Assembly (NCBI GenBank): GCA_965231095.1
Contig: OZ246416.1
Coordinates: forward strand, 185,228-249,227
Length of the DNA: 64,000 nucleotides
From: an uncultured Gammaproteobacteria bacterium
GTDB lineage: Bacteria > Patescibacteriota > Patescibacteriia > XYB2-FULL-38-15
Direction of reading: 5' to 3'
A model generated the notes under the pieces. That model searched no databases. It was given only the letters and a program-made list of their open reading frames with translations, and was not told the DNA's origin. The first letter of the stretch is position 1, and each line of letters starts with the position of its first letter. Position numbers and translations under genes: made by a program. Positions 1 to 64,000 of this stretch are shown here, piece after piece.

Positions 1-388
1 ATTGAGGTTAAAAATCACCGGATCGTTAACTGGTGGAAGGTTTCCTCCCGAACTGCACGAGGTTTTTGGCGTAAAGCGCGAGGAAGCGTGGATCATTTGA
101 CTTCGTAAAAACCTTGGTCAATGTTGTGTTGTGGATGGATGAACGGCCTTTAGAAAATCCTTAGAAAATGTTTAGGAAATCCTATTGCCCCATCAGCGAA
201 AATTATTATGCAATGCCAAGCTGCCCGTAATCTGACTACATTTCTAAATACGCAGATTAGCGGAGAACTTTGGCAGAGCGTAAACCATCCAAGGAAACGG
301 TTCTTGCCCGGTCTTGCATGATTGGACTGCAAGACGGTAAGGGAGGTCGACTGGAGCCGAGGTGAATTAGAAACGCATAAAGAAATTT

Positions 389-1210
389 ATGGCTAAAAAA
401 CAATTCGTCATCGGAGCAGGCGCACTAGCAATTGTCTTCGGCCTCGCTCTCGGCGTAACGAGTGGCTTTACGTTCAGTCAAGGTTCCCCGGTATCGGCGC
501 AAGTCCAACCGGATAATTCTTCTGTACCAGGTCCTCACACTAACGCCGCGATCGAGTCCATCAGAGCAGAGCTGGATAGCGTCACTCAATACGAATCGGC
601 ATATGGCTGCTTGACCTTCGGTCGAGGCGGCCAGTCTGAATTCTGCGGAGCGTCAAAAGAGCGCGTAGGGACACTGGAGAACAAGCTTACTGAAGAAGTT
701 CACAAGCTAGAACTCTCGGATCGTTCATCCGAAGCGCTCGCCCAAGTAAAGAGCAACATCGAATCTCTCGCTGAGAGGAAAGCCGATGTTACCTTCGAGG
801 GTACCTCCGCGAATCCTTACACCAATGCCGTCAAACGTATTGAGCAGTGGCAGGATGACAAAGGGTTCTTGTACATCGTCAACCCAACGAACAACGCTGT
901 TGTTCAATTCGGGCCTGGCCCTGGTAGCAAGATTTCCTTCGAACGCGACGGAAGCAAGAGCCTTCCCCAGTCAGAGCTTAAAGCGATGGCAGAGGAATAT
1001 CTCTCGAAGCACGTTGCAGACTTCGACTCAGTCAAAGCTAACTTTAGCTTCCGACAGATGTCAAAGCCTGGCAGCGTCAGTTACGCTTTCCGCTGGGAGG
1101 CTAAGTCCAAACCTCAAGGTGAGGACGTGACTCCGTTCGTTCAAATCGTCCTGTCGCCGGTGGGTGAGGTCATGAGCTTCAACGACGTGCGTAGCCTATA
1201 TTCTAACTAA
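389..1210 (+). CDS. secreted or membrane-anchored hypothetical protein (273 aa); paralog of 1917..2810
   Basis: The N-terminal hydrophobic segment MAKKQFVIGAGALAIVFGLALGV looks like a signal peptide or anchor. It shares the motif YE-x-x-[YH]-GC...G.....FCG.SK..V with the ORF at 1917..2810. No catalytic motif was recognised. Confidence 0.5.
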   Translation: MAKKQFVIGAGALAIVFGLALGVTSGFTFSQGSPVSAQVQPDNSSVPGPHTNAAIESIRAELDSVTQYESAYGCLTFGRGGQSEFCGASKERVGTLENKLTEEVHKLELSDRSSEALAQVKSNIESLAERKADVTFEGTSANPYTNAVKRIEQWQDDKGFLYIVNPTNNAVVQFGPGPGSKISFERDGSKSLPQSELKAMAEEYLSKHVADFDSVKANFSFRQMSKPGSVSYAFRWEAKSKPQGEDVTPFVQIVLSPVGEVMSFNDVRSLYSN

Positions 1211-1216
1211 CACACT

Positions 1217-1756
1217 ATGAAGAAAACACTCTCACGAGTCGCGCCTTTCCTCATGGCTGTTGTCATGTTGGGATCGTTCGCAGGCGTCGCGTCGGCTCAG
1301 ACTTACATTCACGCTAACGGTGGTTCGTATTGGTCACAAAGTGGCTCTGGCTGGAACTCGATCAGTAATGACGGGTACTGTGTCAGTGGCCGCGGGCCGT
1401 GCGGGTCGAGCCTCTGGTATCTGCAGTGGAATTACAACACGAGCGGATGCGGGGCGGATGCGAATTCGACCTACACAATGGCATCGGTAGTCGGCTACAA
1501 TGGCGACACCTATGCTTGGATCGATAGCTCAACTGGAAACATGTACGGAGCAGATTATCTCGTCACGTACAATTACGCCAGCAGCTACGCCTCCACCGTT
1601 GACCAAAGTGCGTACTACGAAGCATGGGCAACCATCGCACTCGACAAGTACCGCACCTCGAACGTCCAGCACAGTGACGGCTGGGGTGCCGCATATGCCT
1701 GCAACGGCGTGAGCGGTCTTCAAGTCGAATTCGACGAGGTCAAATTGGAAATCTAG
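1217..1756 (+). CDS. secreted Cys/Tyr/Gly/Ser-rich hypothetical protein (179 aa)
   Basis: A signal peptide ends in VASA|QT. The mature part is rich in Tyr, Gly, Ser and Asn and carries 6 Cys. The start lies 7 nt after the upstream stop. Confidence 0.45.
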   Translation: MKKTLSRVAPFLMAVVMLGSFAGVASAQTYIHANGGSYWSQSGSGWNSISNDGYCVSGRGPCGSSLWYLQWNYNTSGCGADANSTYTMASVVGYNGDTYAWIDSSTGNMYGADYLVTYNYASSYASTVDQSAYYEAWATIALDKYRTSNVQHSDGWGAAYACNGVSGLQVEFDEVKLEI

Positions 1757-1759
1757 CTA

Positions 1760-1800
1760 GGCGTCCTGACCGATAGTCAGATCGGCATTTGGAAGCATAG
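1760..1800 (+). terminator. weak intrinsic-terminator-like hairpin after the secreted-protein gene
   Basis: ggctcccg / cgggggcc forms an 8-bp stem (one G-U pair) with loop ccaatc, followed by a short T-rich tract. Confidence 0.2.
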
Positions 1801-1916
1801 CTAAAAGGGGCTCCCGCCAATCCGGGGGCCTCTTTAGTTATCCACTAGTCAAAACATGACAAAACAGGACAGATAGGGTATACTGAAAATAAGCCGAAAT
1901 AAAAGGCCAAACTAAT

Positions 1917-2810
1917 ATGCTATTTACCCCGAAACCACAACACGCAAAAATCCTTTTAGGAATCTTTGGCATTGCAGCAGTAGCTGGCATTGCCATTTTT
2001 ATTAATACGAAGACAGGAAGCAATACTCAAACCCCTTTGTCTGACAAAAGTCCGAGCATTGAAGAACTGCAACAGGAAATGTCTCGGATTGCCCAGTACG
2101 AATTTGAACATGGATGCGTTGAAAAGAACGAGCGTGGCCAGGATATTTTCTGCGGCGAATCAAAACAAAAGGTGGATGCTGCCGAGGCCAGATATAACGC
2201 AGTGGTAAAAGCATCAACAATGCCAGAGAGTGCAACCGTACAGGCTGACACTGAAGCGATCAAGAAATTTATGGGCGACGCTACTTACCAAGTGGAATAT
2301 TCCCGCAGCCAATCTCCTGCAAACTTTAGTGTGGGAGTGCTGACAAAACTTTCGGATCAGGGCGATGAGCGTATCGATACGCCTCAAGCGTGGAAGCGGA
2401 CAGTAAATATTTACAGAGCAACCCAAGAAATTGAAGGAACCTGCCAGGTTTACGAATACGAGGTCTACCCAAAAACCCATGATCTGATAGAAGTGCGCGT
2501 AGTCTACCCAGACAACTACCAAGGCAAATGCACGAAAGGTGATCTGTTCTCACCCAAGACTTCGGAAGCGAAAATAAAAGAGGTCGGTCAAGCCTACCTT
2601 AAAAATCTTGGGCTTACGCAGTCGTTTACCGTCACTCCCGTTGATGACATGAGTCGATGGCAATGGAAGTGGCAAGATGCGGATTATAAGCTTCCGGAGG
2701 GAATCGTTGGCAGGTCGGCCGTCGATTCAAAACCAACCATTAGAATATTTATTTCAAGCTCCGGAAAATTACTTCAGTACAACAACACCGTCGCATTATT
2801 TGAGAATTAA
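1917..2810 (+). CDS. membrane-anchored hypothetical protein (297 aa); paralog of 389..1210
   Basis: N-terminal TM segment ILLGIFGIAAVAGIAIFI. The motif YEFEHGC...FCGESKQKV matches YESAYGC...FCGASKERV in the first ORF. Confidence 0.5.
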   Translation: MLFTPKPQHAKILLGIFGIAAVAGIAIFINTKTGSNTQTPLSDKSPSIEELQQEMSRIAQYEFEHGCVEKNERGQDIFCGESKQKVDAAEARYNAVVKASTMPESATVQADTEAIKKFMGDATYQVEYSRSQSPANFSVGVLTKLSDQGDERIDTPQAWKRTVNIYRATQEIEGTCQVYEYEVYPKTHDLIEVRVVYPDNYQGKCTKGDLFSPKTSEAKIKEVGQAYLKNLGLTQSFTVTPVDDMSRWQWKWQDADYKLPEGIVGRSAVDSKPTIRIFISSSGKLLQYNNTVALFEN

Positions 2811-2811
2811 T

Positions 2812-2994
2812 ATGAATAAAAAAAATCCTAAAGATTATCTCACCGCCAAAGAAGCCGCAGATGTCCTCCATGTGAGTGAGCGGACAATTATGCGATACAT
2901 TAAAACCAAACGATTGCTCGCCACTAAGATAGGTCAATGGCGAATTAAAAAGGCGGATATTGACCGTCTAGTGAGAGCGAGCAGTAATAAATAA
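2812..2994 (+). CDS. excisionase/MerR-superfamily helix-turn-helix DNA-binding protein (60 aa)
   Basis: LTAKEAADVLHVSERTIMRYIKTKRLLATKIGQWRIKKADIDRLV is a typical Xis/HTH_17-like motif. The ATG at 2812 follows the upstream stop at 2808-2810. The longer ORF from 2677 overlaps the upstream gene and was rejected. Confidence 0.5.
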   Translation: MNKKNPKDYLTAKEAADVLHVSERTIMRYIKTKRLLATKIGQWRIKKADIDRLVRASSNK

Positions 2995-2998
2995 TTTT

Positions 2999-4069
2999 AT
3001 GATAGATCAATTTTTACCCAGCAGCATACCACCTTCCAAATTCAATTTTTTGAAGACGCGATTTGCTATGGTATTGATGGCAGCCATAGTGATATTGGGA
3101 GTCGGAGGTGCGGTGGCTTATAAGTTAACTTTTGCAGCACCCGAACGACAGGCAGAGCTTGTACAATTTACAATTCCCCTCGGCCAGAGCGATAAAACGG
3201 GAGAGGAACTTAAAGAAAAAGGCTTCGTCAGAAGTGGCTGGGCCTTCAAATTTGCTATGGGAGACGCAGAGGTTGAGCCAGGAGCCTACAAGATATCCAA
3301 GTCAATGAACGCTTTTGAGATCGCGCGTGTTTTCAAGAAAGGGTCGTACATGGAATGGGTGGTCATACCCGAAGGTCTACGAAAAGAGCAGATTGGAGAA
3401 TTGCTCGCAGAAAAACTTGGATGGAGTGATGAAGTGAAAGCAAAATGGATCACGACGTATACCTCAATGAACTATGACGAAATCGAAGGTCTATATTTCC
3501 CCGACACTTACCTGATCCCGGTCGACGAAGAACCGCTGAAGGTGGCCGATAGATTGCGCGCAAAATTTAATGAGAAGCTTCAGCCTTACACTCAGGAGGC
3601 TCTCAAACAGAACATCAAATGGACGACGGCACTTAAGCTTGCTTCAATCATACAAAGAGAAGCGGCCGGCAAAGATGACATGCCACTTATCGCAGGCATC
3701 CTGTGGAATCGTCTGCTCAAAGACATGAAGCTAGAAGTCGATGCCACCGTGCAATATATTCGAGATGATCAGATTCACTACGGTGAAGCACGATATGACA
3801 AGCAGCCAGGCAGCTACGACAGCGAAGGCACCTGGTGGACGCCGATCAAACCAGAAGACAAGGATATTCCCTCGCCTTATAACACCTACCGAAACAAAGG
3901 TCTGCCTCCTCACCCGATCGACAACCCCGGCATCGACGCAATCAAAGCGGTGCTTTATCCGGAGGAAACGGAATGCATGTTCTATCTCCACGACAAATCA
4001 AAAACCATCCATTGCGCTAAAACCTTCGAGGAACATAAAGCTAATATTGCAACCTATCTAAGTGATTAA
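2999..4069 (+). CDS. mltG: MltG/YceG-like endolytic murein transglycosylase
   Basis: Single N-terminal TM helix. The motif EGLYFPDTYLIP matches the YceG/MltG EG-x-x-x-P-D-TY signature. Overall length and layout fit the YceG family. Confidence 0.55.
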   Translation: MIDQFLPSSIPPSKFNFLKTRFAMVLMAAIVILGVGGAVAYKLTFAAPERQAELVQFTIPLGQSDKTGEELKEKGFVRSGWAFKFAMGDAEVEPGAYKISKSMNAFEIARVFKKGSYMEWVVIPEGLRKEQIGELLAEKLGWSDEVKAKWITTYTSMNYDEIEGLYFPDTYLIPVDEEPLKVADRLRAKFNEKLQPYTQEALKQNIKWTTALKLASIIQREAAGKDDMPLIAGILWNRLLKDMKLEVDATVQYIRDDQIHYGEARYDKQPGSYDSEGTWWTPIKPEDKDIPSPYNTYRNKGLPPHPIDNPGIDAIKAVLYPEETECMFYLHDKSKTIHCAKTFEEHKANIATYLSD

Positions 4070-4071
4070 TT

Positions 4072-4737
4072 ATGAATCTTCTCATTGTCGAAAATGACAA
4101 AGAAACCCTTAATTTCTTAAAGCCTTCTCTGAAGGCCGAAGGGTTTGTCGTCGACACAGCAGAAGATGGAGAGGCCGGATCTTATAAAGCTCAAATAAAC
4201 GATTACGATCTTATCATTTTAGATATTGGGTTGCCACGAAAAGATGGACGACAAGTTTGCTCTGAGATTCGATCAGCAGGCAAGAACATGCCGATACTTA
4301 TACTCTCGATAAAGGGTGAGATTGAGACAAAGGTAGATCTTCTAAGTATCGGGGCAGATGATTATATTACGAAGCCGTACTCATATGCGGAGCTGGCGGC
4401 AAGAGTGAAGGCATTAATACGTCGGCCGCAGAAAGTGGAAGATCAGATTTTTAGCGTGGGTGACATAGAACTCAATCTGCCCAAACGATCTGTTTATCGA
4501 GCTGGCAAAAAAGTTCACCTGGCCCCAAAAGAATTTTTCCTTTTAGAATTTTTGCTACGCAATCGAGGGCGGGTTCTCACACGGCAGACGATCCTGGAAC
4601 ATGTTTGGGACATGAATGCCGACTTGTTTACTAATACGGTTGAGACGCACGTCACGATCCTTCGGCGAAAACTGAAAGGCAGGAACAAAGGCGATTTTAT
4701 TAGGACAGTTTCCGGTACTGGATATGTAATTGACTGA
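4072..4737 (+). CDS. OmpR-family two-component response regulator
   Basis: Receiver domain with the acidic pocket and phospho-acceptor (LIILDIGLP) and conserved K (ILILSIKG). The C-terminal winged-helix trans_reg_C domain reads TRQTILEHVW...TNTVETHVTILRRKL. Confidence 0.8.
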   Translation: MNLLIVENDKETLNFLKPSLKAEGFVVDTAEDGEAGSYKAQINDYDLIILDIGLPRKDGRQVCSEIRSAGKNMPILILSIKGEIETKVDLLSIGADDYITKPYSYAELAARVKALIRRPQKVEDQIFSVGDIELNLPKRSVYRAGKKVHLAPKEFFLLEFLLRNRGRVLTRQTILEHVWDMNADLFTNTVETHVTILRRKLKGRNKGDFIRTVSGTGYVID

Positions 4738-4995
4738 ATTATGGCTTAAAATATTTAAAAATATCTGTTATAATTAATCCGTAGATTCTGTGGTCGAAGA
4801 ATCTGTAACTTATAAAAAACCATAAAAACTATGAGCAAACTCATTAAGGAAATTTTGACCAACAAAGCAGTTCGCAACAGTGGCGCTTTGATGTCGCTTA
4901 TTGTGACCATCATGAGTGTTGGAGTACCTTGGGCTGATAAATAAAATTGCCGCCGAATCGGTACAATTGCGCTCCATGTTAGTGGCCTTAATCCT

Positions 4996-6411
4996 ATGAA
5001 AAGGATCAGTGCTTTTTTATATCAGTTGATCGAACCGCGGTCCCAAACGGACGATCTGCGACGGCGCGAGTTTGTTTTCAATATAATCCTTTCTGCGCTG
5101 ATTGTCCTTTTAATCTTCGCAAATATAGTTACAGTTTCGGAATCCATCCTTCTTGGTTCAACGTATAGAGGGTTATCGCCGCTAATAACAATAATTGTTT
5201 TATCCCTTTTCCTCTTTTTCTTTTATCTATCGCGGAGAGGCTATTTCTATTTAGCGTCCTATTTTTTAATTGGAATAATATTTAGCTTAGCTGCTTACAT
5301 GAGCTTAAAATGGGGCGTTGATTTAGTGGCGTCTCTTCTTTTTTATGCTTTGGCGATTGTCATGGCAGGTATATTACTAAACAAGAGACATATTTTTATT
5401 ACATCATTTGCTGTTGGATGCATGTTAGTGACCGTTGGATATTTTCAAGCGACAAATAAAATTTCACCTAATAGATACTGGACTTCAGAGATGTGGGGTA
5501 TAGCAGAAACTTCTGTCGCTGTAATAATTTTCATGGTCATAGCGACGATTACGTGGCTTTACAATCGGGAGATAGAAAAATCAATCTTAAAACTTAGAAA
5601 ATCGGAAGTAGAATTGAAAGAAGAACGTGACTCTTTGGAGATCAAGGTAGAGCAGAGGACAAAAGAATTAAAAGAAGTTCAGGCGGAAAAGATGACCCAG
5701 TTATATCGATTCGCTGAATTTGGAAGAATTTCCTCCGGACTTTTTCACGACCTTATTAACCCATTGAACGCGGTATCGCTTAACTTGGGAAAGACTGGTG
5801 GCACGCCAGAGGAAACCAAGCAGTATGTAGGTAACGCAGTACGAGCCGCAAAGAAATTGGAGGATTTGGTAGTCGCGGTACGCAAGCAATTAGCGAGAGA
5901 AGAAACGAAAACTTTATTCTTGGCCGATGAGGAGATTGGGCATGTCATCGAGGTTCTTTCCCATAAGGCACAACAGGCCAAGGTTGAACTGAAGTTTATA
6001 CCAGGAAGCGATATCAAAATGTTTGGCGATGCGATAAAATTTAATCAGGTGGTGCTCAATCTTGTTGCCAATGGTATTGATGCTTGCATGCCGCCTACAG
6101 CGGAGCTCGTGCCAATAAGCCCCGGCGATCGATGGGTAGAGATATCTGTCATAGAGGAACCAGAAACCATAATCATGCTCGTGGAAGATAACGGTGTTGG
6201 AATACCAGAACAGCACATGGATAAGATCTTCGAGCCATTTTTTACTACGAAAATAAACGGGCAAGGAATTGGCATCGGACTTTCAATGGCCAAGCGAATC
6301 GTAGAAAAAGACTTTGGAGGTTTGCTCAGTGCTAAGAGTGAAGCAGGTAGAGGATCATCCTTTAAAGTATCTCTGCCCGTGCGTAAACAGGCTACCGAAT
6401 ATGCAGCATAA
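4996..6411 (+). CDS. membrane sensor histidine kinase
   Basis: About 6 N-terminal TM helices, a coiled coil, the H-box FHDLINPLNAV and a HATPase_c domain (N-box LVANGIDA, G1 VEDNGVGIP, G2 GQGIGIGLSMAKRIV). Confidence 0.75.
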   Translation: MKRISAFLYQLIEPRSQTDDLRRREFVFNIILSALIVLLIFANIVTVSESILLGSTYRGLSPLITIIVLSLFLFFFYLSRRGYFYLASYFLIGIIFSLAAYMSLKWGVDLVASLLFYALAIVMAGILLNKRHIFITSFAVGCMLVTVGYFQATNKISPNRYWTSEMWGIAETSVAVIIFMVIATITWLYNREIEKSILKLRKSEVELKEERDSLEIKVEQRTKELKEVQAEKMTQLYRFAEFGRISSGLFHDLINPLNAVSLNLGKTGGTPEETKQYVGNAVRAAKKLEDLVVAVRKQLAREETKTLFLADEEIGHVIEVLSHKAQQAKVELKFIPGSDIKMFGDAIKFNQVVLNLVANGIDACMPPTAELVPISPGDRWVEISVIEEPETIIMLVEDNGVGIPEQHMDKIFEPFFTTKINGQGIGIGLSMAKRIVEKDFGGLLSAKSEAGRGSSFKVSLPVRKQATEYAA

Positions 6412-7768
6412 TCAATTTATCGATAACTTACTTTCAATTGTTGAATCCGGCGAGAGCGTCGGAGGTATAAAGCTGGCGCAGATTGTAAAACACCTCACTG
6501 AGATGGAAGTGGACGAAGGGGGCCCGTATTCCTTGGAACCTAAACAAGGAGCAACTGACGTCGGTCTTAATCTAGCCATCGCTTGTTTTCTGGCGATGCA
6601 GGATATTCGCTTGCCTAAGCTCGATGACTTTTTAGAAAAGCACCTTTCAAATATCGCGGGACCATTCGGCAGCGTCATTGAAGACAAAAAAGTTTGCAAT
6701 CTCATTAATAAATATCAAACACTGATCGGCAATGTGGACAAAGAGGAGCCGGTCAAACAACCGATCGTCTACAACGAGAATGAGCAGCGCATCATGGATA
6801 TGATACGAAAAAAATTTGACGATCGGTTCTCAAACTTTTCTCCGGTACTGCGAGAACGAGCCAAGTCAGCGATTGAAAAGACCATCCGCGGCAACCGGGA
6901 TAAGCAGATGTCACTCATGGCTTATTACACGAAGGTCTCCCTCGGAAAGAGCGGGGAGAGTATTCCCGATGAATTGGTCGCCGACATCGGACTTGCCAAC
7001 ATTTTCTTTTGGACGGCATTTATAATCTATGACGACTTTTGGGATCGAGACGAAGCGGCCGATCCGCGTCTGCTTCCTATCGCTAATATTTTTGCTCGCC
7101 ACTACATAGACTTTTTTATTGCCTTACCCGATGACAAAGAATTCCGCCCGTTCTTCCATGACCTAATGGATAAGCTGGACGGTTCAAACGCCTGGGAAGT
7201 TGAAAACTGTCGTGCCAAAGTCGAGGGAAGCATTTTCCATATTCCAGCAACCCTGCCCGACTTTGGAGACTATGAAAATAAATATCGCCCTGCATCCGGA
7301 CACATCCTTTCCTCGGTTGCTATACTCACGCAATTTGGCAAAGAATTAAAAACTGAAGACTGGGGGAATATCATCTCGTACTTCAAACACTATCTGGTCG
7401 CTATGCAATTGAATGACGACGCTCATGACTGGGAAGAAGATCTGCAGCGCGGGCATTTGAGTACCGTGGTCACGCTTCTTCTCGGTGATCTAAAAAAGAA
7501 CGGGTGGAAAAAACAGACTATCGATCTCAGCACCGATCTACCGGAGATCAGAAAAATATTCTGGTTCACTACTATGCCCCAATACGTGAAAATTGTCCTA
7601 GCCCAAACCGGCACATCACGAAAGGCGCTTCGTTCAATCTCTATAATCGAGGAACCCGATCTCCTTGAGCGCATTATTACAACGACCGAGAACGTGGCCC
7701 GGCAAGCGGAGAGGGAGAGTATTGATTCCAGTGCCCTACTCAAGGAATATACCAATACCCAAGAATAG
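6401..7768 (+). CDS. isoprenoid-synthase-fold (terpenoid synthase superfamily) protein with two DDxxD motifs
   Basis: The ATG at 6401 overlaps the HK stop at 6409-6411. FWTAFIIYDDFWDRDE carries a first DDxxD. About 125 aa downstream, AMQLNDDAHDWEED resembles the prenyltransferase SARM FQ-x-x-DDxxD, or a terpene-synthase NSE-like motif. The listed start at 6314 lies inside the HK gene and was rejected. Confidence 0.4.
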   Translation: MQHNQFIDNLLSIVESGESVGGIKLAQIVKHLTEMEVDEGGPYSLEPKQGATDVGLNLAIACFLAMQDIRLPKLDDFLEKHLSNIAGPFGSVIEDKKVCNLINKYQTLIGNVDKEEPVKQPIVYNENEQRIMDMIRKKFDDRFSNFSPVLRERAKSAIEKTIRGNRDKQMSLMAYYTKVSLGKSGESIPDELVADIGLANIFFWTAFIIYDDFWDRDEAADPRLLPIANIFARHYIDFFIALPDDKEFRPFFHDLMDKLDGSNAWEVENCRAKVEGSIFHIPATLPDFGDYENKYRPASGHILSSVAILTQFGKELKTEDWGNIISYFKHYLVAMQLNDDAHDWEEDLQRGHLSTVVTLLLGDLKKNGWKKQTIDLSTDLPEIRKIFWFTTMPQYVKIVLAQTGTSRKALRSISIIEEPDLLERIITTTENVARQAERESIDSSALLKEYTNTQE

Positions 7769-7962
7769 CCGTAGCGACTAAAAAGGGCTTTAAGGCCCCT
7801 TTTTATTAGCCTTTGTTTGCCATTATTTGGTCCTGTAGCGAGTTTTTTATGCTTCAGCGAGTATTGGGGAGAGGATTTCCACAGGGGGGGAAACTTGCAC
7901 TTGCCGTTATAATCCGTTATAATCCGTCATATAGACTATAACGTTAAAAGTTAAGCCATTTT

Positions 7963-9027
7963 ATGAACGACATTACCCGAAAATTTGATCACCGCATAAA
8001 AAATCCTGATCCGCACATCGTGGCTCTTTTGGCTGAGATCGATGGGATTCGCGGCGAGTTCAAGGGGGGCTTGAGAATGACGCCTCAGGCAATTACCAAT
8101 CTCAAGCGATCAACCCTGATCACTTCTGCCGGTGCATCCACACGTATAGAGGGGGCAAAACTAACCGATGAAAAAGTCGAGGACGTTATGCGTGGCCTCG
8201 CGGTCTCAAAGTTTGCTGATCGTGATTCACAGGAAGTGCAAGGATATCTAGAGACACTTCAAAATGTTTTCGACAGCTTCCAGACCCTACCACTTCGAGA
8301 GGGTGTGATCACTTCTCTTCATAATCAGCTTCTGAAATATTCTCATAAGGATGACACGCACCGTGGCGGTTACAAAAAGACAGAGAACACAGTCGGGGTA
8401 CTTGGGCTAGATGGAAAAATTGCAAAGATTATGTTTGAAACGACACCGGCATTCCTTACTGCAAAGGAAATGCAGGAGCTTGTCGAGTGGACGGAAGATG
8501 CGATGGAAAAGAATCGTTTCCATCAGCTTTTAATCATCGCCAATTTTATTGTTGAGTTTTTGAAGATTCACCCATTTGAAGATGGTAATGGACGTCTTTC
8601 GCGCGTCCTCACAAATCTTTTACTTCTGCGCTCCGGCTACACATTTGTGCAGTATGTCTCGCATGAACAAATTGTTGAGCGTCGCAAGGATGAATATTAC
8701 ATTGCGCTCCGCAAGTCGCAGGAGACGTTTAAAACCGATCACGACACCATTTCGCCGTGGCTGAATTTCTTTTTGTCTGTTGTGCAAGAGCAAGCCAAAA
8801 AAGCACTCTCGTATTTACAGGAGGAAAAAATTGAGGACACTCTTTCTCCTAAGCAGTACGAAGTTTGGAAATATATTTCAAACGTTGGGGAGTCGGGGCC
8901 AGGCGATATCGTTAAAGCAACTGGTATAGCGCTCGGCACTGTCCGTCAAGCGCTTAGGAGTTTGGTCGATCTGGGCAAGATTAAGCGTATCGGCCGCGGC
9001 CGCGGTACGAGGTACGTAAAAATATAA
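7963..9027 (+). CDS. Fic/DOC-family protein (likely AMP-transferase) with C-terminal winged helix
   Basis: Canonical Fic motif HPFEDGNGRLSR. An N-terminal inhibitory-helix motif STRIEG matches (S/T)xxxE(G/N). A C-terminal HTH-like region reads GDIVKATGIALGTVRQALRSL. Confidence 0.8.
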   Translation: MNDITRKFDHRIKNPDPHIVALLAEIDGIRGEFKGGLRMTPQAITNLKRSTLITSAGASTRIEGAKLTDEKVEDVMRGLAVSKFADRDSQEVQGYLETLQNVFDSFQTLPLREGVITSLHNQLLKYSHKDDTHRGGYKKTENTVGVLGLDGKIAKIMFETTPAFLTAKEMQELVEWTEDAMEKNRFHQLLIIANFIVEFLKIHPFEDGNGRLSRVLTNLLLLRSGYTFVQYVSHEQIVERRKDEYYIALRKSQETFKTDHDTISPWLNFFLSVVQEQAKKALSYLQEEKIEDTLSPKQYEVWKYISNVGESGPGDIVKATGIALGTVRQALRSLVDLGKIKRIGRGRGTRYVKI

Positions 9028-9031
9028 TTTT

Positions 9032-9946
9032 ATGGCACTATTCAAAATTAACGGCACGTCCGTCAAAAAAATAACTGCAAAAGACCTCGATCTCGAGAGG
9101 AATTTGCAAGTGCTTTTCGAAGCTAATCTTGACGAATTGCTAAACATCGCTTTTCTTTCTCACGAGTTTCCGACTAGCTTTGGTGGCCGGATTGATACAC
9201 TCGGCATCGACAAAGACGGCGCCCCCTGCATTATTGAATATAAGAAAAATCAGAATGACAGCGTGATTAATCAGGGTCTATCTTATCTCTACTGGTTACT
9301 GGATCACAAGGCTGATTTTGAAAAAATTTGCCAGAATAAAAAAATCGGGATTGAAATCGATTGGGATTCTCCTCGGGTAATTTGCATTGCGGAAAGCTAT
9401 AACAAGTTTGATCTCGACACTGTAAACATTTTGCCCATCAATGTCGAACTGTGGAGGTATCGCATCTATGATGAAAACATACTCTTTTTAGAGCCGGAAA
9501 ATTTTCAAAAGGTCAGGGTATCTACAGCCAATATTGTCAGAAAAAGTAAGCACGATAAAGAAAAGCAGCAAATAATTCAGAAAAACTATTCGGTGGATGA
9601 ACACCTTGAAAAAGCAGGCGAGGATATTAAATCGTTATTTTTTAAATTGCGTGAGAAAATAATCTCTCTTGATACTGAGATTAAAGAAGAGCCACAAAAA
9701 CATTATATTGCCTATAAGCTATCCACTAATTTCGCCGATATTGAAGTCTATCGCAACCAGCTTAAGATTTTTATAAATGTGAAAAGTGGACAACTTGTCG
9801 ATCATGATTCTATTGCCCGGGACATGGAAAATCCGAAACATATCGGTCACCACGGCAACGGTGATTATGAGGTAAGGCTTGAAAGCGAAAATAATTTGGA
9901 CGCGGTATTTTCCCTCATCAAGCAGAGCTACGACGTAAACAAATAA
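9032..9946 (+). CDS. PD-(D/E)xK nuclease-fold protein (304 aa)
   Basis: GRIDTLGIDKDGAPCIIEYKK reads as D ... D ... hhhhEYK in the spacing of a restriction-endonuclease-like core. It starts 5 nt after the Fic stop and ends 10 nt before Mod. Confidence 0.4.
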   Translation: MALFKINGTSVKKITAKDLDLERNLQVLFEANLDELLNIAFLSHEFPTSFGGRIDTLGIDKDGAPCIIEYKKNQNDSVINQGLSYLYWLLDHKADFEKICQNKKIGIEIDWDSPRVICIAESYNKFDLDTVNILPINVELWRYRIYDENILFLEPENFQKVRVSTANIVRKSKHDKEKQQIIQKNYSVDEHLEKAGEDIKSLFFKLREKIISLDTEIKEEPQKHYIAYKLSTNFADIEVYRNQLKIFINVKSGQLVDHDSIARDMENPKHIGHHGNGDYEVRLESENNLDAVFSLIKQSYDVNK

Positions 9947-9956
9947 TTTAAAAATT

Positions 9957-11852
9957 ATGGCAACTAAACCTAAAAAAGTAAATCTCACATCCTCAAATCT
10001 CAGCGAAGAAAAGCTATGGGATCTTCGCCGGATATTGCCGGAAGCTTTTAGTGAAAACAAAATCGACTGGGACAGGTTAAAAACTGTCCTCGGTGATCAC
10101 ATTGATCCTCGAATCGAAAAGTTTGGGTTCTCTTGGGCTGGCAAAAATAATGCACTACAAAGTGTATTAATTCCTAGCGCCGCGACATTAAAGCCCGCAA
10201 CAAAAAAAGGTCTTAAATTTGAGAGTAGTGAGAATCTATTTATTGAAGGAGACAATCTCGAAGTTCTTAAATTGCTACAAAAATCTTATTTTGAAAAGGT
10301 AAAAGTTATTTACATCGATCCACCTTACAACACTGGATCAGACTTCATCTACAAGGATAATTTTTCAACCCCAATTAAGGGATACCTTGAGCAAACAGGT
10401 CAAGTAGACACTGAGGGTCAAAAACTGCAAACCAATCGAGAAACAAACGGACGCTATCATAGCGATTGGCTCTCAATGATGTATCCGAGATTAAAGCTCG
10501 CTTGGAATTTATTGCGCGATGATGGCGCTATGTTCGTTAGTATCGACGATAATGAAGTTCATCATTTGAGGATATTGATGGATGAGATTTTTGGCGAGGA
10601 AAACTTTATTACACAAATAATTTGGGAGAATCGTGAGGGGGGAGGAGGTTCTGATAGTAAAAATTTCAAAATCAAGCATGAATATGTTTTATGTTATGCA
10701 AAGGACGCTGGACAGCTTCAAGTCTTAGGAGAGGAAGTAGAGAATGATGATGATTACACCAATCAAGATGAATACGTAAAGGAGAGAGGAAAATTTAAAC
10801 TCATTAAACTTAACAGCTTCAGCATCCAGTATTCCGCCTCGCTAGATTACCCAATTAAATCTCCTGATGGCACTGATATACATCCAAGCGAAGACGGAAA
10901 GCGGGGATGTTGGAGATGGTCTAAGAAAAAATTTGAATGGGGTGTGCAGAGTGGGTTTATTGAATTTAAGAAAAATGGAAATGGTAAATGGATTGTATAT
11001 ACCAAACAATACTTTAAGGTTGATAATGAAAACCAGCCGATAACCAGAACACTTCCTCCATTGGCTGTGATCCAAGAATATTCGAGTACGATGGCCACAA
11101 AACAAATGGAGGCCATATTCGGAAAAAAGAAAATATTCGATTATTCAAAACCATACCCACTGATAAAAAAACTTGTCCGTTTTGTGTCTAAAAAAAGTAG
11201 TGATGATATCATTCTCGACTTTTTTGCTGGATCAGCTACTACGGGACATGCAGTACTATCGCTTAACCAAGACGACGGTGGACATCGCAAATTTGTCCTT
11301 GTTCAGCTTCCGGAATTAATTGATGTGAAATCAGAGGCATATAAATCAGGCTACCGAACAATTACTGAAATTGGTATTGATCGATTAAAAAAGGTCATAA
11401 AAGGCTATGGCGAAAATTCTCCAATTGACGATGGGTTTAAAGTATTCGAATTAGGTAACTCTAACTATCCAGAGAATAATTTTGACTTTGATCCAGATAA
11501 GAGTGAGCAAGAAAATAAAAAGGCATTTGAAGCATATCTTGCAAAAGCAAAGCAGGCTTCTTTATTCGATGCCGAGAATGGCATTGATGTTGTTTATGAA
11601 AACATCGTAAAAGAAGGCTTGTCCCTAAATGCAAAAGTGACAGAGCAGAAGCTCGGTAAAAATAAAGTGTATGTGGTCACTGATGGCGAACGGTCACTGT
11701 TGGTTTGCTTAGACAAGAAGGTCGAGTCGGAGACGATCAAAGAACTTACTAGCCACGAATACAAAGATCGGATATTTATCTGCATCGATAAAGCTCTAGA
11801 TGACACTGGCAAGGCAAATCTTGGCCTCAATCTTGAGCTAAAAACAATCTAA
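9957..11852 (+). CDS. mod: Type III restriction-modification methyltransferase (Mod), N6-adenine
   Basis: Motif IV DPPYNT. Region SIDDNEVHHLRILMDEIFGEENF is typical of Type III Mod. Motif I is FFAGSATTGHAV. A central variable TRD-like region is present. Confidence 0.75.
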   Translation: MATKPKKVNLTSSNLSEEKLWDLRRILPEAFSENKIDWDRLKTVLGDHIDPRIEKFGFSWAGKNNALQSVLIPSAATLKPATKKGLKFESSENLFIEGDNLEVLKLLQKSYFEKVKVIYIDPPYNTGSDFIYKDNFSTPIKGYLEQTGQVDTEGQKLQTNRETNGRYHSDWLSMMYPRLKLAWNLLRDDGAMFVSIDDNEVHHLRILMDEIFGEENFITQIIWENREGGGGSDSKNFKIKHEYVLCYAKDAGQLQVLGEEVENDDDYTNQDEYVKERGKFKLIKLNSFSIQYSASLDYPIKSPDGTDIHPSEDGKRGCWRWSKKKFEWGVQSGFIEFKKNGNGKWIVYTKQYFKVDNENQPITRTLPPLAVIQEYSSTMATKQMEAIFGKKKIFDYSKPYPLIKKLVRFVSKKSSDDIILDFFAGSATTGHAVLSLNQDDGGHRKFVLVQLPELIDVKSEAYKSGYRTITEIGIDRLKKVIKGYGENSPIDDGFKVFELGNSNYPENNFDFDPDKSEQENKKAFEAYLAKAKQASLFDAENGIDVVYENIVKEGLSLNAKVTEQKLGKNKVYVVTDGERSLLVCLDKKVESETIKELTSHEYKDRIFICIDKALDDTGKANLGLNLELKTI

Positions 11853-11856
11853 AGTT

Positions 11857-14466
11857 ATGAAGTTAAAATTCGACGCAAATCAAGAATACCAAATCGATGC
11901 AATCAGCGCCGCTGTTGATCTATTCGAAGGTCAGGATAAAAGCGCAAGTAAAATGTTTGCGGGCAATGGACTGCTAGGAATCTACCCAAACATTCTTTCC
12001 CTCTCTAAAGATGATATTTTGGCTAACTGCAGCAGGGTGCAAGAGCACAACAAAACCAAAAATGGAGATGGAACATCCGACTTCGACTTCTCAATCGAAA
12101 TGGAAACCGGAACCGGTAAAACCTACGTCTATCTCCGCACTGTCTTTGAGTTGAATAAAAAATACGGCTGGAAAAAATTTATTGTGTTGGTGCCGTCCGT
12201 TGCTATACGAGAAGGGGTTATTAAGACACTTAACATCACCAAAGACCATTTCGCTGATCTTTACGATAATACGCCGTACCGTTTTTATGAATATCAGTCC
12301 AAGAATATTTCCCAGGTAAAGCACTTTGCCGACAGTTCCAACATCGAGATAATGGTCATGACTATCGGCGCTTTTAATAAAGACACTAACGTACTGTATA
12401 GCGAACGTGACCAGATGCATGGTGAACAGCCGATCAGCTATATCCAAAAGACCAATCCTATTTTAATCCTGGACGAACCGCAGAACATGGAAGGCGAGGC
12501 TACAAAAAAAGCTCTCGACAATTTCAATTCACTTTTCCGCCTACGCTACTCGGCGACCCACCGGAATGTTTATAACCTCATTTACCAACTCGCACCGTAT
12601 GACGCATATCAGATGGGTTTGGTAAAGAAGATCGAGGTCTTTTCAGTAGTGGATGACGATAATGCAACATCCGCGCCATTGCTTAATCTCATCGAAGTGA
12701 AGCCAAGCAAAACCGCAATTAAGGCCCAGATCGAGGTCATCGTAAAAGACGATCAGGGTAATGGCAAAAAGAAAAAAATAAGTGTTAAGCAAGGCGATGA
12801 TCTTGCGAAGAAAACTGAGAACTCAGCCTACGATGGCTACATTGTCGACGAGCTTACTGCGGACGCTCCGGACTTCGGTTCAATCGGTTCCGTGCGCTTC
12901 CGAAACAATGTTCAGGTCAAACAAGGCGAAGGCATCGGTGGCAACAGGCAAGATGTCATGAAAGAACAGATTGCCGAGACTATTAAGCTCCATTTTGAGA
13001 AGAAAAAGAAACTGAAGGAGGTGGGCATCAAAGTTTTATCCCTGTTTTTTATCGATCGCGTAGACAACTATGTCCGGGATGACGGTTTTATACGGCAAAC
13101 ATTTATTCAGCAGTTCAATACTCTTAAAAAAGAATACGGCGAAAGCAACACTGATGTGAGCAAGGTTCACAAAGGCTACTTCGCCATGAAGAATGCCACA
13201 GAGTACATCGAACGCGAATCTGCTATTGCGGAAAACAAGGAGGCATACGAGCTGATCATGAAAGATAAAGAGCGATTGCTTTCCTTTGATGAAGCGACTG
13301 AATTTATTTTCTCGCACTCGGCCCTCAAGGAAGGCTGGGACAATCCTAATATTTTTAACATCTGCACTCTCAATCTGACTTCCTCAACTATGAAAAAGAG
13401 ACAAGAGATAGGTCGTGGTATGCGACTTTGCGTGGATCAATCAGGTGAGCGCATCTTTCTTAAAAACATAAACCTATTGTCGGTCATCGCAAACGAAAGC
13501 TATTCCAGCTATGTGGCGGGCTTACAATCAGAGTTTGTCGAGGATGGCATATACAAAGCACCTCCTGTTCCAAATAATGCCAAGAGCAAAGTTACCGTAA
13601 AGCTCAAAAAGGGATTCGATAAAGATGAAAATTTCCAGGCAATTTGGGATCGTATCTCTAAAAAAACTAAATACGTTGTTCGCGTAAACGCTGATCGCGT
13701 CATTGAAAAAACATCCAAGCGCATTGGGGAGCTTCGGGTCTCAAAGCCACAGATCAAAATTGAGCGGGCTGGCATATCCATTGCGAAGGAAGGTATCGGT
13801 GCGAGCATCATCGGTGGCCAGTCTCAGGAGATGACCCAAACTCGCCGTATGATCGACTGTGTGGAATCCATTAAAAACGAAACCAAGCTGACCCGTGAGA
13901 CTGTCGCCACGATCCTGCAAAAGTCTGATAACTTCAAGTCCCTAGCAAATAATCCTGATCGATTCACTTACGAGACAATCAAGATCATCCGCGAGGAATT
14001 GGTCCGGGATTACGTGGAGCAGATCGCTTATGAAGTGATGCCGGAAAAATACGACGTTAGCCAATTCGAGAATATCCTAAGCTATAAAGATGTGACCCAA
14101 CCGGTTAATCGTTCAATTTACGATGCGATAGTTTACGACTCTGAAGTGGAGCAAAAGTTTGCCGTTGATCTCGATCAGGACGAGCGTATCAAATTATTTA
14201 TAAAGCTTCCTGGATGGTTCAAGATTGAGACGCCGGTCGGTGGCTATAATCCCGATTGGGCAATTGTTACTGCTAAGCGGGATCTGCGCGGTAAGGAAGA
14301 TACAGAGAAGGTCTATTTCGTAATTGAGACTAAGGGCGGGACGAATCTGCGCTCATCCGAACGCGCCAAGATCGACTCGGCAAAAAAGCACTTTGAGGTG
14401 ATCTCAGTTAATTACAAAGAGATCAATAGCGGGTATGAACAGTTCAAGCAAGAATGTATGAATTAA
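11857..14466 (+). CDS. res: Type III restriction enzyme Res subunit (SF2 helicase plus C-terminal PD-(D/E)xK)
   Basis: Motif I TGTGKTY (Walker A, METGTGKTYVYL). Walker B / DEAH-like ILILDEPQNM. Motif VI QEIGRGMRL. C-terminal nuclease motifs YNPDWAIV and FVIETKG. It starts 5 nt after the Mod stop. Confidence 0.75.
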   Translation: MKLKFDANQEYQIDAISAAVDLFEGQDKSASKMFAGNGLLGIYPNILSLSKDDILANCSRVQEHNKTKNGDGTSDFDFSIEMETGTGKTYVYLRTVFELNKKYGWKKFIVLVPSVAIREGVIKTLNITKDHFADLYDNTPYRFYEYQSKNISQVKHFADSSNIEIMVMTIGAFNKDTNVLYSERDQMHGEQPISYIQKTNPILILDEPQNMEGEATKKALDNFNSLFRLRYSATHRNVYNLIYQLAPYDAYQMGLVKKIEVFSVVDDDNATSAPLLNLIEVKPSKTAIKAQIEVIVKDDQGNGKKKKISVKQGDDLAKKTENSAYDGYIVDELTADAPDFGSIGSVRFRNNVQVKQGEGIGGNRQDVMKEQIAETIKLHFEKKKKLKEVGIKVLSLFFIDRVDNYVRDDGFIRQTFIQQFNTLKKEYGESNTDVSKVHKGYFAMKNATEYIERESAIAENKEAYELIMKDKERLLSFDEATEFIFSHSALKEGWDNPNIFNICTLNLTSSTMKKRQEIGRGMRLCVDQSGERIFLKNINLLSVIANESYSSYVAGLQSEFVEDGIYKAPPVPNNAKSKVTVKLKKGFDKDENFQAIWDRISKKTKYVVRVNADRVIEKTSKRIGELRVSKPQIKIERAGISIAKEGIGASIIGGQSQEMTQTRRMIDCVESIKNETKLTRETVATILQKSDNFKSLANNPDRFTYETIKIIREELVRDYVEQIAYEVMPEKYDVSQFENILSYKDVTQPVNRSIYDAIVYDSEVEQKFAVDLDQDERIKLFIKLPGWFKIETPVGGYNPDWAIVTAKRDLRGKEDTEKVYFVIETKGGTNLRSSERAKIDSAKKHFEVISVNYKEINSGYEQFKQECMN

Positions 14467-14470
14467 AAAT

Positions 14471-15454
14471 ATGAAAAATACTTTATACAAAACTGGCTTG
14501 GGGCAATATATTCTAGGGGACTCTCAAAAACTTATTGAGAGCGGTTCTCTTGATCAGTATAAAAACAAAGTCCAACTGATCTTATTCTCTCCACCCTTCC
14601 CCTTAAACGCAAAAAAGAAATATGGCAACAAGCTCGGAAAGGAATACAAAAAATGGTTGGCCGACCTTGCGCCACTATTTACGAAGCTATTAAAAAAAGA
14701 CGGCTCGATCGTAGTAGAGCTGGGCAATGCATGGGAACCTAAGCGGCCGGTCCAAGCCTTACTTTCTCTTGAATCGCTGATCGCATTTTTGAATAACCCT
14801 AAAGCAGACTTGCGCCTGTGCCAGGAATTTATTTGCTATAACCCTTCACGACTCCCATCTCCAGCCCAATGGGTTACCATCAACCGAATCCGTACGATCG
14901 ATAGCTATACGCATGTCTGGTGGATGGCAAAATCTGATTTTCCAAAAGCAGATAACCGCAAAGTTCTTAGACCCTACAGCAAGAGCATGATCCAGCTATT
15001 AAAACGCAAGAGCTATAATTCGGGTAAACGACCATCACAACATAGTATCAGCGAAAAAGGTTTCCTTACTGACAATAAAGGTAGCATTATGCATAACGTG
15101 CTCGAGTTGGAACAGATGGATGAGCAGAGAGAGATGAGGTTGCCACAAAATATGTTTAGTTTTGCAAATACCAACTCAAACGACTTTTTCTCAATACAGT
15201 GCCGCGAAAAGAACATACCAATACATCCGGCACGAATGCCAACCTCGCTCGCAACATTTTTTATAGAATTCCTGACAGACCCAGGTGACATAGTCTTCGA
15301 TCCCTTTGCCGGGACGAACACCACTGGATACTGTGCGGAAAAATTAAAAAGAAAATGGCTCGCGGTAGAAATTGACAAGGATTACGGGAAACAGTCGATT
15401 ATCAGATTCAAAGAGCCAAAACTTACTAAAACATTAACTATTAAAAAAATATGA
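14471..15454 (+). CDS. beta-class N4/N6 DNA methyltransferase (SPPF motif; likely m4C)
   Basis: Motif IV ILFSPPFPLN precedes motif I VFDPFAGTNTTG, which is the beta-class order. The SPPF/SPPY form is commoner in N4-cytosine MTases, so the m4C call is an inference. It starts 5 nt after the Res stop. Confidence 0.7.
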   Translation: MKNTLYKTGLGQYILGDSQKLIESGSLDQYKNKVQLILFSPPFPLNAKKKYGNKLGKEYKKWLADLAPLFTKLLKKDGSIVVELGNAWEPKRPVQALLSLESLIAFLNNPKADLRLCQEFICYNPSRLPSPAQWVTINRIRTIDSYTHVWWMAKSDFPKADNRKVLRPYSKSMIQLLKRKSYNSGKRPSQHSISEKGFLTDNKGSIMHNVLELEQMDEQREMRLPQNMFSFANTNSNDFFSIQCREKNIPIHPARMPTSLATFFIEFLTDPGDIVFDPFAGTNTTGYCAEKLKRKWLAVEIDKDYGKQSIIRFKEPKLTKTLTIKKI

Positions 15455-17439
15455 GCACCAAATCAGTTATCAAAAATCTAGCTTCCGTGGATATCCTGAC
15501 TGAGGCGAAAAACGCCGATGCTCTTATTGGGCGTCCCTTTTACTTGGACTACGAAAAAGCCTGTGTTCTTGTACCAGACGCGTGGAAAATGAAAGTCGGC
15601 GGAATACCGCAGGGTACATTCCTGCTTGCTTTCTACGAGAACGATGAAGGTATCTCCGAGGCGTTGCTTTTAAGAGCGCTCGGCCCGAAGGGTCTGCCCA
15701 CCGATAATGACGTGACAAGTTCGATGATCGAGTACTACAAGGACAACCTGAAAACAGCCGATGTCAAAGGTACTCAGCTCGACGACTTCACTCGTTACCA
15801 CTTCAGTTTTTCAGGACTTGAGTGTCGTATCCTGGGGACTTTTTACAAGGATAAGTCGGGGACGGTAATTTTTGGAGCAGACCTTGAAAACTTCTACAGT
15901 GCCCACAACTATACGGTCTACAAGCCATCTGGCAAAGTCCTCGAGCAAATTGTTAACTACAAGGATTTGAATGAGGTCGCTGGTGGGGTGAGCGATGTGA
16001 AGATCGGAAATGTTCGCTACAGTTCAAGTCTGCGTTTTCAGGATGGTATCGAAAAAGTTCCCGTTTACATTAGCCCCAAGGACTTTATCGGCAAGCGGAC
16101 TGCTCTGTTCGGTATGACTCGTACCGGGAAGTCGAACACAGTAAAGAAGATCATTGAAGCAACAGTTGAGATTAGCCAGAAAGCGAAAAAGGAAAATGGC
16201 AAAGACGCGGGCACTGATCCCTTTACGAAGTCGGGTCTAACAAAAGAACCAATTGGCCAAATTATATTCGACATCAACGGAGAATACGCAAATGCGAACT
16301 TGCAGGACGACGGCACGGCGATATTTGAGATGTATAAAGACGACGTTGTTCGTTACAGCCTGCTAGAAAAGCCGGGTTTCAAGGTGATGAAGACAAACTT
16401 CTTTGACGACATCGATGCCGGTTTCGAATTGCTATGCTCGTTGCTGGCGATGGATGATGCACGCTTTGTTTCAAACTTCCGATCTATCGATCTGACTGTC
16501 CCGCAAGAACTGGAAGATGATCCGAGCTTCAAAGTAAGGCATGCACGCCGGGTGGCGGCGTATAAGTGTTGCTTGCACCAAGCTGGATTCAAGCACAAAG
16601 ACACAACTATTAAATTCTCTGGAGAAGCGACTCTCAATACTCTAGCCAGCGGAATTGATCCGTCAAAGGGCATCACATACGACCAAGCCGTGAACTGGTT
16701 TACGGCGGTATGGGAGGCTACCGGAGAAAATGCCTTTTTTGAGGACTATAAAAAGAAACACGAAGGACGCGAGTGGGCTGACGAAGACTTAAAAGCTCTT
16801 CTCGTTATGCTCACACGCAAGCGCAGTCCTGGCTCTGACAAAGGTGCAGACTGTAGTGGGTTTAGAGTATTTAAACCAGCGTTGAATTTGCACACCGAAA
16901 GTGTCGACAAACCCTACGCAATTGAAATTCTAGAAACCTTGAGAGCGGGGAAGATCGTCATTGCTGACTTGTCGCAGGGCAATCCTGAAATAATTCAGCT
17001 CTACTCGGAGAAGATTTGTCAGCGAGTATTTGCTGATGCAATGAATAACTTTATTGGTGCGAAAAGCAATAATTTTATTCAGATGTATTTCGAAGAGGCT
17101 CACAATCTATTCCCAAAACAGACAGATAAAGACCTCAGTAAAATATATAATCGCTTGGCGAAAGAGGGAGCAAAGCTCCACCTCGGCATTGTCTATGCCA
17201 CCCAAGAGGTAAGCTCCATCAGCTCCAACATCCTCAAAAATACTCAGAACTGGTTTATCGCTCACCTCAACAACGAAGACGAGCTGAAAGAACTTAAAAA
17301 GTATTATGACTTTACCGACTTCACTACCGGTCTCACTAGATTCAGCCCCAACACGGACAAGGGCTTTGTTCGAATGAAAACGTATTCCAATCCATTCGTA
17401 GTTCCGGTTCAGATAGATCGGTTTACGGCAAAAAAATAA
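15451..17439 (+). CDS. HerA/FtsK-superfamily (DUF87-like) ATPase
   Basis: N-terminal beta-rich region, then Walker A ALFGMTRTGKSNT followed by FDINGEY. Walker B is GKIVIADLSQ. A sensor-like HLGIVYATQE follows. It overlaps the MTase stop by 4 nt. Confidence 0.55.
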   Translation: MSTKSVIKNLASVDILTEAKNADALIGRPFYLDYEKACVLVPDAWKMKVGGIPQGTFLLAFYENDEGISEALLLRALGPKGLPTDNDVTSSMIEYYKDNLKTADVKGTQLDDFTRYHFSFSGLECRILGTFYKDKSGTVIFGADLENFYSAHNYTVYKPSGKVLEQIVNYKDLNEVAGGVSDVKIGNVRYSSSLRFQDGIEKVPVYISPKDFIGKRTALFGMTRTGKSNTVKKIIEATVEISQKAKKENGKDAGTDPFTKSGLTKEPIGQIIFDINGEYANANLQDDGTAIFEMYKDDVVRYSLLEKPGFKVMKTNFFDDIDAGFELLCSLLAMDDARFVSNFRSIDLTVPQELEDDPSFKVRHARRVAAYKCCLHQAGFKHKDTTIKFSGEATLNTLASGIDPSKGITYDQAVNWFTAVWEATGENAFFEDYKKKHEGREWADEDLKALLVMLTRKRSPGSDKGADCSGFRVFKPALNLHTESVDKPYAIEILETLRAGKIVIADLSQGNPEIIQLYSEKICQRVFADAMNNFIGAKSNNFIQMYFEEAHNLFPKQTDKDLSKIYNRLAKEGAKLHLGIVYATQEVSSISSNILKNTQNWFIAHLNNEDELKELKKYYDFTDFTTGLTRFSPNTDKGFVRMKTYSNPFVVPVQIDRFTAKK

Positions 17440-17442
17440 CCT

Positions 17443-18801
17443 ATGTCTTACACAAGTCGAGACGGTCGAAGACCGAATGAATACGCCAGCAAATCATCCC
17501 ACGGATATATTATCCGTGATCCGGAAGTTTCTGAATTTCTGGACAAATGCAATCTGCCAAAAGCGGCAGAGGATGTTGAGGTGCCTGCAAACCTTCAATT
17601 CGATTTGGAGCCGCCAGAAAATAATCCAATAAAGCACATCATCGCCGTTGATGGTGGTCGCTCCGAGGTATTTGTAAGAAAAGACTTCCCATCCTCCACG
17701 CTTACATTCTTTCAGTTTGGGGCATTATTTTTCAAAACTGAAGACCTTGAAGCTATATCAAAAAAGGCATTCATCGATCCGGAAGATATGGCCAAGCTCA
17801 ATACCATTGAAAGGTATAAATTGGCTTTGCCGACAAAAAATATCTTGCTAAAGGATGCCGCGTCTTTCAAAGAATCGTTTCGAAAATCATTGTTTGATTT
17901 CTTTATGAAGGGGTCAAGCGGTGAGACTTTCGCGGAGACGTTGCGCTGGCTAATTTTCCAAGAGTTTGACGCCCCACTGGATGAATATAATCTTTCTACA
18001 TGCCCCAACTGCGCTGCGGGCAATATACCTTTAGGCGTAAAAATAAAAAAGACCGAGTTTTCTTATCAATGCCCTCACTGCAAAAAGGAAATATACATCA
18101 CGGACATTTTTCGCTTACACGAAGCTATCGATGACGAACTTGGCGCCGGTGGGGTTTTAGGGTATGTGAATGTGCTGATCGAGCAGATCATCATCGTTTA
18201 TTTAATCAAGGCAATTTTAGAAACAAAGCCAGCGATTCTAAGCGAAACACTTTTTATAAAAGACGGTCCACTTGCGTTCTTTGGCCAGACAGCCAACATG
18301 CAAAAACCATTGAGACATTTGACCACTTTCCTTTCGGAAAAACACAATCTGTTCTTGGCTGGTTTAGAAAAAAGCGGGCCTTTCGTTGAGCATGCGGACG
18401 AGATCGGAAAAAAATTGAAGCCTGGAACTATCCTGCTTCTGGACAACACCTATATTTACAAATATATCTTGCCTGGCAAGGTCGACAACACTGCGCCGTA
18501 CGCTCGGAGCTCTTATTATAGCGGTAAGATGATCTTCAAGTCGGCGGATGGAAAAATTTATGTTGTAACTATCCCTACCAAGAATGCCGACGTAGTCTTG
18601 GCTCCCAAGAAAAGTGATTTCCATAATTTAGACGCGATCCTGACTAATATCCAGAAATTGCGTTGTGATATGTACGATAATTCACTTTTCCCAGTTGCGC
18701 TCGCTAATAAACTTGTTTCCCTTGCTAACCACCCCAGCTCGGCAATCCTCGAAAAGTTTGCAAAAAAGACTATTGGCAAAACAGTCACGCCTCGCATATA
18801 A
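17443..18801 (+). CDS. NurA-like nuclease (RNase H-like fold) with inserted zinc ribbon
   Basis: IIAVDGGRSEV matches NurA motif I (hhAhDGS). FIKDGPLAF matches the NurA hhDGsL motif. Acidic FVEHADE follows. Zinc ribbon CPNC...(22 aa)...CPHC. It starts 4 nt after the HerA-like stop. Confidence 0.45.
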   Translation: MSYTSRDGRRPNEYASKSSHGYIIRDPEVSEFLDKCNLPKAAEDVEVPANLQFDLEPPENNPIKHIIAVDGGRSEVFVRKDFPSSTLTFFQFGALFFKTEDLEAISKKAFIDPEDMAKLNTIERYKLALPTKNILLKDAASFKESFRKSLFDFFMKGSSGETFAETLRWLIFQEFDAPLDEYNLSTCPNCAAGNIPLGVKIKKTEFSYQCPHCKKEIYITDIFRLHEAIDDELGAGGVLGYVNVLIEQIIIVYLIKAILETKPAILSETLFIKDGPLAFFGQTANMQKPLRHLTTFLSEKHNLFLAGLEKSGPFVEHADEIGKKLKPGTILLLDNTYIYKYILPGKVDNTAPYARSSYYSGKMIFKSADGKIYVVTIPTKNADVVLAPKKSDFHNLDAILTNIQKLRCDMYDNSLFPVALANKLVSLANHPSSAILEKFAKKTIGKTVTPRI

Positions 18802-18805
18802 ACCT

Positions 18806-19558
18806 ATGTCGGAATACTACACATCACAACGAGTTAAAGGTTTATACGATCCGGCATCGTCAGAGCCTTTTAAACTGTCACGATCAAAGATTGACCTCTC
18901 TTTGGATTGCCCCCGTTGTTTTTACTACGATCGCAAACTTGGAGTCGGCCGACCCCCTGGCTTTCCGTTCGCTTTAAACTCTGCCGTCGATCATCTCTTA
19001 AAAGCTGAATTCGATATCCATCGTGCCAATGGTACGAAGCACCCTCTTATTGAGAAGTACGGAGTTGATGCACGTCCGATCCCTCATGAGCAATTGGAAA
19101 AATGGCGGCATAATTTTACCGGTATCCAGTATCTGCATCCGGAGACAAACTTTTTGGTATTCGGTGCGATTGATGATCTTTGGCAAAGTCCGCAGGGTGA
19201 ATATATCGTCGTCGATTATAAGGCGACTTCCAAAGCCGAGGACATCACAGAACTAAATAAAGAATGGCAGAACGGATATAAACGTCAGATGGAGGTGTAC
19301 CAGTGGTTGCTCCGCAAAAACGGATTGAAGGTTTCCAGTACTGGCTACTTTGTCTACTGCAACGGCAAGTCAGATCGAACGGCGTTCGATGCAAAGCTCG
19401 ACTTCGACATCACGCTAATTCCTTACATCGGAGATGATTCGTGGGTAGAAAAAGCCCTCATAGATGCTCACAAGTGTCTCAATGGCGATACAATCCCGAC
19501 AGGTAAACCAGGCTGTGATTATTGTGAGTATGTCGAGGCGATATGCAAATATAAGTAG
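18806..19558 (+). CDS. Cas4/RecB-family (DUF83-like) PD-(D/E)xK nuclease with Cys cluster
   Basis: N-terminal CPRC. Motif II FGAIDDLW. Motif III YIVVDYKA. A QxxxY-like MEVYQWLL. C-terminal C-x2-C-x6-C (CDYCEYVEAIC). The ATG at 18806 is 5 nt after the NurA-like stop. The ORF from 18665 lies inside the upstream gene and was rejected. Confidence 0.5.
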   Translation: MSEYYTSQRVKGLYDPASSEPFKLSRSKIDLSLDCPRCFYYDRKLGVGRPPGFPFALNSAVDHLLKAEFDIHRANGTKHPLIEKYGVDARPIPHEQLEKWRHNFTGIQYLHPETNFLVFGAIDDLWQSPQGEYIVVDYKATSKAEDITELNKEWQNGYKRQMEVYQWLLRKNGLKVSSTGYFVYCNGKSDRTAFDAKLDFDITLIPYIGDDSWVEKALIDAHKCLNGDTIPTGKPGCDYCEYVEAICKYK

Positions 19559-19663
19559 TTATCAACCCCGCTTTAGATATGTTCAAAACCATGATTAATT
19601 GATAAAATACAGTTACAATTGAATGTGCCTAAACCCGTCAGCCTGCTGATTGGCATGGCATTT

Positions 19664-19710
19664 AATCCATCCAAGGTATAGAACCCGTCGTCAGGGTTCC
19701 TTGGATGGTT
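19664..19710 (+). other. 48-nt nested stem-loop in a non-coding leader
   Basis: AATCCATCCAAGG pairs with CCTTGGATGGTT (outer, ~12 bp). AACCC pairs with GGGTT (inner, 5 bp) around loop gtcgtca. Confidence 0.5.
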
Positions 19711-19806
19711 GCATAGGGAAACTTATGCATTCGGGCCGAAAGGTTCGAGCTCCTGGCGGCGGGCTTTATGCGAGCCGGTCCGAAATTATACACAGCGCCC
19801 CTTCTT

Positions 19807-19840
19807 GTGCTGATTTTTCAAACTGTGCTATAATTAATTC
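19807..19840 (+). promoter_or_regulatory. sigma70-like promoter with extended -10 (TTGTGC-N18-TGcTATAAT)
   Basis: A perfect TATAAT is preceded by TGc (extended -10). A 4/6 -35 TTGTGC lies 18 nt upstream. It points rightwards toward the portal gene. Confidence 0.3.
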
Positions 19841-20028
19841 AACAGAAAGCGATTGCCTGACGGCGTCCGGGTTTACCGGGCTAAACGAGACGGGGCTACG
19901 ACTTCTGTCATCAACAGCTATTTTATTATGGCTGGTGTGATGACGAGAAGTGGTAGTCCCGCTTTTTGTTTATCCTCTTGAGGCTTCGGCCTCGCATTGA
20001 ACCGACAGGAACCAGATTGGAAATAATT

Positions 20029-20063
20029 GAGCCGAGCCTTAACAGGGTCTCGGCTTATTTTAT
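20029..20063 (+). terminator. intrinsic terminator-like hairpin immediately upstream of the portal start
   Basis: agccgag(cc) ... (gg)gtctcggct gives 7+2 bp, followed by TTATTTTATTT. It lies between the promoter above and the ATG at 20069. Confidence 0.35.
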
Positions 20064-20068
20064 TTCCT

Positions 20069-21952
20069 ATGGCGGAAGCAACATCAACCCAAAAAATCAA
20101 AGAGGAAGAAACTTCTAAAAAAGAAGTGTATTCGCCATCGGCCGACGAGCAGGCGCTCATTGAAAAATGGAAAAAGCGATTTACGCGTTCCGAAGAATAT
20201 CTTCGTCCTTATCGGGCAAAGTGGCTTCGCATGTATAAGCACTACCGGGCCTATCAGGAAAAAACAAATTATGCGTACCAGACCCGGCTCATGCCTCCGA
20301 TTGCATTTCAGATCGTGGAAACAGTGGCCTCGCGTCTTGCAACTGCTAAACGAAAGACGCGCATTCTTCCGCGAGACAAAAAAGATACTGAATCAAAATC
20401 TATTGGTGCTTGGAATGATCTTGTTGGCTATGACTTTGACGTTATTAAACTGTCGAAAAAACTTCCCAAGTGGGTAAAGGCCGCTTCTACATATGGGAAT
20501 GGAATCGGCATGCTGACCTGGCTTACCGACGAAAGCATTGATCACGATGACCCATTCCTAACCATCTGCGACCTGTGGGACATTTTGCCTGCTCCTGAAA
20601 CTGAAGACCTAGAAGATGATTGTCCTTGGCTTATCCGCCGTATTTTGAAATCAAAAGACAAAATTGAGCGCGAAGAAAAAGCCCGCGGCGAAAACGTACT
20701 TTATAAAAATGTGAATTTCCTCGAAGCAAAACAAGTCGAGGATTGGAAGAAGGAGCGATACGAAGTGAACACCAAAAAGATGGGCCAGATTCAAAGTTCA
20801 GAATCGGTGGAAACTTCCAGCTCAGTAATTAAAGTCACTGGAGAAAAATATGAACCGGAAAAACAGATCGAATTGTGGGAGTGTTACGACTTTGAAGAAG
20901 GAAAATTGATCACTCTCGGCAACCGCGAAGTGCTGATGCGCGACGACGAGAATCCATACAAGAAAGTAAACCACGGCCGCATCTTCCTGAACTTGGCGGA
21001 TCACGAAGTCAACTGGGAACTTTGGGGTATTGGCCACATCGAGCCAGTTGAAACGACCATTGTTGAAATTGCAGATCTCCGCAATCAGCGCATGGACGAC
21101 GTCATTCTAATGCTTGATCCGGTAATTAAGATTCGCAAAGACTCCGGCATTTCAAAAAACGACATCATTTTTGCACCCGGTGCAAAGTGGGAGCTTCGCA
21201 AGATGGATGATGTAGTCGTCGAACGATTGCCGGACATCAGCCTCATGGGAGTGAACGAAGAAAGAGCCTTGCGTGATGAGATCGAGCGGACGCTTGCTAT
21301 CTCTGAATATGCCCAAGGCATGCCAAAGTCTTCCGATGAACCGCTCGGCAAAGTAGCCATGCTTATCGGCCAGAGCAACCTGCGTTTAAGTTCTTTTTCC
21401 CAAAATTTAGCCGAGACGCTCAGCAGCCTCGCTAACATGCTGATAGAGATGAACCAGGAATTTATCGAGGAAGACAAATTGTATCGCGTAATCGGCGACG
21501 AGGTGAGCTTTAAGGAATTCACAATGGCAGACAAAGAAGTAAAGGTCGATGCCGTGGTGACGGTTGATCCGGTCGTGCCTCCCGATCAGCAGGCCCGGCT
21601 CAATCAGTCTTTGCTCCTGTACGACAAGTTTGTGGCACAGGACAAACCTGATCCGAACAGTCCCGATGAAATCAAACAGTGGAAAAAACGAAAGCGTGCG
21701 ATTCAGGAAATGATCCTCGAAGAAATGGGCAAAGAGGCGTATCGAGTCGTAATTCTCGGCGAAGAAAAAAACGAAACCACTCAAGGTAAAGAGCCGGTGA
21801 TTCAGCCGGGAGAACCTCCGCCCATATCGGAAGCAGGTGCTCCACCGGACGCATTACCACCGCCAACTCCGCAAGCGCGTCCTGGCTTCTTGAGAAGCGT
21901 GCTGTCGAGAATTCCTTTTATCGGTCGAGGTCAAAAAACAATTAATCAATAA
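20069..21952 (+). CDS. phage portal (head-to-tail connector) protein, candidate
   Basis: About 630 aa, acidic, with no Walker A. It is the first gene of a module followed by a scaffold-like protein and a capsid. The start is set at the second ATG because the first ATG (20027) sits inside the terminator hairpin. Confidence 0.45.
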   Translation: MAEATSTQKIKEEETSKKEVYSPSADEQALIEKWKKRFTRSEEYLRPYRAKWLRMYKHYRAYQEKTNYAYQTRLMPPIAFQIVETVASRLATAKRKTRILPRDKKDTESKSIGAWNDLVGYDFDVIKLSKKLPKWVKAASTYGNGIGMLTWLTDESIDHDDPFLTICDLWDILPAPETEDLEDDCPWLIRRILKSKDKIEREEKARGENVLYKNVNFLEAKQVEDWKKERYEVNTKKMGQIQSSESVETSSSVIKVTGEKYEPEKQIELWECYDFEEGKLITLGNREVLMRDDENPYKKVNHGRIFLNLADHEVNWELWGIGHIEPVETTIVEIADLRNQRMDDVILMLDPVIKIRKDSGISKNDIIFAPGAKWELRKMDDVVVERLPDISLMGVNEERALRDEIERTLAISEYAQGMPKSSDEPLGKVAMLIGQSNLRLSSFSQNLAETLSSLANMLIEMNQEFIEEDKLYRVIGDEVSFKEFTMADKEVKVDAVVTVDPVVPPDQQARLNQSLLLYDKFVAQDKPDPNSPDEIKQWKKRKRAIQEMILEEMGKEAYRVVILGEEKNETTQGKEPVIQPGEPPPISEAGAPPDALPPPTPQARPGFLRSVLSRIPFIGRGQKTINQ

Positions 21953-21956
21953 CGCT

Positions 21957-22151
21957 ATGGCAAAAAATAACCAGACAACAAAAGTCATCACCGCAATTGT
22001 ACTGAGTAAGACATTGAGTGGCGGCGATTGCATCGTGTCCTTGCAGGAAGACCAAGGCCGAGTGCATACGATTTACCTCTCCAAAGAGGAGTCTTCCAAA
22101 ATCGACTTGGGTCACAAGCTCAAGTTAACCATTGAAAAGGTCGAAAATTAA
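21957..22151 (+). CDS. small phage protein (64 aa)
   Basis: Compact ORF 5 nt after the portal stop, with Lys/Glu-rich composition. Confidence 0.3.
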   Translation: MAKNNQTTKVITAIVLSKTLSGGDCIVSLQEDQGRVHTIYLSKEESSKIDLGHKLKLTIEKVEN

Positions 22152-22170
22152 TCAATTTAATCACACACAT

Positions 22171-22503
22171 ATGCCAGACAAAAAAATGAAAAAGAAGAAC
22201 GATCTCGCCGACGAAAGGTTTCCAGAGGGCGACAAGATCGAGTTCAAAAATCAAAAGCCTGTTCGGGAAGAAAGTGGGCAAATGGAAGCTCGCTGGAAAA
22301 AGGTCGAAAGCGTTATAGGCGCGGCAAAGGAAGCCTATCAATCAGGCAAATCAAATTTCAGCGAAGTATTGGAAAGCCTGATTGCCACCCTTCAAGACAT
22401 GCTGGACACCGATGTAGGGGGTAAAGATCTCGGCGGGCTCATGACGAATGGGCCGGAGATGGATCTTCCGCCGGAGCCTGCGCCGGAGGAAGAACAACAA
22501 TAA
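22171..22503 (+). CDS. small charged phage protein (~110 aa)
   Basis: An ORF in the structural module. The ATG at 22171 avoids overlap with the upstream gene. The C-terminus is Pro/Glu-rich. Confidence 0.3.
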   Translation: MPDKKMKKKNDLADERFPEGDKIEFKNQKPVREESGQMEARWKKVESVIGAAKEAYQSGKSNFSEVLESLIATLQDMLDTDVGGKDLGGLMTNGPEMDLPPEPAPEEEQQ

Positions 22504-22507
22504 ATAT

Positions 22508-22786
22508 ATGCAGACCAACGAGGAAAAATTTGAAACAGGGTTGGCGGTGCTGGGGATGGTCAGAACGGCTGGCTGGAAATGGCTCGAAGCAAAAATTCGC
22601 GCAGATCTCGCAATTGAATATGCGGAGCTCCGAGATTTTGACATTTCGGGAAAGACAGCCGAGCAAATTGCTTCCGACTATCTTCAGCGCCGAGCCAATG
22701 CTAACGCTTACGAGAAAATTCTCGCGTTGGTCGACGATGCCATTCGTGACAAGGACGAAGCGGCAGGCGCAATGAGCCAGGAGTAA
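22508..22786 (+). CDS. small phage protein (92 aa)
   Basis: The ATG at 22508 is 5 nt after the upstream stop. The protein is predicted helical. Confidence 0.3.
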   Translation: MQTNEEKFETGLAVLGMVRTAGWKWLEAKIRADLAIEYAELRDFDISGKTAEQIASDYLQRRANANAYEKILALVDDAIRDKDEAAGAMSQE

Positions 22787-22877
22787 CACGATGCCTATGG
22801 AGTACGCGGCAAAAAACATTGGGGGCAAGGTCGAACCCCAACCTAGTAAATAAAAATTCAATTTAACAAGCGCTTTT

Positions 22878-23747
22878 ATGAATCAAGATCGTAAAAAGGA
22901 GCTCGACGCTCTCCTCAACGCAAACTCGGAAGATGAGGAAACGGATACCGAAGAAGAAGACACCCAGGAAGACAAGGGTGAGGAAGAAGACGAGGAAACC
23001 GACACCGAAGATTCTGAAGAAGAAACCGACGAAGACGAAGAAACTGACGAGGAAGAATCGGATGACGGCGAATCGGAAAATTCCGATGACGAGGAAGAAA
23101 CCGAGGAAGATGCAGGGGGCGAGGCATCCAAGCAGAAAAACAAGTGGCACGGTAAAAGCCGTGAGGAAGTGATCCGAATGTATGAGGATCTCGAAACAAA
23201 AAACCAACCGCCAAAGCGAACAAAAGCCAAGCCTGATGCCAAGAAGGAAAACGATGAGGCCAAGGGCGAGGGAGTAGACGTCCCTAATGACGAAGAACTG
23301 GCCAAGATGACCCCCAAGCAGTTCGCAGAATGGATGGTTACGACAGTTCAAAGCATCGTCGGCAAAACCTACGATGCGCGAAGCCGGATGCGAGATTCCG
23401 CCGCGCAAGAAATTCGAGAGGCTCAGAAAGATCACCCTCTTCTGAAGACCAGTCCAGAGTACCGCGAACTCGTGCTGTCTTTGATCGACGCCGCTTCCCA
23501 AAAAGGAACGGTTATGCCGCTCAAAGAAGCGTGCATGAAGGTCGATGGATTCGCTGGAAAGGTAAAAGGAGACACAAAAGTTTCTGACACTGAGAAGATT
23601 CGCCTCAAGAAAGCCAAAGCGCAAGTCGAGAGAGGAGCGGGCGCTCCGACCTCGCCGGGCGAAGAAAAGGGTGCGGAAGAACGCCGCCTCGAAAACATCT
23701 TCGGAACAAGCGGGTCAAATGGCCCCTTAGGAGGCCTTGGGGTTTAA
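22878..23747 (+). CDS. hyper-acidic scaffolding-like protein (289 aa)
   Basis: About 90 residues of D/E/T/S-rich repeats (EEDEETDTEDSEEETDEDEETDEEESDDGE) precede a helical charged C-terminal half. It lies between portal and capsid, the usual scaffold position. Confidence 0.4.
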   Translation: MNQDRKKELDALLNANSEDEETDTEEEDTQEDKGEEEDEETDTEDSEEETDEDEETDEEESDDGESENSDDEEETEEDAGGEASKQKNKWHGKSREEVIRMYEDLETKNQPPKRTKAKPDAKKENDEAKGEGVDVPNDEELAKMTPKQFAEWMVTTVQSIVGKTYDARSRMRDSAAQEIREAQKDHPLLKTSPEYRELVLSLIDAASQKGTVMPLKEACMKVDGFAGKVKGDTKVSDTEKIRLKKAKAQVERGAGAPTSPGEEKGAEERRLENIFGTSGSNGPLGGLGV

Positions 23748-23805
23748 AACCTCATATAGCAAGGTCGAACCTCCTATCAGTTAATTAATCAACCAACAAC
23801 AAGAT

Positions 23806-24984
23806 ATGTCATCAGCAAATGGAATCAGAGGAACCGCGAACTTGGGCGTTACGCGCAAGTACGACGTAGCGGATGTAATCTCGCTTCTTGACGTAGCGCG
23901 TTATCCGCTGCTTGGCATTCTCACGAACGCCGGGAAAGACCCCGCAACCAAGCAGGGCAAGGCACTCAAGAAAAAAGAAACGAGCGATCCGGACTTCAAG
24001 TGGTTTGAGGATAAATTCGGTGCGCGCGAAGACATCGTTGCGGCCAACCAAGGAGCGGCAGTCACACTGGTTGTGACCAACGGTGCGTACTTTAGCATCG
24101 GTGACGTCCTGCTCGTAGTGAAATCGGCCCAGGGCACGAACAACCCGACCGGCGAAGTCATGCTCGTAACGGACGTGGCAACCAACACGCTCACCCTTGT
24201 GCGCCAGATCGGTGACGGCGGTTCAGGCGGAGGTCTGCTTCAGCAGAACGACATCGTCTGGATCATTGGTAATGCCAACGAAGAAGGTGCGGACCTCCGC
24301 ACAATGAAAGGAACGACGATCGCTGAAGTGCTCAACTACTGCCAGATTTTCCGAACTACGATTGGAGTCACTGAAACTTCACGCAACACCAAGGGCCTGA
24401 CAAAGGAGAACGACTTTGACTATCAGATTCGCAAGAAAGGTATCGAGCACTTGGTAGACATCGAGCGAGCTTTCCTATTCGGGAAAAAGGAGATCATCAC
24501 TTCCGGTACACATCCGAAACGATTTACCGGCGGAGTTCTACCTCGCATCAGCCAGGTCACCAGCAACGTAGCAACCCGCGACGACTTCAACAGCTACCTG
24601 AGAATCTTGTTCGCTCACGGCAACACCGAGAAATACTTGCTTGCTTCCGGTTACGTGATCGACAAGATCAACGGATTCGCTCACGACAAGTTGCAGGTAC
24701 TGCAAGGAGAAAAAACTTTTGGATTAACCATCCTTAAGTATCTTTCTCCGCACGGTACGCTAAACATCATCAAGCACGATCTGCTTGCGGGGGATCTGTA
24801 CGGCAAGAGCGGTGTCGGTGTAGACATGGAAGCTTTGACCTACCGATATCTCGCCAACCGTGACAGCAAGCTTCTCACGAATCGACAAGCACCTGGCGAA
24901 GATTCACGAGTAGACGAGTACCTGACCGAATGTGGCCTCCAGATGGAACAGCCTGAACGTCACGCAATCGTTAAGTTCGCTTAA
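23806..24984 (+). CDS. major capsid protein, candidate (392 aa)
   Basis: Position after the scaffold-like gene, size, and a terminator-like hairpin directly downstream. No sequence signature was verified. Confidence 0.4.
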   Translation: MSSANGIRGTANLGVTRKYDVADVISLLDVARYPLLGILTNAGKDPATKQGKALKKKETSDPDFKWFEDKFGAREDIVAANQGAAVTLVVTNGAYFSIGDVLLVVKSAQGTNNPTGEVMLVTDVATNTLTLVRQIGDGGSGGGLLQQNDIVWIIGNANEEGADLRTMKGTTIAEVLNYCQIFRTTIGVTETSRNTKGLTKENDFDYQIRKKGIEHLVDIERAFLFGKKEIITSGTHPKRFTGGVLPRISQVTSNVATRDDFNSYLRILFAHGNTEKYLLASGYVIDKINGFAHDKLQVLQGEKTFGLTILKYLSPHGTLNIIKHDLLAGDLYGKSGVGVDMEALTYRYLANRDSKLLTNRQAPGEDSRVDEYLTECGLQMEQPERHAIVKFA

Positions 24985-25027
24985 GCAGTCCTTCAAGTCT
25001 CGGTCGGACGGGCATGCTTTCCGAACC

Positions 25028-25065
25028 CGCCTGACCGAGTGGAAAGCCCTTGAGGGGTTTTCCGC
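25028..25065 (+). terminator. hairpin plus T-tract downstream of the putative capsid gene
   Basis: ctcggtcggacggg ... cccgcctgaccgag forms an imperfect inverted repeat. cccttgagggg is followed by tttt. Confidence 0.25.
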
Positions 25066-25121
25066 GGAAAATGAAAGGTCGATTCCGCGGTTATTACAAA
25101 AATAATTTCACATTAATTCGT

Positions 25122-25556
25122 ATGGCAAAAAATCAAGCACCGACGGCCGAAAAGCCGAAGACAAAGAGCAAGCGCTACGCAACCCGTTACGGACAGCATT
25201 ACGCGATCGTGATGATCCCGACCGTGACTGAAATCATCAACGGAATGGCGATAACGCGTCCAGGAAAAACAATCGAATTCAAGAATGGCATTTACGAAAC
25301 GAAGGATTCTGCCGAACAAGACTTCCTGGATAATTCTCCGTTTGTCGGCATCGACTATCAGGAAGTCACAAAGGCAGTGACTTCGGCTCTTGAAGCCAAG
25401 TCGTTGTCGGAAAAGGAATCCGAATTGAAGGAGAAAGAAGAAGATCTGAAGCGCAGAGAGATGGCGCTCAAAGGCAAAGAAGAAGGATCAGACTCCTCAT
25501 CTGGAAAAGAAACCAAAAGCGAGGGGAAGACAAAAAAGAAAGAGCCAAAGTTCTAA
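25122..25556 (+). CDS. phage protein with Lys/Glu-rich coiled C-terminus (144 aa)
   Basis: ORF starting at MAKNQAPTAEKPK. The C-terminal part reads EKESELKEKEEDLKRREMALKGKEE. Confidence 0.3.
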   Translation: MAKNQAPTAEKPKTKSKRYATRYGQHYAIVMIPTVTEIINGMAITRPGKTIEFKNGIYETKDSAEQDFLDNSPFVGIDYQEVTKAVTSALEAKSLSEKESELKEKEEDLKRREMALKGKEEGSDSSSGKETKSEGKTKKKEPKF

Positions 25557-25611
25557 ACTCTCGGCTCGTTAAAGGTCGAACCATTATCAACCAAACATAA
25601 GGCACAACGAT

Positions 25612-25905
25612 ATGGCGATAGAAAGTAAATCAAAATTCGCGGTGAACGAAGCGACTGTGGCCAGCGCAGGCACTGCCGTGCAGCTTCCCGATATTCCAGT
25701 CGGCGAGGGGTGCGATCTCGTCGTAAAGGCAAAGCGCACCAATCTCGGCGTGATCAAGGTCGGAGAATCCGCGCTACAGGCTCAGGCGGGGAAATTCACC
25801 CTAGAGCCAGGCGAAGCGGTGAAGCTCCGCATTAGCAATGCGAACAAAGGCTACATCGACGCGGAAGTCACCGGCGACAAAGTAGAGATAATCGTTGAGC
25901 AATAA
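25612..25905 (+). CDS. small phage structural protein (97 aa)
   Basis: Compact ORF in the structural module. Confidence 0.3.
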   Translation: MAIESKSKFAVNEATVASAGTAVQLPDIPVGEGCDLVVKAKRTNLGVIKVGESALQAQAGKFTLEPGEAVKLRISNANKGYIDAEVTGDKVEIIVEQ

Positions 25906-25911
25906 GCTCCT

Positions 25912-26499
25912 ATGTCAGATTTCATTCCTCAGCAGGGAGACTTCAACTTCCTGCGGTTCAGAAAAACCGGCAGATACTTCGGGCCATTCATGACCGGTGG
26001 GACAGTGACCACGCAGTCGGCAGCGTCTGCAAACTCACTACGCGCCTTTCCATTCTTTGTCCCGAAGACACAAAAGTTTGACCGGATAGCAATACGCGTC
26101 ACGACATTGGCAAGCGGCACAACTCCAAAGGCGCGCCTTGGCGTGTATGAAGACAAAGGCGACGGAAGCGTCTATCCAGGAAAACTAGTGCTCGATGCGG
26201 GCGAGGTGGATGTGAACACCACGGGGCTTAAAGAGATCACGATCAATCTCACGCTCAAAGGCGGGAAACTTTACTGGCTCGCTTTTGTGGGTCAAGACAC
26301 CACTGCACTCGTGCTCGCAGCAATTCCTGCAGCGGACGCGATGGCGACATTCCTCGGTTTTGACAACGGGCTGACTGGCACACCGTACTTGGGTTATGCG
26401 GTAACGCAAACCTATGGCGCATTGCCAGCAACATACCCGACTGCAAGCCCGACGGATTGGAGTCTGAACGTGCCGCTCATTGCCTTACGCAAAGCATAA
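25912..26499 (+). CDS. phage structural protein (195 aa)
   Basis: It starts 6 nt after the upstream stop, with beta-rich composition. Confidence 0.35.
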   Translation: MSDFIPQQGDFNFLRFRKTGRYFGPFMTGGTVTTQSAASANSLRAFPFFVPKTQKFDRIAIRVTTLASGTTPKARLGVYEDKGDGSVYPGKLVLDAGEVDVNTTGLKEITINLTLKGGKLYWLAFVGQDTTALVLAAIPAADAMATFLGFDNGLTGTPYLGYAVTQTYGALPATYPTASPTDWSLNVPLIALRKA

Positions 26500-26501
26500 G
26501 T

Positions 26502-28148
26502 ATGCCAATGAACTATGTTGCCAAGCTTCAAAGCAAAGTTACTGAAAACGTCGATGACGGCCGTGAACAGGATGCAACAACTTGGAACGGCAACGGCAAT
26601 ACCAGCAACGTAATTACTCTCGGTAACGTGAGCGGTTCCGTGTATTCTGGCGCATTTCGTTTCCGCAATCTCAGTATTCCGCGAAACTCAAAGATTGTTC
26701 TGGCCCGGCTGAAAATCAGACCATCGGTCACGGACGGCGCAGACCCGGATGTGAAGCTCATTGTAAAAGGAATAAAAGAGTCGGATACAAAACCATTCAC
26801 TCAAACCTCGCGTCCCAGCCAGAGAACAAAAACAGTAAACACTGTCGCCTGGCACATCATCAAGAAATGGGAAGTCCACGAATGGACGCAGACACCGAAC
26901 CTCAAACTGATCATTGAAGAAATCGTTGCCCAAAACGGATGGAAGCCGGGCAATGCCCTCGCCTTAACAATAGAAGACAACGGATCTTCCTCGAACCAGG
27001 CCGAAACTTGCTATGACCGGAGCAAGGGCGACGGCTATCAGGCCGAAATTGAAGTCTGGTACACGACAAAAAATGTAAGCATCGGCACTATCGCTGGCAC
27101 TGACCGCGATGGAATGGAAACGGATAAGACCACATGGCAGTCGAGTCCGACCGGCAACGTGATAACTGTCGGTGATGATGGGCCATCGGTAAATGACGGC
27201 AGCTTTATATTCAGCTCGCTCGCCATCCCTCGATACGCAAACATCATCGGCGCGTACCTTCTGCTTACACAGGCAGATCAGAACAACCGATTTCCGCATC
27301 TCATCATTAAAGGGTTTGCAGAAGATGATGCTCCGGTGTTTGCCAGCAACGGATCAAACCGGCCATCGACTCGGCAGAAAACAAATGCACTGGCTGAATG
27401 GACTATCGGGGAAACAGTGGCTGGAGTCTTTGTCGGCATTCATTGGTCAGCCAATAGCGTGTATGAATCGCCCGACCTGCGCGAGATCGTGCAAGAGATC
27501 GTAGACCGCGAAGGCTGGACGACATCAAGCAAGCTGGGCCTTGTCTTGGAAAGCCAATCATCCTGGGACGGCCAATACAAACTGCCCTGGGACTATGTGA
27601 AAAACTCCGGTGAATTCGCGGCAAAACTCGTGGTCGTGTGGGACACGCTCCGCACATTCCGATCAACGAAAAAAGATATTGCGAAATTCGACAAATCAAA
27701 TTACCCGGAATTTATTATCGTGCATCACTCGGCGACACCGCGCGACTCGACACACTTCAGCACAATAAAAAATAACCACATAGGAATCGGCTGGGGGGAC
27801 ATCGCTTACCACCATTGGATTGCAGGAGCGTTAGACGGCATCGGCGTACACATTGCGGGTCGTCCGGAAAACAAGATCGGAGCTCACGCCGATACGCAAA
27901 AAATGAACTACCGTTCTGTCGGCATAGCAATGTGCGGAGATTTCCATCCATCAAGCGGAAACGAACAGCCAACCGCAGAACAGCTAGCCACCCTCCAAAC
28001 ACTTCTCGACACGATTAGAAAAGAACGAGGCATCCCAAAAGAGCGGGTACTCGGACATCGGGAAACTCCAGATTCCACTGATTGTCCTGGCGACAATTTA
28101 CTCGAGTACGTAAAACGATATCGAACAACCGGAAAGCTTCTTCCCTAA
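26502..28148 (+). CDS. phage tail/virion protein with two tandem ~180-aa domains and a C-terminal N-acetylmuramoyl-L-alanine amidase (amidase_2/PGRP) domain
   Basis: Internal duplication: TWNGNGNTSNVITLGNVSGSVYSGAFRFRNLSIPR aligns with TWQSSPTGNVITVGDDGPSVNDGSFIFSSLAIPR, and NLKLIIEEIVAQNGW aligns with DLREIVQEIVDREGW. C-terminal amidase_2 motifs: FIIVHHSAT, GWGDIAYHHWI, GAHADT, LGHRETPDSTDCPG. Confidence 0.55.
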   Translation: MPMNYVAKLQSKVTENVDDGREQDATTWNGNGNTSNVITLGNVSGSVYSGAFRFRNLSIPRNSKIVLARLKIRPSVTDGADPDVKLIVKGIKESDTKPFTQTSRPSQRTKTVNTVAWHIIKKWEVHEWTQTPNLKLIIEEIVAQNGWKPGNALALTIEDNGSSSNQAETCYDRSKGDGYQAEIEVWYTTKNVSIGTIAGTDRDGMETDKTTWQSSPTGNVITVGDDGPSVNDGSFIFSSLAIPRYANIIGAYLLLTQADQNNRFPHLIIKGFAEDDAPVFASNGSNRPSTRQKTNALAEWTIGETVAGVFVGIHWSANSVYESPDLREIVQEIVDREGWTTSSKLGLVLESQSSWDGQYKLPWDYVKNSGEFAAKLVVVWDTLRTFRSTKKDIAKFDKSNYPEFIIVHHSATPRDSTHFSTIKNNHIGIGWGDIAYHHWIAGALDGIGVHIAGRPENKIGAHADTQKMNYRSVGIAMCGDFHPSSGNEQPTAEQLATLQTLLDTIRKERGIPKERVLGHRETPDSTDCPGDNLLEYVKRYRTTGKLLP

Positions 28149-28152
28149 TACC

Positions 28153-28800
28153 ATGCAACTACAAGAATTCCTACAAGACCTCAACGCACGAATGTCGGCG
28201 GCCAAGACCACCGGGTTTTGGAGTGAAGTCGATAAAAAAAGATGGATTAATAAATCCATTATTCGGGCATGCAACTTTGCCAAATGGAACTTTCTCAACC
28301 ACCACTCAACTCAGCTGACCGAGAAAGATATCGAGGCTTACTTCAACCCCTTCGACTACAAGCCGGGCGGAATGATGTTCATCAAAGTCGACGGCCAAGA
28401 GCATGCAAAAACGAGCGTTGAAAATTATCAAAGTGGAAATCATGTGTGGGAGCGGGTGTTCTGCATTCTTGGCGACCAGTACCTGATCAAGCCCACGCCG
28501 CTTGAAGACGGAAAACTCATCGACATCTACTACCGCAGGCGTCCGATTCCGCTGGTGAATGACACAGACGAACCGATCACCCCTGAGGAAATGGAAGAAG
28601 CGATCATCAAGCTGGCTCTCGGCATCTGTCTAAAGAAAGAACCGAACCGAAGCTCAGATGCGGACAAGCAGATTCTGGAAGCGACCGCAATTCTTCAGCA
28701 AATAAAAGACCGCCAAGACGAGGAAGGTGGAGAGGCCGGATTCACCGGGCAGGCAACAAGCTCGCGCTTTCTCTACAAGAACAGTAATCCGCAGGATTAA
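28153..28800 (+). CDS. phage structural protein (215 aa)
   Basis: It starts 5 nt after the upstream stop. No motif was recognised. Confidence 0.35.
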   Translation: MQLQEFLQDLNARMSAAKTTGFWSEVDKKRWINKSIIRACNFAKWNFLNHHSTQLTEKDIEAYFNPFDYKPGGMMFIKVDGQEHAKTSVENYQSGNHVWERVFCILGDQYLIKPTPLEDGKLIDIYYRRRPIPLVNDTDEPITPEEMEEAIIKLALGICLKKEPNRSSDADKQILEATAILQQIKDRQDEEGGEAGFTGQATSSRFLYKNSNPQD

Positions 28801-28805
28801 AAACT

Positions 28806-30248
28806 ATGGCACTTAATGCATACAGAATAAAAGGTTTCCGCGGAGGTATCGCAGACGATGCCTATAAGGGCGTGGCTGGTGCGTTCAGGTTCGGCTATGG
28901 CCTCGACATTCGAAATGGCGCGGACACTCTGAAGTGCAATCAAGCGCTTGAAAAAGATTCGGGGAGTGTCGTCACTGACCTTATTCTGTTTTTCGTGCCA
29001 GCTTCCAACGGCAAATTGTACGGCTTCGGCAACACCGGAAATATCTACAGCAAAGATACACCCGCATCAGCATGGGTGCTGAGATACACCGACCCCGACG
29101 GCAAGATCATGGGCGCATCTGAGTACACCAATAACAACGGGTCCGGAAGCTACGTGCCGTATCTCTATTGGGCAACCGAGACAAAGCTCAAACGTATTCC
29201 GTTCTCCGGCTCGTTTCCAGGAGGCGTGGAAACATTCGGCACATTAAACGGCGATCCCGCATGGCACACCATGACGATAGCGGTTGGCGTTCTCCAGATT
29301 TGCGACGGCCGATACATCGCACTGGTGGATTATGAAGGCAACTTCAACAATCAAGCACTCGATCTTATCGCGGGCAACCGCACCAAAACTTTACTGCCTC
29401 AGGACCAGATCGCGATTATCGGTTCGACCAAAGGCGACAAGATCGAAGAAGGCTGGCTGTGGACATGGGACAAGCAGCAACCCTCATGGATTCTCCGCCG
29501 AATGATCGCAGAAAAAGGAGTGAACGCGATGATCCAAACTGACTTCATTATGGTGCAGGCAGGCATCAGCGGGGGACTCTACTACTGGGACACGGTAAAC
29601 ATTTTGCGTTTCAAAGCATTCCCCGGCGGCGGATGGGTAAACCCCGGAGCGGCAGCCAACCTTAAAGGCGTAGCTCTAATGGGGGTAACGGGCTCAGATA
29701 AATGCGGACTGTATTCCTACGGACGGCTAAGCAAAAACGAACCTTATTCGATGAACCTCGAATATGTTCCCTCACACGGCAAACTCACCGGCGTTGAAAT
29801 TGGCGCAGTGACGGTATACGGAGATCAGCCCTTCGCATCGTGGAAAGACGGATCAACTTACGGCGTGGATACAGTCGATCCCGACAACAAAGCCGACGCA
29901 CGATATGAGGGACTGGTCTTCGATGCTGGCGAACCGGAATTACAAAAAGGCTTCCGTCACATCAAGCTTCTGACCAAACCCCTACCTTCTCAGTGCTGGC
30001 TAAAAACTTATTACCGCATTAATGAGCAGGGTGAATGGAAGCAGGCATACCTCGAAGACGGAGCGGATAGCTTCGACAAAGAAGGCAATACCAAAGTCGT
30101 GTTCACGGTCGAAACCGGAGACGAGGAGGAAGAAGAAAAAGGCAAAGGCGAAACATTCGAACTGGCGTTTGATTTACACCCCTCAGGGAATAACACGCCA
30201 GAGATTGTCGCCGCAAGCACCTACTTCGAGCCAATAGGAATCTTATAA
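28806..30248 (+). CDS. phage structural/tail protein (480 aa)
   Basis: A large beta-rich ORF in the tail region with an acidic C-terminal stretch GDEEEEEKGKGE. Confidence 0.4.
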   Translation: MALNAYRIKGFRGGIADDAYKGVAGAFRFGYGLDIRNGADTLKCNQALEKDSGSVVTDLILFFVPASNGKLYGFGNTGNIYSKDTPASAWVLRYTDPDGKIMGASEYTNNNGSGSYVPYLYWATETKLKRIPFSGSFPGGVETFGTLNGDPAWHTMTIAVGVLQICDGRYIALVDYEGNFNNQALDLIAGNRTKTLLPQDQIAIIGSTKGDKIEEGWLWTWDKQQPSWILRRMIAEKGVNAMIQTDFIMVQAGISGGLYYWDTVNILRFKAFPGGGWVNPGAAANLKGVALMGVTGSDKCGLYSYGRLSKNEPYSMNLEYVPSHGKLTGVEIGAVTVYGDQPFASWKDGSTYGVDTVDPDNKADARYEGLVFDAGEPELQKGFRHIKLLTKPLPSQCWLKTYYRINEQGEWKQAYLEDGADSFDKEGNTKVVFTVETGDEEEEEKGKGETFELAFDLHPSGNNTPEIVAASTYFEPIGIL

Positions 30249-30252
30249 AGCT

Positions 30253-31362
30253 ATGAGCGAATTCTTGCAAAAAATATTCGGCAACCAAGAAGTGGACGAT
30301 CAGCCATTTCCGGAAGTTCCGCCGCACACCCACGACGGACAGAATTCGCCATTGCTCGCACCGGCATCGATTGATTCCGTACAGATCAAGTCCGGAGCGA
30401 TTGGAACTCTTGCCCTGGCTGACGATTCGGTCAGCTCGGCAAAAATAATTGATCAAGCCATCCTTACCGAGCATCTTGATGCGCTAGCAGTTACTGAACA
30501 GAAACTCGCAAATGCTGCGGTGGCCACGGCTAAAATAAAAAACGGCTCGGTTACCGCATCAAAATTAATCCAAACTGAAGCAGTCGTGACCCTGTCTGCG
30601 CAGATAGAAGACGCCGTGATCATATCGGCTCATGTCGGCACGGGAGTAATTCAAAACGCGCATCTCGGCAATGCCATCGTCACCAACGCGAAAATAGTTG
30701 ATGGAACAATCCAGACAGCCAAAATCGGAGATGCGCAAATCACCTCGGTAAAGATCGGAGCGGCGGAAGTAAAAAACGCCAATATCGAAAACTTGGCCGT
30801 AAGCGCTGCAAAGATTCAAGACTTGGCAGTCACCAACGCAAAGATAGGCAACCTCGCGGTCGACGACGCCAAGATCGGCAGCGTCAGTGCGACCAAGATC
30901 ACGGCTGGGCAAATCAACCTGACTTCGACCGGATATCTTTCCACCCCATATGGCGGCATAAGGATCGGCTATCTCCGCGACATAGGAGGGACACCGATTT
31001 ACGGCATTCAGGCGGGGCCGGGCCACGGGTTAATGCTCGACGACGGCGCAAACGGATATGCCCGAATGTGGGTCGATACTTCGGGCAACCGGCCGCTTGT
31101 CATAGACACAACCATCAACGACCGCATCTTCTTCAAAGCATCGAGCGGAAACGACATCCTGCGCCTCTACGGGAACAACGCAATTTCGGGAGGCTTCGTC
31201 GATGTCCAAACATCGTTTCGAATCGGAACAAATGAACCAGCCAGCCCTGCAAACGGCGAGATGTACTACGATCCCAGTCCGAGCGGAATGGGGTCGGGCG
31301 GACGCCTCATGATTTACAACGGGTTCAGCTGGCATGCAGTCGCTTGGTTCGATGACATCTAA
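30253..31362 (+). CDS. tail fiber-like protein with periodic ~11-residue repeats
   Basis: The central region is built of the repeating unit x-A-K-I-x-x-x-x-[IV]-x-x (NAKIVDGTIQTAKIGDAQITSVKIGAAEVKNANIENLAVSAAKIQDLAVTNAKIGNLAVDDAKIG). This suggests a beta-helical fibre. Confidence 0.45.
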   Translation: MSEFLQKIFGNQEVDDQPFPEVPPHTHDGQNSPLLAPASIDSVQIKSGAIGTLALADDSVSSAKIIDQAILTEHLDALAVTEQKLANAAVATAKIKNGSVTASKLIQTEAVVTLSAQIEDAVIISAHVGTGVIQNAHLGNAIVTNAKIVDGTIQTAKIGDAQITSVKIGAAEVKNANIENLAVSAAKIQDLAVTNAKIGNLAVDDAKIGSVSATKITAGQINLTSTGYLSTPYGGIRIGYLRDIGGTPIYGIQAGPGHGLMLDDGANGYARMWVDTSGNRPLVIDTTINDRIFFKASSGNDILRLYGNNAISGGFVDVQTSFRIGTNEPASPANGEMYYDPSPSGMGSGGRLMIYNGFSWHAVAWFDDI

Positions 31363-31405
31363 CAATAAAAGGTCGATCAATTAAAAATCAATTGGCATCC
31401 ATACC

Positions 31406-31618
31406 ATGTTTACAAAAAAATTAGACAAAACAGACCTCGAAGAACTCCGCAAACGGCAGGAGCTTATTCATCAGCACCAGCTCATAACGCAGGCTTTAGA
31501 AGTGCAAAAACAGCAATACATCATGAGTCGCTTTCCCAAGTACAGACTCGATCCGAACAGAAAGTATGACATTGACTTGAAAACTGGCCGGATCACGGAA
31601 GCCAAACCAAATATATAA
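31406..31618 (+). CDS. small phage protein (70 aa)
   Basis: Compact ORF between the fibre gene and the next structural gene. Confidence 0.3.
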   Translation: MFTKKLDKTDLEELRKRQELIHQHQLITQALEVQKQQYIMSRFPKYRLDPNRKYDIDLKTGRITEAKPNI

Positions 31619-31622
31619 ATCT

Positions 31623-32723
31623 ATGGCTATTGACTGGACACAATTTGAAAAGCAGTTTGCGGATCTTCGCAAAAGCTTCGCCAAGCCGACATCGGCAAAC
31701 GCACCGGATGGAACAGACTCGGCCGGCAGCTACGATTTGTCGTCTCTTCAGACTCAGATCGGCACGGCTCAGCAAAAATTGGATTCAGCGCAGAGCGCGC
31801 TCAAGAATTATTACACGACCCGCTACGATCAAGAGTACAACACGCGCGGCCTTGGGGACATTAAAACAAAAATCGCAAATCTAGATTCAAAAATTGCGGG
31901 TGAAAAAGGAACTCGCGACGAATCAATCAGCAAGACCCGACGTAATCCGTACTATTCGGCGGCAACAATTACCGGCGAGTCTTCGGAGATTGAACGGCTG
32001 GCAAATTCTACGATCAATAACTATGTGGACGAGCGAAACAGTCTTGCGGGGGAATACAACAGCACGCTCGACGAAGTAACCAAAAAGGTGGCGGCTGAGA
32101 CGGGTGAAAAAGAGCGCGAAGTCGACGAGCTTAAATACAACCTGGCCAGTCTGACAAAGCAGATGAGCGATTACAAAGACACTCTTCGCAGCGAACTAGA
32201 CCGCGAGAGCGACGATCAGCATTGGGAGGCGGAATTTATGCTCAAGCTCCAGGAGGCCGACCAGCGGGCAAAAGAAGCCTCTAACGGCGGAAGTGATAAT
32301 AGTACGGCCGGTGAGCGATTTTCGGCCCGAATAGGGCAGGGTTTGGAGCCAGACGCCTCCTTAAGAGCCACGGCTGAACGCTTGATGAGCCAAGGCATCA
32401 ATGATCCGACTCGATTGGGCTATAGCGGCGACTTGGCCGTTCAGCTTGAATCTGAAATTGCATACCTCAGAAAACAGTCCCCTGAAAAAGCGTCAGATCC
32501 GGCCCAGGCATCCGGCACGACTGCTGAGAGCACTTTCAGACGAGAAGTCCGCGACGCTTGGAAAGAAGGATACAACGCTGAACAACTGAAGCAGGTATAT
32601 GGAGGCGTACAGTTTACTGATTCAAAGAAGTCGGCCTCGGAAATAATTGACGACGAATGGCGAATTAAAACCGCGGGAGGCGTTGGCGGATTCCTCGGAC
32701 GACTCTTCCGTATTGGAGTCTAA
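31623..32723 (+). CDS. phage protein, coiled-coil rich (366 aa)
   Basis: It starts 5 nt after the upstream stop and is mostly helical and charged. Confidence 0.35.
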   Translation: MAIDWTQFEKQFADLRKSFAKPTSANAPDGTDSAGSYDLSSLQTQIGTAQQKLDSAQSALKNYYTTRYDQEYNTRGLGDIKTKIANLDSKIAGEKGTRDESISKTRRNPYYSAATITGESSEIERLANSTINNYVDERNSLAGEYNSTLDEVTKKVAAETGEKEREVDELKYNLASLTKQMSDYKDTLRSELDRESDDQHWEAEFMLKLQEADQRAKEASNGGSDNSTAGERFSARIGQGLEPDASLRATAERLMSQGINDPTRLGYSGDLAVQLESEIAYLRKQSPEKASDPAQASGTTAESTFRREVRDAWKEGYNAEQLKQVYGGVQFTDSKKSASEIIDDEWRIKTAGGVGGFLGRLFRIGV

Positions 32724-32730
32724 AACTACT

Positions 32731-35700
32731 ATGAATTTCTGGAACAAAATAACATCACCCTTCAAGAAAGCGGCCGAGAAAACAAAAAAGACTATCGGCG
32801 ACTTTTTCGCACCCGTACCTGACCAAGTACGCGTGCGTGACTTTGTGCGCGAGTTACCGGGGGCAACGAAGACAGTCGGAACGGCGGTCTTGAATTTTGG
32901 CAAAGACGTTCTTCGTGCTCCCAATCGCGCAGCGGCTTCGGCGATGCTCTCGCTTCAGGATCAGAAAGAATTTATACCTGGCACAGGAGTGGCTCCGAAG
33001 CTAGAAAAGTTCCTTATGGGCGATAAGCCTATTAAGGACATACGCGGAACCGGAGAAGAAACAATTAAAACATTCGGTGGCAGCGAGAAAGCTTCAAAGA
33101 AGTATGGGCTGCCGCTCGGTTTTGCGTTGACCGCACTTGATATCGTCCCCGGCATCCCAAAAAAGAAAGTGGCGGAAGAACTCGGTGAACAACTCATCAA
33201 AAGATACGGCGATGACGTTGCTAAGCTGATTGTAGAAAAAGGCGGGAAGAAACTTGCCGAACAAGCTATTAAAGAAGGCGGAGAAAAGCTCGTAGAAAAA
33301 GCAGGCATCGCCATTGCTAAAGAAGCGAAGCCGATCACGGAAGCGGTGAAGACCGCGGAAGAAGTTATCAAATCAGTGAAGCCAGTCAACTACATTGAGA
33401 AAGAAGGGCGCAACCTGATGGAATTTGAAAATGCCGATCTGTCTTTGCCTGAGCTTAAACGAAAATTGGAAATAGCAGTTGAAGGCAAAGAGGGCGACGA
33501 ATTGTTGGGCTTAATGAAAAAGGATATTGAAAAAAGAGAATCAGAACTTATTGATCTGGCAAAAAAAGACAAAGGGGTATCGGATCAAGGCGAAGAATTT
33601 ATAAAAGCCCGCGAACAGGCGATCAAAGAGATTGAAGCAGGCACGCCCACCAATCGCACTTCGGCGGCGGAAGGCGCATTGGATAGCGTCAATTCAAAAG
33701 GACACCCTGTTATAAAGGCAGGAAAGAAAGTAGCGCCGCCAAAACCAAGGGCTGATGAGCTTACGCCTCCGCCCCCAACCCCTCCTCGCATACCCACCGA
33801 GGTGCCGTTATCAGGAGTTCCGGATTCCCCGAAAGGGAGTGCGCTGGAAGCTATTGATGGCATGGTCGGAAAAACCAATACGCCAAAGAATTTGCTCGAG
33901 TGGATAAAAGGCGCACCAAAAAAATTCACCGAAGCATTCAGCGATCGCTTTGCACCAATCAAACGGTTCGAAGAAATGGTGAGTGACATGGCTGGAAAGC
34001 CCATCGATATCAACTCAAGTGCATACACCGCGGCGCGAATGTACGCGGGACGCATGGGGACGGTGGAGTCGTTCTTAAACGATCTGCAAAAAGTCATCTC
34101 GCCATTAAGAAAAGAACGCGCCGACTTCACGCGCTTTGTTTTGTCGCGCCGGGCTCTTGAACGAGCCGAGCGCGGATTCGCCAACCCCGCGGGAGTCACG
34201 GCCGATACAGCAAAACAAGCAATGGACGAGCTGAAAACAAAAGTTGGTCCCGGCATCTTCAAGCAATTCGAAGCGGCAGAACAGGCGATACAAAAATGGG
34301 CGGACGAAGCAATTCTTAAACCGGCTGCAGAATCAGGACTCATATCGAAACAGGCATACGGTTCGATCGTAGCAAAAAATAAACACTGGATTCCTTTTCA
34401 AGTCCTTGATTATTTACCAGACTCCGCATTTGTGGACAGTTTGCCGAAAGGCGGCGAGATCTTCTCGGTAAGTAAGCAGGGCATAGTAAGAGGACTCGAA
34501 GGCACAGAGAAAATAATCCGCGATCCGTTCGAGGCCATCATCGACAAACTATCCAATGCGGTAAATCTTGCCAAGCGCAACGACGTAGCCCGCAAGCTCA
34601 TCAACATACGCGAGGTGTTGCCAGAAGCCAAAGAGCTTATACAGCCGCTGACTAAAGATGCGCGCGTGCCGAAAGGTTGGGGTTCCATCAGCGTATTCGT
34701 GGATGGAAAGAACACGAAATGGGTTGTGCCCGAAGAACTCTCTTGGGCGATGCATCAGATGAACGAGGTCGAAGCTGGCATGCTGGGAAACTTTGTAAAG
34801 TTCACTTCCGGTGCATTCAGGAAAGGAGCGACCACACTATATATACCGTTCTCGCTTTCCAATGCAGTGCGTGATGCACAGATGGCAGTCATGACTTCGA
34901 AGTACGGATTCAATCCGGCCGACTGGGTCAGTGGCTTTGCCCAGGGTCTCAAGGGGGCATTCGGCTGGGATTCAAAACTGCTTGAAGAATTCAGTCGCAA
35001 CGGCGGAGGTTTCGGCGGATTTATTCAGGGGGCACGCGAGATCAGCGGCGTAAAAAAACAACTGTTTGAACCCGCATGGTGGAAGCGAACCAAAGCGGTC
35101 GTCAACCCCTTCAATCTTATAAGCAATTTTGCTGAAGCCATAGAGCTCGCGCCTCGCCTTGGAGTGTACAAGCGCGCGCTGAAGGGGGGAGCAACCGGCT
35201 TCGAGGCAGCATTTGAAGCCCGCAACGCTACAATTGATTTTGCCAAAGCCGGTCAAGAGATGCGAATCATAAATATGTGGGTGCCGTTTGTGAATGCGCG
35301 ATGGCAGGCACTGCTCAACACGGCCCGCGTGTTTAAAGAAAGTCCCGTCAAAGCCTCGGCAAAAGCGGGCGCATTGATCGTTGCGCCAGGCGTGACGACT
35401 TACTTCTGGAACTCCCTGAATTTTCCAGACCTGTATGAAGACGTGCCGCGCTGGATTAAAGATACCTATTTCCCAATCATTGTCGGCGAAGAAAAGGATG
35501 ATCAAGGCAATCGCGTGCCTAAGATGGTATTGATTCCAAAAGGCGACGTCGGACAGATCTTCTACAACCCGATCGAGTACGCCCTCGACTATGTCCGCAA
35601 AGGCGAACCGAGCAACTTCAGCAAGCTCGCATTGGAATGGATGAGCCAACTGGCCCCGATCCCATTCACGCGTGACGGCGAACTATCGGTGACCCAATTC

Positions 35701-36447
35701 CTTTCCGGAGCAATGCCTCCGATTCTGCGTACTCCAATCGAGCTTGCCACTAACCAATCATTCTTCACCGGAGGCCCGATTGTTCCGAGACGCCTTGAAC
35801 AAGTTTCGCCAACCGAGCAGTACGACGAAAAAACACCGCAGGCGGCGGTGGTCGTAGGTCGAGCGCTCGGTGTCTCGCCAATGAAGATGGCCTATGGGCT
35901 TGGCGGCCTCCTTGGAGGTTTCGGCCGTGAAGCAATAGACCCGGCAAAAATTCTGCAAAGCACCGCCAGCCGATTCTACCGATCCGCCGGAGGCGAGAAG
36001 CGAAACCAAGCATGGAACCTGAAAGACGAAGCGGTGGTCGGATATAGCACCGCGCGCGAGCAGGCTAAGCGGGCGATTGAGGAGAACGATATAAAAACTG
36101 CGACGGCAATCATTGAAAACTGGAACGCATCAGCGGAAAAAATATTGCCGGACATTCTGCCATACCTCGCTCAAGATGATCCGCAGGAAGCGCAAAAAAT
36201 AAGTTCGTCGGTGACATTTCAACCGCAAGACATTGCCCGGCTGCAAAGGTCGGTCTACGACGAACAAGTCGGGGAAGCGGAACGAAAAGGAACAACGCCC
36301 CAGCTTAATCCGAAGCTGACGAAAGACAGTCTCCGCTCAATTCGCACAGGCAAAGAAGACCCGCTCGCAACGATCGGACAAATGTTCCCGACTGAGCAAC
36401 TTCAGCAGACAGACCTGAAGCAGATGAGGCAGGGATTACGGCAATGA
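32731..36447 (+). CDS. large virion protein (1238 aa), possibly an internal/ejection or tail-associated protein
   Basis: The ATG at 32731 (MNFWNKITSPFKK) follows the upstream stop. It contains a Pro-rich linker PPPPTPPRIPTEVP and Gly-rich segments. It is not uniformly helical like a classical tape measure. Confidence 0.45.
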   Translation: MNFWNKITSPFKKAAEKTKKTIGDFFAPVPDQVRVRDFVRELPGATKTVGTAVLNFGKDVLRAPNRAAASAMLSLQDQKEFIPGTGVAPKLEKFLMGDKPIKDIRGTGEETIKTFGGSEKASKKYGLPLGFALTALDIVPGIPKKKVAEELGEQLIKRYGDDVAKLIVEKGGKKLAEQAIKEGGEKLVEKAGIAIAKEAKPITEAVKTAEEVIKSVKPVNYIEKEGRNLMEFENADLSLPELKRKLEIAVEGKEGDELLGLMKKDIEKRESELIDLAKKDKGVSDQGEEFIKAREQAIKEIEAGTPTNRTSAAEGALDSVNSKGHPVIKAGKKVAPPKPRADELTPPPPTPPRIPTEVPLSGVPDSPKGSALEAIDGMVGKTNTPKNLLEWIKGAPKKFTEAFSDRFAPIKRFEEMVSDMAGKPIDINSSAYTAARMYAGRMGTVESFLNDLQKVISPLRKERADFTRFVLSRRALERAERGFANPAGVTADTAKQAMDELKTKVGPGIFKQFEAAEQAIQKWADEAILKPAAESGLISKQAYGSIVAKNKHWIPFQVLDYLPDSAFVDSLPKGGEIFSVSKQGIVRGLEGTEKIIRDPFEAIIDKLSNAVNLAKRNDVARKLINIREVLPEAKELIQPLTKDARVPKGWGSISVFVDGKNTKWVVPEELSWAMHQMNEVEAGMLGNFVKFTSGAFRKGATTLYIPFSLSNAVRDAQMAVMTSKYGFNPADWVSGFAQGLKGAFGWDSKLLEEFSRNGGGFGGFIQGAREISGVKKQLFEPAWWKRTKAVVNPFNLISNFAEAIELAPRLGVYKRALKGGATGFEAAFEARNATIDFAKAGQEMRIINMWVPFVNARWQALLNTARVFKESPVKASAKAGALIVAPGVTTYFWNSLNFPDLYEDVPRWIKDTYFPIIVGEEKDDQGNRVPKMVLIPKGDVGQIFYNPIEYALDYVRKGEPSNFSKLALEWMSQLAPIPFTRDGELSVTQFLSGAMPPILRTPIELATNQSFFTGGPIVPRRLEQVSPTEQYDEKTPQAAVVVGRALGVSPMKMAYGLGGLLGGFGREAIDPAKILQSTASRFYRSAGGEKRNQAWNLKDEAVVGYSTAREQAKRAIEENDIKTATAIIENWNASAEKILPDILPYLAQDDPQEAQKISSSVTFQPQDIARLQRSVYDEQVGEAERKGTTPQLNPKLTKDSLRSIRTGKEDPLATIGQMFPTEQLQQTDLKQMRQGLRQ

Positions 36448-36609
36448 AGACTTCGGCTCAATCTGCCGGCGCATTTCCCGGAGCTTGTCTGACTGAACAG
36501 TGTCTCGCACCATCGGGCCGAAATTCAACCATAGATAAAGCCCGATGCCGAGACTCACCACCGCAAGCACCGCGACTAGCGCAAATAATCTTTTTTGAGC
36601 TGTAGACAT
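36436..36609 (-). CDS. small single-TM protein on the opposite strand (57 aa)
   Basis: Minus-strand ORF MSTAQKRLFALVAVLAVVSLGIGLYLWLNF... with an AAGGG Shine-Dalgarno-like sequence 6 nt upstream. It is convergent with the large gene and their stops overlap. Confidence 0.2.
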   Translation of the reverse strand: MSTAQKRLFALVAVLAVVSLGIGLYLWLNFGPMVRDTVQSDKLREMRRQIEPKSSLP

Positions 36610-36656
36610 AGACCCTTGTGTTGTAGCTTACACTCGGCTCAAAAAGCAAATCCGTT

Positions 36657-36884
36657 ATGGAACACCCAAATTACCAAAACCAAATACAGGACAAGAGGCT
36701 CGACAACCTCGAAAAAAGCGTCGACGAGATCAAGAACAACCATCTGCCCCACATCGATGGGAAACTGACGCGGGTAGGCACTGATGTCGATTGGCTCAAA
36801 CGGTTTTTCTGGATTGTCGCTACAGCCTCGGTCGGCGGGCTTATCGCGGCCTTGCTTAACTTACTAATTACCCTTAATAAATAA
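36657..36884 (+). CDS. small protein with C-terminal TM helix (holin- or spanin-like)
   Basis: Soluble N-terminus, then WIVATASVGGLIAALLNLLITL. It sits immediately upstream of the endolysin. Confidence 0.35.
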   Translation: MEHPNYQNQIQDKRLDNLEKSVDEIKNNHLPHIDGKLTRVGTDVDWLKRFFWIVATASVGGLIAALLNLLITLNK

Positions 36885-36888
36885 CGCC

Positions 36889-37470
36889 ATGAATATCATT
36901 CAAAAAAAGTCTCCTAACTTCTGGGCCGGGCGCAAAGGTTATCGACCAGAAGGAGTGGTCATTCACATTATGGACGGCACGCTCGTCGGCACCGATTCGT
37001 GGTTCGCAAATCCAGCTTCGTTAGTGAGCTCGCACTACGGCATCGGACGAACCGGTGAAGTCCATCAGTATGTGAAAGAAGAAGATACTGCCTGGCATGC
37101 AGGCCGGGTAGATGCGCCGGTCTGGAAACTTATAAAGCCGAACATTAATCCCAATCTTTACACGGTTGGTATCGAACACGAGGGAAAGCCGGATGATGTT
37201 TGGACAGATGCAATGAAGCAGTCCAGTGCAGAACTGATCCGCGAGATTTGCCAACGATGGCAGATACCAATTGACCGCAATCACATCGTCGGCCACTTCG
37301 AAATATTTTCGAAGAAGCCGAATTGCCCGGCGAGCAATAAGAAAATAATCGACGAGCTCGTCGCACTGGCTGGTGGTCAGCAAACACAAACAGCATATCC
37401 TTCGCAGGTCGAAGAAGGAGTGAGAAAAATTGAAGAAGGACTCGCACAAATAAAAAATTCCTTAAAATAA
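36889..37470 (+). CDS. endolysin, N-acetylmuramoyl-L-alanine amidase (amidase_2, T7-lysozyme/PGRP-like)
   Basis: Zn-ligand motifs VVIHIMDG (His), TVGIEHEG, HIVGHFE (His) and NCPA (Cys), plus AWHAG. It is about 190 aa. Confidence 0.7.
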   Translation: MNIIQKKSPNFWAGRKGYRPEGVVIHIMDGTLVGTDSWFANPASLVSSHYGIGRTGEVHQYVKEEDTAWHAGRVDAPVWKLIKPNINPNLYTVGIEHEGKPDDVWTDAMKQSSAELIREICQRWQIPIDRNHIVGHFEIFSKKPNCPASNKKIIDELVALAGGQQTQTAYPSQVEEGVRKIEEGLAQIKNSLK

Positions 37471-37473
37471 ATT

Positions 37474-37650
37474 ATGGAAATTCTTAAATCCGCGAGCAAA
37501 GTTGTATTCGTCCTGATGGCCCTGGCAACGATCGGTGCGCTCTTCTTGGGCAAAATCTCAGGCGATCAATTTTTGCTTCTCGCTGGAATGGCTTTCTCGT
37601 TCTACTTTTCCAACAAAGGAGATACGACCCAGCCGTTCGCAGGAAAATAA
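37474..37650 (+). CDS. class II holin-like small membrane protein (58 aa, two TM segments)
   Basis: MEILKSASKVVFVLMALATIGALFLGKISGDQFLLLAGMAFSFYFSNKGDTTQPFAGK. It starts 4 nt after the endolysin stop and is followed by a strong terminator. Confidence 0.35.
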   Translation: MEILKSASKVVFVLMALATIGALFLGKISGDQFLLLAGMAFSFYFSNKGDTTQPFAGK

Positions 37651-37666
37651 AGTCGAAAGTTTATCA

Positions 37667-37698
37667 AAAGCCCGGCGTCGCACCGGGCTTTTGTGTTT
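37667..37698 (+). terminator. Rho-independent terminator closing the phage late/lysis operon
   Basis: aaagcccgg cgtcgca ccgggcttt forms a 9-bp GC-rich stem followed by TTGTGTTTT. Confidence 0.5.
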
Positions 37699-38116
37699 TA
37701 ATTGGTCTGACAAATAAAAATATAAGGAAAAGATAAAGGTTCAAGCGACCAAAAATCTGGACTTGTCTGACAACGACTTATAAAATTCAATTACTATGGC
37801 TTTCGTGTTTGACTTCCTTGGCGCGAAGGAATATCTTTCCGTTTGGCATAGCGGGAGACTGGTGTCGACTGGTCTGTCGTCAAACACATTAACTTAAAAA
37901 TACCTATCTCATTGTTCCCGATAGGGATCAATCGGCCGCAAGGTCGAGGATGCGACACAATGGGGTTCGACAGAAAGCCGCATAAGAGCTAAAATTGCTC
38001 TGCATGGTTTATGTGCCAGGGATACCTGGATAACACACAATCATGCGCGCCTTGCAAGGCGCTTCGCGTCCCGATCGCTGACTTCGGTCTGCGGACGGAA
38101 ACGGCACGAACCCACC

Positions 38117-39265
38117 ATGAGTCGCATCCTGGTGGGTTTCGTGTATATGCTAACTAAAGACGCAATAAATCAATTCTCGAACTGGAGACAGTTCAAGGTT
38201 AAAAAAACAACAGTGCGCGGCTACGACCGCGAGCTGAGAAACTTCTGCCTGTTTCTCCGCAACCCCGATATTGAGCACATCACCCTGAGTAACGTGATGG
38301 AATACCTGAACGGCATGGCAGAGCTCGGATGGGACAGAAACAGCTTCGTCGGCAAGTGCATGGCACTCCGAAAATTCTTCGAATTCTACCGGCTGCAAGG
38401 CTACAAAGTAATCGACGAAGAACTCATCCCGATCCCGGACAAAGAACCAAAACTGCCTCGCGTAGCGAGCGATGAGCAGTATAAGCAGCTTGTCGCGGCA
38501 ATTCCGCAAGACACCAGCGACCCCCGACACATTAGAAATCTAGCGATCCTCGGCCTTCTTTGGGACACGGGAGCACGAAACGGAGAAGTCTGCTCCCTTA
38601 ACGTGGATGACCTAGACCTGAATGAAAAGAGAGCGATAATCCGAACAGAGAAAGCAAAGTCCCGCCGACCATTCCGCGAGATCTTCTGGACGGACGATAC
38701 CAACGACTACCTGGTGCGCTGGCTCAAGAAGCGGGATCACCTTACGAAAGTCATGAAGTTCGACGAACCGGGCGCACTCTTCGTATCAGTGACCAGCGTG
38801 AAGTGCGGCGACAGGTTCTCCATCAAGGGGGTGGGGGAAATGTTGCGACGGTACTGCAACAGAGCAAAGATGCCGTACATGAACGCCCACAGCTTCCGGC
38901 ACCACCGCGGGCATCACATTATCAAGAGCGGCGGATCGACCGCAGACGTCATGAATATCCTGGGCCACGCTTCGGTGCAAAGCACGACCATCTACACGAT
39001 GATGCACGGCAAAGAGCTTGAACAGCGGGCGCGCCTCTTCCTCACGGACAGCAATAAAGACTTCGCCGGGGAGAGGGAACGCGACCCAGGATTCGATGAT
39101 GCGCTGCAGGGACTGGTCACATTCCTCCGGAATGAAAACCAGGGCAAAGAAGCCATCACGGTCGATGAGTTCCAGCGACAGGCCGAACACTTCTCGAAGC
39201 ACGGGCTCTACATGCAGCGAACCCGATCCAAGACCAAAGTGCCTTATCCACAGTACATAACTTGA
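38117..39265 (+). CDS. tyrosine site-specific recombinase (phage integrase family)
   Basis: C-terminal catalytic region HSFRHHRGHHIIKSGGSTADVMNILGHASVQSTTIYT shows the R...HxxR...Y signature. An N-terminal SAM-like domain is present. Confidence 0.8.
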   Translation: MSRILVGFVYMLTKDAINQFSNWRQFKVKKTTVRGYDRELRNFCLFLRNPDIEHITLSNVMEYLNGMAELGWDRNSFVGKCMALRKFFEFYRLQGYKVIDEELIPIPDKEPKLPRVASDEQYKQLVAAIPQDTSDPRHIRNLAILGLLWDTGARNGEVCSLNVDDLDLNEKRAIIRTEKAKSRRPFREIFWTDDTNDYLVRWLKKRDHLTKVMKFDEPGALFVSVTSVKCGDRFSIKGVGEMLRRYCNRAKMPYMNAHSFRHHRGHHIIKSGGSTADVMNILGHASVQSTTIYTMMHGKELEQRARLFLTDSNKDFAGERERDPGFDDALQGLVTFLRNENQGKEAITVDEFQRQAEHFSKHGLYMQRTRSKTKVPYPQYIT

Positions 39266-39311
39266 CAGAAGTTGACAGAGGAATATAATAGTAGTGAAAG
39301 GATTCACCACT

Positions 39312-39530
39312 ATGCCTCTATCAACATTCAAACAAAAACAAGTTCAGGAAATGAAAGACAAAGCGGTGCGCCTGTACCAGCAGGGGCTGGACACGCGCAC
39401 CGTTGCGAAGATGCTCAAGGAATTACATGGCTTCAAACGAAGCCATACTTGGGTATGGGAGGCCGTAAAAGAGCACGATAGTTTATCCACTCCCAAGAAG
39501 TTGACAAAAACTGACAGACGAGTAAAATGA
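39312..39530 (+). CDS. small HTH DNA-binding protein (72 aa)
   Basis: MPLSTFKQKQVQEMKDKAVRLYQQGLDTRTVAKMLKELHGFKRSHTWVW is HTH-like. AAAGGA lies 10 nt upstream of this ATG. The GTG at 39294 was not preferred. Confidence 0.35.
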   Translation: MPLSTFKQKQVQEMKDKAVRLYQQGLDTRTVAKMLKELHGFKRSHTWVWEAVKEHDSLSTPKKLTKTDRRVK

Positions 39531-39722
39531 CAATAGGATCATTGAAAAGCGAATACGCCTACTCGTCTACGAGGGGGAAAGCACAACAGGCAACAGGGCC
39601 GGTTGCGACTCCTCGCAGACGAGCAGTCGAGAATCAAAGCACGGGTGGCTTCCCCAGCACCGAACCCCCTGTGGCACTTTTTACACTAGAAGAAATATAA
39701 AAAGTGTTGTGGGAAATAAAAT

Positions 39723-40538
39723 ATGAAAAAAGAAGCCAAGCCAAAAATTGATTCTCTGTCCTATTTTCAAGCACAAACAGAAATATTAATGGGACAATAT
39801 AGAGCGTCAAAAATAGTTAATCATCCGGGATCTAAGGGAGATGAAGCTGAGGAAATTTTAAAAAATTTTTTAAAAAAGACGTTGGCAAAAAAATACGCCA
39901 TTGGAAAAGGGCAGATAATAAATAGTTCTAAGGCGAGCTATAGCACTGAACAGGATATTGTTATATATGATGCACACAATTGTCCACTTGTTTATTCGGG
40001 AGAGGGTGTTCAAATTTTTCCAATAGAAAGCGTTTTAGTTGTTATTGAAGTAAAGAGCAGAATTGCCATAAAGAGTGAACCCAAAAATTGTGATATTCTA
40101 AAATTTATAGATAGTACGAGTAAATTAAGGAATATTAGAAAATTGTATAAACAGAAACCTGCGAGCATATTGTTCGGATTCGAGGGAACAGATCTAAATG
40201 ATTTGAGGGATAAATTTTGTGAGAATGTTATAAGTAATAACATTGATAATTGTCCAAACGCTATTTTTATTTTGAATAGTGGTTCGATTATGTTTCAAAC
40301 CTTAGTCACGGATGGTTATTACAGTGTCTCTACGGCGGCGGTAAAGGGGGCGGATTTACATACTCGCTATAAGGAGAGTAGGAAGCGAGACGATACCTTA
40401 TTAATTTTTTATACATTTTTACAAAAACTATTGACGGGAATGATGGCGACCTCAACTGAGCCAGATATGATGGAATATTTTGATTCATGGAAGAACACGG
40501 CGGCCGGAGCAAAGTCGACTAGAAAACCTTGCTTTTAA
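39723..40538 (+). CDS. PD-(D/E)xK nuclease-like hypothetical protein in a low-GC cargo segment
   Basis: QDIVIYDAHNCP ... IESVLVVIEVKSRI reads as D ... E-V-K in endonuclease-like spacing. About 33% GC, A/T-rich codons unlike the neighbouring genes. Confidence 0.35.
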   Translation: MKKEAKPKIDSLSYFQAQTEILMGQYRASKIVNHPGSKGDEAEEILKNFLKKTLAKKYAIGKGQIINSSKASYSTEQDIVIYDAHNCPLVYSGEGVQIFPIESVLVVIEVKSRIAIKSEPKNCDILKFIDSTSKLRNIRKLYKQKPASILFGFEGTDLNDLRDKFCENVISNNIDNCPNAIFILNSGSIMFQTLVTDGYYSVSTAAVKGADLHTRYKESRKRDDTLLIFYTFLQKLLTGMMATSTEPDMMEYFDSWKNTAAGAKSTRKPCF

Positions 40539-40678
40539 TATCAACTTGCGCTAAACTCTTTAAATATTCAAAATAAGATGTCTTTGCGAGCGAAGCGAAG
40601 CAATCTCATAAACAGGGGGATTGACGCGTCGTTCACCCGCCAAGGCGGGATCACTCCTCGCAATGACTGCAAAATAGC

Positions 40679-42736
40679 ATGAACAAAATCAAAAGATTCT
40701 TCGTAAACGCGGGAAAAAAGTTATTCAGAACTGCCAGAGCTAAGGTTTGGTGGCTAATTATTTTAATTATAGCCATTACCGTTTTGGCGGGATTTTTAGA
40801 TTATCCAAAATATTATGACAAGGGCGTGGATTGGCTCAAGAAAACCACAGGTATTGCTTTGCCGGAATTTTATAAATTACCATTTCGCCTAGGACTTGAT
40901 TTGCAGGGCGGGACGCATTTGATTTATGAAGCTGACACTTCGGCGATTCCGGAGAAAGATCGCGACGACGCGCTTGAAGGCGTGCGCGACGTTATTGAAC
41001 GCCGCGTGAACGCGTTTGGCGTGGCCGAACCGGTTGTCCAGACCACGAGCGCCGGAGATAGCCGGCGGGTGGTTGTGGAATTGGCTGGAGTAAAAGATGT
41101 TTCCCAGGCGATTAAAATGATTGGTGAGACGCCGCTTTTGGAATTTAAAGAACAAGCCGCTCCGGTCGAGACAGAACTTACTGCCGAACAGCAGAAAGAA
41201 ATGAATGATTATAACGCAACGGCGAAAAAAACGGCTAATGAAGTTTTGAAAAAAGCCCGGGCGAAAGGAGCCGATTTCGCCGCCCTGGTAGGGGAATATT
41301 CAACTGATGAAGCGACAAAAGCAGTCGGCGGTGATTTGGGATTTATTACAAAAAATGGCGCGTACGCGGATTTGTATGATGATGCCGCAAAACTGAAAGT
41401 TGGCGGAGTGAGTGGTTTAATTGAGACCGATGGCAATATCAGTATTATTAAATTGGAAGCGACGCAAGATGCCAAAGAAGTAAAAGCAAATCATCTTTTA
41501 ATTTGTTGGCAGGGAGCGCAAAGTTGCGCGGGAAATTTATCAAAAGAAGATGCCAAGAAAAAAATTGACGAGTTGAAAGCGCAAGCAATAAAAGAAAATT
41601 TTATTGATTTAGTAAAAGCAAATTCAACAGAACCGGGCGCGGCAACTTCGGGCGGCGACCTCGGATGGTTTGGAAAAGATATGATGGTAAAGCCGTTTGA
41701 AACCGCGGCCTTTGCTCTCGGAGTCGGAGAAATTTCCGACGTGGTTGAAACGCAATTTGGCTATCATTTGATTTATAAAACTGACGAAAAAATTGTAAAA
41801 GAATATCGTGTTTCAAGAATTTTAATTGATAAAAAAACAAAAGCGGAAATTCTTCCGCCGGCCGAAGAATGGGCTTATACCGGACTTACCGGCAAACAGC
41901 TGGTCAGGGCGCAAGTTCAATTTGATCCGAATACCAATGCGCCGCAAGTCGGTTTGGAATTTAATGATGAGGGAAAAAAATTATTTGGAGAAATTACCGA
42001 GCGAAGTGTTAGTAAGCCGATAGCGATTTTTTTGGATGGCGAGGCCATTAGCATTCCGACCGTTCAAGAACCGATTAAAGACGGCCAGGCGGTAATCAGC
42101 GGAAGTTTTACAATTCCCGAAGCAAAACTTTTGGCGCAACGACTAAACGCCGGCGCTCTTCCGGTTCCGATTAATTTAATCAGCCAGGAAACAATTGGCG
42201 CGGCGCTTGGCGCGGAATCTGTTTCAAAAAGTTTGATGGCTGGATTGCTCGGGTTTTTAGCGGTTATAATTTTTATGATCTTGTATTATAGATTACCGGG
42301 ATTTTTGTCCGCTCTGGCTTTAGTTTTTTACGCCGTATTAGTTCTCGCGCTTTTTAAATTAATCCCAGTGACGTTGACTTTGGCGGGAATTGCCGGTTTT
42401 GTCTTGTCAGTCGGTATGGCGGTTGACGCGAATGTTTTGATTTTTGAAAGAATGAAAGAGGAATTAAAATTAGGAAAACCGCTCGGTTCAGCAATTGATG
42501 AAGGATTCAAACGCGCTTGGCCGTCAATTCGCGACGGAAATTTGACCACTTTAATTTCTTGTTTGGTTTTGTTCTGGTTTTCCACGAGTATGATTAAAGG
42601 ATTTGCCCTGACGCTCTCGGTTGGTGTTATTTTAAGTATGTTTTCGGCTTTGTTTATCACGCGGACGCTTTTGAATTTTATCGCGCCGTGGTTTCATAAA
42701 GGCACATGGTTGTTTGGTGTAAAAAATAAAAAGTAA
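40679..42736 (+). CDS. secD: protein-export membrane protein SecD with two parvulin-type PPIase domains inserted in the P1 region
   Basis: SecD motifs LGLDLQGGTHL, ERRVNAFGVAEPVVQ, LEFKE, AIFLDGEAISIPTVQEPI and a C-terminal 5-TM SSD-like domain. The inserted region carries GGDLGFITKNG...GVSGLIETDGNISIIKL (parvulin-like, possibly degenerate) and NHLLICWQ...GGDLGWFGKDMMVKPFETAAFALGVGEISDVVETQFGYHLIYK (complete parvulin). Confidence 0.7.
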   Translation: MNKIKRFFVNAGKKLFRTARAKVWWLIILIIAITVLAGFLDYPKYYDKGVDWLKKTTGIALPEFYKLPFRLGLDLQGGTHLIYEADTSAIPEKDRDDALEGVRDVIERRVNAFGVAEPVVQTTSAGDSRRVVVELAGVKDVSQAIKMIGETPLLEFKEQAAPVETELTAEQQKEMNDYNATAKKTANEVLKKARAKGADFAALVGEYSTDEATKAVGGDLGFITKNGAYADLYDDAAKLKVGGVSGLIETDGNISIIKLEATQDAKEVKANHLLICWQGAQSCAGNLSKEDAKKKIDELKAQAIKENFIDLVKANSTEPGAATSGGDLGWFGKDMMVKPFETAAFALGVGEISDVVETQFGYHLIYKTDEKIVKEYRVSRILIDKKTKAEILPPAEEWAYTGLTGKQLVRAQVQFDPNTNAPQVGLEFNDEGKKLFGEITERSVSKPIAIFLDGEAISIPTVQEPIKDGQAVISGSFTIPEAKLLAQRLNAGALPVPINLISQETIGAALGAESVSKSLMAGLLGFLAVIIFMILYYRLPGFLSALALVFYAVLVLALFKLIPVTLTLAGIAGFVLSVGMAVDANVLIFERMKEELKLGKPLGSAIDEGFKRAWPSIRDGNLTTLISCLVLFWFSTSMIKGFALTLSVGVILSMFSALFITRTLLNFIAPWFHKGTWLFGVKNKK

Positions 42737-42755
42737 TTAATTTGAATTTATAAAT

Positions 42756-43658
42756 ATGGTTAACATTATTGGTCATAGAAAACTTTGGTTGATAATTGCC
42801 GGCTCTCTGGTCGTTGCCTCTATTGTGGCAGTTTCGCTGTGGGGATTAAAGTTTGGCATTGATTTTACCGGAGGATCACTCCTGGAATTATCTTTTAAAA
42901 ATCGTCCGGCAACCGTGGATTTAGCTTCGGATCTCGCGAATTTTGGCGCGGAAGAAGTGAGCATTCAACCGGTGGGGGGAGAGGGAATGCTCTTGCGTTT
43001 CAAAACGGTTGACGAGACAAAACATCAGGAAATTTTAAAACACCTTTCGGAAAAATTTGGTGAAGTAGAGGAAAAAAGATTTGAATCAATCGGCCCGACA
43101 ATCGGTAAAGAATTACGGACGAAAGCGATTTACTCCATGATTATTGTTTTGGCTTGTATTATTGCCTACATCGCCTGGGCATTTAGAAAAGTTTCCAAAC
43201 CGGTCGCTTCGTGGAAATATGGAATGATTGCCGTTTTGGCGCTTCTTCATGACGTGGGAATTCCGATTGGGCTCTTTGCTATTCTCGGGCATTTTGCCGG
43301 AGTGGAAGTGAATAGCGCTTTTGTCGCGGCGATTCTTACGATCTTGGGTTATTCGGTTAATGATACAATCGTGGTTTTTGATCGGGTTAGAGAAAATTTA
43401 ATTCGTGCCGGCGGTGATTATGAAAATTTTGATAAGATTGTGAATGAAAGCGTGAACCAAACTTTTGCCCGGTCAATCAATACGACCCTCACGACCTTGC
43501 TCGCGCTCGTGGCCGTATTTTTCTGGGGAGGGGAGTCGGTCAAATATTTTGCTCTGGCGCTGATTGTTGGCATTGGTTTGGGCGCGTATTCTTCGATTTT
43601 TATCGCTAGCCCGGCGCTTGTTTTGTGGGAAGAGCTGACCACTAGAAAACGAAGTTAG
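42756..43658 (+). CDS. secF: protein-export membrane protein SecF
   Basis: GIDFTGGSLLEL, a 6-TM SecD/F C-terminal domain, and GYSVNDTIVVFDRVREN. It is directly downstream of secD. Confidence 0.75.
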   Translation: MVNIIGHRKLWLIIAGSLVVASIVAVSLWGLKFGIDFTGGSLLELSFKNRPATVDLASDLANFGAEEVSIQPVGGEGMLLRFKTVDETKHQEILKHLSEKFGEVEEKRFESIGPTIGKELRTKAIYSMIIVLACIIAYIAWAFRKVSKPVASWKYGMIAVLALLHDVGIPIGLFAILGHFAGVEVNSAFVAAILTILGYSVNDTIVVFDRVRENLIRAGGDYENFDKIVNESVNQTFARSINTTLTTLLALVAVFFWGGESVKYFALALIVGIGLGAYSSIFIASPALVLWEELTTRKRS

Positions 43659-43677
43659 TTTTAAAGACAATTTAATG

Positions 43678-43715
43678 GGCGATCCGCTAAATCGGCGGGT
43701 CGCTTTTGGTTTTAG
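43678..43715 (+). terminator. terminator-like hairpin after secF
   Basis: gcgatccgc taaat cggcgggtcgc (imperfect stem) followed by TTTTGGTTTT. Confidence 0.3.
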
Positions 43716-43734
43716 TAAATGTGGATAACTTTTC

Positions 43735-43790
43735 TTGACAGACTCTTGGCGGCATGTTATCTTATACCCATACCCCCTGGGGGAGGGTCA
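43735..43790 (+). promoter_or_regulatory. promoter (TTGACA-N17-TATCTT) plus pseudo-palindromic C/G-tract candidate CsoR operator
   Basis: Perfect -35 TTGACA at 43735-43740. The -10 TATCTT is at 43758-43763. It is immediately followed by ATACCCATACCCCCTGGGGGAGGGT (inverted C5/G5 tracts), 30 nt upstream of the csoR-like gene. Confidence 0.4.
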
Positions 43791-43817
43791 AGATAAATTA
43801 AAAATTATTTCAAATTT

Positions 43818-44096
43818 ATGAAGCCAGCAATCAAGAAAGAATGTTTAAAAAGGATGAATTATTTAAAGGGTCATTTGGACGGAGTTAAAAAAATGTTGGA
43901 GGCGGATGCTTATTGTATTGATGTGATTAAACAAAATAGGGCAGTAATTAACGCCCTGCATAAAGTCAATGAGCTTATTTTGGGCAGCCATTTTGATACC
44001 TGTGTCGTGGGCGCATCGTTCGGGAAGAATAAAAATAGACAGCGAGCGATGGTCCAGGAGTTGATGGGGATTTATAAAACAAGTAACAAAATTTAA
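43818..44096 (+). CDS. csoR: CsoR/RcnR-family metal-sensing transcriptional repressor
   Basis: About 92 aa and all-helical. The conserved C...H...C triad occurs in the typical context (RMNYLKGHLDGVKKML...YCIDV...HFDTCV). Confidence 0.6.
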   Translation: MKPAIKKECLKRMNYLKGHLDGVKKMLEADAYCIDVIKQNRAVINALHKVNELILGSHFDTCVVGASFGKNKNRQRAMVQELMGIYKTSNKI

Positions 44097-44098
44097 AA

Positions 44099-45235
44099 AT
44101 GATAAATAAAAAAGATAATTTTGAAATTAGGGCGACGAAATATATTTTAGTTGGTCTGGGGCTAGTGGCGCTCTTGGGGGTTTATTTTATTTTGCAAAAG
44201 AGCGGCGCTTTGCAGATTTTTTCCCGGCTTCAAGATAATAATCTGGGCTATGGTTTATTGTTTATAATCGGAGTCCTCGCCAGCTTTCATTGTGTGGGAA
44301 TGTGCGGCGGATTTGTCGTGTCATATACTGCCGGCGAGTGTTTGGGCGCGACCCGCCAAAAAAAATTATTGCCCCACCTTTATTATAATTTTGGAAGAAT
44401 TGTTTCTTATACTTTGGTCGGCGCAATTTTAGGCGGCATTGGATCGTTTTTTGGGATTAATCCAATTTTTTCGGGGATCTTAACTTTATTCGCCGCGGCC
44501 GTAATGCTTGCCATGGGCGCGTCGCTTGTAAAAAATATAAATTTTGTCGAGAAGATAAAATCAAAGATGCCAAAATTTGTCGCCAAATATTTATTTTCCC
44601 AAAAATATGAGAGCAAACCGAAGGGGCCTTTTGTTATCGGATTTTTAAATGGGTTTATGCCATGCGGTCCGCTTCAGGCCGTCCAGTTTTACGCCCTGGG
44701 CACGGGGAGCGCTCTCTCTGGCGCGCTTTCATTATTTTTCTTTGGTCTTGGCACAACCTTTTTGATGTTTGGATTCGGATATTTTATTTCTTCAATTTCG
44801 AGCGAACGAGTAAAAAAGATGATGAAAATTTCCGGCGTGGTTGTAATTCTTTTGGGATTATTTATGTTGAATCGCGGATTGACGAATTTTGGCTGGGGCT
44901 TTAGAAATTTATTGCCAAGCGGGCAGGTTGCGGAAAATTTTGTAGGTGAAACACCGACCCAAGGAGAATATCAAACCGCGAAAATGGATTTAACTTATCG
45001 CGGTTATGTGCCGAATGTTTTGTATGTTAAAAAAGGCGTGCCGGTGAAATGGATTATAAATGTTAAACAAATGAGCGGCTGCACTGACGCCATCTTGCTG
45101 GAAAAATTCGGGATCAGAAAAGATTTGAAATACGGAGAAAATATAATTGAGTTTACTCCGACTGAGACCGGGGAAATTCCGTTTTCCTGCTGGATGAAAA
45201 TGGTTTGGGGAAAATTTATCGTGACGGAAAATTGA
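44099..45235 (+). CDS. DsbD_2/UreH-like (HCxxMCGG) polytopic membrane protein with C-terminal cupredoxin-like metal-binding domain
   Basis: FHCVGMCGGF motif inside a TM helix and about 6 TM segments. The C-terminal ~100-aa beta domain carries Cys/Met candidates (SGCTD, FSCWMKM). Confidence 0.45.
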   Translation: MINKKDNFEIRATKYILVGLGLVALLGVYFILQKSGALQIFSRLQDNNLGYGLLFIIGVLASFHCVGMCGGFVVSYTAGECLGATRQKKLLPHLYYNFGRIVSYTLVGAILGGIGSFFGINPIFSGILTLFAAAVMLAMGASLVKNINFVEKIKSKMPKFVAKYLFSQKYESKPKGPFVIGFLNGFMPCGPLQAVQFYALGTGSALSGALSLFFFGLGTTFLMFGFGYFISSISSERVKKMMKISGVVVILLGLFMLNRGLTNFGWGFRNLLPSGQVAENFVGETPTQGEYQTAKMDLTYRGYVPNVLYVKKGVPVKWIINVKQMSGCTDAILLEKFGIRKDLKYGENIIEFTPTETGEIPFSCWMKMVWGKFIVTEN

Positions 45236-45299
45236 TACTTTATTCGTCCTTAATGTGGATGAGATATAATTTTGATGATTAATTTTTAACTTTAAAATT

Positions 45300-45638
45300 A
45301 TGAAAAAAATTTATTTGATAATTTTATCAGTGTTAGCGTTTTTCCCCGTCGCCGTTTTGGCTCAAGGATATTACTATGATACCGACGGGTATGGGATGAT
45401 GAGCGGGGCGTGGGGGTTCGGCGGGATGATGGGATACGGCATAATGTTTTTTAGTTTGGTATTTTGGGTGCTGATAATTTTCGGCTTGATTTATCTCGTT
45501 AAGTGGCTTGCGGGACAAGGGAAAAATGAAAAATCGGAGCATCGTCGGGCAGAGGAAATTTTAAAAGAAAGATACGCGAAAGGAGAAATTGATAAGAAAG
45601 AATTTGAAGAAAAAATAAAAGAAATTAAAAGCGTCTAA
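45300..45638 (+). CDS. small membrane protein with C-terminal SHOCT domain
   Basis: Signal peptide/TM, a Gly/Met/Tyr-rich segment, a TM helix, then [27 protein letters not shown], the SHOCT signature. Confidence 0.5.
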
Positions 45639-45657
45639 TAATTTAAAACGTGCGTAT

Positions 45658-47892
45658 ATGAAGGAACAAATTTTCAATGTCAGCGGTATGGACTGCGCGA
45701 GTTGCGCGATCAATATTGAAATTTTTTTGAAAAAGATGGACGGCATAAAAAAAGTTAATGTTAATTTGCCGGCGGCAAAAGCTTCGGTTAGTTTTGATGA
45801 AACAAAAGTCAGCGAGAAAGAAATTATTGTGGCGATTGATAAATTGGGTTATAAGGCAAGTCTCGCGAATACTGAGGCGATGCACGCGGCCGGGCATGAT
45901 CACGAAAAAATGATGCGGGAAGAAGAATTGAAAAAATTAAAAAGAAAAGTTTTCGTCGGCGCTATTTTGAGCATACTTGTTTTTTGGGGAAGTTTTCCCG
46001 AATGGTTTCCCTGGACTCCGGAATTTTTGATGAACAAGACAGTGCTTTTTATTTTAGCAACGCCGGTGCAGTTTTGGGTCGGCTGGCAATTTTATCGGGG
46101 ATTTTTGATCGCCCTTAAAAACAAAATGGCCAACATGGATACCTTGATTGCGGTTGGGACTTCGGCGGCTTATGGATACAGTTTTGTGGCGACTTTTTTT
46201 CCGGAAGTTTTTCGCGGAGCGGGACTGGAAGTAAATATTTATTTTGACACCGCGGCGATCATTATCACTTTGATTTTGCTTGGGCGGCTTCTTGAGGCCA
46301 GAGCCAGGGCGGGGACATCAGAGGCAATTAAAAAATTAATGGGACTTCGAGCAAAAACCGCGAAGGTTGTGCGCGACGGTGAGGAAAAGGATATTCCGAT
46401 AGAAGAAGTCGTAGTTGGAGATATTATTATTGTTCGGCCGGGAGAAAAAATTCCGGTTGACGGCATTATTGTTGAAGGGCGGACTTCAATAGACGAATCA
46501 ATGGTGACCGGAGAGTCAATGCCCGTGACAAAAGAAGTCGGAGAATCGGTTATTGGCGCGACAGTAAATAAATTTGGCGCTTTTAAATTGAGGGCGACTA
46601 AGGTTGGGAAAGATACAATGCTTTCGCAAATCATTGAATTGGTTTTGCGCGCGCAAGGTTCTAAGGCGCCAATTCAAAAATTAGCCGATAAAGTTACGGC
46701 GATTTTTGTTCCGGCGGTTTTAGGAATTGCCGCGGCAACTTTCATTGTTTGGTTTATTTTTGGTCCGGCGCCGGCGTTTACTTTTGCTCTTCTGAATTTC
46801 GTGGCGGTTTTGATTATCGCGTGTCCCTGCGCCTTGGGGCTTGCGACGCCAACCGCGATTATGGTTGGGACGGGAATGGGCGCGGCAAACGGAATTTTGA
46901 TAAAAGATGCGGAAAGTTTAGAAATTGCCCATAAGGTGAATGCCGTTGTTATGGATAAAACCGGAACGATCACAACAGGAAAGCCGTCTTTGACAGACAT
47001 TGTTCAGTTGGCCGCATTACCGGAAAATGAAATTTTGTTTTTGGCGGCGAGCGCGGAGAAAAATTCCGAACATCCGTTGGGTGAGGCGATTGTTCTGGCT
47101 GCCAAAGAGAAAAATATTGCATTATCTGACGCAACAGATTTCACGGCCATTGCCGGCGCGGGAGTCAGGGCAAAAATTTCCGAAAAAAAAGTTTTAGTTG
47201 GGACAAAACAATTGATGTCTGGGCAGGAAGTTGTTATGGCCGGCGGAGAAGAAAAAATGGCTGAACTTGAAGAGCAGGGGAAAACAGTAATGATTGTGGC
47301 GGTTGATGGAAAAGAAATAGGTTTGATTGCCGTGGCTGATACGCCAAAGCCCAGCTCGCGGGCGGCCGTAGAAAAATTGCAAAAAATGGGATTGGAAGTT
47401 ATTATGATGACCGGCGATAACCAAAAAACCGCCGAAGCTATTGCGCGCGAAGTCGGCGTCCGGCGCGTGATCGCGAGAGTTTTGCCGGAACGAAAAGCGG
47501 AAGAAATTAAAAAATTGCAGGCGGAAGGAAAAGTTGTGGCAATGGTTGGCGACGGGATTAACGATGCGCCGGCCCTGGCGGCTGCGGACGTTGGCATTGC
47601 CATGGGAACGGGCACGGATATTGCCATGGAAGCCGGAGACATTACTTTAATGAAGGGTGATCTTTCGGGTATCATCGGAGCCCTGGAACTTTCAAGATCA
47701 ACAATGAAAATTATAAAACAAAATCTTTTTTGGGCTTACGCTTATAATACGGTTTTGATTCCGGTGGCGGCCGGCATTCTTTATCCGTTTTTTGGAATTT
47801 TATTAAATCCGATTTTGGCAGCAGCAGCAATGGGTCTGTCAAGCATAAGTGTGGTGGGAAATTCCTTGAGATTAAAAAGAGTGAAGTTATAA
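45658..47892 (+). CDS. copA: copper-translocating P1B-type ATPase
   Basis: N-terminal HMA domain [13 protein letters not shown] motif [11 protein letters not shown]. Phosphorylation site DKTGTIT. HP and GDGINDAP motifs. Confidence 0.85.
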
Positions 47893-47946
47893 ATTTAAGA
47901 AATAAAATTTTGACGTTGGGTATTTTTTAGTGTAGAATAAACAAAT

Positions 47947-48468
47947 ATGAAAAAAATTATTTTTAGTATTTTTCTTTTAGTTTTGATTTTTCCCATGGTT
48001 GGCTTTGCGGCAAATCCGGTGGAGCTTTATTTTTTTGAAGGGCAGGGTTGTTCATACTGCGCCAAAATGAAAAGTTTTTTAGAAGGAGTGAAGGCCGATT
48101 ATCCGAATCTGGAAGTTCGCGAATTTGAAGTTTATTTTAATAAAGAAAATCAAGTATTATTTGAGAAGATGGCGAAGGCGTACGGCGCGACCACGAGCGG
48201 CGTGCCGACGCTTTTTATCGGCGAAGAGGTAATTAACGGCGCTGATTTTGAAAAGGTGAAAAACGCGGTGGAAAAATGTTCTCTTGAAATTTGTCCGTCG
48301 CCGGCCGATAAACTTGCCGCGGTGGGGGATAACGTGAATTCAATTTTAAATACGAATCAGCCGGTTGACGGAAAAAATGAAACCGTGGGTTGGGTAGTGC
48401 TTGGCGTGGTTGCCGTGTTTGGCGCCGTATTAATTTATTTTGCCATTAAACGAAAAAATAATGTTTAG
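47947..48468 (+). CDS. secreted thioredoxin-fold CxxC protein with C-terminal membrane anchor
   Basis: Signal peptide, GCSYCAKM active-site-like motif, C-terminal TM VVLGVVAVFGAVLIYFAI. Confidence 0.5.
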   Translation: MKKIIFSIFLLVLIFPMVGFAANPVELYFFEGQGCSYCAKMKSFLEGVKADYPNLEVREFEVYFNKENQVLFEKMAKAYGATTSGVPTLFIGEEVINGADFEKVKNAVEKCSLEICPSPADKLAAVGDNVNSILNTNQPVDGKNETVGWVVLGVVAVFGAVLIYFAIKRKNNV

Positions 48469-49138
48469 TACTCTTACGATTCCGGCGCTTATCGGAGGCG
48501 CCGCCATTGATTCAATAAACCCTTGCGCTTTTGCCGTGCTGATTTTTTTGGTTGGTTATCTTTTGGCCATTGGTTCGCCAAAATTAATTTTGCGGGTTGG
48601 TTTGGTTTATATTGCCACGGTTTTTGTAGTTTATTTTTTGGCCGGACTGGGATTGTTGAAAGTTTTGACAACATTTGGCGTGGCGGGAATTATTTATAAA
48701 ATTGCCGCGGTCATTCTGCTTTTTGTCGGGCTTGTAAATGTAAAAGATTTTTTTTGGTATGGGAAGGGATTTACTTTGGCGATTCCCGAATCAAAAAAAC
48801 CCTTGATTGAAAAATATATTAAGAAAGCGTCAATTCCCGCGGCGATTATACTGGGATTTTTGGTTTCAGCTTTTGAATTGCCTTGCACCGGCGGGGTTTA
48901 TATCGCCGTCTTGGGATTGCTCGCGAGCCGTGAAACCCAGCTTTCCGCCATTCCATATCTTCTACTTTATAATTTAATTTTTGTCTTGCCGCTTTTTATT
49001 ATTTTGGGCTTGGTTTATTTTGGAATTTCCGCGAAGCAGATGGAAGAATGGCGGACAAAAAATAGGAAGTGGTTGAGGTTGGTACTTGGGGTGGGGTCGC
49101 TTATCCTTGGCGCCCTGATGTTGTTGGGCAAGATTTAA
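48461..49138 (+). CDS. ccdA: CcdA/DsbD-family thiol:disulfide transporter membrane protein
   Basis: Conserved Cys in separate TM helices (INPCAFAV and ELPCTGGVY) and 6 TM helices. The ATG at 48461 overlaps the upstream stop (ATGtTTAG). Confidence 0.6.
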   Translation: MFSTLTIPALIGGAAIDSINPCAFAVLIFLVGYLLAIGSPKLILRVGLVYIATVFVVYFLAGLGLLKVLTTFGVAGIIYKIAAVILLFVGLVNVKDFFWYGKGFTLAIPESKKPLIEKYIKKASIPAAIILGFLVSAFELPCTGGVYIAVLGLLASRETQLSAIPYLLLYNLIFVLPLFIILGLVYFGISAKQMEEWRTKNRKWLRLVLGVGSLILGALMLLGKI

Positions 49139-49261
49139 TTTCCAATTTTCAGTTATCAATTTTCAATAAATGTTCAATGTCCGGTTTTCAATTTTGACAT
49201 TTGATATTTGGATTTTGAAATTTATTAGACATTAGAAATTGGTAATTAGGAATTTTAAAAT

Positions 49262-50035
49262 ATGATTCCCTGGTTTCAATGGAATTCAATAAATGTTAGT
49301 TTTTTACGATTGAATGTTTGGGGGATTTTCGTTTCACTCGGTTTTTTGGTTGGGATGGCTGCGGTTTATTTTGAGCTGAAGAAAAAAAAATTGGAGGCGA
49401 GTCGCGTTTATGATTTGGCTTTTTGGATAATTTTATCCTCAATGATCGGAGGCCGGCTGCTCTATGTCGCGGAACATTTAAATATTTTCTCCGCCGCGCC
49501 GCTTGATATCTTTAAAATTTGGCAGGGCGGGATGTCGGTTTACGGAGGATTTTTGGGGGCGATTTTGGCGGTAGTGATTTATTTAAGAAAGAATAAATTG
49601 GATTTTTGGCAATACGCCGACGCGATTATTTTTGGTCTGCCGCTCGGACTTTTTATCGGTCGGCTCGGATGTTTTTTTATTCACGACCATCCCGGGGCAA
49701 AAACAAATTTCTTTTTGGGCGTGAATTATCCGGATGGCATCAGGCATGATTTGGGATTATATGATTCGTTTCTTGGCCTCGCGATTTTTTTATTTTTTTT
49801 ATTTTTACATCGCCATAAATGGTTTTCTGGATTTTACGCCGCGGTTTTTTCCATGGCTTACGGGGCAGTGAGATTTTTTCTTGATTTTTTGAGAACCGGA
49901 GAAGTCGTTTTGGGAATGCCGCCGGATCCGAGATATTTTGGTTTGACTTTAGCGCAATATTTGTCTTTAATTTTAGTTGTGGTTGGAGCTTGTTTTTTTT
50001 ATAAATTGAGGCTCAGGAAGGCGGAGAAAAAATAA
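49262..50035 (+). CDS. lgt: prolipoprotein diacylglyceryl transferase
   Basis: Polytopic protein with the Lgt-signature-like GGRLLYV...WQGGMSVYGGFLGAILA and HDHPGA-type loops. Confidence 0.65.
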   Translation: MIPWFQWNSINVSFLRLNVWGIFVSLGFLVGMAAVYFELKKKKLEASRVYDLAFWIILSSMIGGRLLYVAEHLNIFSAAPLDIFKIWQGGMSVYGGFLGAILAVVIYLRKNKLDFWQYADAIIFGLPLGLFIGRLGCFFIHDHPGAKTNFFLGVNYPDGIRHDLGLYDSFLGLAIFLFFLFLHRHKWFSGFYAAVFSMAYGAVRFFLDFLRTGEVVLGMPPDPRYFGLTLAQYLSLILVVVGACFFYKLRLRKAEKK

Positions 50036-50101
50036 TTTGACAAAATGGTTTTGACATAGTATGATTACTCAATTATTTAATTAATAATTTTTTTAGTTAA
50101 T

Positions 50102-50851
50102 ATGAATGATCAAATGAGCAATGACCTCGTGAACGGAACGCGTCGCACTTCTTTTTTTCTCGGACTTATGTGTGGCATTGCCGGGATGAGTACTCTGGCT
50201 CTTGTCGGATTTTTTGCCTTGGCTTTTTCCGGAGAAGGTTTAAAGCTCGCCAAGGATAATACAAATGAAAATGTAAACGCCACGGTTAACGTCAATCAGC
50301 CGGTTGTGAATGAACCGGTTGTGACGGCAGCCGCTCCGGTGCCGGACGTAACTTCTGACGACCACATTAAGGGTCCGGAAAACGCCAAAGTGACTTTGAT
50401 AGAATATTCTGATTTTGAATGCCCGTATTGTTTGAATCATAAAGCCACGGTGGATAAAATTGTTGAGAATTATGGAAATGATATTCGCGTGGTTTTCCGC
50501 CACTATCCGCTTTCTTTTCATCCGAACGCCGGAAAAGCGGCTGAGGCTTCAGAGTGTGCCGCCGAGCAGGGAAAGTTTTGGGAAATGCATGATAAAATTT
50601 TCGCGGCTAACGAAGCGGGAACAATGAGCGTGGACAAGTGGAAAGCAGAGGCGAAAAATTTGAAATTGAATACTACAAAATTTAATGAATGTCTTGATTC
50701 AGGAAAATACGCGGACGAAATTGCCGCCGAGGAACAAGCCGGACTTGCTGCCGGAGTTGAGGGAACGCCGGCGACGTTTGTGAACGGCGAATTGGTAAGT
50801 GGGGCGGTGCCTTACGAACAGTTTAAGCAAATTATTGACAGTAAACTATAA
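50102..50851 (+). CDS. DsbA-family thiol:disulfide oxidoreductase (membrane anchored)
   Basis: N-terminal TM, then thioredoxin fold with active site ECPYCL and the DsbA-type cis-Pro region HYPL. Confidence 0.65.
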   Translation: MNDQMSNDLVNGTRRTSFFLGLMCGIAGMSTLALVGFFALAFSGEGLKLAKDNTNENVNATVNVNQPVVNEPVVTAAAPVPDVTSDDHIKGPENAKVTLIEYSDFECPYCLNHKATVDKIVENYGNDIRVVFRHYPLSFHPNAGKAAEASECAAEQGKFWEMHDKIFAANEAGTMSVDKWKAEAKNLKLNTTKFNECLDSGKYADEIAAEEQAGLAAGVEGTPATFVNGELVSGAVPYEQFKQIIDSKL

Positions 50852-50943
50852 AGGAATAAAGAGATTTTGTGAAATAAAAAACTTCCGCTGTGATTGGCGG
50901 GAGTTTGATTTTTATTGGAAGATGGATTAAAATTGTAAAATAT

Positions 50944-51028
50944 GGAGAGGTCGCATAGTGGCCTAGTGCACACGCTTGGAAAGCGTGCATACCGCAAGGT
51001 ATCGCGAGTTCGAATCTCGCCCTCTCCG
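50944..51028 (+). tRNA. tRNA-Ser (anticodon GGA), class II with long variable arm
   Basis: Acceptor stem GGAGAGG/CCTCTCC. 3-bp D stem. Anticodon stem CACGC/GCGTG with loop TTGGAAA (U33 followed by GGA). 16-nt variable arm. T arm GCGAG-TTCGAAT-CTCGC. Discriminator G. No encoded CCA. Confidence 0.85.
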
Positions 51029-51126
51029 TTTTCTCGAATTTACCACTTGGTATATTTGAGAAAATGAGGGCATCGACGAGAACTCACGCCGCTAGCCCGT
51101 TGTGGTCGATCCCGCGCCGAGGAGGC

Positions 51127-51146
51127 CGAATCTCGCCCTCTCCGTT
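51127..51146 (+). repeat. 20-nt direct repeat of the tRNA-Ser 3' end (att-like core)
   Basis: CGAATCTCGCCCTCTCCGTT at 51127-51146 is identical to 51011-51030 (the T-arm half plus the acceptor 3' strand of the tRNA). Confidence 0.7.
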
Positions 51147-51224
51147 TTTACTAACACGTCTTCTTTGACGTTGTTTTTATTTATGATAAAATAAATTAAA
51201 GATTAAAGATTAATATTTCGCTCT

Positions 51225-51689
51225 ATGAACACAAAAATCTACTCTACAATTGCAACAGTTGTCATGATTTTAGCGATTTTGACAGCGGGATATTTTTATT
51301 GGCAGGGCGGAGCGAATAGAAAAGAGCTGGTCAGGGTGCAAGATGATTTATTTAAAACAGAAGAAGAATTACAAAATAACAGGGAGGAATTGAATCGACT
51401 TCGTGCTTTAGTAGACCAAGGTTTGGAAAAAGTTAAATACAATGCCTCAATTCTTAAAGATTCAGCGGAAGTTTTTTTGGTCGCCGGAGACACCAGAGTC
51501 GCTTCGCTTGGAATTTCCGAGGCTAAGGAAATTGAAGCTCAAATTCAGAAAATAGAGGACAGACAGGACAGAATAGCTCTGGAGAGTTTATGGTCTGATT
51601 TTACAAGCAGCCGGACAATAAGTAATTATCTTGCCTTTTCAAGATTTTTAGTGGATAGAATTAATAATAATTTAGAAAATATCCACTAA
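51225..51689 (+). CDS. membrane-anchored coiled-coil hypothetical protein (154 aa)
   Basis: N-terminal TM IATVVMILAILTAGYFYW, then a helical charged region. Confidence 0.3.
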   Translation: MNTKIYSTIATVVMILAILTAGYFYWQGGANRKELVRVQDDLFKTEEELQNNREELNRLRALVDQGLEKVKYNASILKDSAEVFLVAGDTRVASLGISEAKEIEAQIQKIEDRQDRIALESLWSDFTSSRTISNYLAFSRFLVDRINNNLENIH

Positions 51690-51694
51690 AAATT

Positions 51695-52273
51695 ATGACT
51701 TCGTTTGAACGAAAAATGAAAATTGTAAAGTATTTAAAGTTTATTTTTGGCCTTTTGATTTTTGTTTGGCTATTTTTGATTATGCCAATGTTGTCCGGTT
51801 ATGATTTTTTAACAACGGCGGTGCTCTATTTTTCTACGCCCTTCGCCTTATTTGCTCTTCCTTCAATTGCCATTGGTATTTATTTTTTAGCAACCGCAAA
51901 AATAAGACCAAAAATAGACATTATTATTTTAATAATTCTTTTTATTTGTCTTCTTGGTTTGGGGCGCGGCATGATAAAAGAAAGCATCGGTGGAAATGCG
52001 GAATTGAAAGTTACCATAGTGCGCACTGACGGCACGCCAGTGGCCGGCGTTGAAGTAGATGTCGCCAAACAAGCTGGTCCGCCGCCGGAGGGAGGATTTG
52101 AAAATACAAATGCCGATGGGATCGCGGATTTTGAAATTAATCCGGGTGATTACGTGATTTATTTTAATATTAATAATTTTCCGGGGGAATTAATGCCGCC
52201 GGATCCGACCCCGATTAATGTTGTTGAGGGAAAATTGACATCAAAGACAATAATTTTGGAAAGAAAAAAATAG
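51695..52273 (+). CDS. polytopic membrane protein with C-terminal beta-sandwich (CarbopepD_reg-like) domain
   Basis: Three to four TM helices, then ELKVTIVRTDGTPVAGVEVDV...GDYVIYF, typical of carboxypeptidase-regulatory-like folds. Confidence 0.3.
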   Translation: MTSFERKMKIVKYLKFIFGLLIFVWLFLIMPMLSGYDFLTTAVLYFSTPFALFALPSIAIGIYFLATAKIRPKIDIIILIILFICLLGLGRGMIKESIGGNAELKVTIVRTDGTPVAGVEVDVAKQAGPPPEGGFENTNADGIADFEINPGDYVIYFNINNFPGELMPPDPTPINVVEGKLTSKTIILERKK

Positions 52274-52386
52274 TGTATGTTTGATTGACCCAAGGCGATT
52301 TAATTTTTGTACCGATGAGTCTCCAAATTCCCACTCATTTGTCTTTATATGAAAATAATTTTTTTGAATAATTATTAAAAAAAATT

Positions 52387-52599
52387 ATGGAGAAAGAAAA
52401 TAACGAAAAGTGTAATTGCTTTAAGCGGCACAACCCATGCGGTTCATTCGGGGGATTTTATTTTTTGTCTATAATCGGCACGGCCGTTTATTTCGTAGGT
52501 CAGGCACATGGCTTTTGGTCAATTGTGTTGGCGATTTTAAAAGCTATTGTTTGGCCGGTATTTTTAGCGTATAAAGTTTTTATGATTTTGGGGGTATAG
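52387..52599 (+). CDS. small membrane protein with N-terminal Cys cluster (70 aa)
   Basis: CNCFKRHNPCGS, followed by two TM helices. Confidence 0.25.
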   Translation: MEKENNEKCNCFKRHNPCGSFGGFYFLSIIGTAVYFVGQAHGFWSIVLAILKAIVWPVFLAYKVFMILGV

Positions 52600-52623
52600 A
52601 ATATATCAGATATAAAATTTAGT

Positions 52624-52896
52624 ATGTTTGGAATTCCCGAGGCGATTTTAATTTTTTTGGCAACGGCAGCATCTGATGTGCTTTGGGTTTTTTATATCCG
52701 CCGAACAAGTAAGGGTAAGGCAATTTCTGCCGCGGCATTTTCTTCAATGATCGTTTTGTTGGGCGGATTTGTTGTTTTAGCTTACGTTGATAACAGATGG
52801 TATTTAATTCCTGCGGCGTTCGGAGCCTTTGTAGGAACAATTCTTAGCATTAAACTTGATATAAAATTTGATATTAGAAATAAAAAACATAATTAA
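52624..52896 (+). CDS. small 3-TM membrane protein (90 aa)
   Basis: Hydrophobic ORF. Confidence 0.25.
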   Translation: MFGIPEAILIFLATAASDVLWVFYIRRTSKGKAISAAAFSSMIVLLGGFVVLAYVDNRWYLIPAAFGAFVGTILSIKLDIKFDIRNKKHN

Positions 52897-52902
52897 TTTT
52901 AT

Positions 52903-53133
52903 ATGACTGAAGAATTTAAAGTTTCCGGCGAAGAGATTTTGAAAAAAGTAAAAGAAATTATTAAAGAGGGGAATGCGAGAAAGATTATTATAAAGAATGA
53001 AAAAAATGAGGCGATTATGGAAATTCCCCTAACTTTTGCCGTAGTCGGCGCGGTTCTTCTTCCGGTTTTGGCGGCGGTTGGGGCAATTGCCGGAATTCTC
53101 ACAAAATGTACGTTGGTTGTGGAAAAAAAGTAA
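52903..53133 (+). CDS. small protein with C-terminal TM (76 aa)
   Basis: Charged N-terminus plus TM FAVVGAVLLPVLAAVGAIAGIL. Confidence 0.25.
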   Translation: MTEEFKVSGEEILKKVKEIIKEGNARKIIIKNEKNEAIMEIPLTFAVVGAVLLPVLAAVGAIAGILTKCTLVVEKK

Positions 53134-53225
53134 AGAAAATTAATAAAAAAGACGGGGTTGACTTAACGCCGTTTTTATATTATAATGTTAAAATATGATA
53201 AATCATACTTTTCAAATTTAAGTAT

Positions 53226-53474
53226 ATGGAAAAATCACCATTTCAAGATTTTAAAGCCTATGGGCTTACAACTATCGGCGAGCGTGGGCAGATTGTTATC
53301 CCCAAAGAAATAAGAAGAATGATGCGCGTTAGGGCGGGCGATAAGTTTTTTGTTTGCGCCCGCGCCGGAAAGGTTATTGCCATGGTTAAGCCGGATCATT
53401 TTGACGAGATGATTATGGAGATGACAAAATTTTTGAAAAAAGTTAAAAAAACGAGAACGAATAAAATTAAATAA
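53226..53474 (+). CDS. AbrB/MazE/SpoVT-family DNA-binding protein
   Basis: GQIVIPKEIRRMMRVRAGDKFFV is a swapped-hairpin beta-barrel motif. Confidence 0.5.
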   Translation: MEKSPFQDFKAYGLTTIGERGQIVIPKEIRRMMRVRAGDKFFVCARAGKVIAMVKPDHFDEMIMEMTKFLKKVKKTRTNKIK

Positions 53475-53485
53475 ATAAAATTTAT

Positions 53486-55354
53486 ATGAATGGAATTTTA
53501 AATTTTTTGAAGTCGTTGATTAAAAAGAAATCTTTTTGGATAATTGCCGTGATCGTCGTTTTGGGCGGATCGTATTTTGTGAGCGCGGCAATCCGGGGAA
53601 ATAAAATTGAATATGTGACCGAAGAGGTGAAAGTGGGAAATATAAGCCAAACGGTTTCGGCCACGGGAACGGTGACAACGTCAGAAAAAATTGATTTAAA
53701 TTTTAAAACAACAGGAACGCTGAAGGAAATTTCCGTTAGTGAAGATGATGAAGTAAAAACGGGACAGGTTTTAGCCCGTCTTGATGACCGGGCGGCTCGG
53801 GCTCAAGTTTCGCAAGCCCAGGCAAGTTTATCTTCAGCCGTTTCCAATTTAAATAAAATTTTAGCCGGGGCGAGCTCCGAGGATGTTAAAATTTCCGAAC
53901 AGACAGCCAATAACGCGAAGACGGCTTACGAAAACGCCAAGCGGGATTATGACGCGCTCGCGGCAAAATTGGACAGAGACATTGAGGGATATGAAAAAGC
54001 CGTGGCTTCGGCAGAGACATCACTTGCCGACAGCCAGAAAAATTTGGAAAACGCGAAAGTTTATTATAGTCAGGCCGTGTCAAACACGAGAGCGAGCGCC
54101 CTTACTTCTGCGGAGACAAACTTACTTTTGGGCGATATTGTTTTGAATAATATTAATTATAACTTATCAATCGTGAGAAGTGGGTTAACGGCAAACCAAC
54201 AAGAAGTTTATGCGGCCGACAACGACAGGTTGGCGGCGATAAATTTATCGGGTATGGCAAAAAATACTTTGGCTTCCGCAAAAATCAGCAATGATAGTAA
54301 TGAAATTAATTCTGCCTTAAATCAAACTGTCTCGGCTTTAAATAAAACTTCGACTTCATTGTCGCATCTTCTGGCGGCAGCTTCTACCGCCGCGGCAGGC
54401 AGTGCGAATGAGCTTACAACTATTGAAACTTTAAAAACAAGCATAAAAACAGATCAAACTTCAACGTCTACTGCCCTGTCCGCGGTGCAAGCCGCCGAGC
54501 AGGCATTTTTAAACGCGGAAAATAATTATCAAACGCAAACCGATACTTACCAGGCGGCGGTGAATACGGCGAATAATGCTTTGACTACGGCTCGCTCAAA
54601 TCTCGCCACAGCTCTGGCAAGCAAGGACGTCCAACTCGCAAGCTCAAAGGCATCCGTGGACAGCGCCCTGGGTGCTTATAATTTAGCTAAAGCTCAACTT
54701 GATTATAAAAAAGCCGCGCCGCGCACGGTTGACGTTTCCTATTATCGCGCTCAGGTGGCAAGCGCCGCCGCTTCGCTCGAATATTATAAAAGCCAACTGG
54801 AAGATTATATCTTGAAAGCGCCGACCGACGGGAAGATAACTTTTGTAAATTATAGCGCGGGAGAACAGATAAGTTTGACAAAAGCAGTCGTTTCCATGCT
54901 CGGAAAAAATAAATTTTACGTTGAAGTTGATATTCCCGAATCCGATATCGCCAAAATAAAAGTTGGAAATCCGGTGGCCATCACCCTTGACGCTTACTCC
55001 GATGATGTAAAATTCAGCGGCCAGGTGATTTTGATTTATCCGGCGGAAACAATTATTCAGGATGTTGTTTATTATAAAGTTAAAGTGGAAATTAATGAAT
55101 CAACTTATGAGATAAAGTCAGGCATGACGGCAAATTGTGATATCCTTACCGCCAGTCGGGAAAATGTTTTAAATATGCCGTATCGCGCGCTCCAGGAAGA
55201 TGGCGGCAGAAAATTTGCGAGAATTTTAGTAGAGGGAAAACCGGTAGAAAAAGATGTTGAAGTTGGTCTTCGCGGAGATGACGGAGAAATAGAAATAATT
55301 TCCGGATTAAACGCCGGTGAGCAAGTAATTATTTTTGAAAGAACAAATCAGTAA
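53486..55354 (+). CDS. HlyD/MacA-type periplasmic adaptor (membrane fusion) protein with long coiled coil
   Basis: N-terminal TM. A biotinyl/lipoyl-like hairpin (VTTSEKIDLNFKTTGTLKEISVSEDDEVKTGQVLARLDD). About 300 aa of coiled coil. C-terminal beta-barrel. Confidence 0.65.
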   Translation: MNGILNFLKSLIKKKSFWIIAVIVVLGGSYFVSAAIRGNKIEYVTEEVKVGNISQTVSATGTVTTSEKIDLNFKTTGTLKEISVSEDDEVKTGQVLARLDDRAARAQVSQAQASLSSAVSNLNKILAGASSEDVKISEQTANNAKTAYENAKRDYDALAAKLDRDIEGYEKAVASAETSLADSQKNLENAKVYYSQAVSNTRASALTSAETNLLLGDIVLNNINYNLSIVRSGLTANQQEVYAADNDRLAAINLSGMAKNTLASAKISNDSNEINSALNQTVSALNKTSTSLSHLLAAASTAAAGSANELTTIETLKTSIKTDQTSTSTALSAVQAAEQAFLNAENNYQTQTDTYQAAVNTANNALTTARSNLATALASKDVQLASSKASVDSALGAYNLAKAQLDYKKAAPRTVDVSYYRAQVASAAASLEYYKSQLEDYILKAPTDGKITFVNYSAGEQISLTKAVVSMLGKNKFYVEVDIPESDIAKIKVGNPVAITLDAYSDDVKFSGQVILIYPAETIIQDVVYYKVKVEINESTYEIKSGMTANCDILTASRENVLNMPYRALQEDGGRKFARILVEGKPVEKDVEVGLRGDDGEIEIISGLNAGEQVIIFERTNQ

Positions 55355-55356
55355 TT

Positions 55357-56085
55357 ATGGAATCACTTATAAAAACAATTCATCTGTGTAAGGATTATGA
55401 CAATGACGGGGTAATCACGAGCGTCCTGCACGAGGTTGATTTAGAAATTAAAAAAGGGGAATTTGTCGCGATTATGGGGCCGTCCGGTTCCGGAAAATCG
55501 ACTCTGATGCATATTTTGGGATTTTTGGAACGGCCGACGCACGGCCAATATTTTTTTGAAGATAAGGATTCGGGCGCGCTCTCGGATGACGAGTTGGCGG
55601 TTATCAGAAATGAAAAGGTTGGTTTTATTTTTCAGGCGTTTAATCTTTTGCCAAAAACTTCGGTTTATGACAACGTGAAACTTCCCCTGCTTTATGATGA
55701 AAAACGCAGAATTAAAAATCAGCACGAAGCCATAATTAATGCCATTAAAGCGGTCGGGCTTTATCATCGCATGAATAATTTATCCAATCAGCTTTCGGGT
55801 GGAGAAAAACAAAGAGTGGCGATTGCCCGAGCGCTTGTGACTGAGCCGGAAGTTATTTTTGCCGATGAGCCGACTGGAAATTTGGATTCCAAAAGCGGAA
55901 AAATTGTGATGGAAATTTTGCAGACCTTAAACGAGAAAGGAAAAACAATAATTCTCGTCACTCACGAAAAATATACGGCCGAACACGCGCGGCGCATAGT
56001 TAAAATTATGGATGGGACGGTAGAGGGGGATATGGAGGTTAAGGAACGCTTATTGGCAAAAAATTCTGAAGATTTAATAAAATAA
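55357..56085 (+). CDS. ABC transporter ATP-binding protein (MacB/LolD-type)
   Basis: Walker [11 protein letters not shown]-loop. Signature [15 protein letters not shown]. Walker [14 protein letters not shown]-loop. Confidence 0.85.
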
Positions 56086-56087
56086 TT

Positions 56088-57329
56088 ATGGATTGGCGCG
56101 GAACATTTCGCATCGCCTTCATTGGTTTAAAAGCAAAAAAATCCCGGACATTTATGACAATGCTCGGGATAATTATTGGTATTTCTTCGGTGATTATTAT
56201 TATTTCCGTGGGAAACGGCGCGCAAAGTTTAATTTTAAATCAGATTCAGGGAATGGGATCAAATTTAATCGGGATTTTTCCTGGAGTGTCCGAGGAAGAG
56301 GGTCCGCCGCCGTCGGCTCTGGGGATTGTTGACACAAGCTTGAAAAATGAAGATTTGGATGTTTTACTTTTGAATAATAATGTTCCAAACGCTGTGGCCG
56401 TGACTTATTATAATCGCGGAGTGGATACTCTGCAATGGCGGGCGAATAAATACGACGGCACCTATGTCGGAACAACGGCGAGCTACACGGCGGTGCATGA
56501 CGCCGAAGTTACAAGCGGCCGTTTTTTTAATGAAGATGAAGAAAAAAATTTGGCTAGAGTCGTAGTGCTCGGGTCAGCGGTCAAAAATGAACTTTTTGGG
56601 ACGAACGATCCGATCGGGAAAAATATAAAAATTAGAAAAGAAGAATTTAAAGTGATAGGAGTGATGGAAGAAAGAGGAACTCAACTTTTTGAAAATCAAG
56701 ATAATTTGGTTTTTATTCCCATTTCCACCTGCCAAAAAATAATGCAGGGAGTTGATTATATTTCTCTTGCCAGAGTGCAGATTGATTCGGAAGAAAACAC
56801 CGAGCAGGCAATAGTCGACATCAGAAGAACTTTGCGCGACCGGCATAATTTGGATCAGGGTGATCCGGACGATTTTAGTATTAGGGCGCAAACTCAAGCT
56901 ATTGAAATTTTTTCCGCCATTACCGATTCCCTTACGTATTTTTTGGCGGCCATTGCCGCGATCTCGCTTTTGGTTGGTGGCATTGGGATTATGAATATAA
57001 TGTTGATTGCCGTGGTAGAACGCACGCGGGAAGTCGGCTTGAGAAAGGCTCTAGGCGCGAAGAATAAAAATATTTTGAGCCAGTTTTTGGCTGAAGCGGT
57101 GGTAGTGACTTTTTCCGGCGGACTTCTTGGCGTGGTCTTTGGAATTTTAATTTCACTTTTGGTCGCGGCGGTGGCGCGGCAGCTTGGATATCAGTGGGAT
57201 TTTTTGGTTTCTTATAGGGCGATTTTACTTTCTTGTTCAATTTCTATTTTAATCGGTTTAGTTTTTGGAATTTATCCGGCGCGAAAAGCGTCGAGGTTAA
57301 ATCCGATTGAAGCCCTGCGATATGAATAA
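56088..57329 (+). CDS. ABC transporter permease (FtsX/MacB family)
   Basis: N-terminal TM, a large extracytoplasmic MacB_PCD-like domain, and a C-terminal 3-TM FtsX domain. Confidence 0.7.
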   Translation: MDWRGTFRIAFIGLKAKKSRTFMTMLGIIIGISSVIIIISVGNGAQSLILNQIQGMGSNLIGIFPGVSEEEGPPPSALGIVDTSLKNEDLDVLLLNNNVPNAVAVTYYNRGVDTLQWRANKYDGTYVGTTASYTAVHDAEVTSGRFFNEDEEKNLARVVVLGSAVKNELFGTNDPIGKNIKIRKEEFKVIGVMEERGTQLFENQDNLVFIPISTCQKIMQGVDYISLARVQIDSEENTEQAIVDIRRTLRDRHNLDQGDPDDFSIRAQTQAIEIFSAITDSLTYFLAAIAAISLLVGGIGIMNIMLIAVVERTREVGLRKALGAKNKNILSQFLAEAVVVTFSGGLLGVVFGILISLLVAAVARQLGYQWDFLVSYRAILLSCSISILIGLVFGIYPARKASRLNPIEALRYE

Positions 57330-57378
57330 AAATTAATCCTAACCTACAGATAAAATTCAAATCCACAAATTATATAAA

Positions 57379-58635
57379 ATGAACTTATCCTTTTTAAAAA
57401 CTCCGATCAATATCGCCACAAGTGCGCTTTTCCGGCATAAGCTTCGGGCGGTTTTGACGATCTTGGGAATCACAGTTGGCATCACCTCCGTGATTGTCGT
57501 ACTTTCGGCCGGCCGGGCGATTGAAGATTTTATTGTTGGACAGGTGACAATGTTTGGAACAGATTATATAAACGTTGAAGTTAAAATTCCCTCAACCGCG
57601 CACGTTTCAAGCGAAAATATTTCCGGCATGAGCCAAGGAGTTACGGTGACAACCCTGAAGGAAAAAGACGCACAAGAATTAAAAGAACTCCCCAACGTCC
57701 GCGATGTTTATTCCGGCCAAACCGGCCAGGCGGTTTTTTCTTATAAAGATCAAAATAAAGTTGTTTTAATTTTTGGCGTGACCGCTTCTTTTGACGAGAT
57801 TGATTCCGGGGAGGTGGGCGAGGGAAGATTTTTTTCTGACGCGGAAGATAAAAGCTTAGCGCGCGTTGTGGTTTTAGGAAGTAATCTTAAGAAAAAACTT
57901 TTTGGTGAAGAAGAAGCGATTGGGAAAATGGTGAAAGTTAAAAAACAAAATTATCGGGTGATTGGGGTGATGCGGGAGAGGGGGAGCGCCGGGATTTTTT
58001 CCATGGATGATATCGCCATCCTGCCGCTTCGGACTTTGCAAAAATTAATCTTGGGAGTTGATTACGTTCAATTTATTTATGTTCAAGTGGAAGATACGTC
58101 TTTAAGTGATGTGACGGTTTTAGATATTACTTCAAGGATGCGTGAATTGCACGAGATAGATGATCCCAAAAAAGATGATTTTGCCGTGATGTCGGCGGCC
58201 GAAGGGCTGGCGTTGCTCGGCACGATCAGCGGCGCGATAAAAATTTTACTTTTTGCTCTGGCCAGCATTTCGCTTGTCGTGGGCGGCGTGGGGATTATGA
58301 ATGTGATGTATGTCGCCGTGGCCGAGAGGACTTTTGAGATCGGATTGCGAAAAGCGATTGGCGCCAAGCGCAAAGATATCTTAAGCCAATTTTTGGCCGA
58401 AGCCGTGGCCATAACTTTTTTGGGTGGAATTGCCGGGACAATTTTGGGAACATTGATTTCTTTTTTAGTAAGTATTATTGCGAACTCATTGGGCTTCGCT
58501 TGGAAGTTTCATTTGTCGCCGCAATATATTATGCTTGCGGTCGGCGCTTCGGTTTTAGTCGGCCTGATTTCCGGAATTTATCCGGCCAGGGCCGCCTCGC
58601 GCCTCGAGCCGATAGTGGCTTTAAAAAGAGAGTAA
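57379..58635 (+). CDS. second ABC transporter permease (FtsX/MacB family)
   Basis: Same architecture as the 56088..57329 gene (paralog). The C-terminus reads IYPARAASRLEPIVALKRE versus IYPARKASRLNPIEALRYE. Confidence 0.7.
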   Translation: MNLSFLKTPINIATSALFRHKLRAVLTILGITVGITSVIVVLSAGRAIEDFIVGQVTMFGTDYINVEVKIPSTAHVSSENISGMSQGVTVTTLKEKDAQELKELPNVRDVYSGQTGQAVFSYKDQNKVVLIFGVTASFDEIDSGEVGEGRFFSDAEDKSLARVVVLGSNLKKKLFGEEEAIGKMVKVKKQNYRVIGVMRERGSAGIFSMDDIAILPLRTLQKLILGVDYVQFIYVQVEDTSLSDVTVLDITSRMRELHEIDDPKKDDFAVMSAAEGLALLGTISGAIKILLFALASISLVVGGVGIMNVMYVAVAERTFEIGLRKAIGAKRKDILSQFLAEAVAITFLGGIAGTILGTLISFLVSIIANSLGFAWKFHLSPQYIMLAVGASVLVGLISGIYPARAASRLEPIVALKRE

Positions 58636-58650
58636 TTAATCTTAAATATT

Positions 58651-58971
58651 TTGACTATGAAAAATCAAAAAGTTTGGTTGTGGTCGGCGGCGAACGCTAT
58701 TGGAGTTTTTGCTTATGTGATGCTCGTGGTTTTGGTAATGTCGAACGCCGAGAGAATTTTTGGCGCAGATGGAAAATTTTGGGGACCAGTCTCATTTCTC
58801 TTGCTTTTCGTTTTTTCCGCGCTCGTCTGTGGACTTTTAGTTTTTGGCCGGCCAATTTATCTTTGGTTTGATAATGCAAAAAAAGAAGCCGTGAAAATGC
58901 TTCTCTTTACCGTAGCAAATTTGTTTGTGATACTTTTGCTTGCGTTGCTGGTGAATATTTTGGTTAGGTAG
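58651..58971 (+). CDS. small 3-TM membrane protein (106 aa)
   Basis: Hydrophobic ORF 15 nt after the permease. Confidence 0.3.
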   Translation: MTMKNQKVWLWSAANAIGVFAYVMLVVLVMSNAERIFGADGKFWGPVSFLLLFVFSALVCGLLVFGRPIYLWFDNAKKEAVKMLLFTVANLFVILLLALLVNILVR

Positions 58972-58989
58972 AACCATGTTTAATTTTAA

Positions 58990-59023
58990 AAAACGGGCTT
59001 TAGCGGCCCGTTTTTTATTTTTT
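58990..59023. terminator. bidirectional intrinsic terminator between convergent genes
   Basis: aaacgggc tttagc ggcccgttt hairpin flanked by A-run and T-run (aaaaaacgggc...gcccgttttttatttttt). Confidence 0.5.
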
Positions 59024-59656
59024 AAGATTTAGTTTTTGGGCAGGGATAGCGCCGGAGCGGAGGACGGTCGGCGGTGAGGTGGTGCAATCCAAAATAGTTG
59101 ATTCCATGCCAAGTTTAGTTTTTCCGCCGTCTAAAATCAGATCAATTTTATTGTTCAGATATTTTTTGACGGCGCGCGTAGTGGTTGGACTTTTTTTGCC
59201 CGAGATGTTTGCGGAGGTTGCGGCGAGCGGCCGGCCGAGCGCCCGAATGATCGCGAGGGCCACGGAGTTTGCTGGCACGCGAACGCCGACGGAATTTTTT
59301 TCGGCGGTAACCGCGTCGGAGATTATTTTTTTCTTCTTGAGTATGATTGTTAGCGGTCCTGGCCAAAATTTATTGGTTAGTTTTTTGATGACCCGACTTT
59401 CTTCGGGATTCCGTGATTTAGTGAATTTTAGTAAATCATTTTTCCCCGCGATTAAAATTGGCAGGGGACTTGTGGTCGGACGGTTTTTAACTTTATAAAT
59501 TTTTTTTACGGCGCGGGGATTTGTCGCGTCGGCTCCCAAGCCATAAACCGTGTCGGTGGGAAAGGCAATCAAACCGCCGCGACGGAGAATTGAAACCGCC
59601 CGATTTATTTTAGCGGGTTCGGGGTTGCGTGAGCTTATTTTAATAATTAAAGTCAT
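59015..59656 (-). CDS. tsaC: L-threonylcarbamoyladenylate synthase (YrdC/Sua5/TsaC family)
   Basis: RGGLIAFPTDTVYGLGADATNP and KNRPTTSPLPIL motifs. Length about 213 aa. Confidence 0.7.
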   Translation of the reverse strand: MTLIIKISSRNPEPAKINRAVSILRRGGLIAFPTDTVYGLGADATNPRAVKKIYKVKNRPTTSPLPILIAGKNDLLKFTKSRNPEESRVIKKLTNKFWPGPLTIILKKKKIISDAVTAEKNSVGVRVPANSVALAIIRALGRPLAATSANISGKKSPTTTRAVKKYLNNKIDLILDGGKTKLGMESTILDCTTSPPTVLRSGAIPAQKLNLKK

Positions 59657-59657
59657 T

Positions 59658-61349
59658 TTATAAATAAGCGTACAACACGTATCTCCTCATCATCCGGTGC
59701 GTATTGAAATAATAAGCTAGTTTGCTGATGGAATTTTCCATCATATTCATCCATTCATCGCGGCGGTCGTAATAGGTCGGTAATATCGTGTATTCAAGTT
59801 TATTATATAAATCATCTAATTCTCTTTTTTCTGAGGTGGCCGGATTTATTTTTTCATCCGGCCCGGGACCGATTGACCAGCCCGTCACGCCCTCCACGAA
59901 TCCCTCCAACCACCAACCGTCTAAAACGGAAAAATTCAAAACTCCGTTATGCGCCGCCTTCATTCCCGAAGTTCCCGACGCTTCCATTGGCCGCTCCGGA
60001 GTGTTCAACCAAACGTCGCATCCGGAAGTTAATTTTTTTGTCATTTCAATATCGTAGTTTGGCAAATAAACTATTTTTATTTTTCCTTTTAATTTTTTAA
60101 TATTTTGAAAAACCTCTCTGATTATTTTTTTTCCGCCAAGATCTCGCGGGTGAGCTTTGCCGGCATAAATTATCTGTAAAGGAAATTTTTTAGCAATTTC
60201 TTTAAGCCGCGGAAGATTTTTAAAAATAAGATTGTGCCGCTTGTAAGATGTGGCGCGGCGGGCAAAACCAATAGTCAAAACATCTTTTTTCATGCCAACG
60301 CCGGTCGAACGATTCACATAGTCAATCAATTCTTTTTTTGCCTTTTCCCTCGCCTTCCAAATTTCTTCGTTGGGAATTATCGGCGCGCGGATAAAAAGTT
60401 CTGGTTCGGATTTCCAGCCCGCCAAATATTTATCATAAAGTTTTTGAAAAGCGGGATGGGTCCAGGTATAAGAATGAACGCCGTTTGTGATGGCATGAAT
60501 CTCATAACCCGGAAACATTTTCTCAGAAATTTCTTTATGTTTTTTCGCCACACCGTTTACGTAAGCGCTTAAATTAAAAGCGAGGCGCGTCATATTTAAA
60601 TTTTTTTTGCCGCAAAGTTTCCGGAGAAGTTCGGGGGCGACCTGCGCTTCCATCTGTTCTTCCGCAAGCGCGTAATCAAAATGATCGTGTCCGGCGGCGA
60701 CCGGCGTGTGAGTTGTGAAAACGCATTGTTTTTTTGTTTTTTCCAAATCAAAATTATTAATCCGTAAAAGTTCCAAAGTTAAAAACGCGGCATGGCCTTC
60801 GTTCATGTGGTATTTTTTGACATCAACGCCGAGCGATTTTAGGATGCGCGTTCCGCCGATGCCTAAAACCATTTCCTGTTTCAGGCGATATTTTGAATCG
60901 CCGCCGTAAAGAAAATAAGAAATTTGCCGGTCTTTCAAAATATTTTCCGGGAGGTCGGTATCAAGAAAAATGACGTGGGCTTTTGCTCCGGTCGCGCCGC
61001 GCACCGTATAGAGCCAGGGTTTAATCACAACTCGCCGGCCATGGATATGGACTTCGGTCGTCGCGGGCAGGGGAGTCAAATATTTTTTTGGATTCCATTT
61101 TACCGGATGTTCAATTTGCCGGCCATCGCGGGTCAATTCCTGCGTGAAATATCCTTTATGATTTAAAAGCGTGACGGCGATAAAAGGAATTTCCAAGTCC
61201 GCCGCGGATTTTGTCGCATCTCCCGCTAAAATTCCCAGGCCGCCGCTATAGGTCGGAATTTCTTCGCGAAGCCCGATTTCCATCGTAAAATAAGCGATCT
61301 TCGGTTCGTTTGTCAAATTTTTTAATTCAGAAATTTTTTTGGTTTGCAT
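59658..61349 (-). CDS. alpha-glucan phosphorylase (GT35 family, short archaeal-type form)
   Basis: PLP-lysine region MEASGTSGMKAAHNGVLNFSVLDGWW. N-terminal FTMEIGL...SGGLGILAGD. Length 563 aa. Confidence 0.7.
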   Translation of the reverse strand: MQTKKISELKNLTNEPKIAYFTMEIGLREEIPTYSGGLGILAGDATKSAADLEIPFIAVTLLNHKGYFTQELTRDGRQIEHPVKWNPKKYLTPLPATTEVHIHGRRVVIKPWLYTVRGATGAKAHVIFLDTDLPENILKDRQISYFLYGGDSKYRLKQEMVLGIGGTRILKSLGVDVKKYHMNEGHAAFLTLELLRINNFDLEKTKKQCVFTTHTPVAAGHDHFDYALAEEQMEAQVAPELLRKLCGKKNLNMTRLAFNLSAYVNGVAKKHKEISEKMFPGYEIHAITNGVHSYTWTHPAFQKLYDKYLAGWKSEPELFIRAPIIPNEEIWKAREKAKKELIDYVNRSTGVGMKKDVLTIGFARRATSYKRHNLIFKNLPRLKEIAKKFPLQIIYAGKAHPRDLGGKKIIREVFQNIKKLKGKIKIVYLPNYDIEMTKKLTSGCDVWLNTPERPMEASGTSGMKAAHNGVLNFSVLDGWWLEGFVEGVTGWSIGPGPDEKINPATSEKRELDDLYNKLEYTILPTYYDRRDEWMNMMENSISKLAYYFNTHRMMRRYVLYAYL

Positions 61350-61511
61350 ACCTTTACTTTAAACTGATTTTAAACTACAATATTAGAGCGAATGATTTGA
61401 TAATTGTAGCATAAATCTGTGGGCAAGGCGACTGATTTCTGGATTTTCTAAAATAAAAAAAGCCCCGGGTCAAATTGATTGACTCGAGGCGGTGGCGTGT
61501 CGACGCCAGGA

Positions 61512-61760
61512 CTAGTACATGGATCGCAGGTCTCGCAGAGCGCTGTCCATGGGAGCGTGTCCTTTGCACCAGCAGTTGTGACAGTCGCCGCGCTCCTTGT
61601 GGGCGAGTGCCTTCCGGACGAGTTCCGGCCAGTAGGGGCCGGAGTTCAAGACAACGGTCTCGCCATTCCGCCTTTCCAGCTTGATCTCGCCGTTCTTGAT
61701 CGCTCGGTAGATTGCAGCGAACTTCTTGCACTGGTTCGGATTCTGACGTTTGCCTGCCAT
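61512..61760 (-). CDS. small Cys/His-rich protein (82 aa) in a GC-rich islet
   Basis: MAGKRQNPNQCKKF...GDCHNCWCKGHAPMD. AAGGAGGA Shine-Dalgarno 7 nt upstream on the minus strand. Local GC ~60% versus ~40% in flanks. Confidence 0.35.
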   Translation of the reverse strand: MAGKRQNPNQCKKFAAIYRAIKNGEIKLERRNGETVVLNSGPYWPELVRKALAHKERGDCHNCWCKGHAPMDSALRDLRSMY

Positions 61761-61845
61761 GCTGTCCTCCTTCTGTGGCAGAAATTGTCCGCGTGATAAA
61801 ATCATATTGTAATATTTAATGTTTTTTGTCAAGCCATAATTTAAT

Positions 61846-63639
61846 ATGCCCGATTCGCAAGTTGAAGAAATAAAAAACCGCCTGGACATTGTGGAAGTCG
61901 TCGGTGAATATGTGTCAAACATGAAACAGGCCGGCGGTAATTGGAAGGGGCTTTGTCCGTTTCATAATGAGAAGACGCCTTCTTTTATGGTTTCCAAGGA
62001 CAAGCAGATTTGGCATTGTTTCGGCTGCGGCGAGGGAGGTGATGTAATAAGTTTTGTCCAAAAAGTTGAAAATATTGAATTTCCCGAAGCGCTTAAAATT
62101 CTGGCCAAGCGAGCTGGCGTGACGTTGCGTTACGAAGATAAAAGTTTATCAAATCAAAAAACAAAATTGCTTGACGTCCTGGAAGCGGCGGCAAGATTTT
62201 ATCATTACAATTTGTTGAAAATGCCCGAGGCCGAAGAAGCGAGAAAATATATTTTTATAAAACGTGCTCTGACAGAGGAAACAGTGGAAAAATTTTTTCT
62301 TGGCTTCGCGCCGAATTCTTGGGACGCGGCCATAAAATTTTTGCGCGGAAAAGGATTTTCGGAAAAAGATATTTTCTTGGCCGGGCTTTCCGTTAAGAAA
62401 GAACGGGGCGCGGGATATTACGATCGTTTCCGAGAAAGAATTATGTTTCCCATCCGCGACATTCACGGTCACGTAGTCGGATTTACGGCGCGCTTGATGC
62501 CCGAGGCGGAAAAAAAAGAAAACGCCGGAGGAAAATATGTAAACACGCCGCAAACTTTGGTGTACGATAAGAGTCGCGTGATTTTTGGGCTTGATTTTGC
62601 CAAGCAAGAAATTAAAAAAGAAAATTTAGCGGTGATGGTTGAGGGAAATATGGATGTGATCGCCTCGCATCAGGCCGGCGTGGGAAATGTTGTGGCCTCC
62701 TCGGGCACGGCTGTGACCCTGGAGCAAGTGAATTTGTTGAAAAGATATTCGCCGAATTTGGCAATCTCTTTTGACGCGGATTTGGCGGGCAATACGGCGG
62801 CGATGAGAGGGATAGATGTTGCCTTAAAAGAGGGGATTAATATTAAAGTTATAATGCTCTCGCCCGAAATTGGAAAAGATCCGGATGATTATATTAAGAA
62901 AGATCCGGCGCTATGGCGCGAGGTGATCTCAAACGCCATGGCTTTCATGGATTATTACATTAAAAAAACTTTGGACGGGCTTGATTTACGAAAAGTGGAA
63001 GACAAGAAAAAAGCGGCAAAAACTTTATTGGCGCAAGTTATAAAAATTCCGGATAAAGTTGAACAAACTTTTTATCTTGAAAAATTGGGAAATATTTTGG
63101 GAGTGCCGGAGCAGGTTTTGCGAGAATCTTTGCCGCACGAAAAAGCGGCGGCCGGTTTGGCGGCGCCTGATAAAAAAAATGTCGCCACTGCGGCAAAAAA
63201 TCGCCTTTCGCTTATTGCCGAAAGATTGATCGCCCTGGTTTTTAAGTATCCTAATCAACTGTCTCTGGCCATTCCATATCTTGAGCCATTTATGTTTCCC
63301 GACCGGCTGTCGGCGGAAATTTACAAGAACTTAATTTTATATTATAATAAGTCTGTGGATAAAGGGGATTTGGAGAGCGCAATGACGGCGGTTTCCGAGG
63401 ATCCTAATGAAAAAAAATACGTCGCGAGCCTATTTCTTCTGGCGGAAAAAGATTTTTCCGATTTTAGCGAGGAAGAAATCGGAAATGAAATTTTACAGAA
63501 CGCAAAATCTCTGCGCGAGGACTATATTAAAAATGAACAAAGACGGCTGCAAGCTGAAATGAAAAAGGCGGAAGAAAATAAAGAGATTGGGCGGATAAAA
63601 GAATTGGCTGAAGAATTTAATAAGTTGATAAACATTTAA
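61846..63639 (+). CDS. dnaG: DNA primase
   Basis: CHC2 zinc finger CPFHNEKTPSF...CFGCG. TOPRIM EGNMDVIA and DxD region SFDADLAG. Confidence 0.85.
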   Translation: MPDSQVEEIKNRLDIVEVVGEYVSNMKQAGGNWKGLCPFHNEKTPSFMVSKDKQIWHCFGCGEGGDVISFVQKVENIEFPEALKILAKRAGVTLRYEDKSLSNQKTKLLDVLEAAARFYHYNLLKMPEAEEARKYIFIKRALTEETVEKFFLGFAPNSWDAAIKFLRGKGFSEKDIFLAGLSVKKERGAGYYDRFRERIMFPIRDIHGHVVGFTARLMPEAEKKENAGGKYVNTPQTLVYDKSRVIFGLDFAKQEIKKENLAVMVEGNMDVIASHQAGVGNVVASSGTAVTLEQVNLLKRYSPNLAISFDADLAGNTAAMRGIDVALKEGINIKVIMLSPEIGKDPDDYIKKDPALWREVISNAMAFMDYYIKKTLDGLDLRKVEDKKKAAKTLLAQVIKIPDKVEQTFYLEKLGNILGVPEQVLRESLPHEKAAAGLAAPDKKNVATAAKNRLSLIAERLIALVFKYPNQLSLAIPYLEPFMFPDRLSAEIYKNLILYYNKSVDKGDLESAMTAVSEDPNEKKYVASLFLLAEKDFSDFSEEEIGNEILQNAKSLREDYIKNEQRRLQAEMKKAEENKEIGRIKELAEEFNKLINI

Positions 63640-63660
63640 TTAATTTTAAAAATTTAATTA

Positions 63661-64000
63661 TGCAACGAGTGTGGAAAATTATTATCGCCATGGTTATTAC
63701 AGCGGTCGTCGTGGGCGGCGGGGTTTATTTGTGGCAAAAACAAACTCAGATTTCTTCCGAGGAAGAACGGCTGAAGACCGTAACAGATACCAGCGTGGGA
63801 TACACTGTCAAATATCCGGCGGCATGGTTTAAAGTTGAGAGAGATAATGGCTTTGATGTAAATCCTGGCGTTGGCGGATTTGGTTTTACGTTGCGATATT
63901 ATGATGCATCGACAAATTTAAAAGAAGAGTTAATCAGTAAAATTGGATACCAGGCCGGAACGGAACGGTCTGAATCACGGGAAAATATAAAAGTAAACGG
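63661..64000 (+). CDS. membrane-anchored hypothetical protein, 3'-truncated by the window edge
   Basis: ATG at 63661, TM IIIAMVITAVVVGGGVYLW. The ORF is still open at 64000. Confidence 0.3.

Follow-up and report, generated by a model that had tools for sequence, protein, structure and literature searches.

The window analysed here, a stretch of 64,000 nucleotides, probably carries a mobile 11.7-kb cassette within a temperate phage or prophage, in which separate candidate anti-phage modules are stacked one after the other. Its features, and those that follow it directly, are:

About 7847..19573 (+): mobile cassette made up of a promoter-like region, eight genes and a short tail, as delimited by blastn of the window against the sister element L090
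7895..7943 (+): promoter/operator-like region with TTGCAC, a 17 nt spacer, TATAAT and repeats, the pattern being kept in relatives
7963..9027 (+): Fic-domain protein with a C-terminal wHTH, first gene, conserved (Pfam Fic PF02661, PADLOC SoFic)
9032..9946 (+): DUF5655 protein, PADLOC candidate PDC-S18 (2e-96), in a variable slot
9957..11852 (+): Type III R-M methylase Mod, DPPY at residue 121 (PADLOC MTase_III 4e-180; Pfam N6_N4_Mtase)
11857..14466 (+): Type III R-M Res, an SF2 helicase with a C-terminal endonuclease (PADLOC REase_III 2e-241)
14471..15454 (+): M.PvuII-like predicted N4-cytosine DNA methylase, SPPF at residue 40, first gene of the trio (PDB 1boo)
15451..17439 (+): HerA-family ATPase (Pfam DUF87), Walker A GMTRTGKS at residue 221
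17443..18801 (+): NurA-family nuclease with a Zn-ribbon insert (CPNC 187, CPHC 210), recognised from homologues and an AlphaFold model
18806..19558 (+): Cas4-like PD-(D/E)xK nuclease with four Cys, last gene, conserved (Pfam PDDEXK_1)
19626-19747, downstream of the block: LOOT RNA (Rfam, 75.9 bits)
19793-19812, 3′ of the LOOT RNA: terminator-like hairpin

The original prediction described the block at 7963-19558 as eight + strand genes with 10 nt or less between neighbours, and this was confirmed with identical ORF coordinates: the seven gaps are, in order, 4, 10, 4, 4, -4, 3 and 4 nt, with junctions that are mostly TAA-N3/4-ATG and an ATGA at the overlap. Nearly all of the domains it had named were also recovered. 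The window has no longer run of short gaps than these seven, but gaps of 10 nt or less make up 46% of its 43 same-strand gaps. Since nearly all genes of the window lie on the + strand, the co-orientation of the block alone is weakly informative. The eight genes probably form one operon, driven by a single conserved promoter that precedes Fic. Between 6000 and 22000, promoter- and terminator-like sites are no commoner than in shuffled sequence (22 terminator-like sites against 16.9 +/- 4.1 in the shuffles). Promoters hidden within the coding regions of the block are also conceivable.

The 194-nt intergenic region upstream of Fic does contain the tandem TATAAT-bearing repeat that had been reported there. 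The unit is 10 nt long (CCGTTATAAT), with two perfect copies at 7904-7923; a third, degenerate copy comes next, and 7934-7943 holds an inverted one, GACTATAACG. The TTGCAC lies at 7895-7900 and, after the 17 nt, the TATAAT at 7918-7923. The -35 element matches at 3/6 positions, and a consensus promoter scan did not list the region, which we regard as promoter-like from its sequence pattern. That pattern, CTTG...TATAATC...TATAATC...ATATA, is kept upstream of Fic in L083, L085, L087 and L090, and the promoter-like region is conserved in five related elements irrespective of the genes downstream.

A comparison of about 170 related loci shows a mobile cassette with conserved ends. Its limits come from L090, in which the entire block has been turned around while the genes on either side are identical. 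By blastn, the flanks 96-7846 and 19574-20547 match this element reversed and 7893-9025 and 14461-19560 match it forward; 9026-14460 has no match, so this stretch has been replaced. A search for repeats at the junctions of this inversion gave none. The inversion of the whole block and the conserved promoter region support the view that it behaves as a unit. The region of about 500 nt that follows it had been taken as a structured leader and terminator closing the unit. The structure is real (z = -8.7) and both the LOOT RNA and the terminator-like hairpin are present, but the region keeps its place beside the portal gene where the cassette is turned around, and by this behaviour it belongs to the phage backbone, outside the cassette. 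Portal, major head protein and amidase genes lie downstream of the cassette, and sister loci add a terminase, a CI-like repressor, a serine recombinase and a tRNA. The closest named record (L007, Candidatus Doudnabacteria) has a 100% identical NurA and shares the downstream genes with the window. A cassette with the same end genes was also found in a different phage backbone.

Between its conserved ends, Fic on the 5′ side (in some loci with RadC after it) and the Cas4-like nuclease on the 3′ side, the content of the cassette is exchangeable. The slot before the Cas4-like gene, occupied in the window by the methylase-HerA-NurA trio, holds in sister cassettes a SIR2-HerA pair (2e-63 and 1e-175; it fills the trio slot in L102), a type VI retron (RT_VI, 1.5e-63), PDC-S06 (8e-177) or a Ppl-like ATPase. 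The close relatives L083-L086 have the order Fic-RadC-MTase-HerA-NurA without a Type III pair, and in L003 the slot of gene 2 is taken by RadC and PDC-S11/DUF4268.

The Fic gene, which heads the cassette in 20 clustered loci, matches Pfam Fic at 2.8e-15 together with DIP2311-like_C and PADLOC SoFic at 3e-42, and HPFEDGNGR at residue 203 corresponds to an intact HxFx(D/E)GNGRxxR motif. It does not reach the cut-off of the characterised SoFic equivalog NCBIfam NF046030 (48.6 bits, cut-off 550). In gene 2, the sole hint of a PD-(D/E)xK fold is a D55...E69-Y-K71 motif, which suggests such a nuclease; its N-terminal half has no Pfam, PDB or PHROG match, and a single-sequence model (pLDDT 39) was unusable.

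The last gene matches PDDEXK_1 at 1.5e-14 and has CxxC at residues 35 and 237. A CRISPR-associated Cas4 identity is not supported: the gene scores 32.9 bits against TIGR00372 cas4, below the 65-bit cut-off, and no other cas family was matched among the proteins annotated in the window. Tandem Repeats Finder, which sees head-to-tail copies and not interspaced CRISPR repeats, reported one short AT-rich repeat (63614-63658). More than 580 homologues at 70-99% identity occur in metagenomes, from which 80 loci were kept for comparison. The trio is present in 2/80 of these, and the Cas4-like gene follows NurA in 3/80 NurA loci. The proposed HerA/NurA/Cas4 grouping thus does not hold, and the Cas4-like gene was rejected as a HerA/NurA partner; its role in the cassette is that of the conserved 3′-terminal gene.

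Genes 3 and 4 form a standard Mod-Res pair of the EcoP15I-like Type III R-M kind, with Mod immediately preceding Res in the same orientation (4-nt gap) and with ResIII (1.6e-16), DEAD and RE_endonuc (4e-34) domains in Res according to Pfam. The pair is ordinary, and only its packaging within the cassette is notable. In L087, Mod is 57% identical to that of the window and the adjoining Res 90%. This family A pair (window, L087) is swapped for the non-orthologous families B and E, or is missing, in related loci.

The original prediction had counted the SPPF enzyme and Mod as two methylases of different classes in one unit. The SPPF enzyme belongs with HerA and NurA. In at least 54 of the 80 species-level loci, which cover many bacterial phyla and one archaeon, it immediately precedes HerA and the trio is contiguous. 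Its full-length match to PDB 1boo (M.PvuII, 1e-59) makes it a predicted m4C methylase of the M.PvuII type. The NurA protein itself has no Pfam match; however, 18/41 of its homologues match the NurA family PF09376, its motifs DGG and KDGPL are invariant, and its AlphaFold model (pLDDT 79.7) matches NurA-type structures. Identity to the window co-varies among the three trio proteins (r = 0.73-0.84). With identities down to 25-33%, the trio persists in a temperate phage of Vibrio, where integrase and excisionase flank it, and on a Deferribacter megaplasmid. Most trio loci are on chromosomes or plasmids without phage genes nearby, and neighbours there include defence genes (AbiE-like, GmrSD, HNH-ATPase) and recombinases. 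Across the 80 loci the only recurring neighbour seen was the methylase, and the annotated minority of the others are defence or mobility genes. Judged by this distribution, the trio is an autonomous system. In Nostoc and other loci HerA-NurA occurs with an HTH gene and without an adjacent methylase, which fits less well with an R-M logic.

The trio appears to be a relative of the Tdp restriction system that is widespread but has no name. PMC12914056 and PMC13223576 present Tdp as a phosphorothioate-based R-M system, and cite An et al. 2025 (Nat Chem Biol) for TdpABC of thermophiles (structures 8wet, 8wfd). Both systems combine a DNA-modifying enzyme, a HerA-type ATPase and a NurA-type nuclease. 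Among solved structures, TdpA is the best sequence match of the window HerA (phmmer, 8wet_A, 2.9e-18; next HerA 1.3e-8), in an alignment that spans only the C-terminal 160 residues of HerA. TdpB (8wfd_G, 2e-7) is the best Foldseek match of the NurA model, followed by the NurA proteins of D. radiodurans, T. kodakarensis and P. furiosus; the likeness is distant (TM 0.44/0.54, 13% identity), and the window NurA is about 90 residues longer, with the Zn-ribbon insert. Whereas TdpABC modifies DNA through the phosphorothioation enzyme TdpC, the trio has its N4-cytosine methylase, and profile searches found no DndC/TdpC-like domain in any of the eight genes. The archaeal/Deinococcus HerA-NurA end-resection complex shares the two families, the adjacent genes and the NurA fold with conserved acidic motifs. 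In contrast to it, the window pair has a methylase and no Mre11/Rad50 linkage (neither family matched among the eight genes), and this type is found on mobile elements and among defence genes; its high conservation across unrelated phyla points to horizontal transfer. SIR2-HerA and DUF4297-HerA defence systems likewise couple a HerA ATPase to an effector; in the trio this effector is NurA, and a methylase comes in addition. The window HerA is matched only weakly by the PADLOC HerA models (1e-20 or worse), and NurA by none of the PADLOC models.

Our preferred reading is that the host is a member of the Patescibacteria (CPR) and that its temperate phage or prophage carries the cassette, which would hold five modules. 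Fic-wHTH (SoFic-like) would be the first, possibly acting as a regulator at the repeated TATAAT-containing operator, and PDC-S18 a single-gene candidate; the Type III pair is a classical R-M system. In the R-M-like trio the methylase would mark resident DNA, and a TdpA-like HerA hexamer would pass unmarked DNA to the TdpB-like NurA nuclease; the Cas4-like nuclease closes the cassette. Rather unlikely, in our judgement, is the composite system that had been proposed, in which Res cuts unmodified DNA, HerA-NurA and the Cas4-like exonuclease load on the ends, and the genes are selected as one machine. Tight packing and a common promoter region would agree with it, and HerA-NurA complexes do work on DNA ends (PMC12977600). 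Type III-like pairs recur within 10 kb of the trio in 11/80 loci, often directly adjacent on the same strand and drawn from at least four non-orthologous Mod/Res families, and in the close clade each cassette with the Cas4-like gene also carries a Type III pair, which makes some functional cooperation between pair and trio possible. However, 69/80 trio loci have no such pair within 10 kb, the Fic-RadC-trio cassettes do without it, other systems fill the trio slot in otherwise identical cassettes, and the trio owns a methylase that a mere end-processing accessory would not need. Type III and HerA/NurA sets that always occur independently had been named as the outcome that would speak against fusion; taken literally, this outcome is not what the loci show, as the two sets are found together in a minority of them, but they are clearly separable. 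As the trio is autonomous, with a Type III pair nearby in few loci and an exchangeable slot, a stack of separate systems is indicated and not a fused one.

We consider it improbable that the cassette is an offensive or self-protection kit of the phage, its methylases shielding the phage genome from host restriction while HerA-NurA, together with the Cas4-like nuclease, break down host DNA or aid phage recombination and replication. The location beside portal and capsid genes would suit such a role, as would the frequency of methylases in phages (a D12-class methylase adjoins the cassette in L083 and L087) and a Cas4-like gene conserved like a phage core gene. Yet the elements, with their CI-like repressor and recombinase, look temperate, the trio resides mostly outside phages, the patterns used picked up no trio among 2.9 million viral contigs, and neither Fic nor a complete Type III Res is an anti-restriction tool. 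Very improbable indeed is a chance neighbourhood, that is, a defence island of the usual kind, without unit character, in a genome that is simply compact; the dense packing and uniform strand of the window as a whole would allow for it, but it is contradicted by the inversion of the entire block between conserved flanks, by the second phage backbone with the same end genes and by the conserved promoter region.

Temperate phages and satellites such as P2/P4 have defence hotspots in which conserved flanking genes enclose variable defence cargo inside prophages. The stacked cassette of the window differs in that its end genes, Fic and the Cas4-like nuclease, move and invert with the cargo under a common promoter-like region, which argues that they are cassette members and not phage backbone.

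The eight genes from Fic to the Cas4-like gene all lie on the forward strand, with the coordinates that the original prediction had assigned to them:

7963-9027, + strand: gene 1, Fic protein with a C-terminal wHTH and an intact HPFEDGNGR motif (PADLOC SoFic, 3e-42)
9032-9946, + strand: gene 2, DUF5655 / PDC-S18 (PADLOC, 2e-96)
9957-11852, + strand: gene 3, Type III Mod with a DPPY motif (MTase_III, 4e-180)
11857-14466, + strand: gene 4, Type III Res with ResIII, DEAD and RE_endonuc domains (REase_III, 2e-241)
14471-15454, + strand: gene 5, M.PvuII-like N4-cytosine methylase with an SPPF motif (PDB 1boo, 1e-59, full length)
15451-17439, + strand: gene 6, HerA-family ATPase (DUF87, Walker A)
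17443-18801, + strand: gene 7, NurA with a Zn-ribbon insert (from homologues and predicted structure)
18806-19558, + strand: gene 8, Cas4-like PD-(D/E)xK protein with four Cys (PDDEXK_1; sub-threshold for the Cas4 family, at 32.9 vs 65 bits)

For gene 2, a D...ExK-like motif is the sole basis for a putative PD-(D/E)xK fold; Pfam (at a lax threshold), the PDB and PHROGs gave no match to the fold and the single-sequence AlphaFold model was unusable. Gene 7 had no match in Pfam, NCBIfam, PADLOC or PHROGs, and a profile search of PDB sequences was likewise empty, so that its identity as a NurA comes only from its homologues and its predicted structure. Its homologues number more than 2,000 (56-92% identity), 18 of the 41 aligned ones reach the NurA family, and the only matches of its AlphaFold model (pLDDT 79.7) are NurA-type structures, with TdpB of the TdpAB complex first, followed by the D. 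radiodurans, T. kodakarensis and P. furiosus NurA proteins. The cysteines at 187, 210 and 213 of the Zn-ribbon insert are invariant. As for the Type III pair (9957-14466), its Res is 90% but its Mod only 57% identical to the counterparts in the related locus L087 (2477-7027), a pattern that would be expected from a swap of the Mod target-recognition domain.

Successive genes are separated by 4, 10, 4, 4, -4, 3 and 4 nt, mostly with TAA-N3/4-ATG junctions and with no clear Shine-Dalgarno sequence at any of them. The block is the window's longest run of short gaps, and such packing alone is weak evidence for an operon, since gaps of 10 nt or less are common in the window (20 of 43) and nearly every gene is on the forward strand. 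Neither promoter-like sites (29 vs 28.5 in shuffled sequence) nor terminator-like sites (22 vs 16.9 +/- 4.1) are enriched between 6000 and 22000. Upstream of Fic, the pattern CTTG...TATAATC...TATAATC...ATATA is kept in five elements regardless of the genes that follow; the window has TTGCAC-17 nt-TATAAT there and, as was predicted, a tandem repeat, made of two perfect 10-nt copies (CCGTTATAAT) with a degenerate third copy and one inverted copy. Given the conservation of this region in five elements, it is plausible from the sequence that one promoter drives the whole block.

The orientation of the block relative to its neighbours also bears on its unity. The blastn alignments with L090, a related locus, were as follows:

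Window 96-7846: L090 20152-12324, reverse
Window 7893-9025: L090 1004-2147, forward
Window 14461-19560: L090 7019-12109, forward
Window 19574-20547: L090 967-3, reverse

Since the cassette and its flanks align in different orientations, the cassette (about 7847-19573) is inverted in L090 between the same flanking genes, namely YceG, a response regulator, a histidine kinase and a 455-aa gene on one side, and the LOOT RNA and the portal gene on the other. Window positions 9026-14460 (PDC-S18, Mod and Res) have no nucleotide match in L090 by blastn, and L090 has a different Mod/Res pair at this place. The cassette junctions, in the window and in L090 alike, lack repeats of at least 8 nt, whether direct or inverted, which leaves a site-specific invertase mechanism unsupported. 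Behind the Cas4-like gene, L090 (12118-12288) and L087 (12130-12282) have a small, very acidic ORF of 50-56 aa that the window lacks.

The window carries genes for a portal/adaptor protein, a major head protein and an amidase 3′ of the cassette; sister loci additionally have a terminase, a CI-like S24 repressor, a serine recombinase and a tRNA, and L007, a Candidatus Doudnabacteria contig, starts inside a NurA that is 100% identical to the window's, after which come the phage genes seen in the window. These phage genes place the region in a temperate phage or prophage of a CPR bacterium, and the cluster is a prophage defence cassette. The YceG-like gene, OmpR-type response regulator, histidine kinase and 455-aa gene of unknown function at 2999-7768 (L090 12390-17257) lie between the terminase side and the portal gene, so that this lineage seems to carry a two-component system as phage cargo.

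The 510-nt spacer 3′ of the cassette is strongly structured (z = -8.7) and had been proposed as a structured leader and terminator closing the operon. It contains a LOOT RNA (Rfam, 75.9 bits) at 19626-19747, followed by a terminator-like hairpin, and the same RNA was found at about 76 bits in L090 (793-915, - strand) and L007 (1847-1967). In these three related CPR prophages it lies directly upstream of the phage portal gene, and in L090 and L007 it adjoins that gene whichever way the cassette points. Because it stays with the portal gene despite the inversion, the LOOT RNA belongs to the phage backbone and not to the operon, which rules out the proposed terminator or leader. A second long hairpin with a U-run occurs at about 19880-19970.

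We fetched 80 species-level loci around NurA homologues, and in at least 54 of them the methylase, HerA and NurA genes (the trio, genes 5-7) are contiguous. The remaining loci are cut by contig ends, frameshifted, or have an HTH gene replacing the methylase (Nostoc and a few others). The taxa represented include Patescibacteria, Chloroflexota, Cyanobacteria, Bacteroidota, Bacillota, Planctomycetota, Acidobacteriota, Actinomycetota, Deinococcota, Spirochaetota and Gammaproteobacteria, as well as a methanogen. The trio retains 50-92% identity across very distant phyla, the identities to the window co-vary among its three proteins (r = 0.73-0.84), and it is still held together at 25-33% identity in a Deferribacter megaplasmid and a Vibrio temperate phage. 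Its other neighbours, known defence genes among them, are HNH-ATPase pairs, AbiE-like pairs, UvrD-nuclease, GmrSD and serine recombinases.

Is the trio, then, one part of a composite eight-gene system, a possibility raised by the original prediction? A Type III-like Mod/Res pair lies within 10 kb in only 11 of the 80 loci, belonging to several non-orthologous families in various orientations, and only three of the 80 have the Cas4-like gene. From the Cas4-like side, where 80 loci were kept out of more than 580 metagenomic homologues, the trio was present in only two, so that the proposed HerA/NurA/Cas4 module is rejected from both directions. Within the close clade, L083-L086 have Fic-RadC-trio with neither the Type III pair nor the Cas4-like gene; L087 has Fic-RadC-Mod-Res-trio-Cas4-like, L090 Fic-Mod-Res-trio-Cas4-like, L003 Fic-RadC-PDC-S11-Mod-Res-trio-Cas4-like and L082 AbiEii-Mod-Res-Ymh-trio, and the trio stands alone in L006, L088, L092 and L093. 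A common frame, Fic-(RadC)-Mod-Res-[slot]-Cas4-like, with gaps of 3-5 nt, recurs in many Cas4-like loci, and the slot was found to hold the following:

SIR2 and HerA (PADLOC, 2e-63 and 1e-175)
type VI retron (HTH_VI 1e-17, RT_VI 1.5e-63)
PDC-S06 (8e-177)
Ppl-like ATPase
AriA-like ATPase
DUF2254 protein and a partner

The trio occupies a slot that elsewhere houses established stand-alone systems, which speaks against a single machine fused from all eight genes and makes the trio itself a candidate defence system. What stands of the single-unit proposal is that the block behaves as a unit and is probably an operon, given its inversion and the conserved promoter-like region. The cassette is most likely a co-transcribed stack of Fic-wHTH, PDC-S18, Type III R-M, the trio and a terminal Cas4-like nuclease; a composite system is not implied by tight packing and a shared promoter. 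The cassette illustrates how several immune systems may be bundled and traded by phages of ultra-small CPR bacteria as a single invertible unit with, apparently, one promoter.

The main interest of the cluster lies in the trio, a clear and testable candidate for a new defence system. Its closest characterised analogue, by a distant likeness, is the phosphorothioate-based Tdp system, in which TdpC modifies DNA and TdpAB restricts (PMC12914056, PMC13223576). TdpA is the top PDB match of the window HerA, ten orders of magnitude ahead, and TdpB the top structural match of its NurA; HerA-NurA complexes degrading dsDNA are established (PMC12977600). By analogy, we infer that the m4C methylase would protect resident DNA and that a HerA hexamer would thread unmarked DNA into a NurA dimer, a logic that the methylase-less variants fit poorly. 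Type III cleavage and HerA-NurA end degradation could possibly cooperate as a bonus rather than as an obligate design. PADLOC has no model matching the trio nuclease, and the literature searched gave no description of a methylase-HerA-NurA system, a mention in Iyer et al. 2004 or the Tdp paper being possible. If methylation, and not phosphorothioation, can gate HerA-NurA, these proteins would form a general restriction module coupled to different DNA marks.

A broader reading, which we consider rather unlikely, is that the Fic...Cas4-like frame would be a dedicated, mobile defence carrier in CPR phages, with the trio nested in it as an unnamed, methylation-based Tdp counterpart spread over bacteria and archaea. 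In such a carrier, the Fic-wHTH protein would read a shared promoter/operator, the R-M position would be near-constant, the free slot would take any system, be it the trio, SIR2-HerA, a retron, PDC-S06 or a Ppl-like ATPase, and the Cas4-like nuclease at the end would act for the upstream system, whatever its kind.

Some further observations were made on the trio loci. HerA identity to the window falls into two classes, 96-97% (L006, L066, L083-86, L090-91) and 72-75% (L002-5, L082, L087-89), which do not track methylase and NurA identity (82-96%) and suggest recombination inside the trio. The methylase-HerA-NurA trio of L175 (Deferribacter desulfuricans pDF308, 1907-8380) has its HerA gene interrupted by an IS200/IS605 insertion (tnpA, tnpB). 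In L176 (Vibrio phage 10N.286.55.C4_PE001, PQ189371, 1309-5750), HerA, NurA and a Type II methylase on the opposite strand are flanked by integrase and excisionase, the methylase being the only gene flagged as defence in the record; this phage is cultured and temperate, and handy for experiments. Scanning viral contigs with the NurA profile gave no confirmed match. In the distant phyla of L051, L077, L038 and L043, a set of three genes recurs beside the trio: one encodes a UvrD-helicase/PD-(D/E)xK protein (~900 aa), another a Type III-like Mod, and the third a Res-like protein that has a TnsA-like endonuclease at one end and no PADLOC match. Elsewhere in the window, at ~40000-64000, the composition shifts near 40 kb (G+C down to ~0.41, GC skew from ~0 to +0.2), possibly where the prophage gives way to other DNA; this stretch includes a tRNA-Ser (50943-51029). 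A 1266-aa protein at 32647-36447 matches phrog_9854 (1.7e-63), a family of uncharacterised phage proteins of very large size.

Follow-up and report, generated by a model that had tools for sequence, protein, structure and literature searches.

A mobile methyltransferase-HerA-NurA cassette as a candidate ATP-dependent restriction-modification-type defence system

Four tightly packed genes in an uncultured Gammaproteobacteria bacterium (GCA_965231095.1) encode a DNA methyltransferase, a HerA-like ATPase, a NurA-like nuclease and a Cas4-like nuclease, and raise the question of whether they form one defence system and, if so, which of them belong to it. The genes lie in a 64,000-nucleotide stretch of DNA, hereafter the window. 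An earlier note, made from the sequence alone, had proposed that all four act together as a methylation-linked, DNA-degrading machine. On balance, positions 14471-18801 are read here as a three-gene, mobile, ATP-dependent restriction-modification (R-M)-type defence cassette, which would be the methylation-based counterpart of TdpABC.

Gene content and catalytic motifs

The four open reading frames are real genes and their coordinates were borne out exactly (Table 1); the ATG at 18806 is backed by the lengths of homologues (249-252 aa). The methyltransferase stop codon and the HerA start overlap by 4 nt, and gaps of 3 nt and 4 nt separate the nuclease gene from HerA and from the Cas4-like gene, respectively. 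Such tight spacing had been taken to delimit a module, a use it cannot serve here: eight genes between 7963 and 19558 are all spaced by just 3-10 nt. In compact candidate-phyla-radiation genomes, operon membership is not defined by tight gene spacing. Megablast searches with the locus turned up no match in either E. coli genomes or phage records.

Table 1. Features of the locus; positions are counted from the first letter of the window.
Feature	Position	Strand	Length
Beta-class N4-cytosine-type DNA methyltransferase, M.PvuII-like; predicted modification subunit	14471..15454	+	327 aa
HerA/FtsK-family ATPase; predicted hexameric dsDNA translocase	15451..17439	+	662 aa
NurA-fold (RNase H-like) nuclease with inserted CxxC...CxxC zinc ribbon; predicted HerA partner	17443..18801	+	452 aa
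Cas4-like gene, RecB-type PD-(D/E)xK	18806..19558		250 aa

The domain assignments of the earlier note (methyltransferase, HerA, NurA-fold, RecB/Cas4-type) held, and the motifs it quoted (SPPF, DPFAGTNTTG, GMTRTGKS, FDINGEY, IIAVDGG, FIKDGPLAF) are present, the CxxC...CxxC ribbon reading CPNC and CPHC. The methyltransferase matches Pfam family PF01555 (E 7.8e-28) and the PADLOC MTase_II model PDLC03323 (E 8e-76), and aligns over its full length (residues 3-319) with the N4-cytosine methyltransferase M.PvuII (PDB 1boo, E 1e-59). Its SPPF and DPFxG motifs are invariant across 50 loci. No hypervariable target-recognition region was seen in these 50 loci, which is unusual among diversifying R-M systems and counts against the R-M-type reading. 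Avoidance of the PvuII site, CAGCTG, was considered as evidence of specificity and rejected: the depletion is mild and non-specific, with three sites observed in the window versus 7.6 expected (rank 9 of 64 palindromes) and a ratio of 0.69 pooled over loci.

The ATPase matches PF01935 (DUF87/HerA; E 2.4e-11) and, with partial coverage, the PADLOC HerA models (best E 1e-20, at most 72 bits). TdpA is its best solved relative (8wet_A, E 2.9e-18), and Walker A, Walker B and the sensor TQ are all aligned between the two proteins. The segment IVIADLSQ, previously named as Walker B, is the strand that precedes the actual Walker B, YFEEAH (residues 546-551), which aligns with LEEAH of TdpA. None of the 50 loci deviates in Walker A (GMTRTGKS), Walker B (YFEEAHN) or YATQE. 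The protein thus combines the Walker A, the Walker B (hhhhEEAH), the sensor-1 glutamine and the DUF87/HerA profile match of the HerA/FtsK family. Its predicted monomer structure had a pLDDT of just 57.9, dropping under 50 in both the N-terminal region and the C-terminal ATPase core, and this poor model was kept out of the fold search. The extra regions of the ATPase comprise about residues 1-180 and 290-500.

The nuclease has the RNase H-like NurA fold. Of the profile assignments anticipated for the four proteins, PF01555, PF01935 and PDDEXK_1 were confirmed, but the NurA family PF09376 was not matched by the nuclease of the window, which gave no Pfam match at all at E<=0.01; PF09376 is, however, recognised in several of its homologues (58-63% identity). 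The nuclease alignment profile likewise matched no PDB sequence at E<=1, and the tie to NurA and TdpB comes from fold comparison only, with TdpB as the best, distant PDB match (13-14% identity). Residues D70, D274 (in KDGPL), E309 (EKSG) and E316/H317 (VEH) are kept in 46-50 of 50 loci and, judged from the fold, would form the active site. The wider nuclease family comprises 754 clusters at 50% identity.

Co-inheritance, spread and genomic setting

When one genome from each GTDB species was scanned, close relatives of the nuclease (50-92% identity) were found in 169 of 185,579 species, which represent nine or more phyla from Bacteria and Archaea alike. The host groups include Patescibacteria, Chloroflexota, Bacteroidota, Bacillota, Planctomycetota, Cyanobacteria, Deinococcota and Methanosarcinales, and the 50-60% identity between archaeal and bacterial copies indicates recent horizontal spread. 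Neighbourhoods were counted from 80 loci, with denominators of 70 for HerA, 66 for the methylase and 74 for the Cas4-like gene. HerA adjoins the nuclease in 67/70 species-level loci, and a PvuII-like methyltransferase lies directly upstream of HerA in 55/66, with truncated copies in three more. The pairwise distances of methyltransferase, HerA and NurA are correlated (Mantel r 0.75-0.86, p 0.001; r 0.75-0.83 for the methylase versus HerA and NurA). Position and co-divergence thus bear out the proposed genetic coupling of the methyltransferase to HerA-NurA. The M.PvuII-like methyltransferase, HerA and NurA are inherited together across many phyla, with their catalytic motifs intact.

More distant relatives (25-33% identity) retain HerA and NurA and carry other methylases. 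Dam-type D12 methylases accompany HerA-NurA in two loci (L086 and L094), a relative in a Vibrio prophage has a convergent Type II methylase, and the Deferribacter plasmid pDF308 carries a HerA-NurA relative with a methyltransferase. In the deposited Vibrio prophage, a 'Type II MTase' note stands on the methylase only.

The surroundings of the cassette are rich in defence genes. A Type III R-M system lies immediately upstream (9957-14466), and SoFic and PDC-S18 are further neighbours within the window. Septu is represented among 120 neighbouring proteins from the examined loci by eight matches to PtuA and eight to PtuB; other neighbours are Type III restriction subunits, AbiEii, GmrSD and serine recombinases, and the cassette is often flanked by serine recombinases and integrases. 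No replication or virion families occur among the 25 most frequent neighbour Pfam families. Relatives were found in two of 50,697 phage records, both in an integrase-excisionase accessory slot, and IMG/VR yielded one distant match. In the window, the cassette lies outside a prophage-like block (20027-39265); no convincing attachment-site repeats were found flanking the island or the prophage. The setting is a defence island, as had been supposed. A phage replication or recombination module was rejected because the cassette lies outside the prophage-like block and its relatives are almost absent from phage genomes.

Proposed mode of action and competing explanations

In the mode of action proposed here, the methyltransferase would mark host DNA, probably with m4C at a fixed short site. 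On the model of the HerA-NurA and TdpAB complexes of solved structure, HerA would assemble into a hexameric ring and NurA into a dimer, and the assembly would load on DNA, most readily at the free ends of incoming phage or plasmid molecules. ATP hydrolysis would thread the duplex through NurA, leading to processive degradation, and methylation of host DNA would either prevent loading or stall the complex. It is plausible that methylation marks self in this manner and that HerA-NurA degrades unmarked DNA. If so, a HerA-type motor-nuclease would have a new way to sense base methylation: the methyltransferase may serve as the site-recognition subunit, as in Type I/III enzymes, or reading may take place on the unwound strands inside NurA. 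A backbone-gripping ring motor has no obvious means of sensing a methyl group in the major groove, and how a backbone-tracking motor tells methylated from unmethylated bases is the mechanistic question posed by the cassette. More tentatively, methylase-HerA-NurA loci might represent a distinct and widespread R-M class, in which a ring translocase, together with a nuclease of RNase H fold, would processively destroy DNA without a base methylation mark and the methylases, m4C PvuII-like or m6A Dam-like, would be exchangeable.

Alternatively, HerA-NurA may be a methylation-independent defence nuclease, either a RecBCD-like destroyer of DNA ends or an infection-triggered effector, and the methyltransferase may be a hitch-hiking, orphan or regulatory gene. 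Seven of the 66 close loci lack a PvuII-like methylase directly upstream of HerA (five Nostocales loci, L044 and L050), and two distant relatives, L090 and L093, have no methylase in the operon. A linked methylase is thus no strict requirement for the nuclease pair. Close HerA-NurA pairs can also stand beside a different methylase family, as in L050, where a convergent D12-class methylase lies just downstream of them. Furthermore, no domain that reads methylated bases or sequence was identified in HerA or NurA, and Sir2-HerA and DUF4297-HerA provide precedents. However, the predominant position of the methylase directly upstream, its translationally coupled overlap with HerA, its co-divergence with both partners, the invariance of its catalytic motifs and the recurrence of the arrangement with unrelated methylase families are hard to explain without a functional link, which makes this alternative unlikely.

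Less likely still, the cassette might process DNA for the transfer of mobile elements. In Thermus thermophilus, an operon of the element ICEth1 encodes the restriction enzyme Tth111II, the NurA-like TTC1878, the HerA-like TdtA and the PF01555 methylase TTC1880, and mutants in the NurA-like gene and TdtA lose DNA donation, termed 'transjugation' (PMC5365140). That these three gene types have been reported for DNA donation is counted against the defence reading. The frequent serine recombinases and integrases would suit a transfer function, as would a TraG-like neighbour in L093. However, this weak match, contributed by a distant relative, is the sole transfer-related gene among the inspected neighbours, the commonest of which are defence genes. 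The gene order differs from that of ICEth1, no Type IIG enzyme accompanies the cassette, and the nearest relatives of known structure are the Tdp proteins TdpA and TdpB rather than a secretion ATPase. The donation phenotype of ICEth1 could also be a by-product of DNA fragmentation, and the 'transjugation' genes may themselves be a defence module.

The restriction of the proposed cassette to three genes departs from the original idea of a four-gene system with the Cas4-like Fe-S nuclease (18806-19558) as a functional subunit, which now appears very improbable. The protein itself seems intact: it matches PDDEXK_1 (E 1.5e-14), has the four-cysteine Fe-S signature (CPRC and C-x2-C-x6-C), and contains candidate RecB-type motifs, DYK and QMEVY, identified by eye. 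Its score against the Cas4 model TIGR00372 is 32.9 bits, below the curated cut-off of 65. No CRISPR-like array was found in the window, and no cas genes were found beside homologues in five other contexts inspected. The gene starts 4 nt past the NurA stop codon, an arrangement shared with the closest relatives L001, L006 and L011. However, although the three cassette genes recur together in public genomes, the Cas4-like gene directly follows NurA in just 3/74 species-level loci, and it is missing from L009 (nuclease 83% identical to that of the window) and from L010 (92%). DNA homology to L010, a metagenome-assembled genome labelled Gammaproteobacteria, extends from 14471 to 18774 and covers the three cassette genes only; it stops 27 nt before the NurA stop codon and hence upstream of the Cas4-like gene. 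At least 8000 homologues of the Cas4-like protein exist at 75-91% identity, and those with a named source are all from Patescibacteria. In the five other contexts, these genes follow an MmeI-like R-M system and DUF4268, a Type III R-M system and a reverse transcriptase, or an EcoRI-type methylase and GmrSD, or they lie among housekeeping genes, never near HerA or NurA. The Cas4-like gene is a conserved neighbour outside the three-gene functional unit.

A housekeeping HerA-NurA machine for double-strand-break resection, of the type known from archaea and Deinococcus and with a methylase adjacent by chance, is hardly credible: the folds and motifs are those of NurA and HerA and several homologues bear the NCBI name 'DNA double-strand break repair nuclease NurA', but close relatives are confined to so few species genomes and are so similar between archaea and bacteria, no mre11 or rad50 occurs in the annotated neighbourhoods or the 25 most frequent neighbour families, and the cassette is co-inherited with a methylase and found in defence islands, plasmids and prophage accessory slots.

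Relation to known systems

The combination of genes had been put forward as one that matches no named system, and PADLOC indeed placed it in no named multi-gene system, be it Menshen (Nsn), MADS or another. Calling it unprecedented would be too strong, however, given TdpABC and ICEth1 of Thermus. Membership in Menshen, MADS and Sir2-HerA was rejected: the NsnA, NsnB and NsnC models matched none of the four proteins (PADLOC, E<=0.01), a weak partial match of mad8 to HerA (E 8e-10) was the only one among the mad models, and a Sir2 or DUF4297 effector is absent. The cassette exposes a gap in the catalogue, as the PADLOC 2.0 models tried miss the nuclease and match the ATPase weakly. A literature search found neither a described methylase-HerA-NurA system nor an experiment on any member of this family; earlier mention is possible in An et al. 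(2025), Makarova et al. (2011) and Iyer et al. (2004).

Several known systems share parts of the cassette. In the methylation-independent defence systems Sir2-HerA and DUF4297-HerA, a HerA-family ATPase is likewise the scaffold or motor of a defence complex, but they have no modification gene, whereas the neighbours of HerA in the cassette are a methyltransferase and a NurA-fold protein. ATP-dependent Type I/III R-M systems follow the same logic of a methylase and an ATP-driven motor-nuclease; their counterparts in the cassette are a ring-forming HerA/FtsK ATPase, not an SF2 helicase, and an RNase H-like nuclease, not a PD-(D/E)xK enzyme. The PvuII Type II system has a full-length homologue of its methyltransferase here, but the cassette lacks an R.PvuII-like endonuclease, and the ATPase-nuclease pair takes its genomic place. 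In the examined loci, no cognate site-specific homodimeric endonuclease stands beside the methylase, and only HerA and NurA are co-inherited with it. ICEth1, compared by gene types, also unites a NurA-like nuclease, a HerA-like hexameric ATPase and a PF01555 methylase on a mobile element, but in the order nuclease-ATPase-methylase, with a Type IIG enzyme ahead and a reported role in DNA donation. The end-resection complexes of archaea and Deinococcus (PDB 4d2i, 2ygk, 7f6d, 9x1l) have the same two folds and motifs, and archaeal HerA-NurA degrades both strands of linear dsDNA. By analogy, the cassette likely has a hexamer-plus-dimer architecture with ATP-driven degradation of linear dsDNA.

TdpABC (An et al. 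2025, Nat Chem Biol 21:1160) is reported as a phosphorothioate (PT)-based R-M system. It resembles the cassette in pairing a modification enzyme with a HerA-like (TdpA) and NurA-like (TdpB) restriction pair (PDB 8wet, 8wfd, 8y1k), and TdpA and TdpB are the best PDB matches of the cassette ATPase and nuclease, although the relationship is distant. TdpA aligns mainly over the C-terminal ATPase core and a marginal stretch around Walker A, and the similarity of TdpB to the nuclease is undetectable by sequence profile. The cassette proteins are larger (662 and 452 aa versus 586 and 358), and the nuclease, unlike TdpB, has an inserted zinc ribbon. The modifiers differ as well: the cassette has a PF01555 base methyltransferase that depends on S-adenosylmethionine, where TdpABC has the PT-synthesising TdpC, and neither a TdpC gene nor any other modification gene besides the methyltransferase was found in the cassette. 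The ring motor TdpA is said to grip the phosphate backbone, and PT to block TdpAB via backbone contacts; such a block is therefore not simply transferable to a methyl group on a base. If the cassette restricts phage, the HerA-NurA (Tdp-type) restriction machines would gain a branch that relies on methylation.

Extent of the co-inherited unit

The earlier note had described a module of four genes, encoding a methyltransferase, a HerA-like ATPase, a NurA-like nuclease and a Cas4-like nuclease. Translation of the window bore out the coordinates of all four ORFs, every claimed motif was found in the translations, and profile searches agree with the methyltransferase, HerA/DUF87 and PD-(D/E)xK assignments (see the table). 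The label of IVIADLSQ as Walker B needs correction, since the actual Walker B box of the ATPase is YFEEAH (residues 546-551). The methyltransferase and ATPase genes overlap by 4 nt, and gaps of 3 nt and then 4 nt follow. This spacing cannot delimit a four-gene unit, because the whole run of eight genes between 7963 and 19558 has spacers of just 3-10 nt.

A scan in which each GTDB species was represented by a single genome places close relatives of the nuclease (50-92% identity) in 169 species, and these species represent many bacterial phyla as well as archaea of the Methanosarcinales and Methanotrichaceae. Counts were made in 80 fetched loci. HerA lies directly 5' of the nuclease in 67/70 loci that had room for it and a PvuII-like methyltransferase directly 5' of HerA in 55/66, with truncated copies in three further loci, but the Cas4-like gene follows the nuclease in only 3/74. 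A set of 50 complete, non-redundant cassettes shows no variation in the catalytic motifs of any of the three proteins, and the pairwise distances of the three correlate with one another (Mantel r 0.75-0.86, p 0.001). DNA homology between the window and a metagenome-assembled genome labelled Gammaproteobacteria (L010; 82% identity) is limited to 14471-18774 and thus ends before the Cas4-like gene. Locus counts, co-divergence and the limits of this homology therefore define a unit of three genes rather than the four proposed.

Features of the window around the methyltransferase-HerA-NurA cassette
Feature	Position	Strand	Evidence or remark
Host genes: YceG, response regulator, histidine kinase	1-7768		
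SoFic	7963-9027		
PDC-S18/DUF5655 protein	9032-9946		
Type III Mod	9957-11852		
Type III Res	11857-14466		
Methyltransferase	14471-15454	+	PF01555, E 7.8e-28 (profile search)
HerA-family ATPase	15451-17439	+	PF01935 (DUF87/HerA), E 2.4e-11 (profile search)
NurA-fold nuclease	17443-18801	+	TdpB as best solved relative
Cas4-like gene	18806-19558	+	PDDEXK_1, E 1.5e-14 (profile search)
LOOT RNA (Rfam RF03000)	19626-19747	+	Full-length; 75.9 bits vs gathering score 46.4; between Cas4-like gene and portal gene
Prophage-like block	20027-39265		
Portal gene			Within prophage-like block, 3' of LOOT RNA
Major head protein	23806		
Amidases (two)	26457 and 36889		
Tail fibre protein	30253		
phrog_9854 protein			1266 aa; within prophage-like block
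Tyrosine integrase	38117-39265		
DUF6602 protein	39723-40538		Directly 3' of integrase, ahead of host secDF

The Cas4-like gene and its surroundings

For the Cas4-like gene, at least 8000 homologues are 75-91% identical, and every one with a named source belongs to the Patescibacteria; such high conservation spans deeply divergent lineages. Five further genomic contexts of this gene were examined. In three of them defence genes lie immediately 5', namely an MmeI-like R-M system with DUF4268, a Type III R-M system with a reverse transcriptase, and an EcoRI-type methylase with GmrSD, and serine recombinases are close by in two of these three. The other two contexts are housekeeping regions (ABC transporter and TspO; lactate permease, MurB and SecA). 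Neither HerA nor NurA is found near the gene in any of the five, and together with its presence in only 3/74 loci this led us to reject it as a subunit of the system. It looks like a conserved chromosomal gene that anchors a hotspot for defence islands and integration, with islands and integrated elements collecting next to it.

Upstream of the cassette, the genes from SoFic to the Type III Res subunit are separated by spacers of 4-10 nt, and the Mod-Res pair is complete. Downstream, the prophage-like block has a GC content of about 0.50 vs about 0.42 in the flanks; within 20027-39265 no terminase was recognised, nor were attachment repeats for the block. Host SecDF and further genes follow beyond it. 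The first 8959 nt of a Candidatus Doudnabacteria contig (MFEY01000005.1; L011) are 91-98% identical to window positions 17780-26695, with gene order kept from NurA across the Cas4-like gene and into the phage head genes. The window thus probably stems from a close relative within the candidate phyla radiation, and the prophage is common to both.

Neighbours and distant relatives of the cassette

The earlier note had considered a phage replication module as the alternative reading. In the fetched loci the ORFs flanking the cassette were inspected, two at most per side (120 proteins). The commonest neighbour Pfam families are Type III restriction subunits, ABC-type ATPases, PF01555 methylases, serine recombinases, PD-(D/E)xK nucleases, AbiEii and GmrSD, and no replication or virion family is among the 25 commonest. 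A relative occurs in only 2 of 50,697 phage records, in both cases in an accessory slot. These two results argue against the replication module, and the defence-type neighbours agree with the reading as a defence cassette. PADLOC identified Septu PtuA and PtuB in 8/120 neighbours each; in the Bacteroidota loci L036, L039, L049, L062, L063, L066, L070 and L071 (about 9335-12470) a PtuA-PtuB pair lies within a few nt 3' of the cassette, and in several Bacteroidota loci an HNH and ABC-ATPase gene directly follows NurA.

An exhaustive search yielded 754 nuclease-related clusters at 50% identity, and 165 of these had an E value of 1e-30 or lower. The listing of the best 150 matches contains many full-length proteins (about 430-480 aa) with 25-50% identity to the nuclease. 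These distant relatives again adjoin HerA, often together with a methylase of a different family. A D12 (Dam-type) methylase precedes HerA-NurA on one IMG/VR contig and one metagenome contig, while a Vibrio prophage carries integrase-HerA-NurA, a convergent Type II methylase and then an excisionase. On the Deferribacter plasmid pDF308 (L096, 2126-5924) a methyltransferase and NurA flank a DUF87 (HerA) gene that an inserted IS200/IS605 element (tnpA-tnpB) has split. Some members have no linked methylase. Among them, L090 has an Mrr-like neighbour, and in a 35%-identical relative, L093 (1583-7154), an SF2 helicase (ResIII/DEAD) separates HerA from the NurA-like gene; a TraG-like gene is also nearby. 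The others are Nostocales loci. In L005 an Xre-type HTH gene precedes HerA-NurA and a methylase was not found upstream of HerA; in L018, L024, L027, L028 and L031 the checked upstream ORFs are not methylases, and tblastn for a PvuII-like methylase was negative. DDE transposases occur near L005 and L031 and a CD-NTase near L028, and related copies of this variant reside on cyanobacterial plasmids.

Proposed function and comparison with known systems

The three genes of the cassette are shown to be inherited together and to have intact catalytic motifs; their folds and their genomic context are likewise established. The balance tips slightly towards an R-M-type defence system, which we rate as a restriction module of the Tdp type in which HerA-NurA is coupled to base methylation. 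The methylase would mark self DNA, and a HerA hexamer with a NurA dimer would processively degrade unmarked DNA, by analogy with TdpAB and with the archaeal HerA-NurA pair, by which the two strands of linear dsDNA are both digested. Methylation would block the loading or progression of HerA-NurA. Because the methylase gene overlaps the HerA start codon and methylase families are exchanged around similar HerA-NurA pairs, the methylase itself may, judging from these sequence features, be the recognition subunit. The PvuII site, CAGCTG, shows a mild depletion that is not specific to it (3 occurrences in the window vs 7.6 expected, rank 9 of 64 palindromes; ratio 0.69 in the pooled loci).

PADLOC gave no match of the flagged genes to the Menshen models, and of MADS only mad8 was matched, weakly. 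In a literature search of incomplete coverage no published description of a methylase-HerA-NurA system was found. The combination, which the earlier note had not recognised as a named system, nonetheless has precedents, since TdpABC and the Thermus element ICEth1 come close to it. The best solved relative of the ATPase is TdpA (E 2.9e-18), with other HerA-family ATPases, defence-associated or archaeal, at 1e-8 or weaker, and that of the nuclease is TdpB. As An et al. are said to have reported in 2025, a TdpA hexamer and a TdpB dimer translocate along and degrade DNA free of phosphorothioate (PT), the PT sulfur breaking backbone contacts. A citing paper counts Tdp as the third of the phosphorothioate R-M systems and gives it a single modification gene, tdpC. 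In ICEth1, one operon needed for DNA donation contains Tth111II, a NurA-like gene, the HerA-like tdtA and a PF01555 methylase (PMC5365140); it thus unites the three gene types of the cassette but also includes Tth111II. The ATPase/nuclease pair of the cassette resembles TdpA/TdpB, whereas its predicted modification is base methylation instead of PT, with a methyltransferase that is a full-length homologue of the N4-cytosine enzyme M.PvuII (E 1e-59).

Follow-up and report, generated by a model that had tools for sequence, protein, structure and literature searches.

A LOOT RNA and a conserved structured leader upstream of the portal gene of a prophage

The prophage locus and its relatives

The window analysed here is a stretch of 64,000 nucleotides in which a phage portal gene (20069–21952, + strand) is the first gene of a structural and lysis operon that runs on the + strand from 20069 to about 37650, roughly 17.6 kb. 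The portal protein gives weak matches to the P22 and SU10 portals in Pfam and a portal/connector match in PHROGs. An SU10-type major capsid protein (MCP) is encoded at 23806–24984, an SU10 adaptor at 28153–28800, and tail, amidase and LPD38 genes likewise follow the portal gene. The operon ends at a strong terminator (37665–37693), beyond which lie a tyrosine integrase (38117–39265) and, from 40679 onwards, the genes of the host. No + strand consensus promoter or terminator was found by scanning 20069–37650. The structural module is SU10-like, and the prophages of this kind occur mostly in candidate phyla radiation (CPR) bacteria.

Relatives of this module were collected by their portal protein, which yielded 14 viral contigs and 19 genome contigs and, with a profile, 76 metagenome loci. 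The genome records among them are mostly MAGs labelled Doudnabacteria, Saccharibacteria, Parcubacteria, Moranbacteria or Daviesbacteria, with a few other labels. A search of 50,697 deposited phage records by DNA and by protein returned no relative, cultured or otherwise.

Upstream of the portal gene the window carries a YceG-like gene (2999–4069) and about 15 kb of cargo, comprising a response regulator and kinase, Fic, DUF5655, a type III restriction-modification system, a further methylase, a HerA-like ATPase and a PD-(D/E)XK nuclease. In relatives with 10-kb flanks the ground plan consists of TerL, a YceG-like gene, 3–7 kb of variable cargo, the leader described below and the portal gene. 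The window holds no TerL homologue, which may lie beyond its left edge, and in distant relatives terminase and portal are adjacent. The cargo upstream of the leader differs in every clade (NgoFVII, Z1 and Vsr; ArsA; a methylase with MarR; an SNF2 helicase), and the DNA between the YceG-like gene and the leader is a hypervariable, same-strand island of restriction, other defence and accessory genes. The idea that LOOT or the leader serves as an integration target was rejected, no direct repeat linking either of them to the integrase end. In relatives the terminase lies upstream of the cargo, which places the region inside the phage genome and likewise speaks against an attachment site.

The 510-base gap upstream of the portal gene contains two RNA elements, both on the + strand: a LOOT RNA and a promoter–leader–terminator unit. 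The interval 19560–20068 is flanked by the gene of the PD-(D/E)XK nuclease (18665–19558) and by the portal gene, with its ATG at 20069. The preliminary description of this DNA had seen no credible open reading frame here, and comparison agrees with it: the frame and extent of the ORFs vary among close relatives, and some relatives have none. Its conservation pattern is that of paired RNA. An Rfam scan, which the same description had proposed, was run over 18500–21000 at E up to 10; it returned only LOOT (RF03000), at full length and as the sole significant family, leaving the leader with no known family and no riboswitch match. The region is best explained as two + strand transcription units, namely a LOOT small RNA followed by the control region of the structural (late) operon.

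The LOOT RNA

The LOOT RNA occupies 19626–19747 on the + strand, where it scores 75.9 bits in a cmscan alignment to model positions 1–121 of 121, the gathering score being 46.4. All parts of the consensus architecture are represented: the 5' stem and its inner hairpin, the long hairpin in the centre and the two short ones capped by GNRA loops. Every helix is present in the cmscan alignment, in which the few non-canonical pairs occur only towards the apex of the central stem; both GAAA tetraloops are there, and the MFE fold agrees with the covariance-model helices. The 48-nt nested hairpin noted earlier at 19664–19710 therefore exists, not as a stand-alone feature but as the central stem of a full-length LOOT. 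The family derives from metagenomes, originating in the screen of Weinberg et al. 2017 (PMC5737381), and is presented as metagenome-based in the Rfam 14 paper (PMC7779021); neither the main text of the former nor the latter paper states a function for it. In Rfam it is typed as sRNA.

A putative promoter precedes the RNA at 19583–19608 (+ strand), with TTCAAA followed by the extended -10 element TGaTAAAAT (TG at 19600–19601, TAAAAT at 19603–19608). In the alignment of LOOT-bearing loci (A2), TGATAAAAT or TGATATAAT is kept at this place together with the upstream TTCAAAA. On its other side, the RNA continues on the + strand into a 3' extension beyond the Rfam model (19748–19818), which begins with CUCCUGGCGGCGGGCUUUAUGC and ends in a weak hairpin with a U-run (19793–19818). 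The extension is invariant in A2, nhmmer matches reach 19783 and conserved sequence continues to about 19785. A simple terminator scan lists a terminator-like site at 19793–19812 plus ATTTTT, and the loop of this weak hairpin contains the -35 element of the leader promoter. LOOT would best be explained as a small RNA of roughly 200 nt with its own putative extended -10 promoter and a weak terminator, and it seems to be about 40–70 nt longer than the Rfam model. Furthermore, the central loop CGUCGUCAGG (19686–19695) is complementary to the RNA's own 3' tail CCUGGCGGCG (19752–19761), and one compensatory C-G to G-C change in this loop–tail pairing occurs in L184. These observations hint at an unmodelled 3' extension or a pseudoknot.

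LOOT occurs at the equivalent place in L001, L002, L016, L017, L018, L026, L029, L167–L171 and L184. In a profile search, every LOOT match lay immediately before the leader promoter and on its strand, in three portal sub-clades: a group with 92–99% portal identity to the window, L029 (67%) and L184 (61%). Since L015, at 99% portal identity, has no LOOT, the RNA is an optional partner; it accompanies the leader as an accessory element in some relatives only. A LOOT pattern applied to the viral contigs gave ten extra loci, all of them false by Rfam. Compared with RF03000, of which 19626–19747 is a full-length, above-threshold member, the window and its relatives thus define a context, in which the RNA always immediately precedes, on the same strand, the late-operon leader of a single portal family, and suggest a longer RNA whose tail is able to pair with the central loop. 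An orphan RNA hereby gains a precise genomic setting.

The leader promoter, structured leader and predicted tandem terminators

The promoter of the second unit lies at 19805–19834 on the + strand, with the -35 element TTGTGC at 19805–19810, an 18-nt spacer and the extended -10 element TGcTATAAT at 19826–19834 (TG at 19826–19827, TATAAT at 19829–19834); the predicted start is near 19841–19843. This is the promoter TTGTGC-N18-TGcTATAAT that had been proposed before, and comparison upholds it with slightly shifted coordinates, about 25 of 31 relatives keeping TGnTAnAAT at a constant distance. Many of these have TTGACA or TTGCAA as -35 element. The TTGTGC of the window matches the consensus at three of six positions only, which explains its absence from the list given by the consensus scan. 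Nucleotide homology to the window begins abruptly at 19805–19843 in most clades, and at about 19572 only in the LOOT-bearing ones. The initial transcribed region, where a Q-dependent late leader carries a -10-like element for a sigma-dependent pause, contains A-G-Y-R-A-T-like hexamers (AGCGAT, AGCAAT, AGTAAT) in many members, without the key A at -10 position 2.

The first module of the structured leader RNA (19843–19971, + strand) gives no Rfam match at E up to 10. It is composed, in this order, of AGAAAG, the invariant motif GCCUGACGGCG (19855–19865), a covarying hairpin P1 (19865–19881), CUAAACGAGA, a terminator hairpin (19891–19961) and a U-run (19963–19971). This predicted terminator 1, overlooked in the preliminary description, is a long GC-based hairpin with the base GGGGCUAC/GUAGUCCC, about 125 nt from the predicted start and stronger than terminator 2. 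It has the build of an intrinsic terminator, with a GC-rich stem base (CGGGGCUAC.../...GUAGUCCCG) followed by the U-run CUUUUUGUUU (19962–19971). The fold of 19843–19972 has an MFE of -66.6 kcal/mol (z = -8.1), and that of the whole leader up to the ATG (19843–20075) reaches -110.6 kcal/mol (z = -9.75).

The second module (19972–20068, + strand) consists of the UUCG-capped hairpin GAGGCUUCGGCCUC (19980–19993), a conserved linker and the predicted terminator 2, followed by the portal ATG at 20069. Terminator 2, on the + strand, has a stem with one bulge (20029–20056) and a U-run (20057–20065) that ends 3 nt before the ATG. It was known from the preliminary description as a hairpin at 20029–20063, and is confirmed as conserved; its sequence over 20029–20065 (GAGCCGAGCC/GGGUCUCGGCUU, then AUUUUAUUU) again joins a GC-rich stem base to a U-run. 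Relatives keep the stem GCCGAGC/GCUCGGC; in L029 one of its G-C pairs has become A-U by compensatory change. That description assumed a single terminator, which has to be revised to two in tandem, with predicted short products of about 125 nt and about 225 nt. The simple terminator scan missed both hairpins because of the long apical part in one and the bulge in the other. Module 2 is conserved in the sub-clades of the window, L003, L007, L009, L020 and L027; it is absent from the compact relatives L005, L006, L010, L011, L024, L025, L030 and L033, in which terminator 1 abuts the ATG.

Three further features considered for module 2 and the portal start were discarded. A long-range pairing of CCUGACGG with CCGACAGG of module 2, present in the MFE fold, is lost in relatives whose sequence changes there. 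An internal promoter TTGAAC-N19-AATAAT that would bypass terminator 2 has a poor spacer and a -10 element that is not conserved. As a translation signal, the portal start, which has no Shine-Dalgarno (SD) sequence, is not special: an SD-like motif occurs in only 6 of 45 window genes.

Conservation of the leader before the portal ATG extends to relatives with as little as about 56% portal identity. When the 300 nt preceding this ATG are aligned with MAFFT, a conserved block stands out, in which the extended -10 element is followed by AGAAAG, GCCUGACGGCG, a variable hairpin, CUAAACGAGA, ACGGGGCUACGACUUCUGU, a loop, GAAGUGGUAGUCCCG and the U-run. A covariance model (R1) with 29 pairs was built from 15 sequences, and R1 and nhmmer searches found the leader upstream of the portal gene in >50 loci. 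Covariation is strong in a set (A6) of 42 distinct sequences with E below 1e-11, in which 96.1% of the cells are standard pairs and 14 of the 29 pairs show compensatory changes on both sides, five of them among the seven pairs of P1; this alignment was fitted to the model and leans towards structure. In controls, 0 of 500 shuffles were as good, and sliding the partners by 1–3 columns left 30–50% paired. The variants of P1 that can be read directly from the sequences (GUCCGG/CCGGGC, GUUCCGAU/AUCGGAAC, GUCUC/GAGAC, GUCUCC/GGAGAC, GUUCUA/UAGAAC and GCCUG/CAGGC) agree with A6. P1 has no conserved loop and is missing from several clades. Both terminators are conserved with compensatory changes. Single pairs of the leader show 20 alternations of GC to GU, on the 3' strand, with G-U tolerated and A-C not; this frequent G-C to G-U alternation speaks for pairing as RNA rather than as DNA. 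A loose DNA pattern, TGACGGCGT-N-ACGGGGCT, hit 120 stretches in viral contigs, nearly all of them chance matches in GC-rich coding DNA and rejected as such, and a tighter leader pattern hit only the portal family and one chance match.

The arrangement reaches further than the leader sequence itself. Of 72 distinct relatives whose portal identity is 44% or more, 66 have a hairpin and U-run ending 0–31 nt before the portal ATG, and five of the six relatives without a match to this pattern have a UUUUAUAUUUUU tail that the pattern does not catch; below 44% portal identity, none of seven relatives has a hairpin and U-run before the portal ATG. The order of promoter, hairpin with U-run and portal ATG persists where the leader sequence is unrelated (L210, L213, L217, L220, L224). 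In the compact relatives, the U-run ends 10–16 nt before the ATG and leaves no room for another promoter; therefore, the portal mRNA must pass through the terminator.

Clade B, at 58–60% identity, has a shorter leader that consists of GCCUAACGAAUYUAUCGGGGCU, a hairpin and a U-run, with a pre-terminator part of only about 25–30 nt. Five elements (L011, L030, L033, L186, L198) contain a second complete unit between the portal gene and the remaining structural genes. In clade B this second unit follows directly on the portal gene with its own TTGACA-N17-TACAAT promoter and precedes genes homologous to the structural ones that come next in the window, among them those for the scaffold and the major capsid protein. 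The two clade B copies have the motif GCCUAACGAAUYUAUCGGGGCU in common and differ in their stems, which are internally compensated. In L194, about 5.7 kb of unrelated genes are inserted between the portal gene and the other structural genes, and a leader copy again heads the latter. Overall, an element of clade B carries two or three copies of the leader, with a structural transcription unit behind each, and the window carries one copy.

Late-operon control and competing explanations

The leader is best classed as a terminated late-operon leader and, by Rfam 15 and the literature searched, it is a conserved RNA element not described before, LOOT being already known. A short terminated transcript before the late genes is familiar from the pR'-qut-tR' region of phage lambda, with its 6S RNA and Q antitermination, and from StxS of Stx phages. 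Like these, the unit combines a constitutive-looking sigma-70 promoter with a short transcript and an intrinsic terminator just before the first late or structural gene; as in lambda, one long late operon lies behind it and the short RNA may itself be a product. The order of promoter and then terminator upstream of late genes is common to both, whereas the phage-encoded Q, classically located just upstream of the promoter, has no counterpart at this place, the upstream gene being the PD-(D/E)XK nuclease of the variable cargo. Unlike the lambda region, the unit has two tandem terminators, and it belongs to CPR hosts and an SU10-like structural module. Moreover, its sequence is strongly conserved and its structure covaries, neither of which is needed for the Q mechanism.

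The N/nut sites of lambda and the put RNAs of HK022 are processive antitermination signals in the nascent RNA. The leader resembles them in being a promoter-proximal conserved RNA element upstream of terminators, built of a short motif and then a hairpin, and in occurring twice in one phage, in front of two operons (clade B); by analogy, a unit heading two structural operons would correspond to the nutL/nutR or putL/putR pattern. However, it matches neither boxA/boxB nor the two-stem fold of put in sequence or structure, the loop of P1 is not conserved, and the first gene behind the leader is the portal gene and not an N-like gene. A likeness to the ops-like element of RfaH/LoaP systems lies in the short invariant GCCTGACGGC, able to form a mini-hairpin about 15–25 nt after the start of a long operon, and in the presence of terminators in the leader of such an operon; no NusG paralogue was identified and the sequence is not similar to ops; this is an analogy only.

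We infer that the hairpins terminate transcription, that passage through them is regulated and that there is a dedicated factor for it, and we see about an even chance that the unit is a late-operon leader requiring processive antitermination by the logic of lambda pR'/tR'. In favour of this reading stand the kept architecture, the selection on RNA pairing, the repetition of the unit before a second operon and the need to insulate the structural genes from the same-strand cargo. In such a scheme, the extended -10 sigma-70-type promoter would start transcription near 19841, and the nascent RNA would fold into the single-stranded motif GCCUGACGGCG, the covarying hairpin and the long GC-based hairpin with its U-run. 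By default, the polymerase would stop at 19963–19971 or otherwise at terminator 2 (20057–20065), 3 nt before the portal ATG, and the structural genes would be made only when polymerase from the leader promoter turns terminator-resistant. The trigger would be a factor that recognises the promoter-proximal conserved motif, either as RNA or as non-template DNA. Polymerase coming from the upstream accessory and defence genes would be halted at the terminators, which would insulate the structural genes from the cargo hotspot.

A lambda pR'/tR'-like layout was already suggested in the preliminary description. Its architectural part stands, with a promoter and terminators right before the first structural gene, conserved in the family, and no other + strand consensus promoter or terminator in 20069–37650; the Q system that belongs to this layout was not found. 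The window ORFs scanned with Pfam or PHROGs, searched for a Q-like antiterminator as had been advised, include no Q-family, N-like, NusG-paralogue or other antiterminator gene, a scan that could miss a divergent Q. On its left, the prophage may also extend beyond the window. For the timing of late genes in CPR (Patescibacteria) phages, the leader provides a concrete hypothesis of operon-specific antitermination, with the covariance model R1 as a sequence handle for finding such elements in metagenomes.

Several observations count against the antitermination reading: the -35 element of the window is poor, at three of six positions, invariant motifs cannot covary, and a strong promoter with a terminator also fits an independent small-RNA gene. 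The unit could accordingly be read as the gene of a small RNA that stands alone and acts in trans, about 125 nt long or, with read-through, about 225 nt, and made constitutively like lambda 6S or StxS, with the 5' motif as seed and late expression as a leaky by-product. Its build is typical of such RNAs, with an own promoter, a conserved single-stranded 5' motif and a stable terminator hairpin, sibling copies have a common motif and different stems as in multicopy sRNA families, and the neighbouring LOOT is itself typed as sRNA. An independent sRNA, however, needs no fusion to the start of a co-oriented structural gene without another promoter, which is where the unit is always found, and no mRNA target of the motif was found in the window: its complement occurs five times at up to one mismatch, against 4.4 expected, and its sole exact + strand complement lies inside LOOT. 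We regard the sRNA gene as a possible but doubtful explanation. The hairpins might also be passive, that is, insulating terminators against upstream accessory transcription and 5' stabilisers of the portal mRNA, with a leaky promoter and no dedicated regulation. A variable same-strand cargo island does lie directly upstream, and in a genome without Shine-Dalgarno sequences AU-rich tails before an ATG are normal. This is nevertheless unlikely, for the conserved order is promoter-then-terminator and not terminator-then-promoter, the 5' motif is invariant though the terminator does not need it, and the whole unit is duplicated before a second operon.

Regulation by a structural switch would mean that a ligand or an RNA-binding protein stabilises a fold that prevents terminator 1, following BglG/RAT, T-box or riboswitch logic. 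The conserved nucleotides at the junctions of the covarying hairpin, together with the 5' strand of the terminator stem, which is conserved too, do resemble an aptamer with its expression platform, and by inspection the 5' GCCU could pair with GGGGC at the terminator base. Yet RNAalifold, applied to the alignment truncated before the 3' strand, gives only the mini-hairpin, P1 and a weak local hairpin; P1 is dispensable, there is no Rfam riboswitch match, and the second, unrelated terminator of many members is not openable by a single switch. Processive antitermination is favoured over such a switch because of the two unrelated tandem terminators in many members, the lack of a conserved alternative helix in the 5'-truncated alignment and the very short pre-terminator part of clade B, and a riboswitch-like or protein-dependent attenuator appears decidedly improbable. 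Almost no credence is given to an element acting as DNA, such as a packaging (pac/cos) site, an origin or an attachment site beside the portal gene. Its position at the boundary of the variable region and the structural module would suit such an element, as would the adjacency of terminase and portal in distant relatives, but pairing that tolerates G-U and not A-C is characteristic of RNA, U-runs and promoter are specific to one strand, and no attachment-type direct repeat links the leader to the integrase end.

The LOOT loop CGUCGUCAGG is complementary not only to its own tail but also to the leader motif CCUGACGGCG (19856–19865). On the + strand of 920 kb of portal loci, the exact complement of the leader motif occurs only inside LOOT; the probability is p ~0.01 for that motif and rises to ~0.33 when any 10-mer of the leader 5' region is allowed, and the complementarity is taken as a weak lead rather than a finding. 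It would fit a highly speculative and very unlikely extension of the antitermination reading, by which the leader would be a new class of antitermination signal for CPR-phage late genes and LOOT its RNA partner, the loop pairing either with its own tail or with the leader motif to form an RNA-RNA switch by which read-through into the structural genes would be set. If true, such a switch would give the orphan LOOT family its first function.

Cargo island and terminase position

Between the phage-borne YceG-like gene (2999-4069) and the late-operon leader (19843-20068), a conserved structured RNA with predicted terminators that precedes the portal gene, lies a hypervariable cargo island on the same strand (4072-19558). 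In the window, this island carries a response regulator and a kinase, Fic, DUF5655 and a type III RM system. An additional methylase, a HerA-like ATPase and a PD-(D/E)XK nuclease are also encoded there. In relatives, its cargo consists of NgoFVII/Z1/Vsr, ArsA, a Dam-like methylase with MarR, or an SNF2 helicase (compared intervals: L015 360-3725; L017 582-2429; L007 981-3733; L009 726-3640; and loci L246-L252). The island looks like a prophage hotspot for defence or accessory genes.

No homologue of the terminase large subunit (TerL) was found anywhere in the window (1-64000). In the comparison, which included loci L226, L233, L230, L227, L224 and L215, TerL is located directly upstream of the portal gene in distant relatives (37-50% portal identity), and upstream of the YceG-like gene in closer relatives.

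A possible loop-tail pairing in LOOT

The LOOT RNA (RF03000, 19626-19747, forward strand) is situated just upstream of the leader promoter. Ten base pairs are possible between the loop of its central hairpin (19686-19695) and a conserved tail (19752-19761), which lies outside the Rfam model on its 3' side. The equivalent segments in the related locus L184 (370-379 with 439-448) differ by one compensatory change, from C-G to G-C. The pairing may represent a pseudoknot or an extension of the LOOT family that is absent from the model. Chance matches to the LOOT DNA pattern hold a DUF3800-VII RNA and two group II intron domains (L157 3728-3819; L163 12172-12268; L165 10759-10827), which are unrelated to the leader and LOOT finding.

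Clade B and translation start signals

In several loci of clade B, the relatives with a shorter leader and 58-60% portal identity (L187, L188, L190, L191 and L197), the portal gene and leader are followed not by structural genes but by unrelated genes, such as one for a small membrane protein, from about position 7875 of the locus onward. The portal gene in these loci may stand apart from the other genes of the module, or may be a remnant.

When any Shine-Dalgarno-like motif is counted, only 6 of the 45 gene starts in the window have one, and the regions upstream of these starts are AU-rich. In contrast, AGGAGG is present in clade-B relatives (for example at about 6020 in L011), suggesting that the hosts differ in their initiation signals.

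Surroundings of the integrase gene

The end of the lysis genes, marked by a strong terminator (37665-37693), is separated from the integrase gene (38117-39265) by a 470-nt non-coding stretch (37650-38116). This stretch gave no Rfam match at the gathering threshold, and could contain an attachment site or another RNA. Directly after the integrase gene (39255-39530), a 78-aa HTH-like ORF is preceded by a perfect sigma-70 consensus promoter, TTGACA-16-TATAAT (39262-39289). The motif GTTGACAGA is repeated around this promoter, with a near copy, GTTGACAAA, close to 39498; these copies could be operators of a small regulator.
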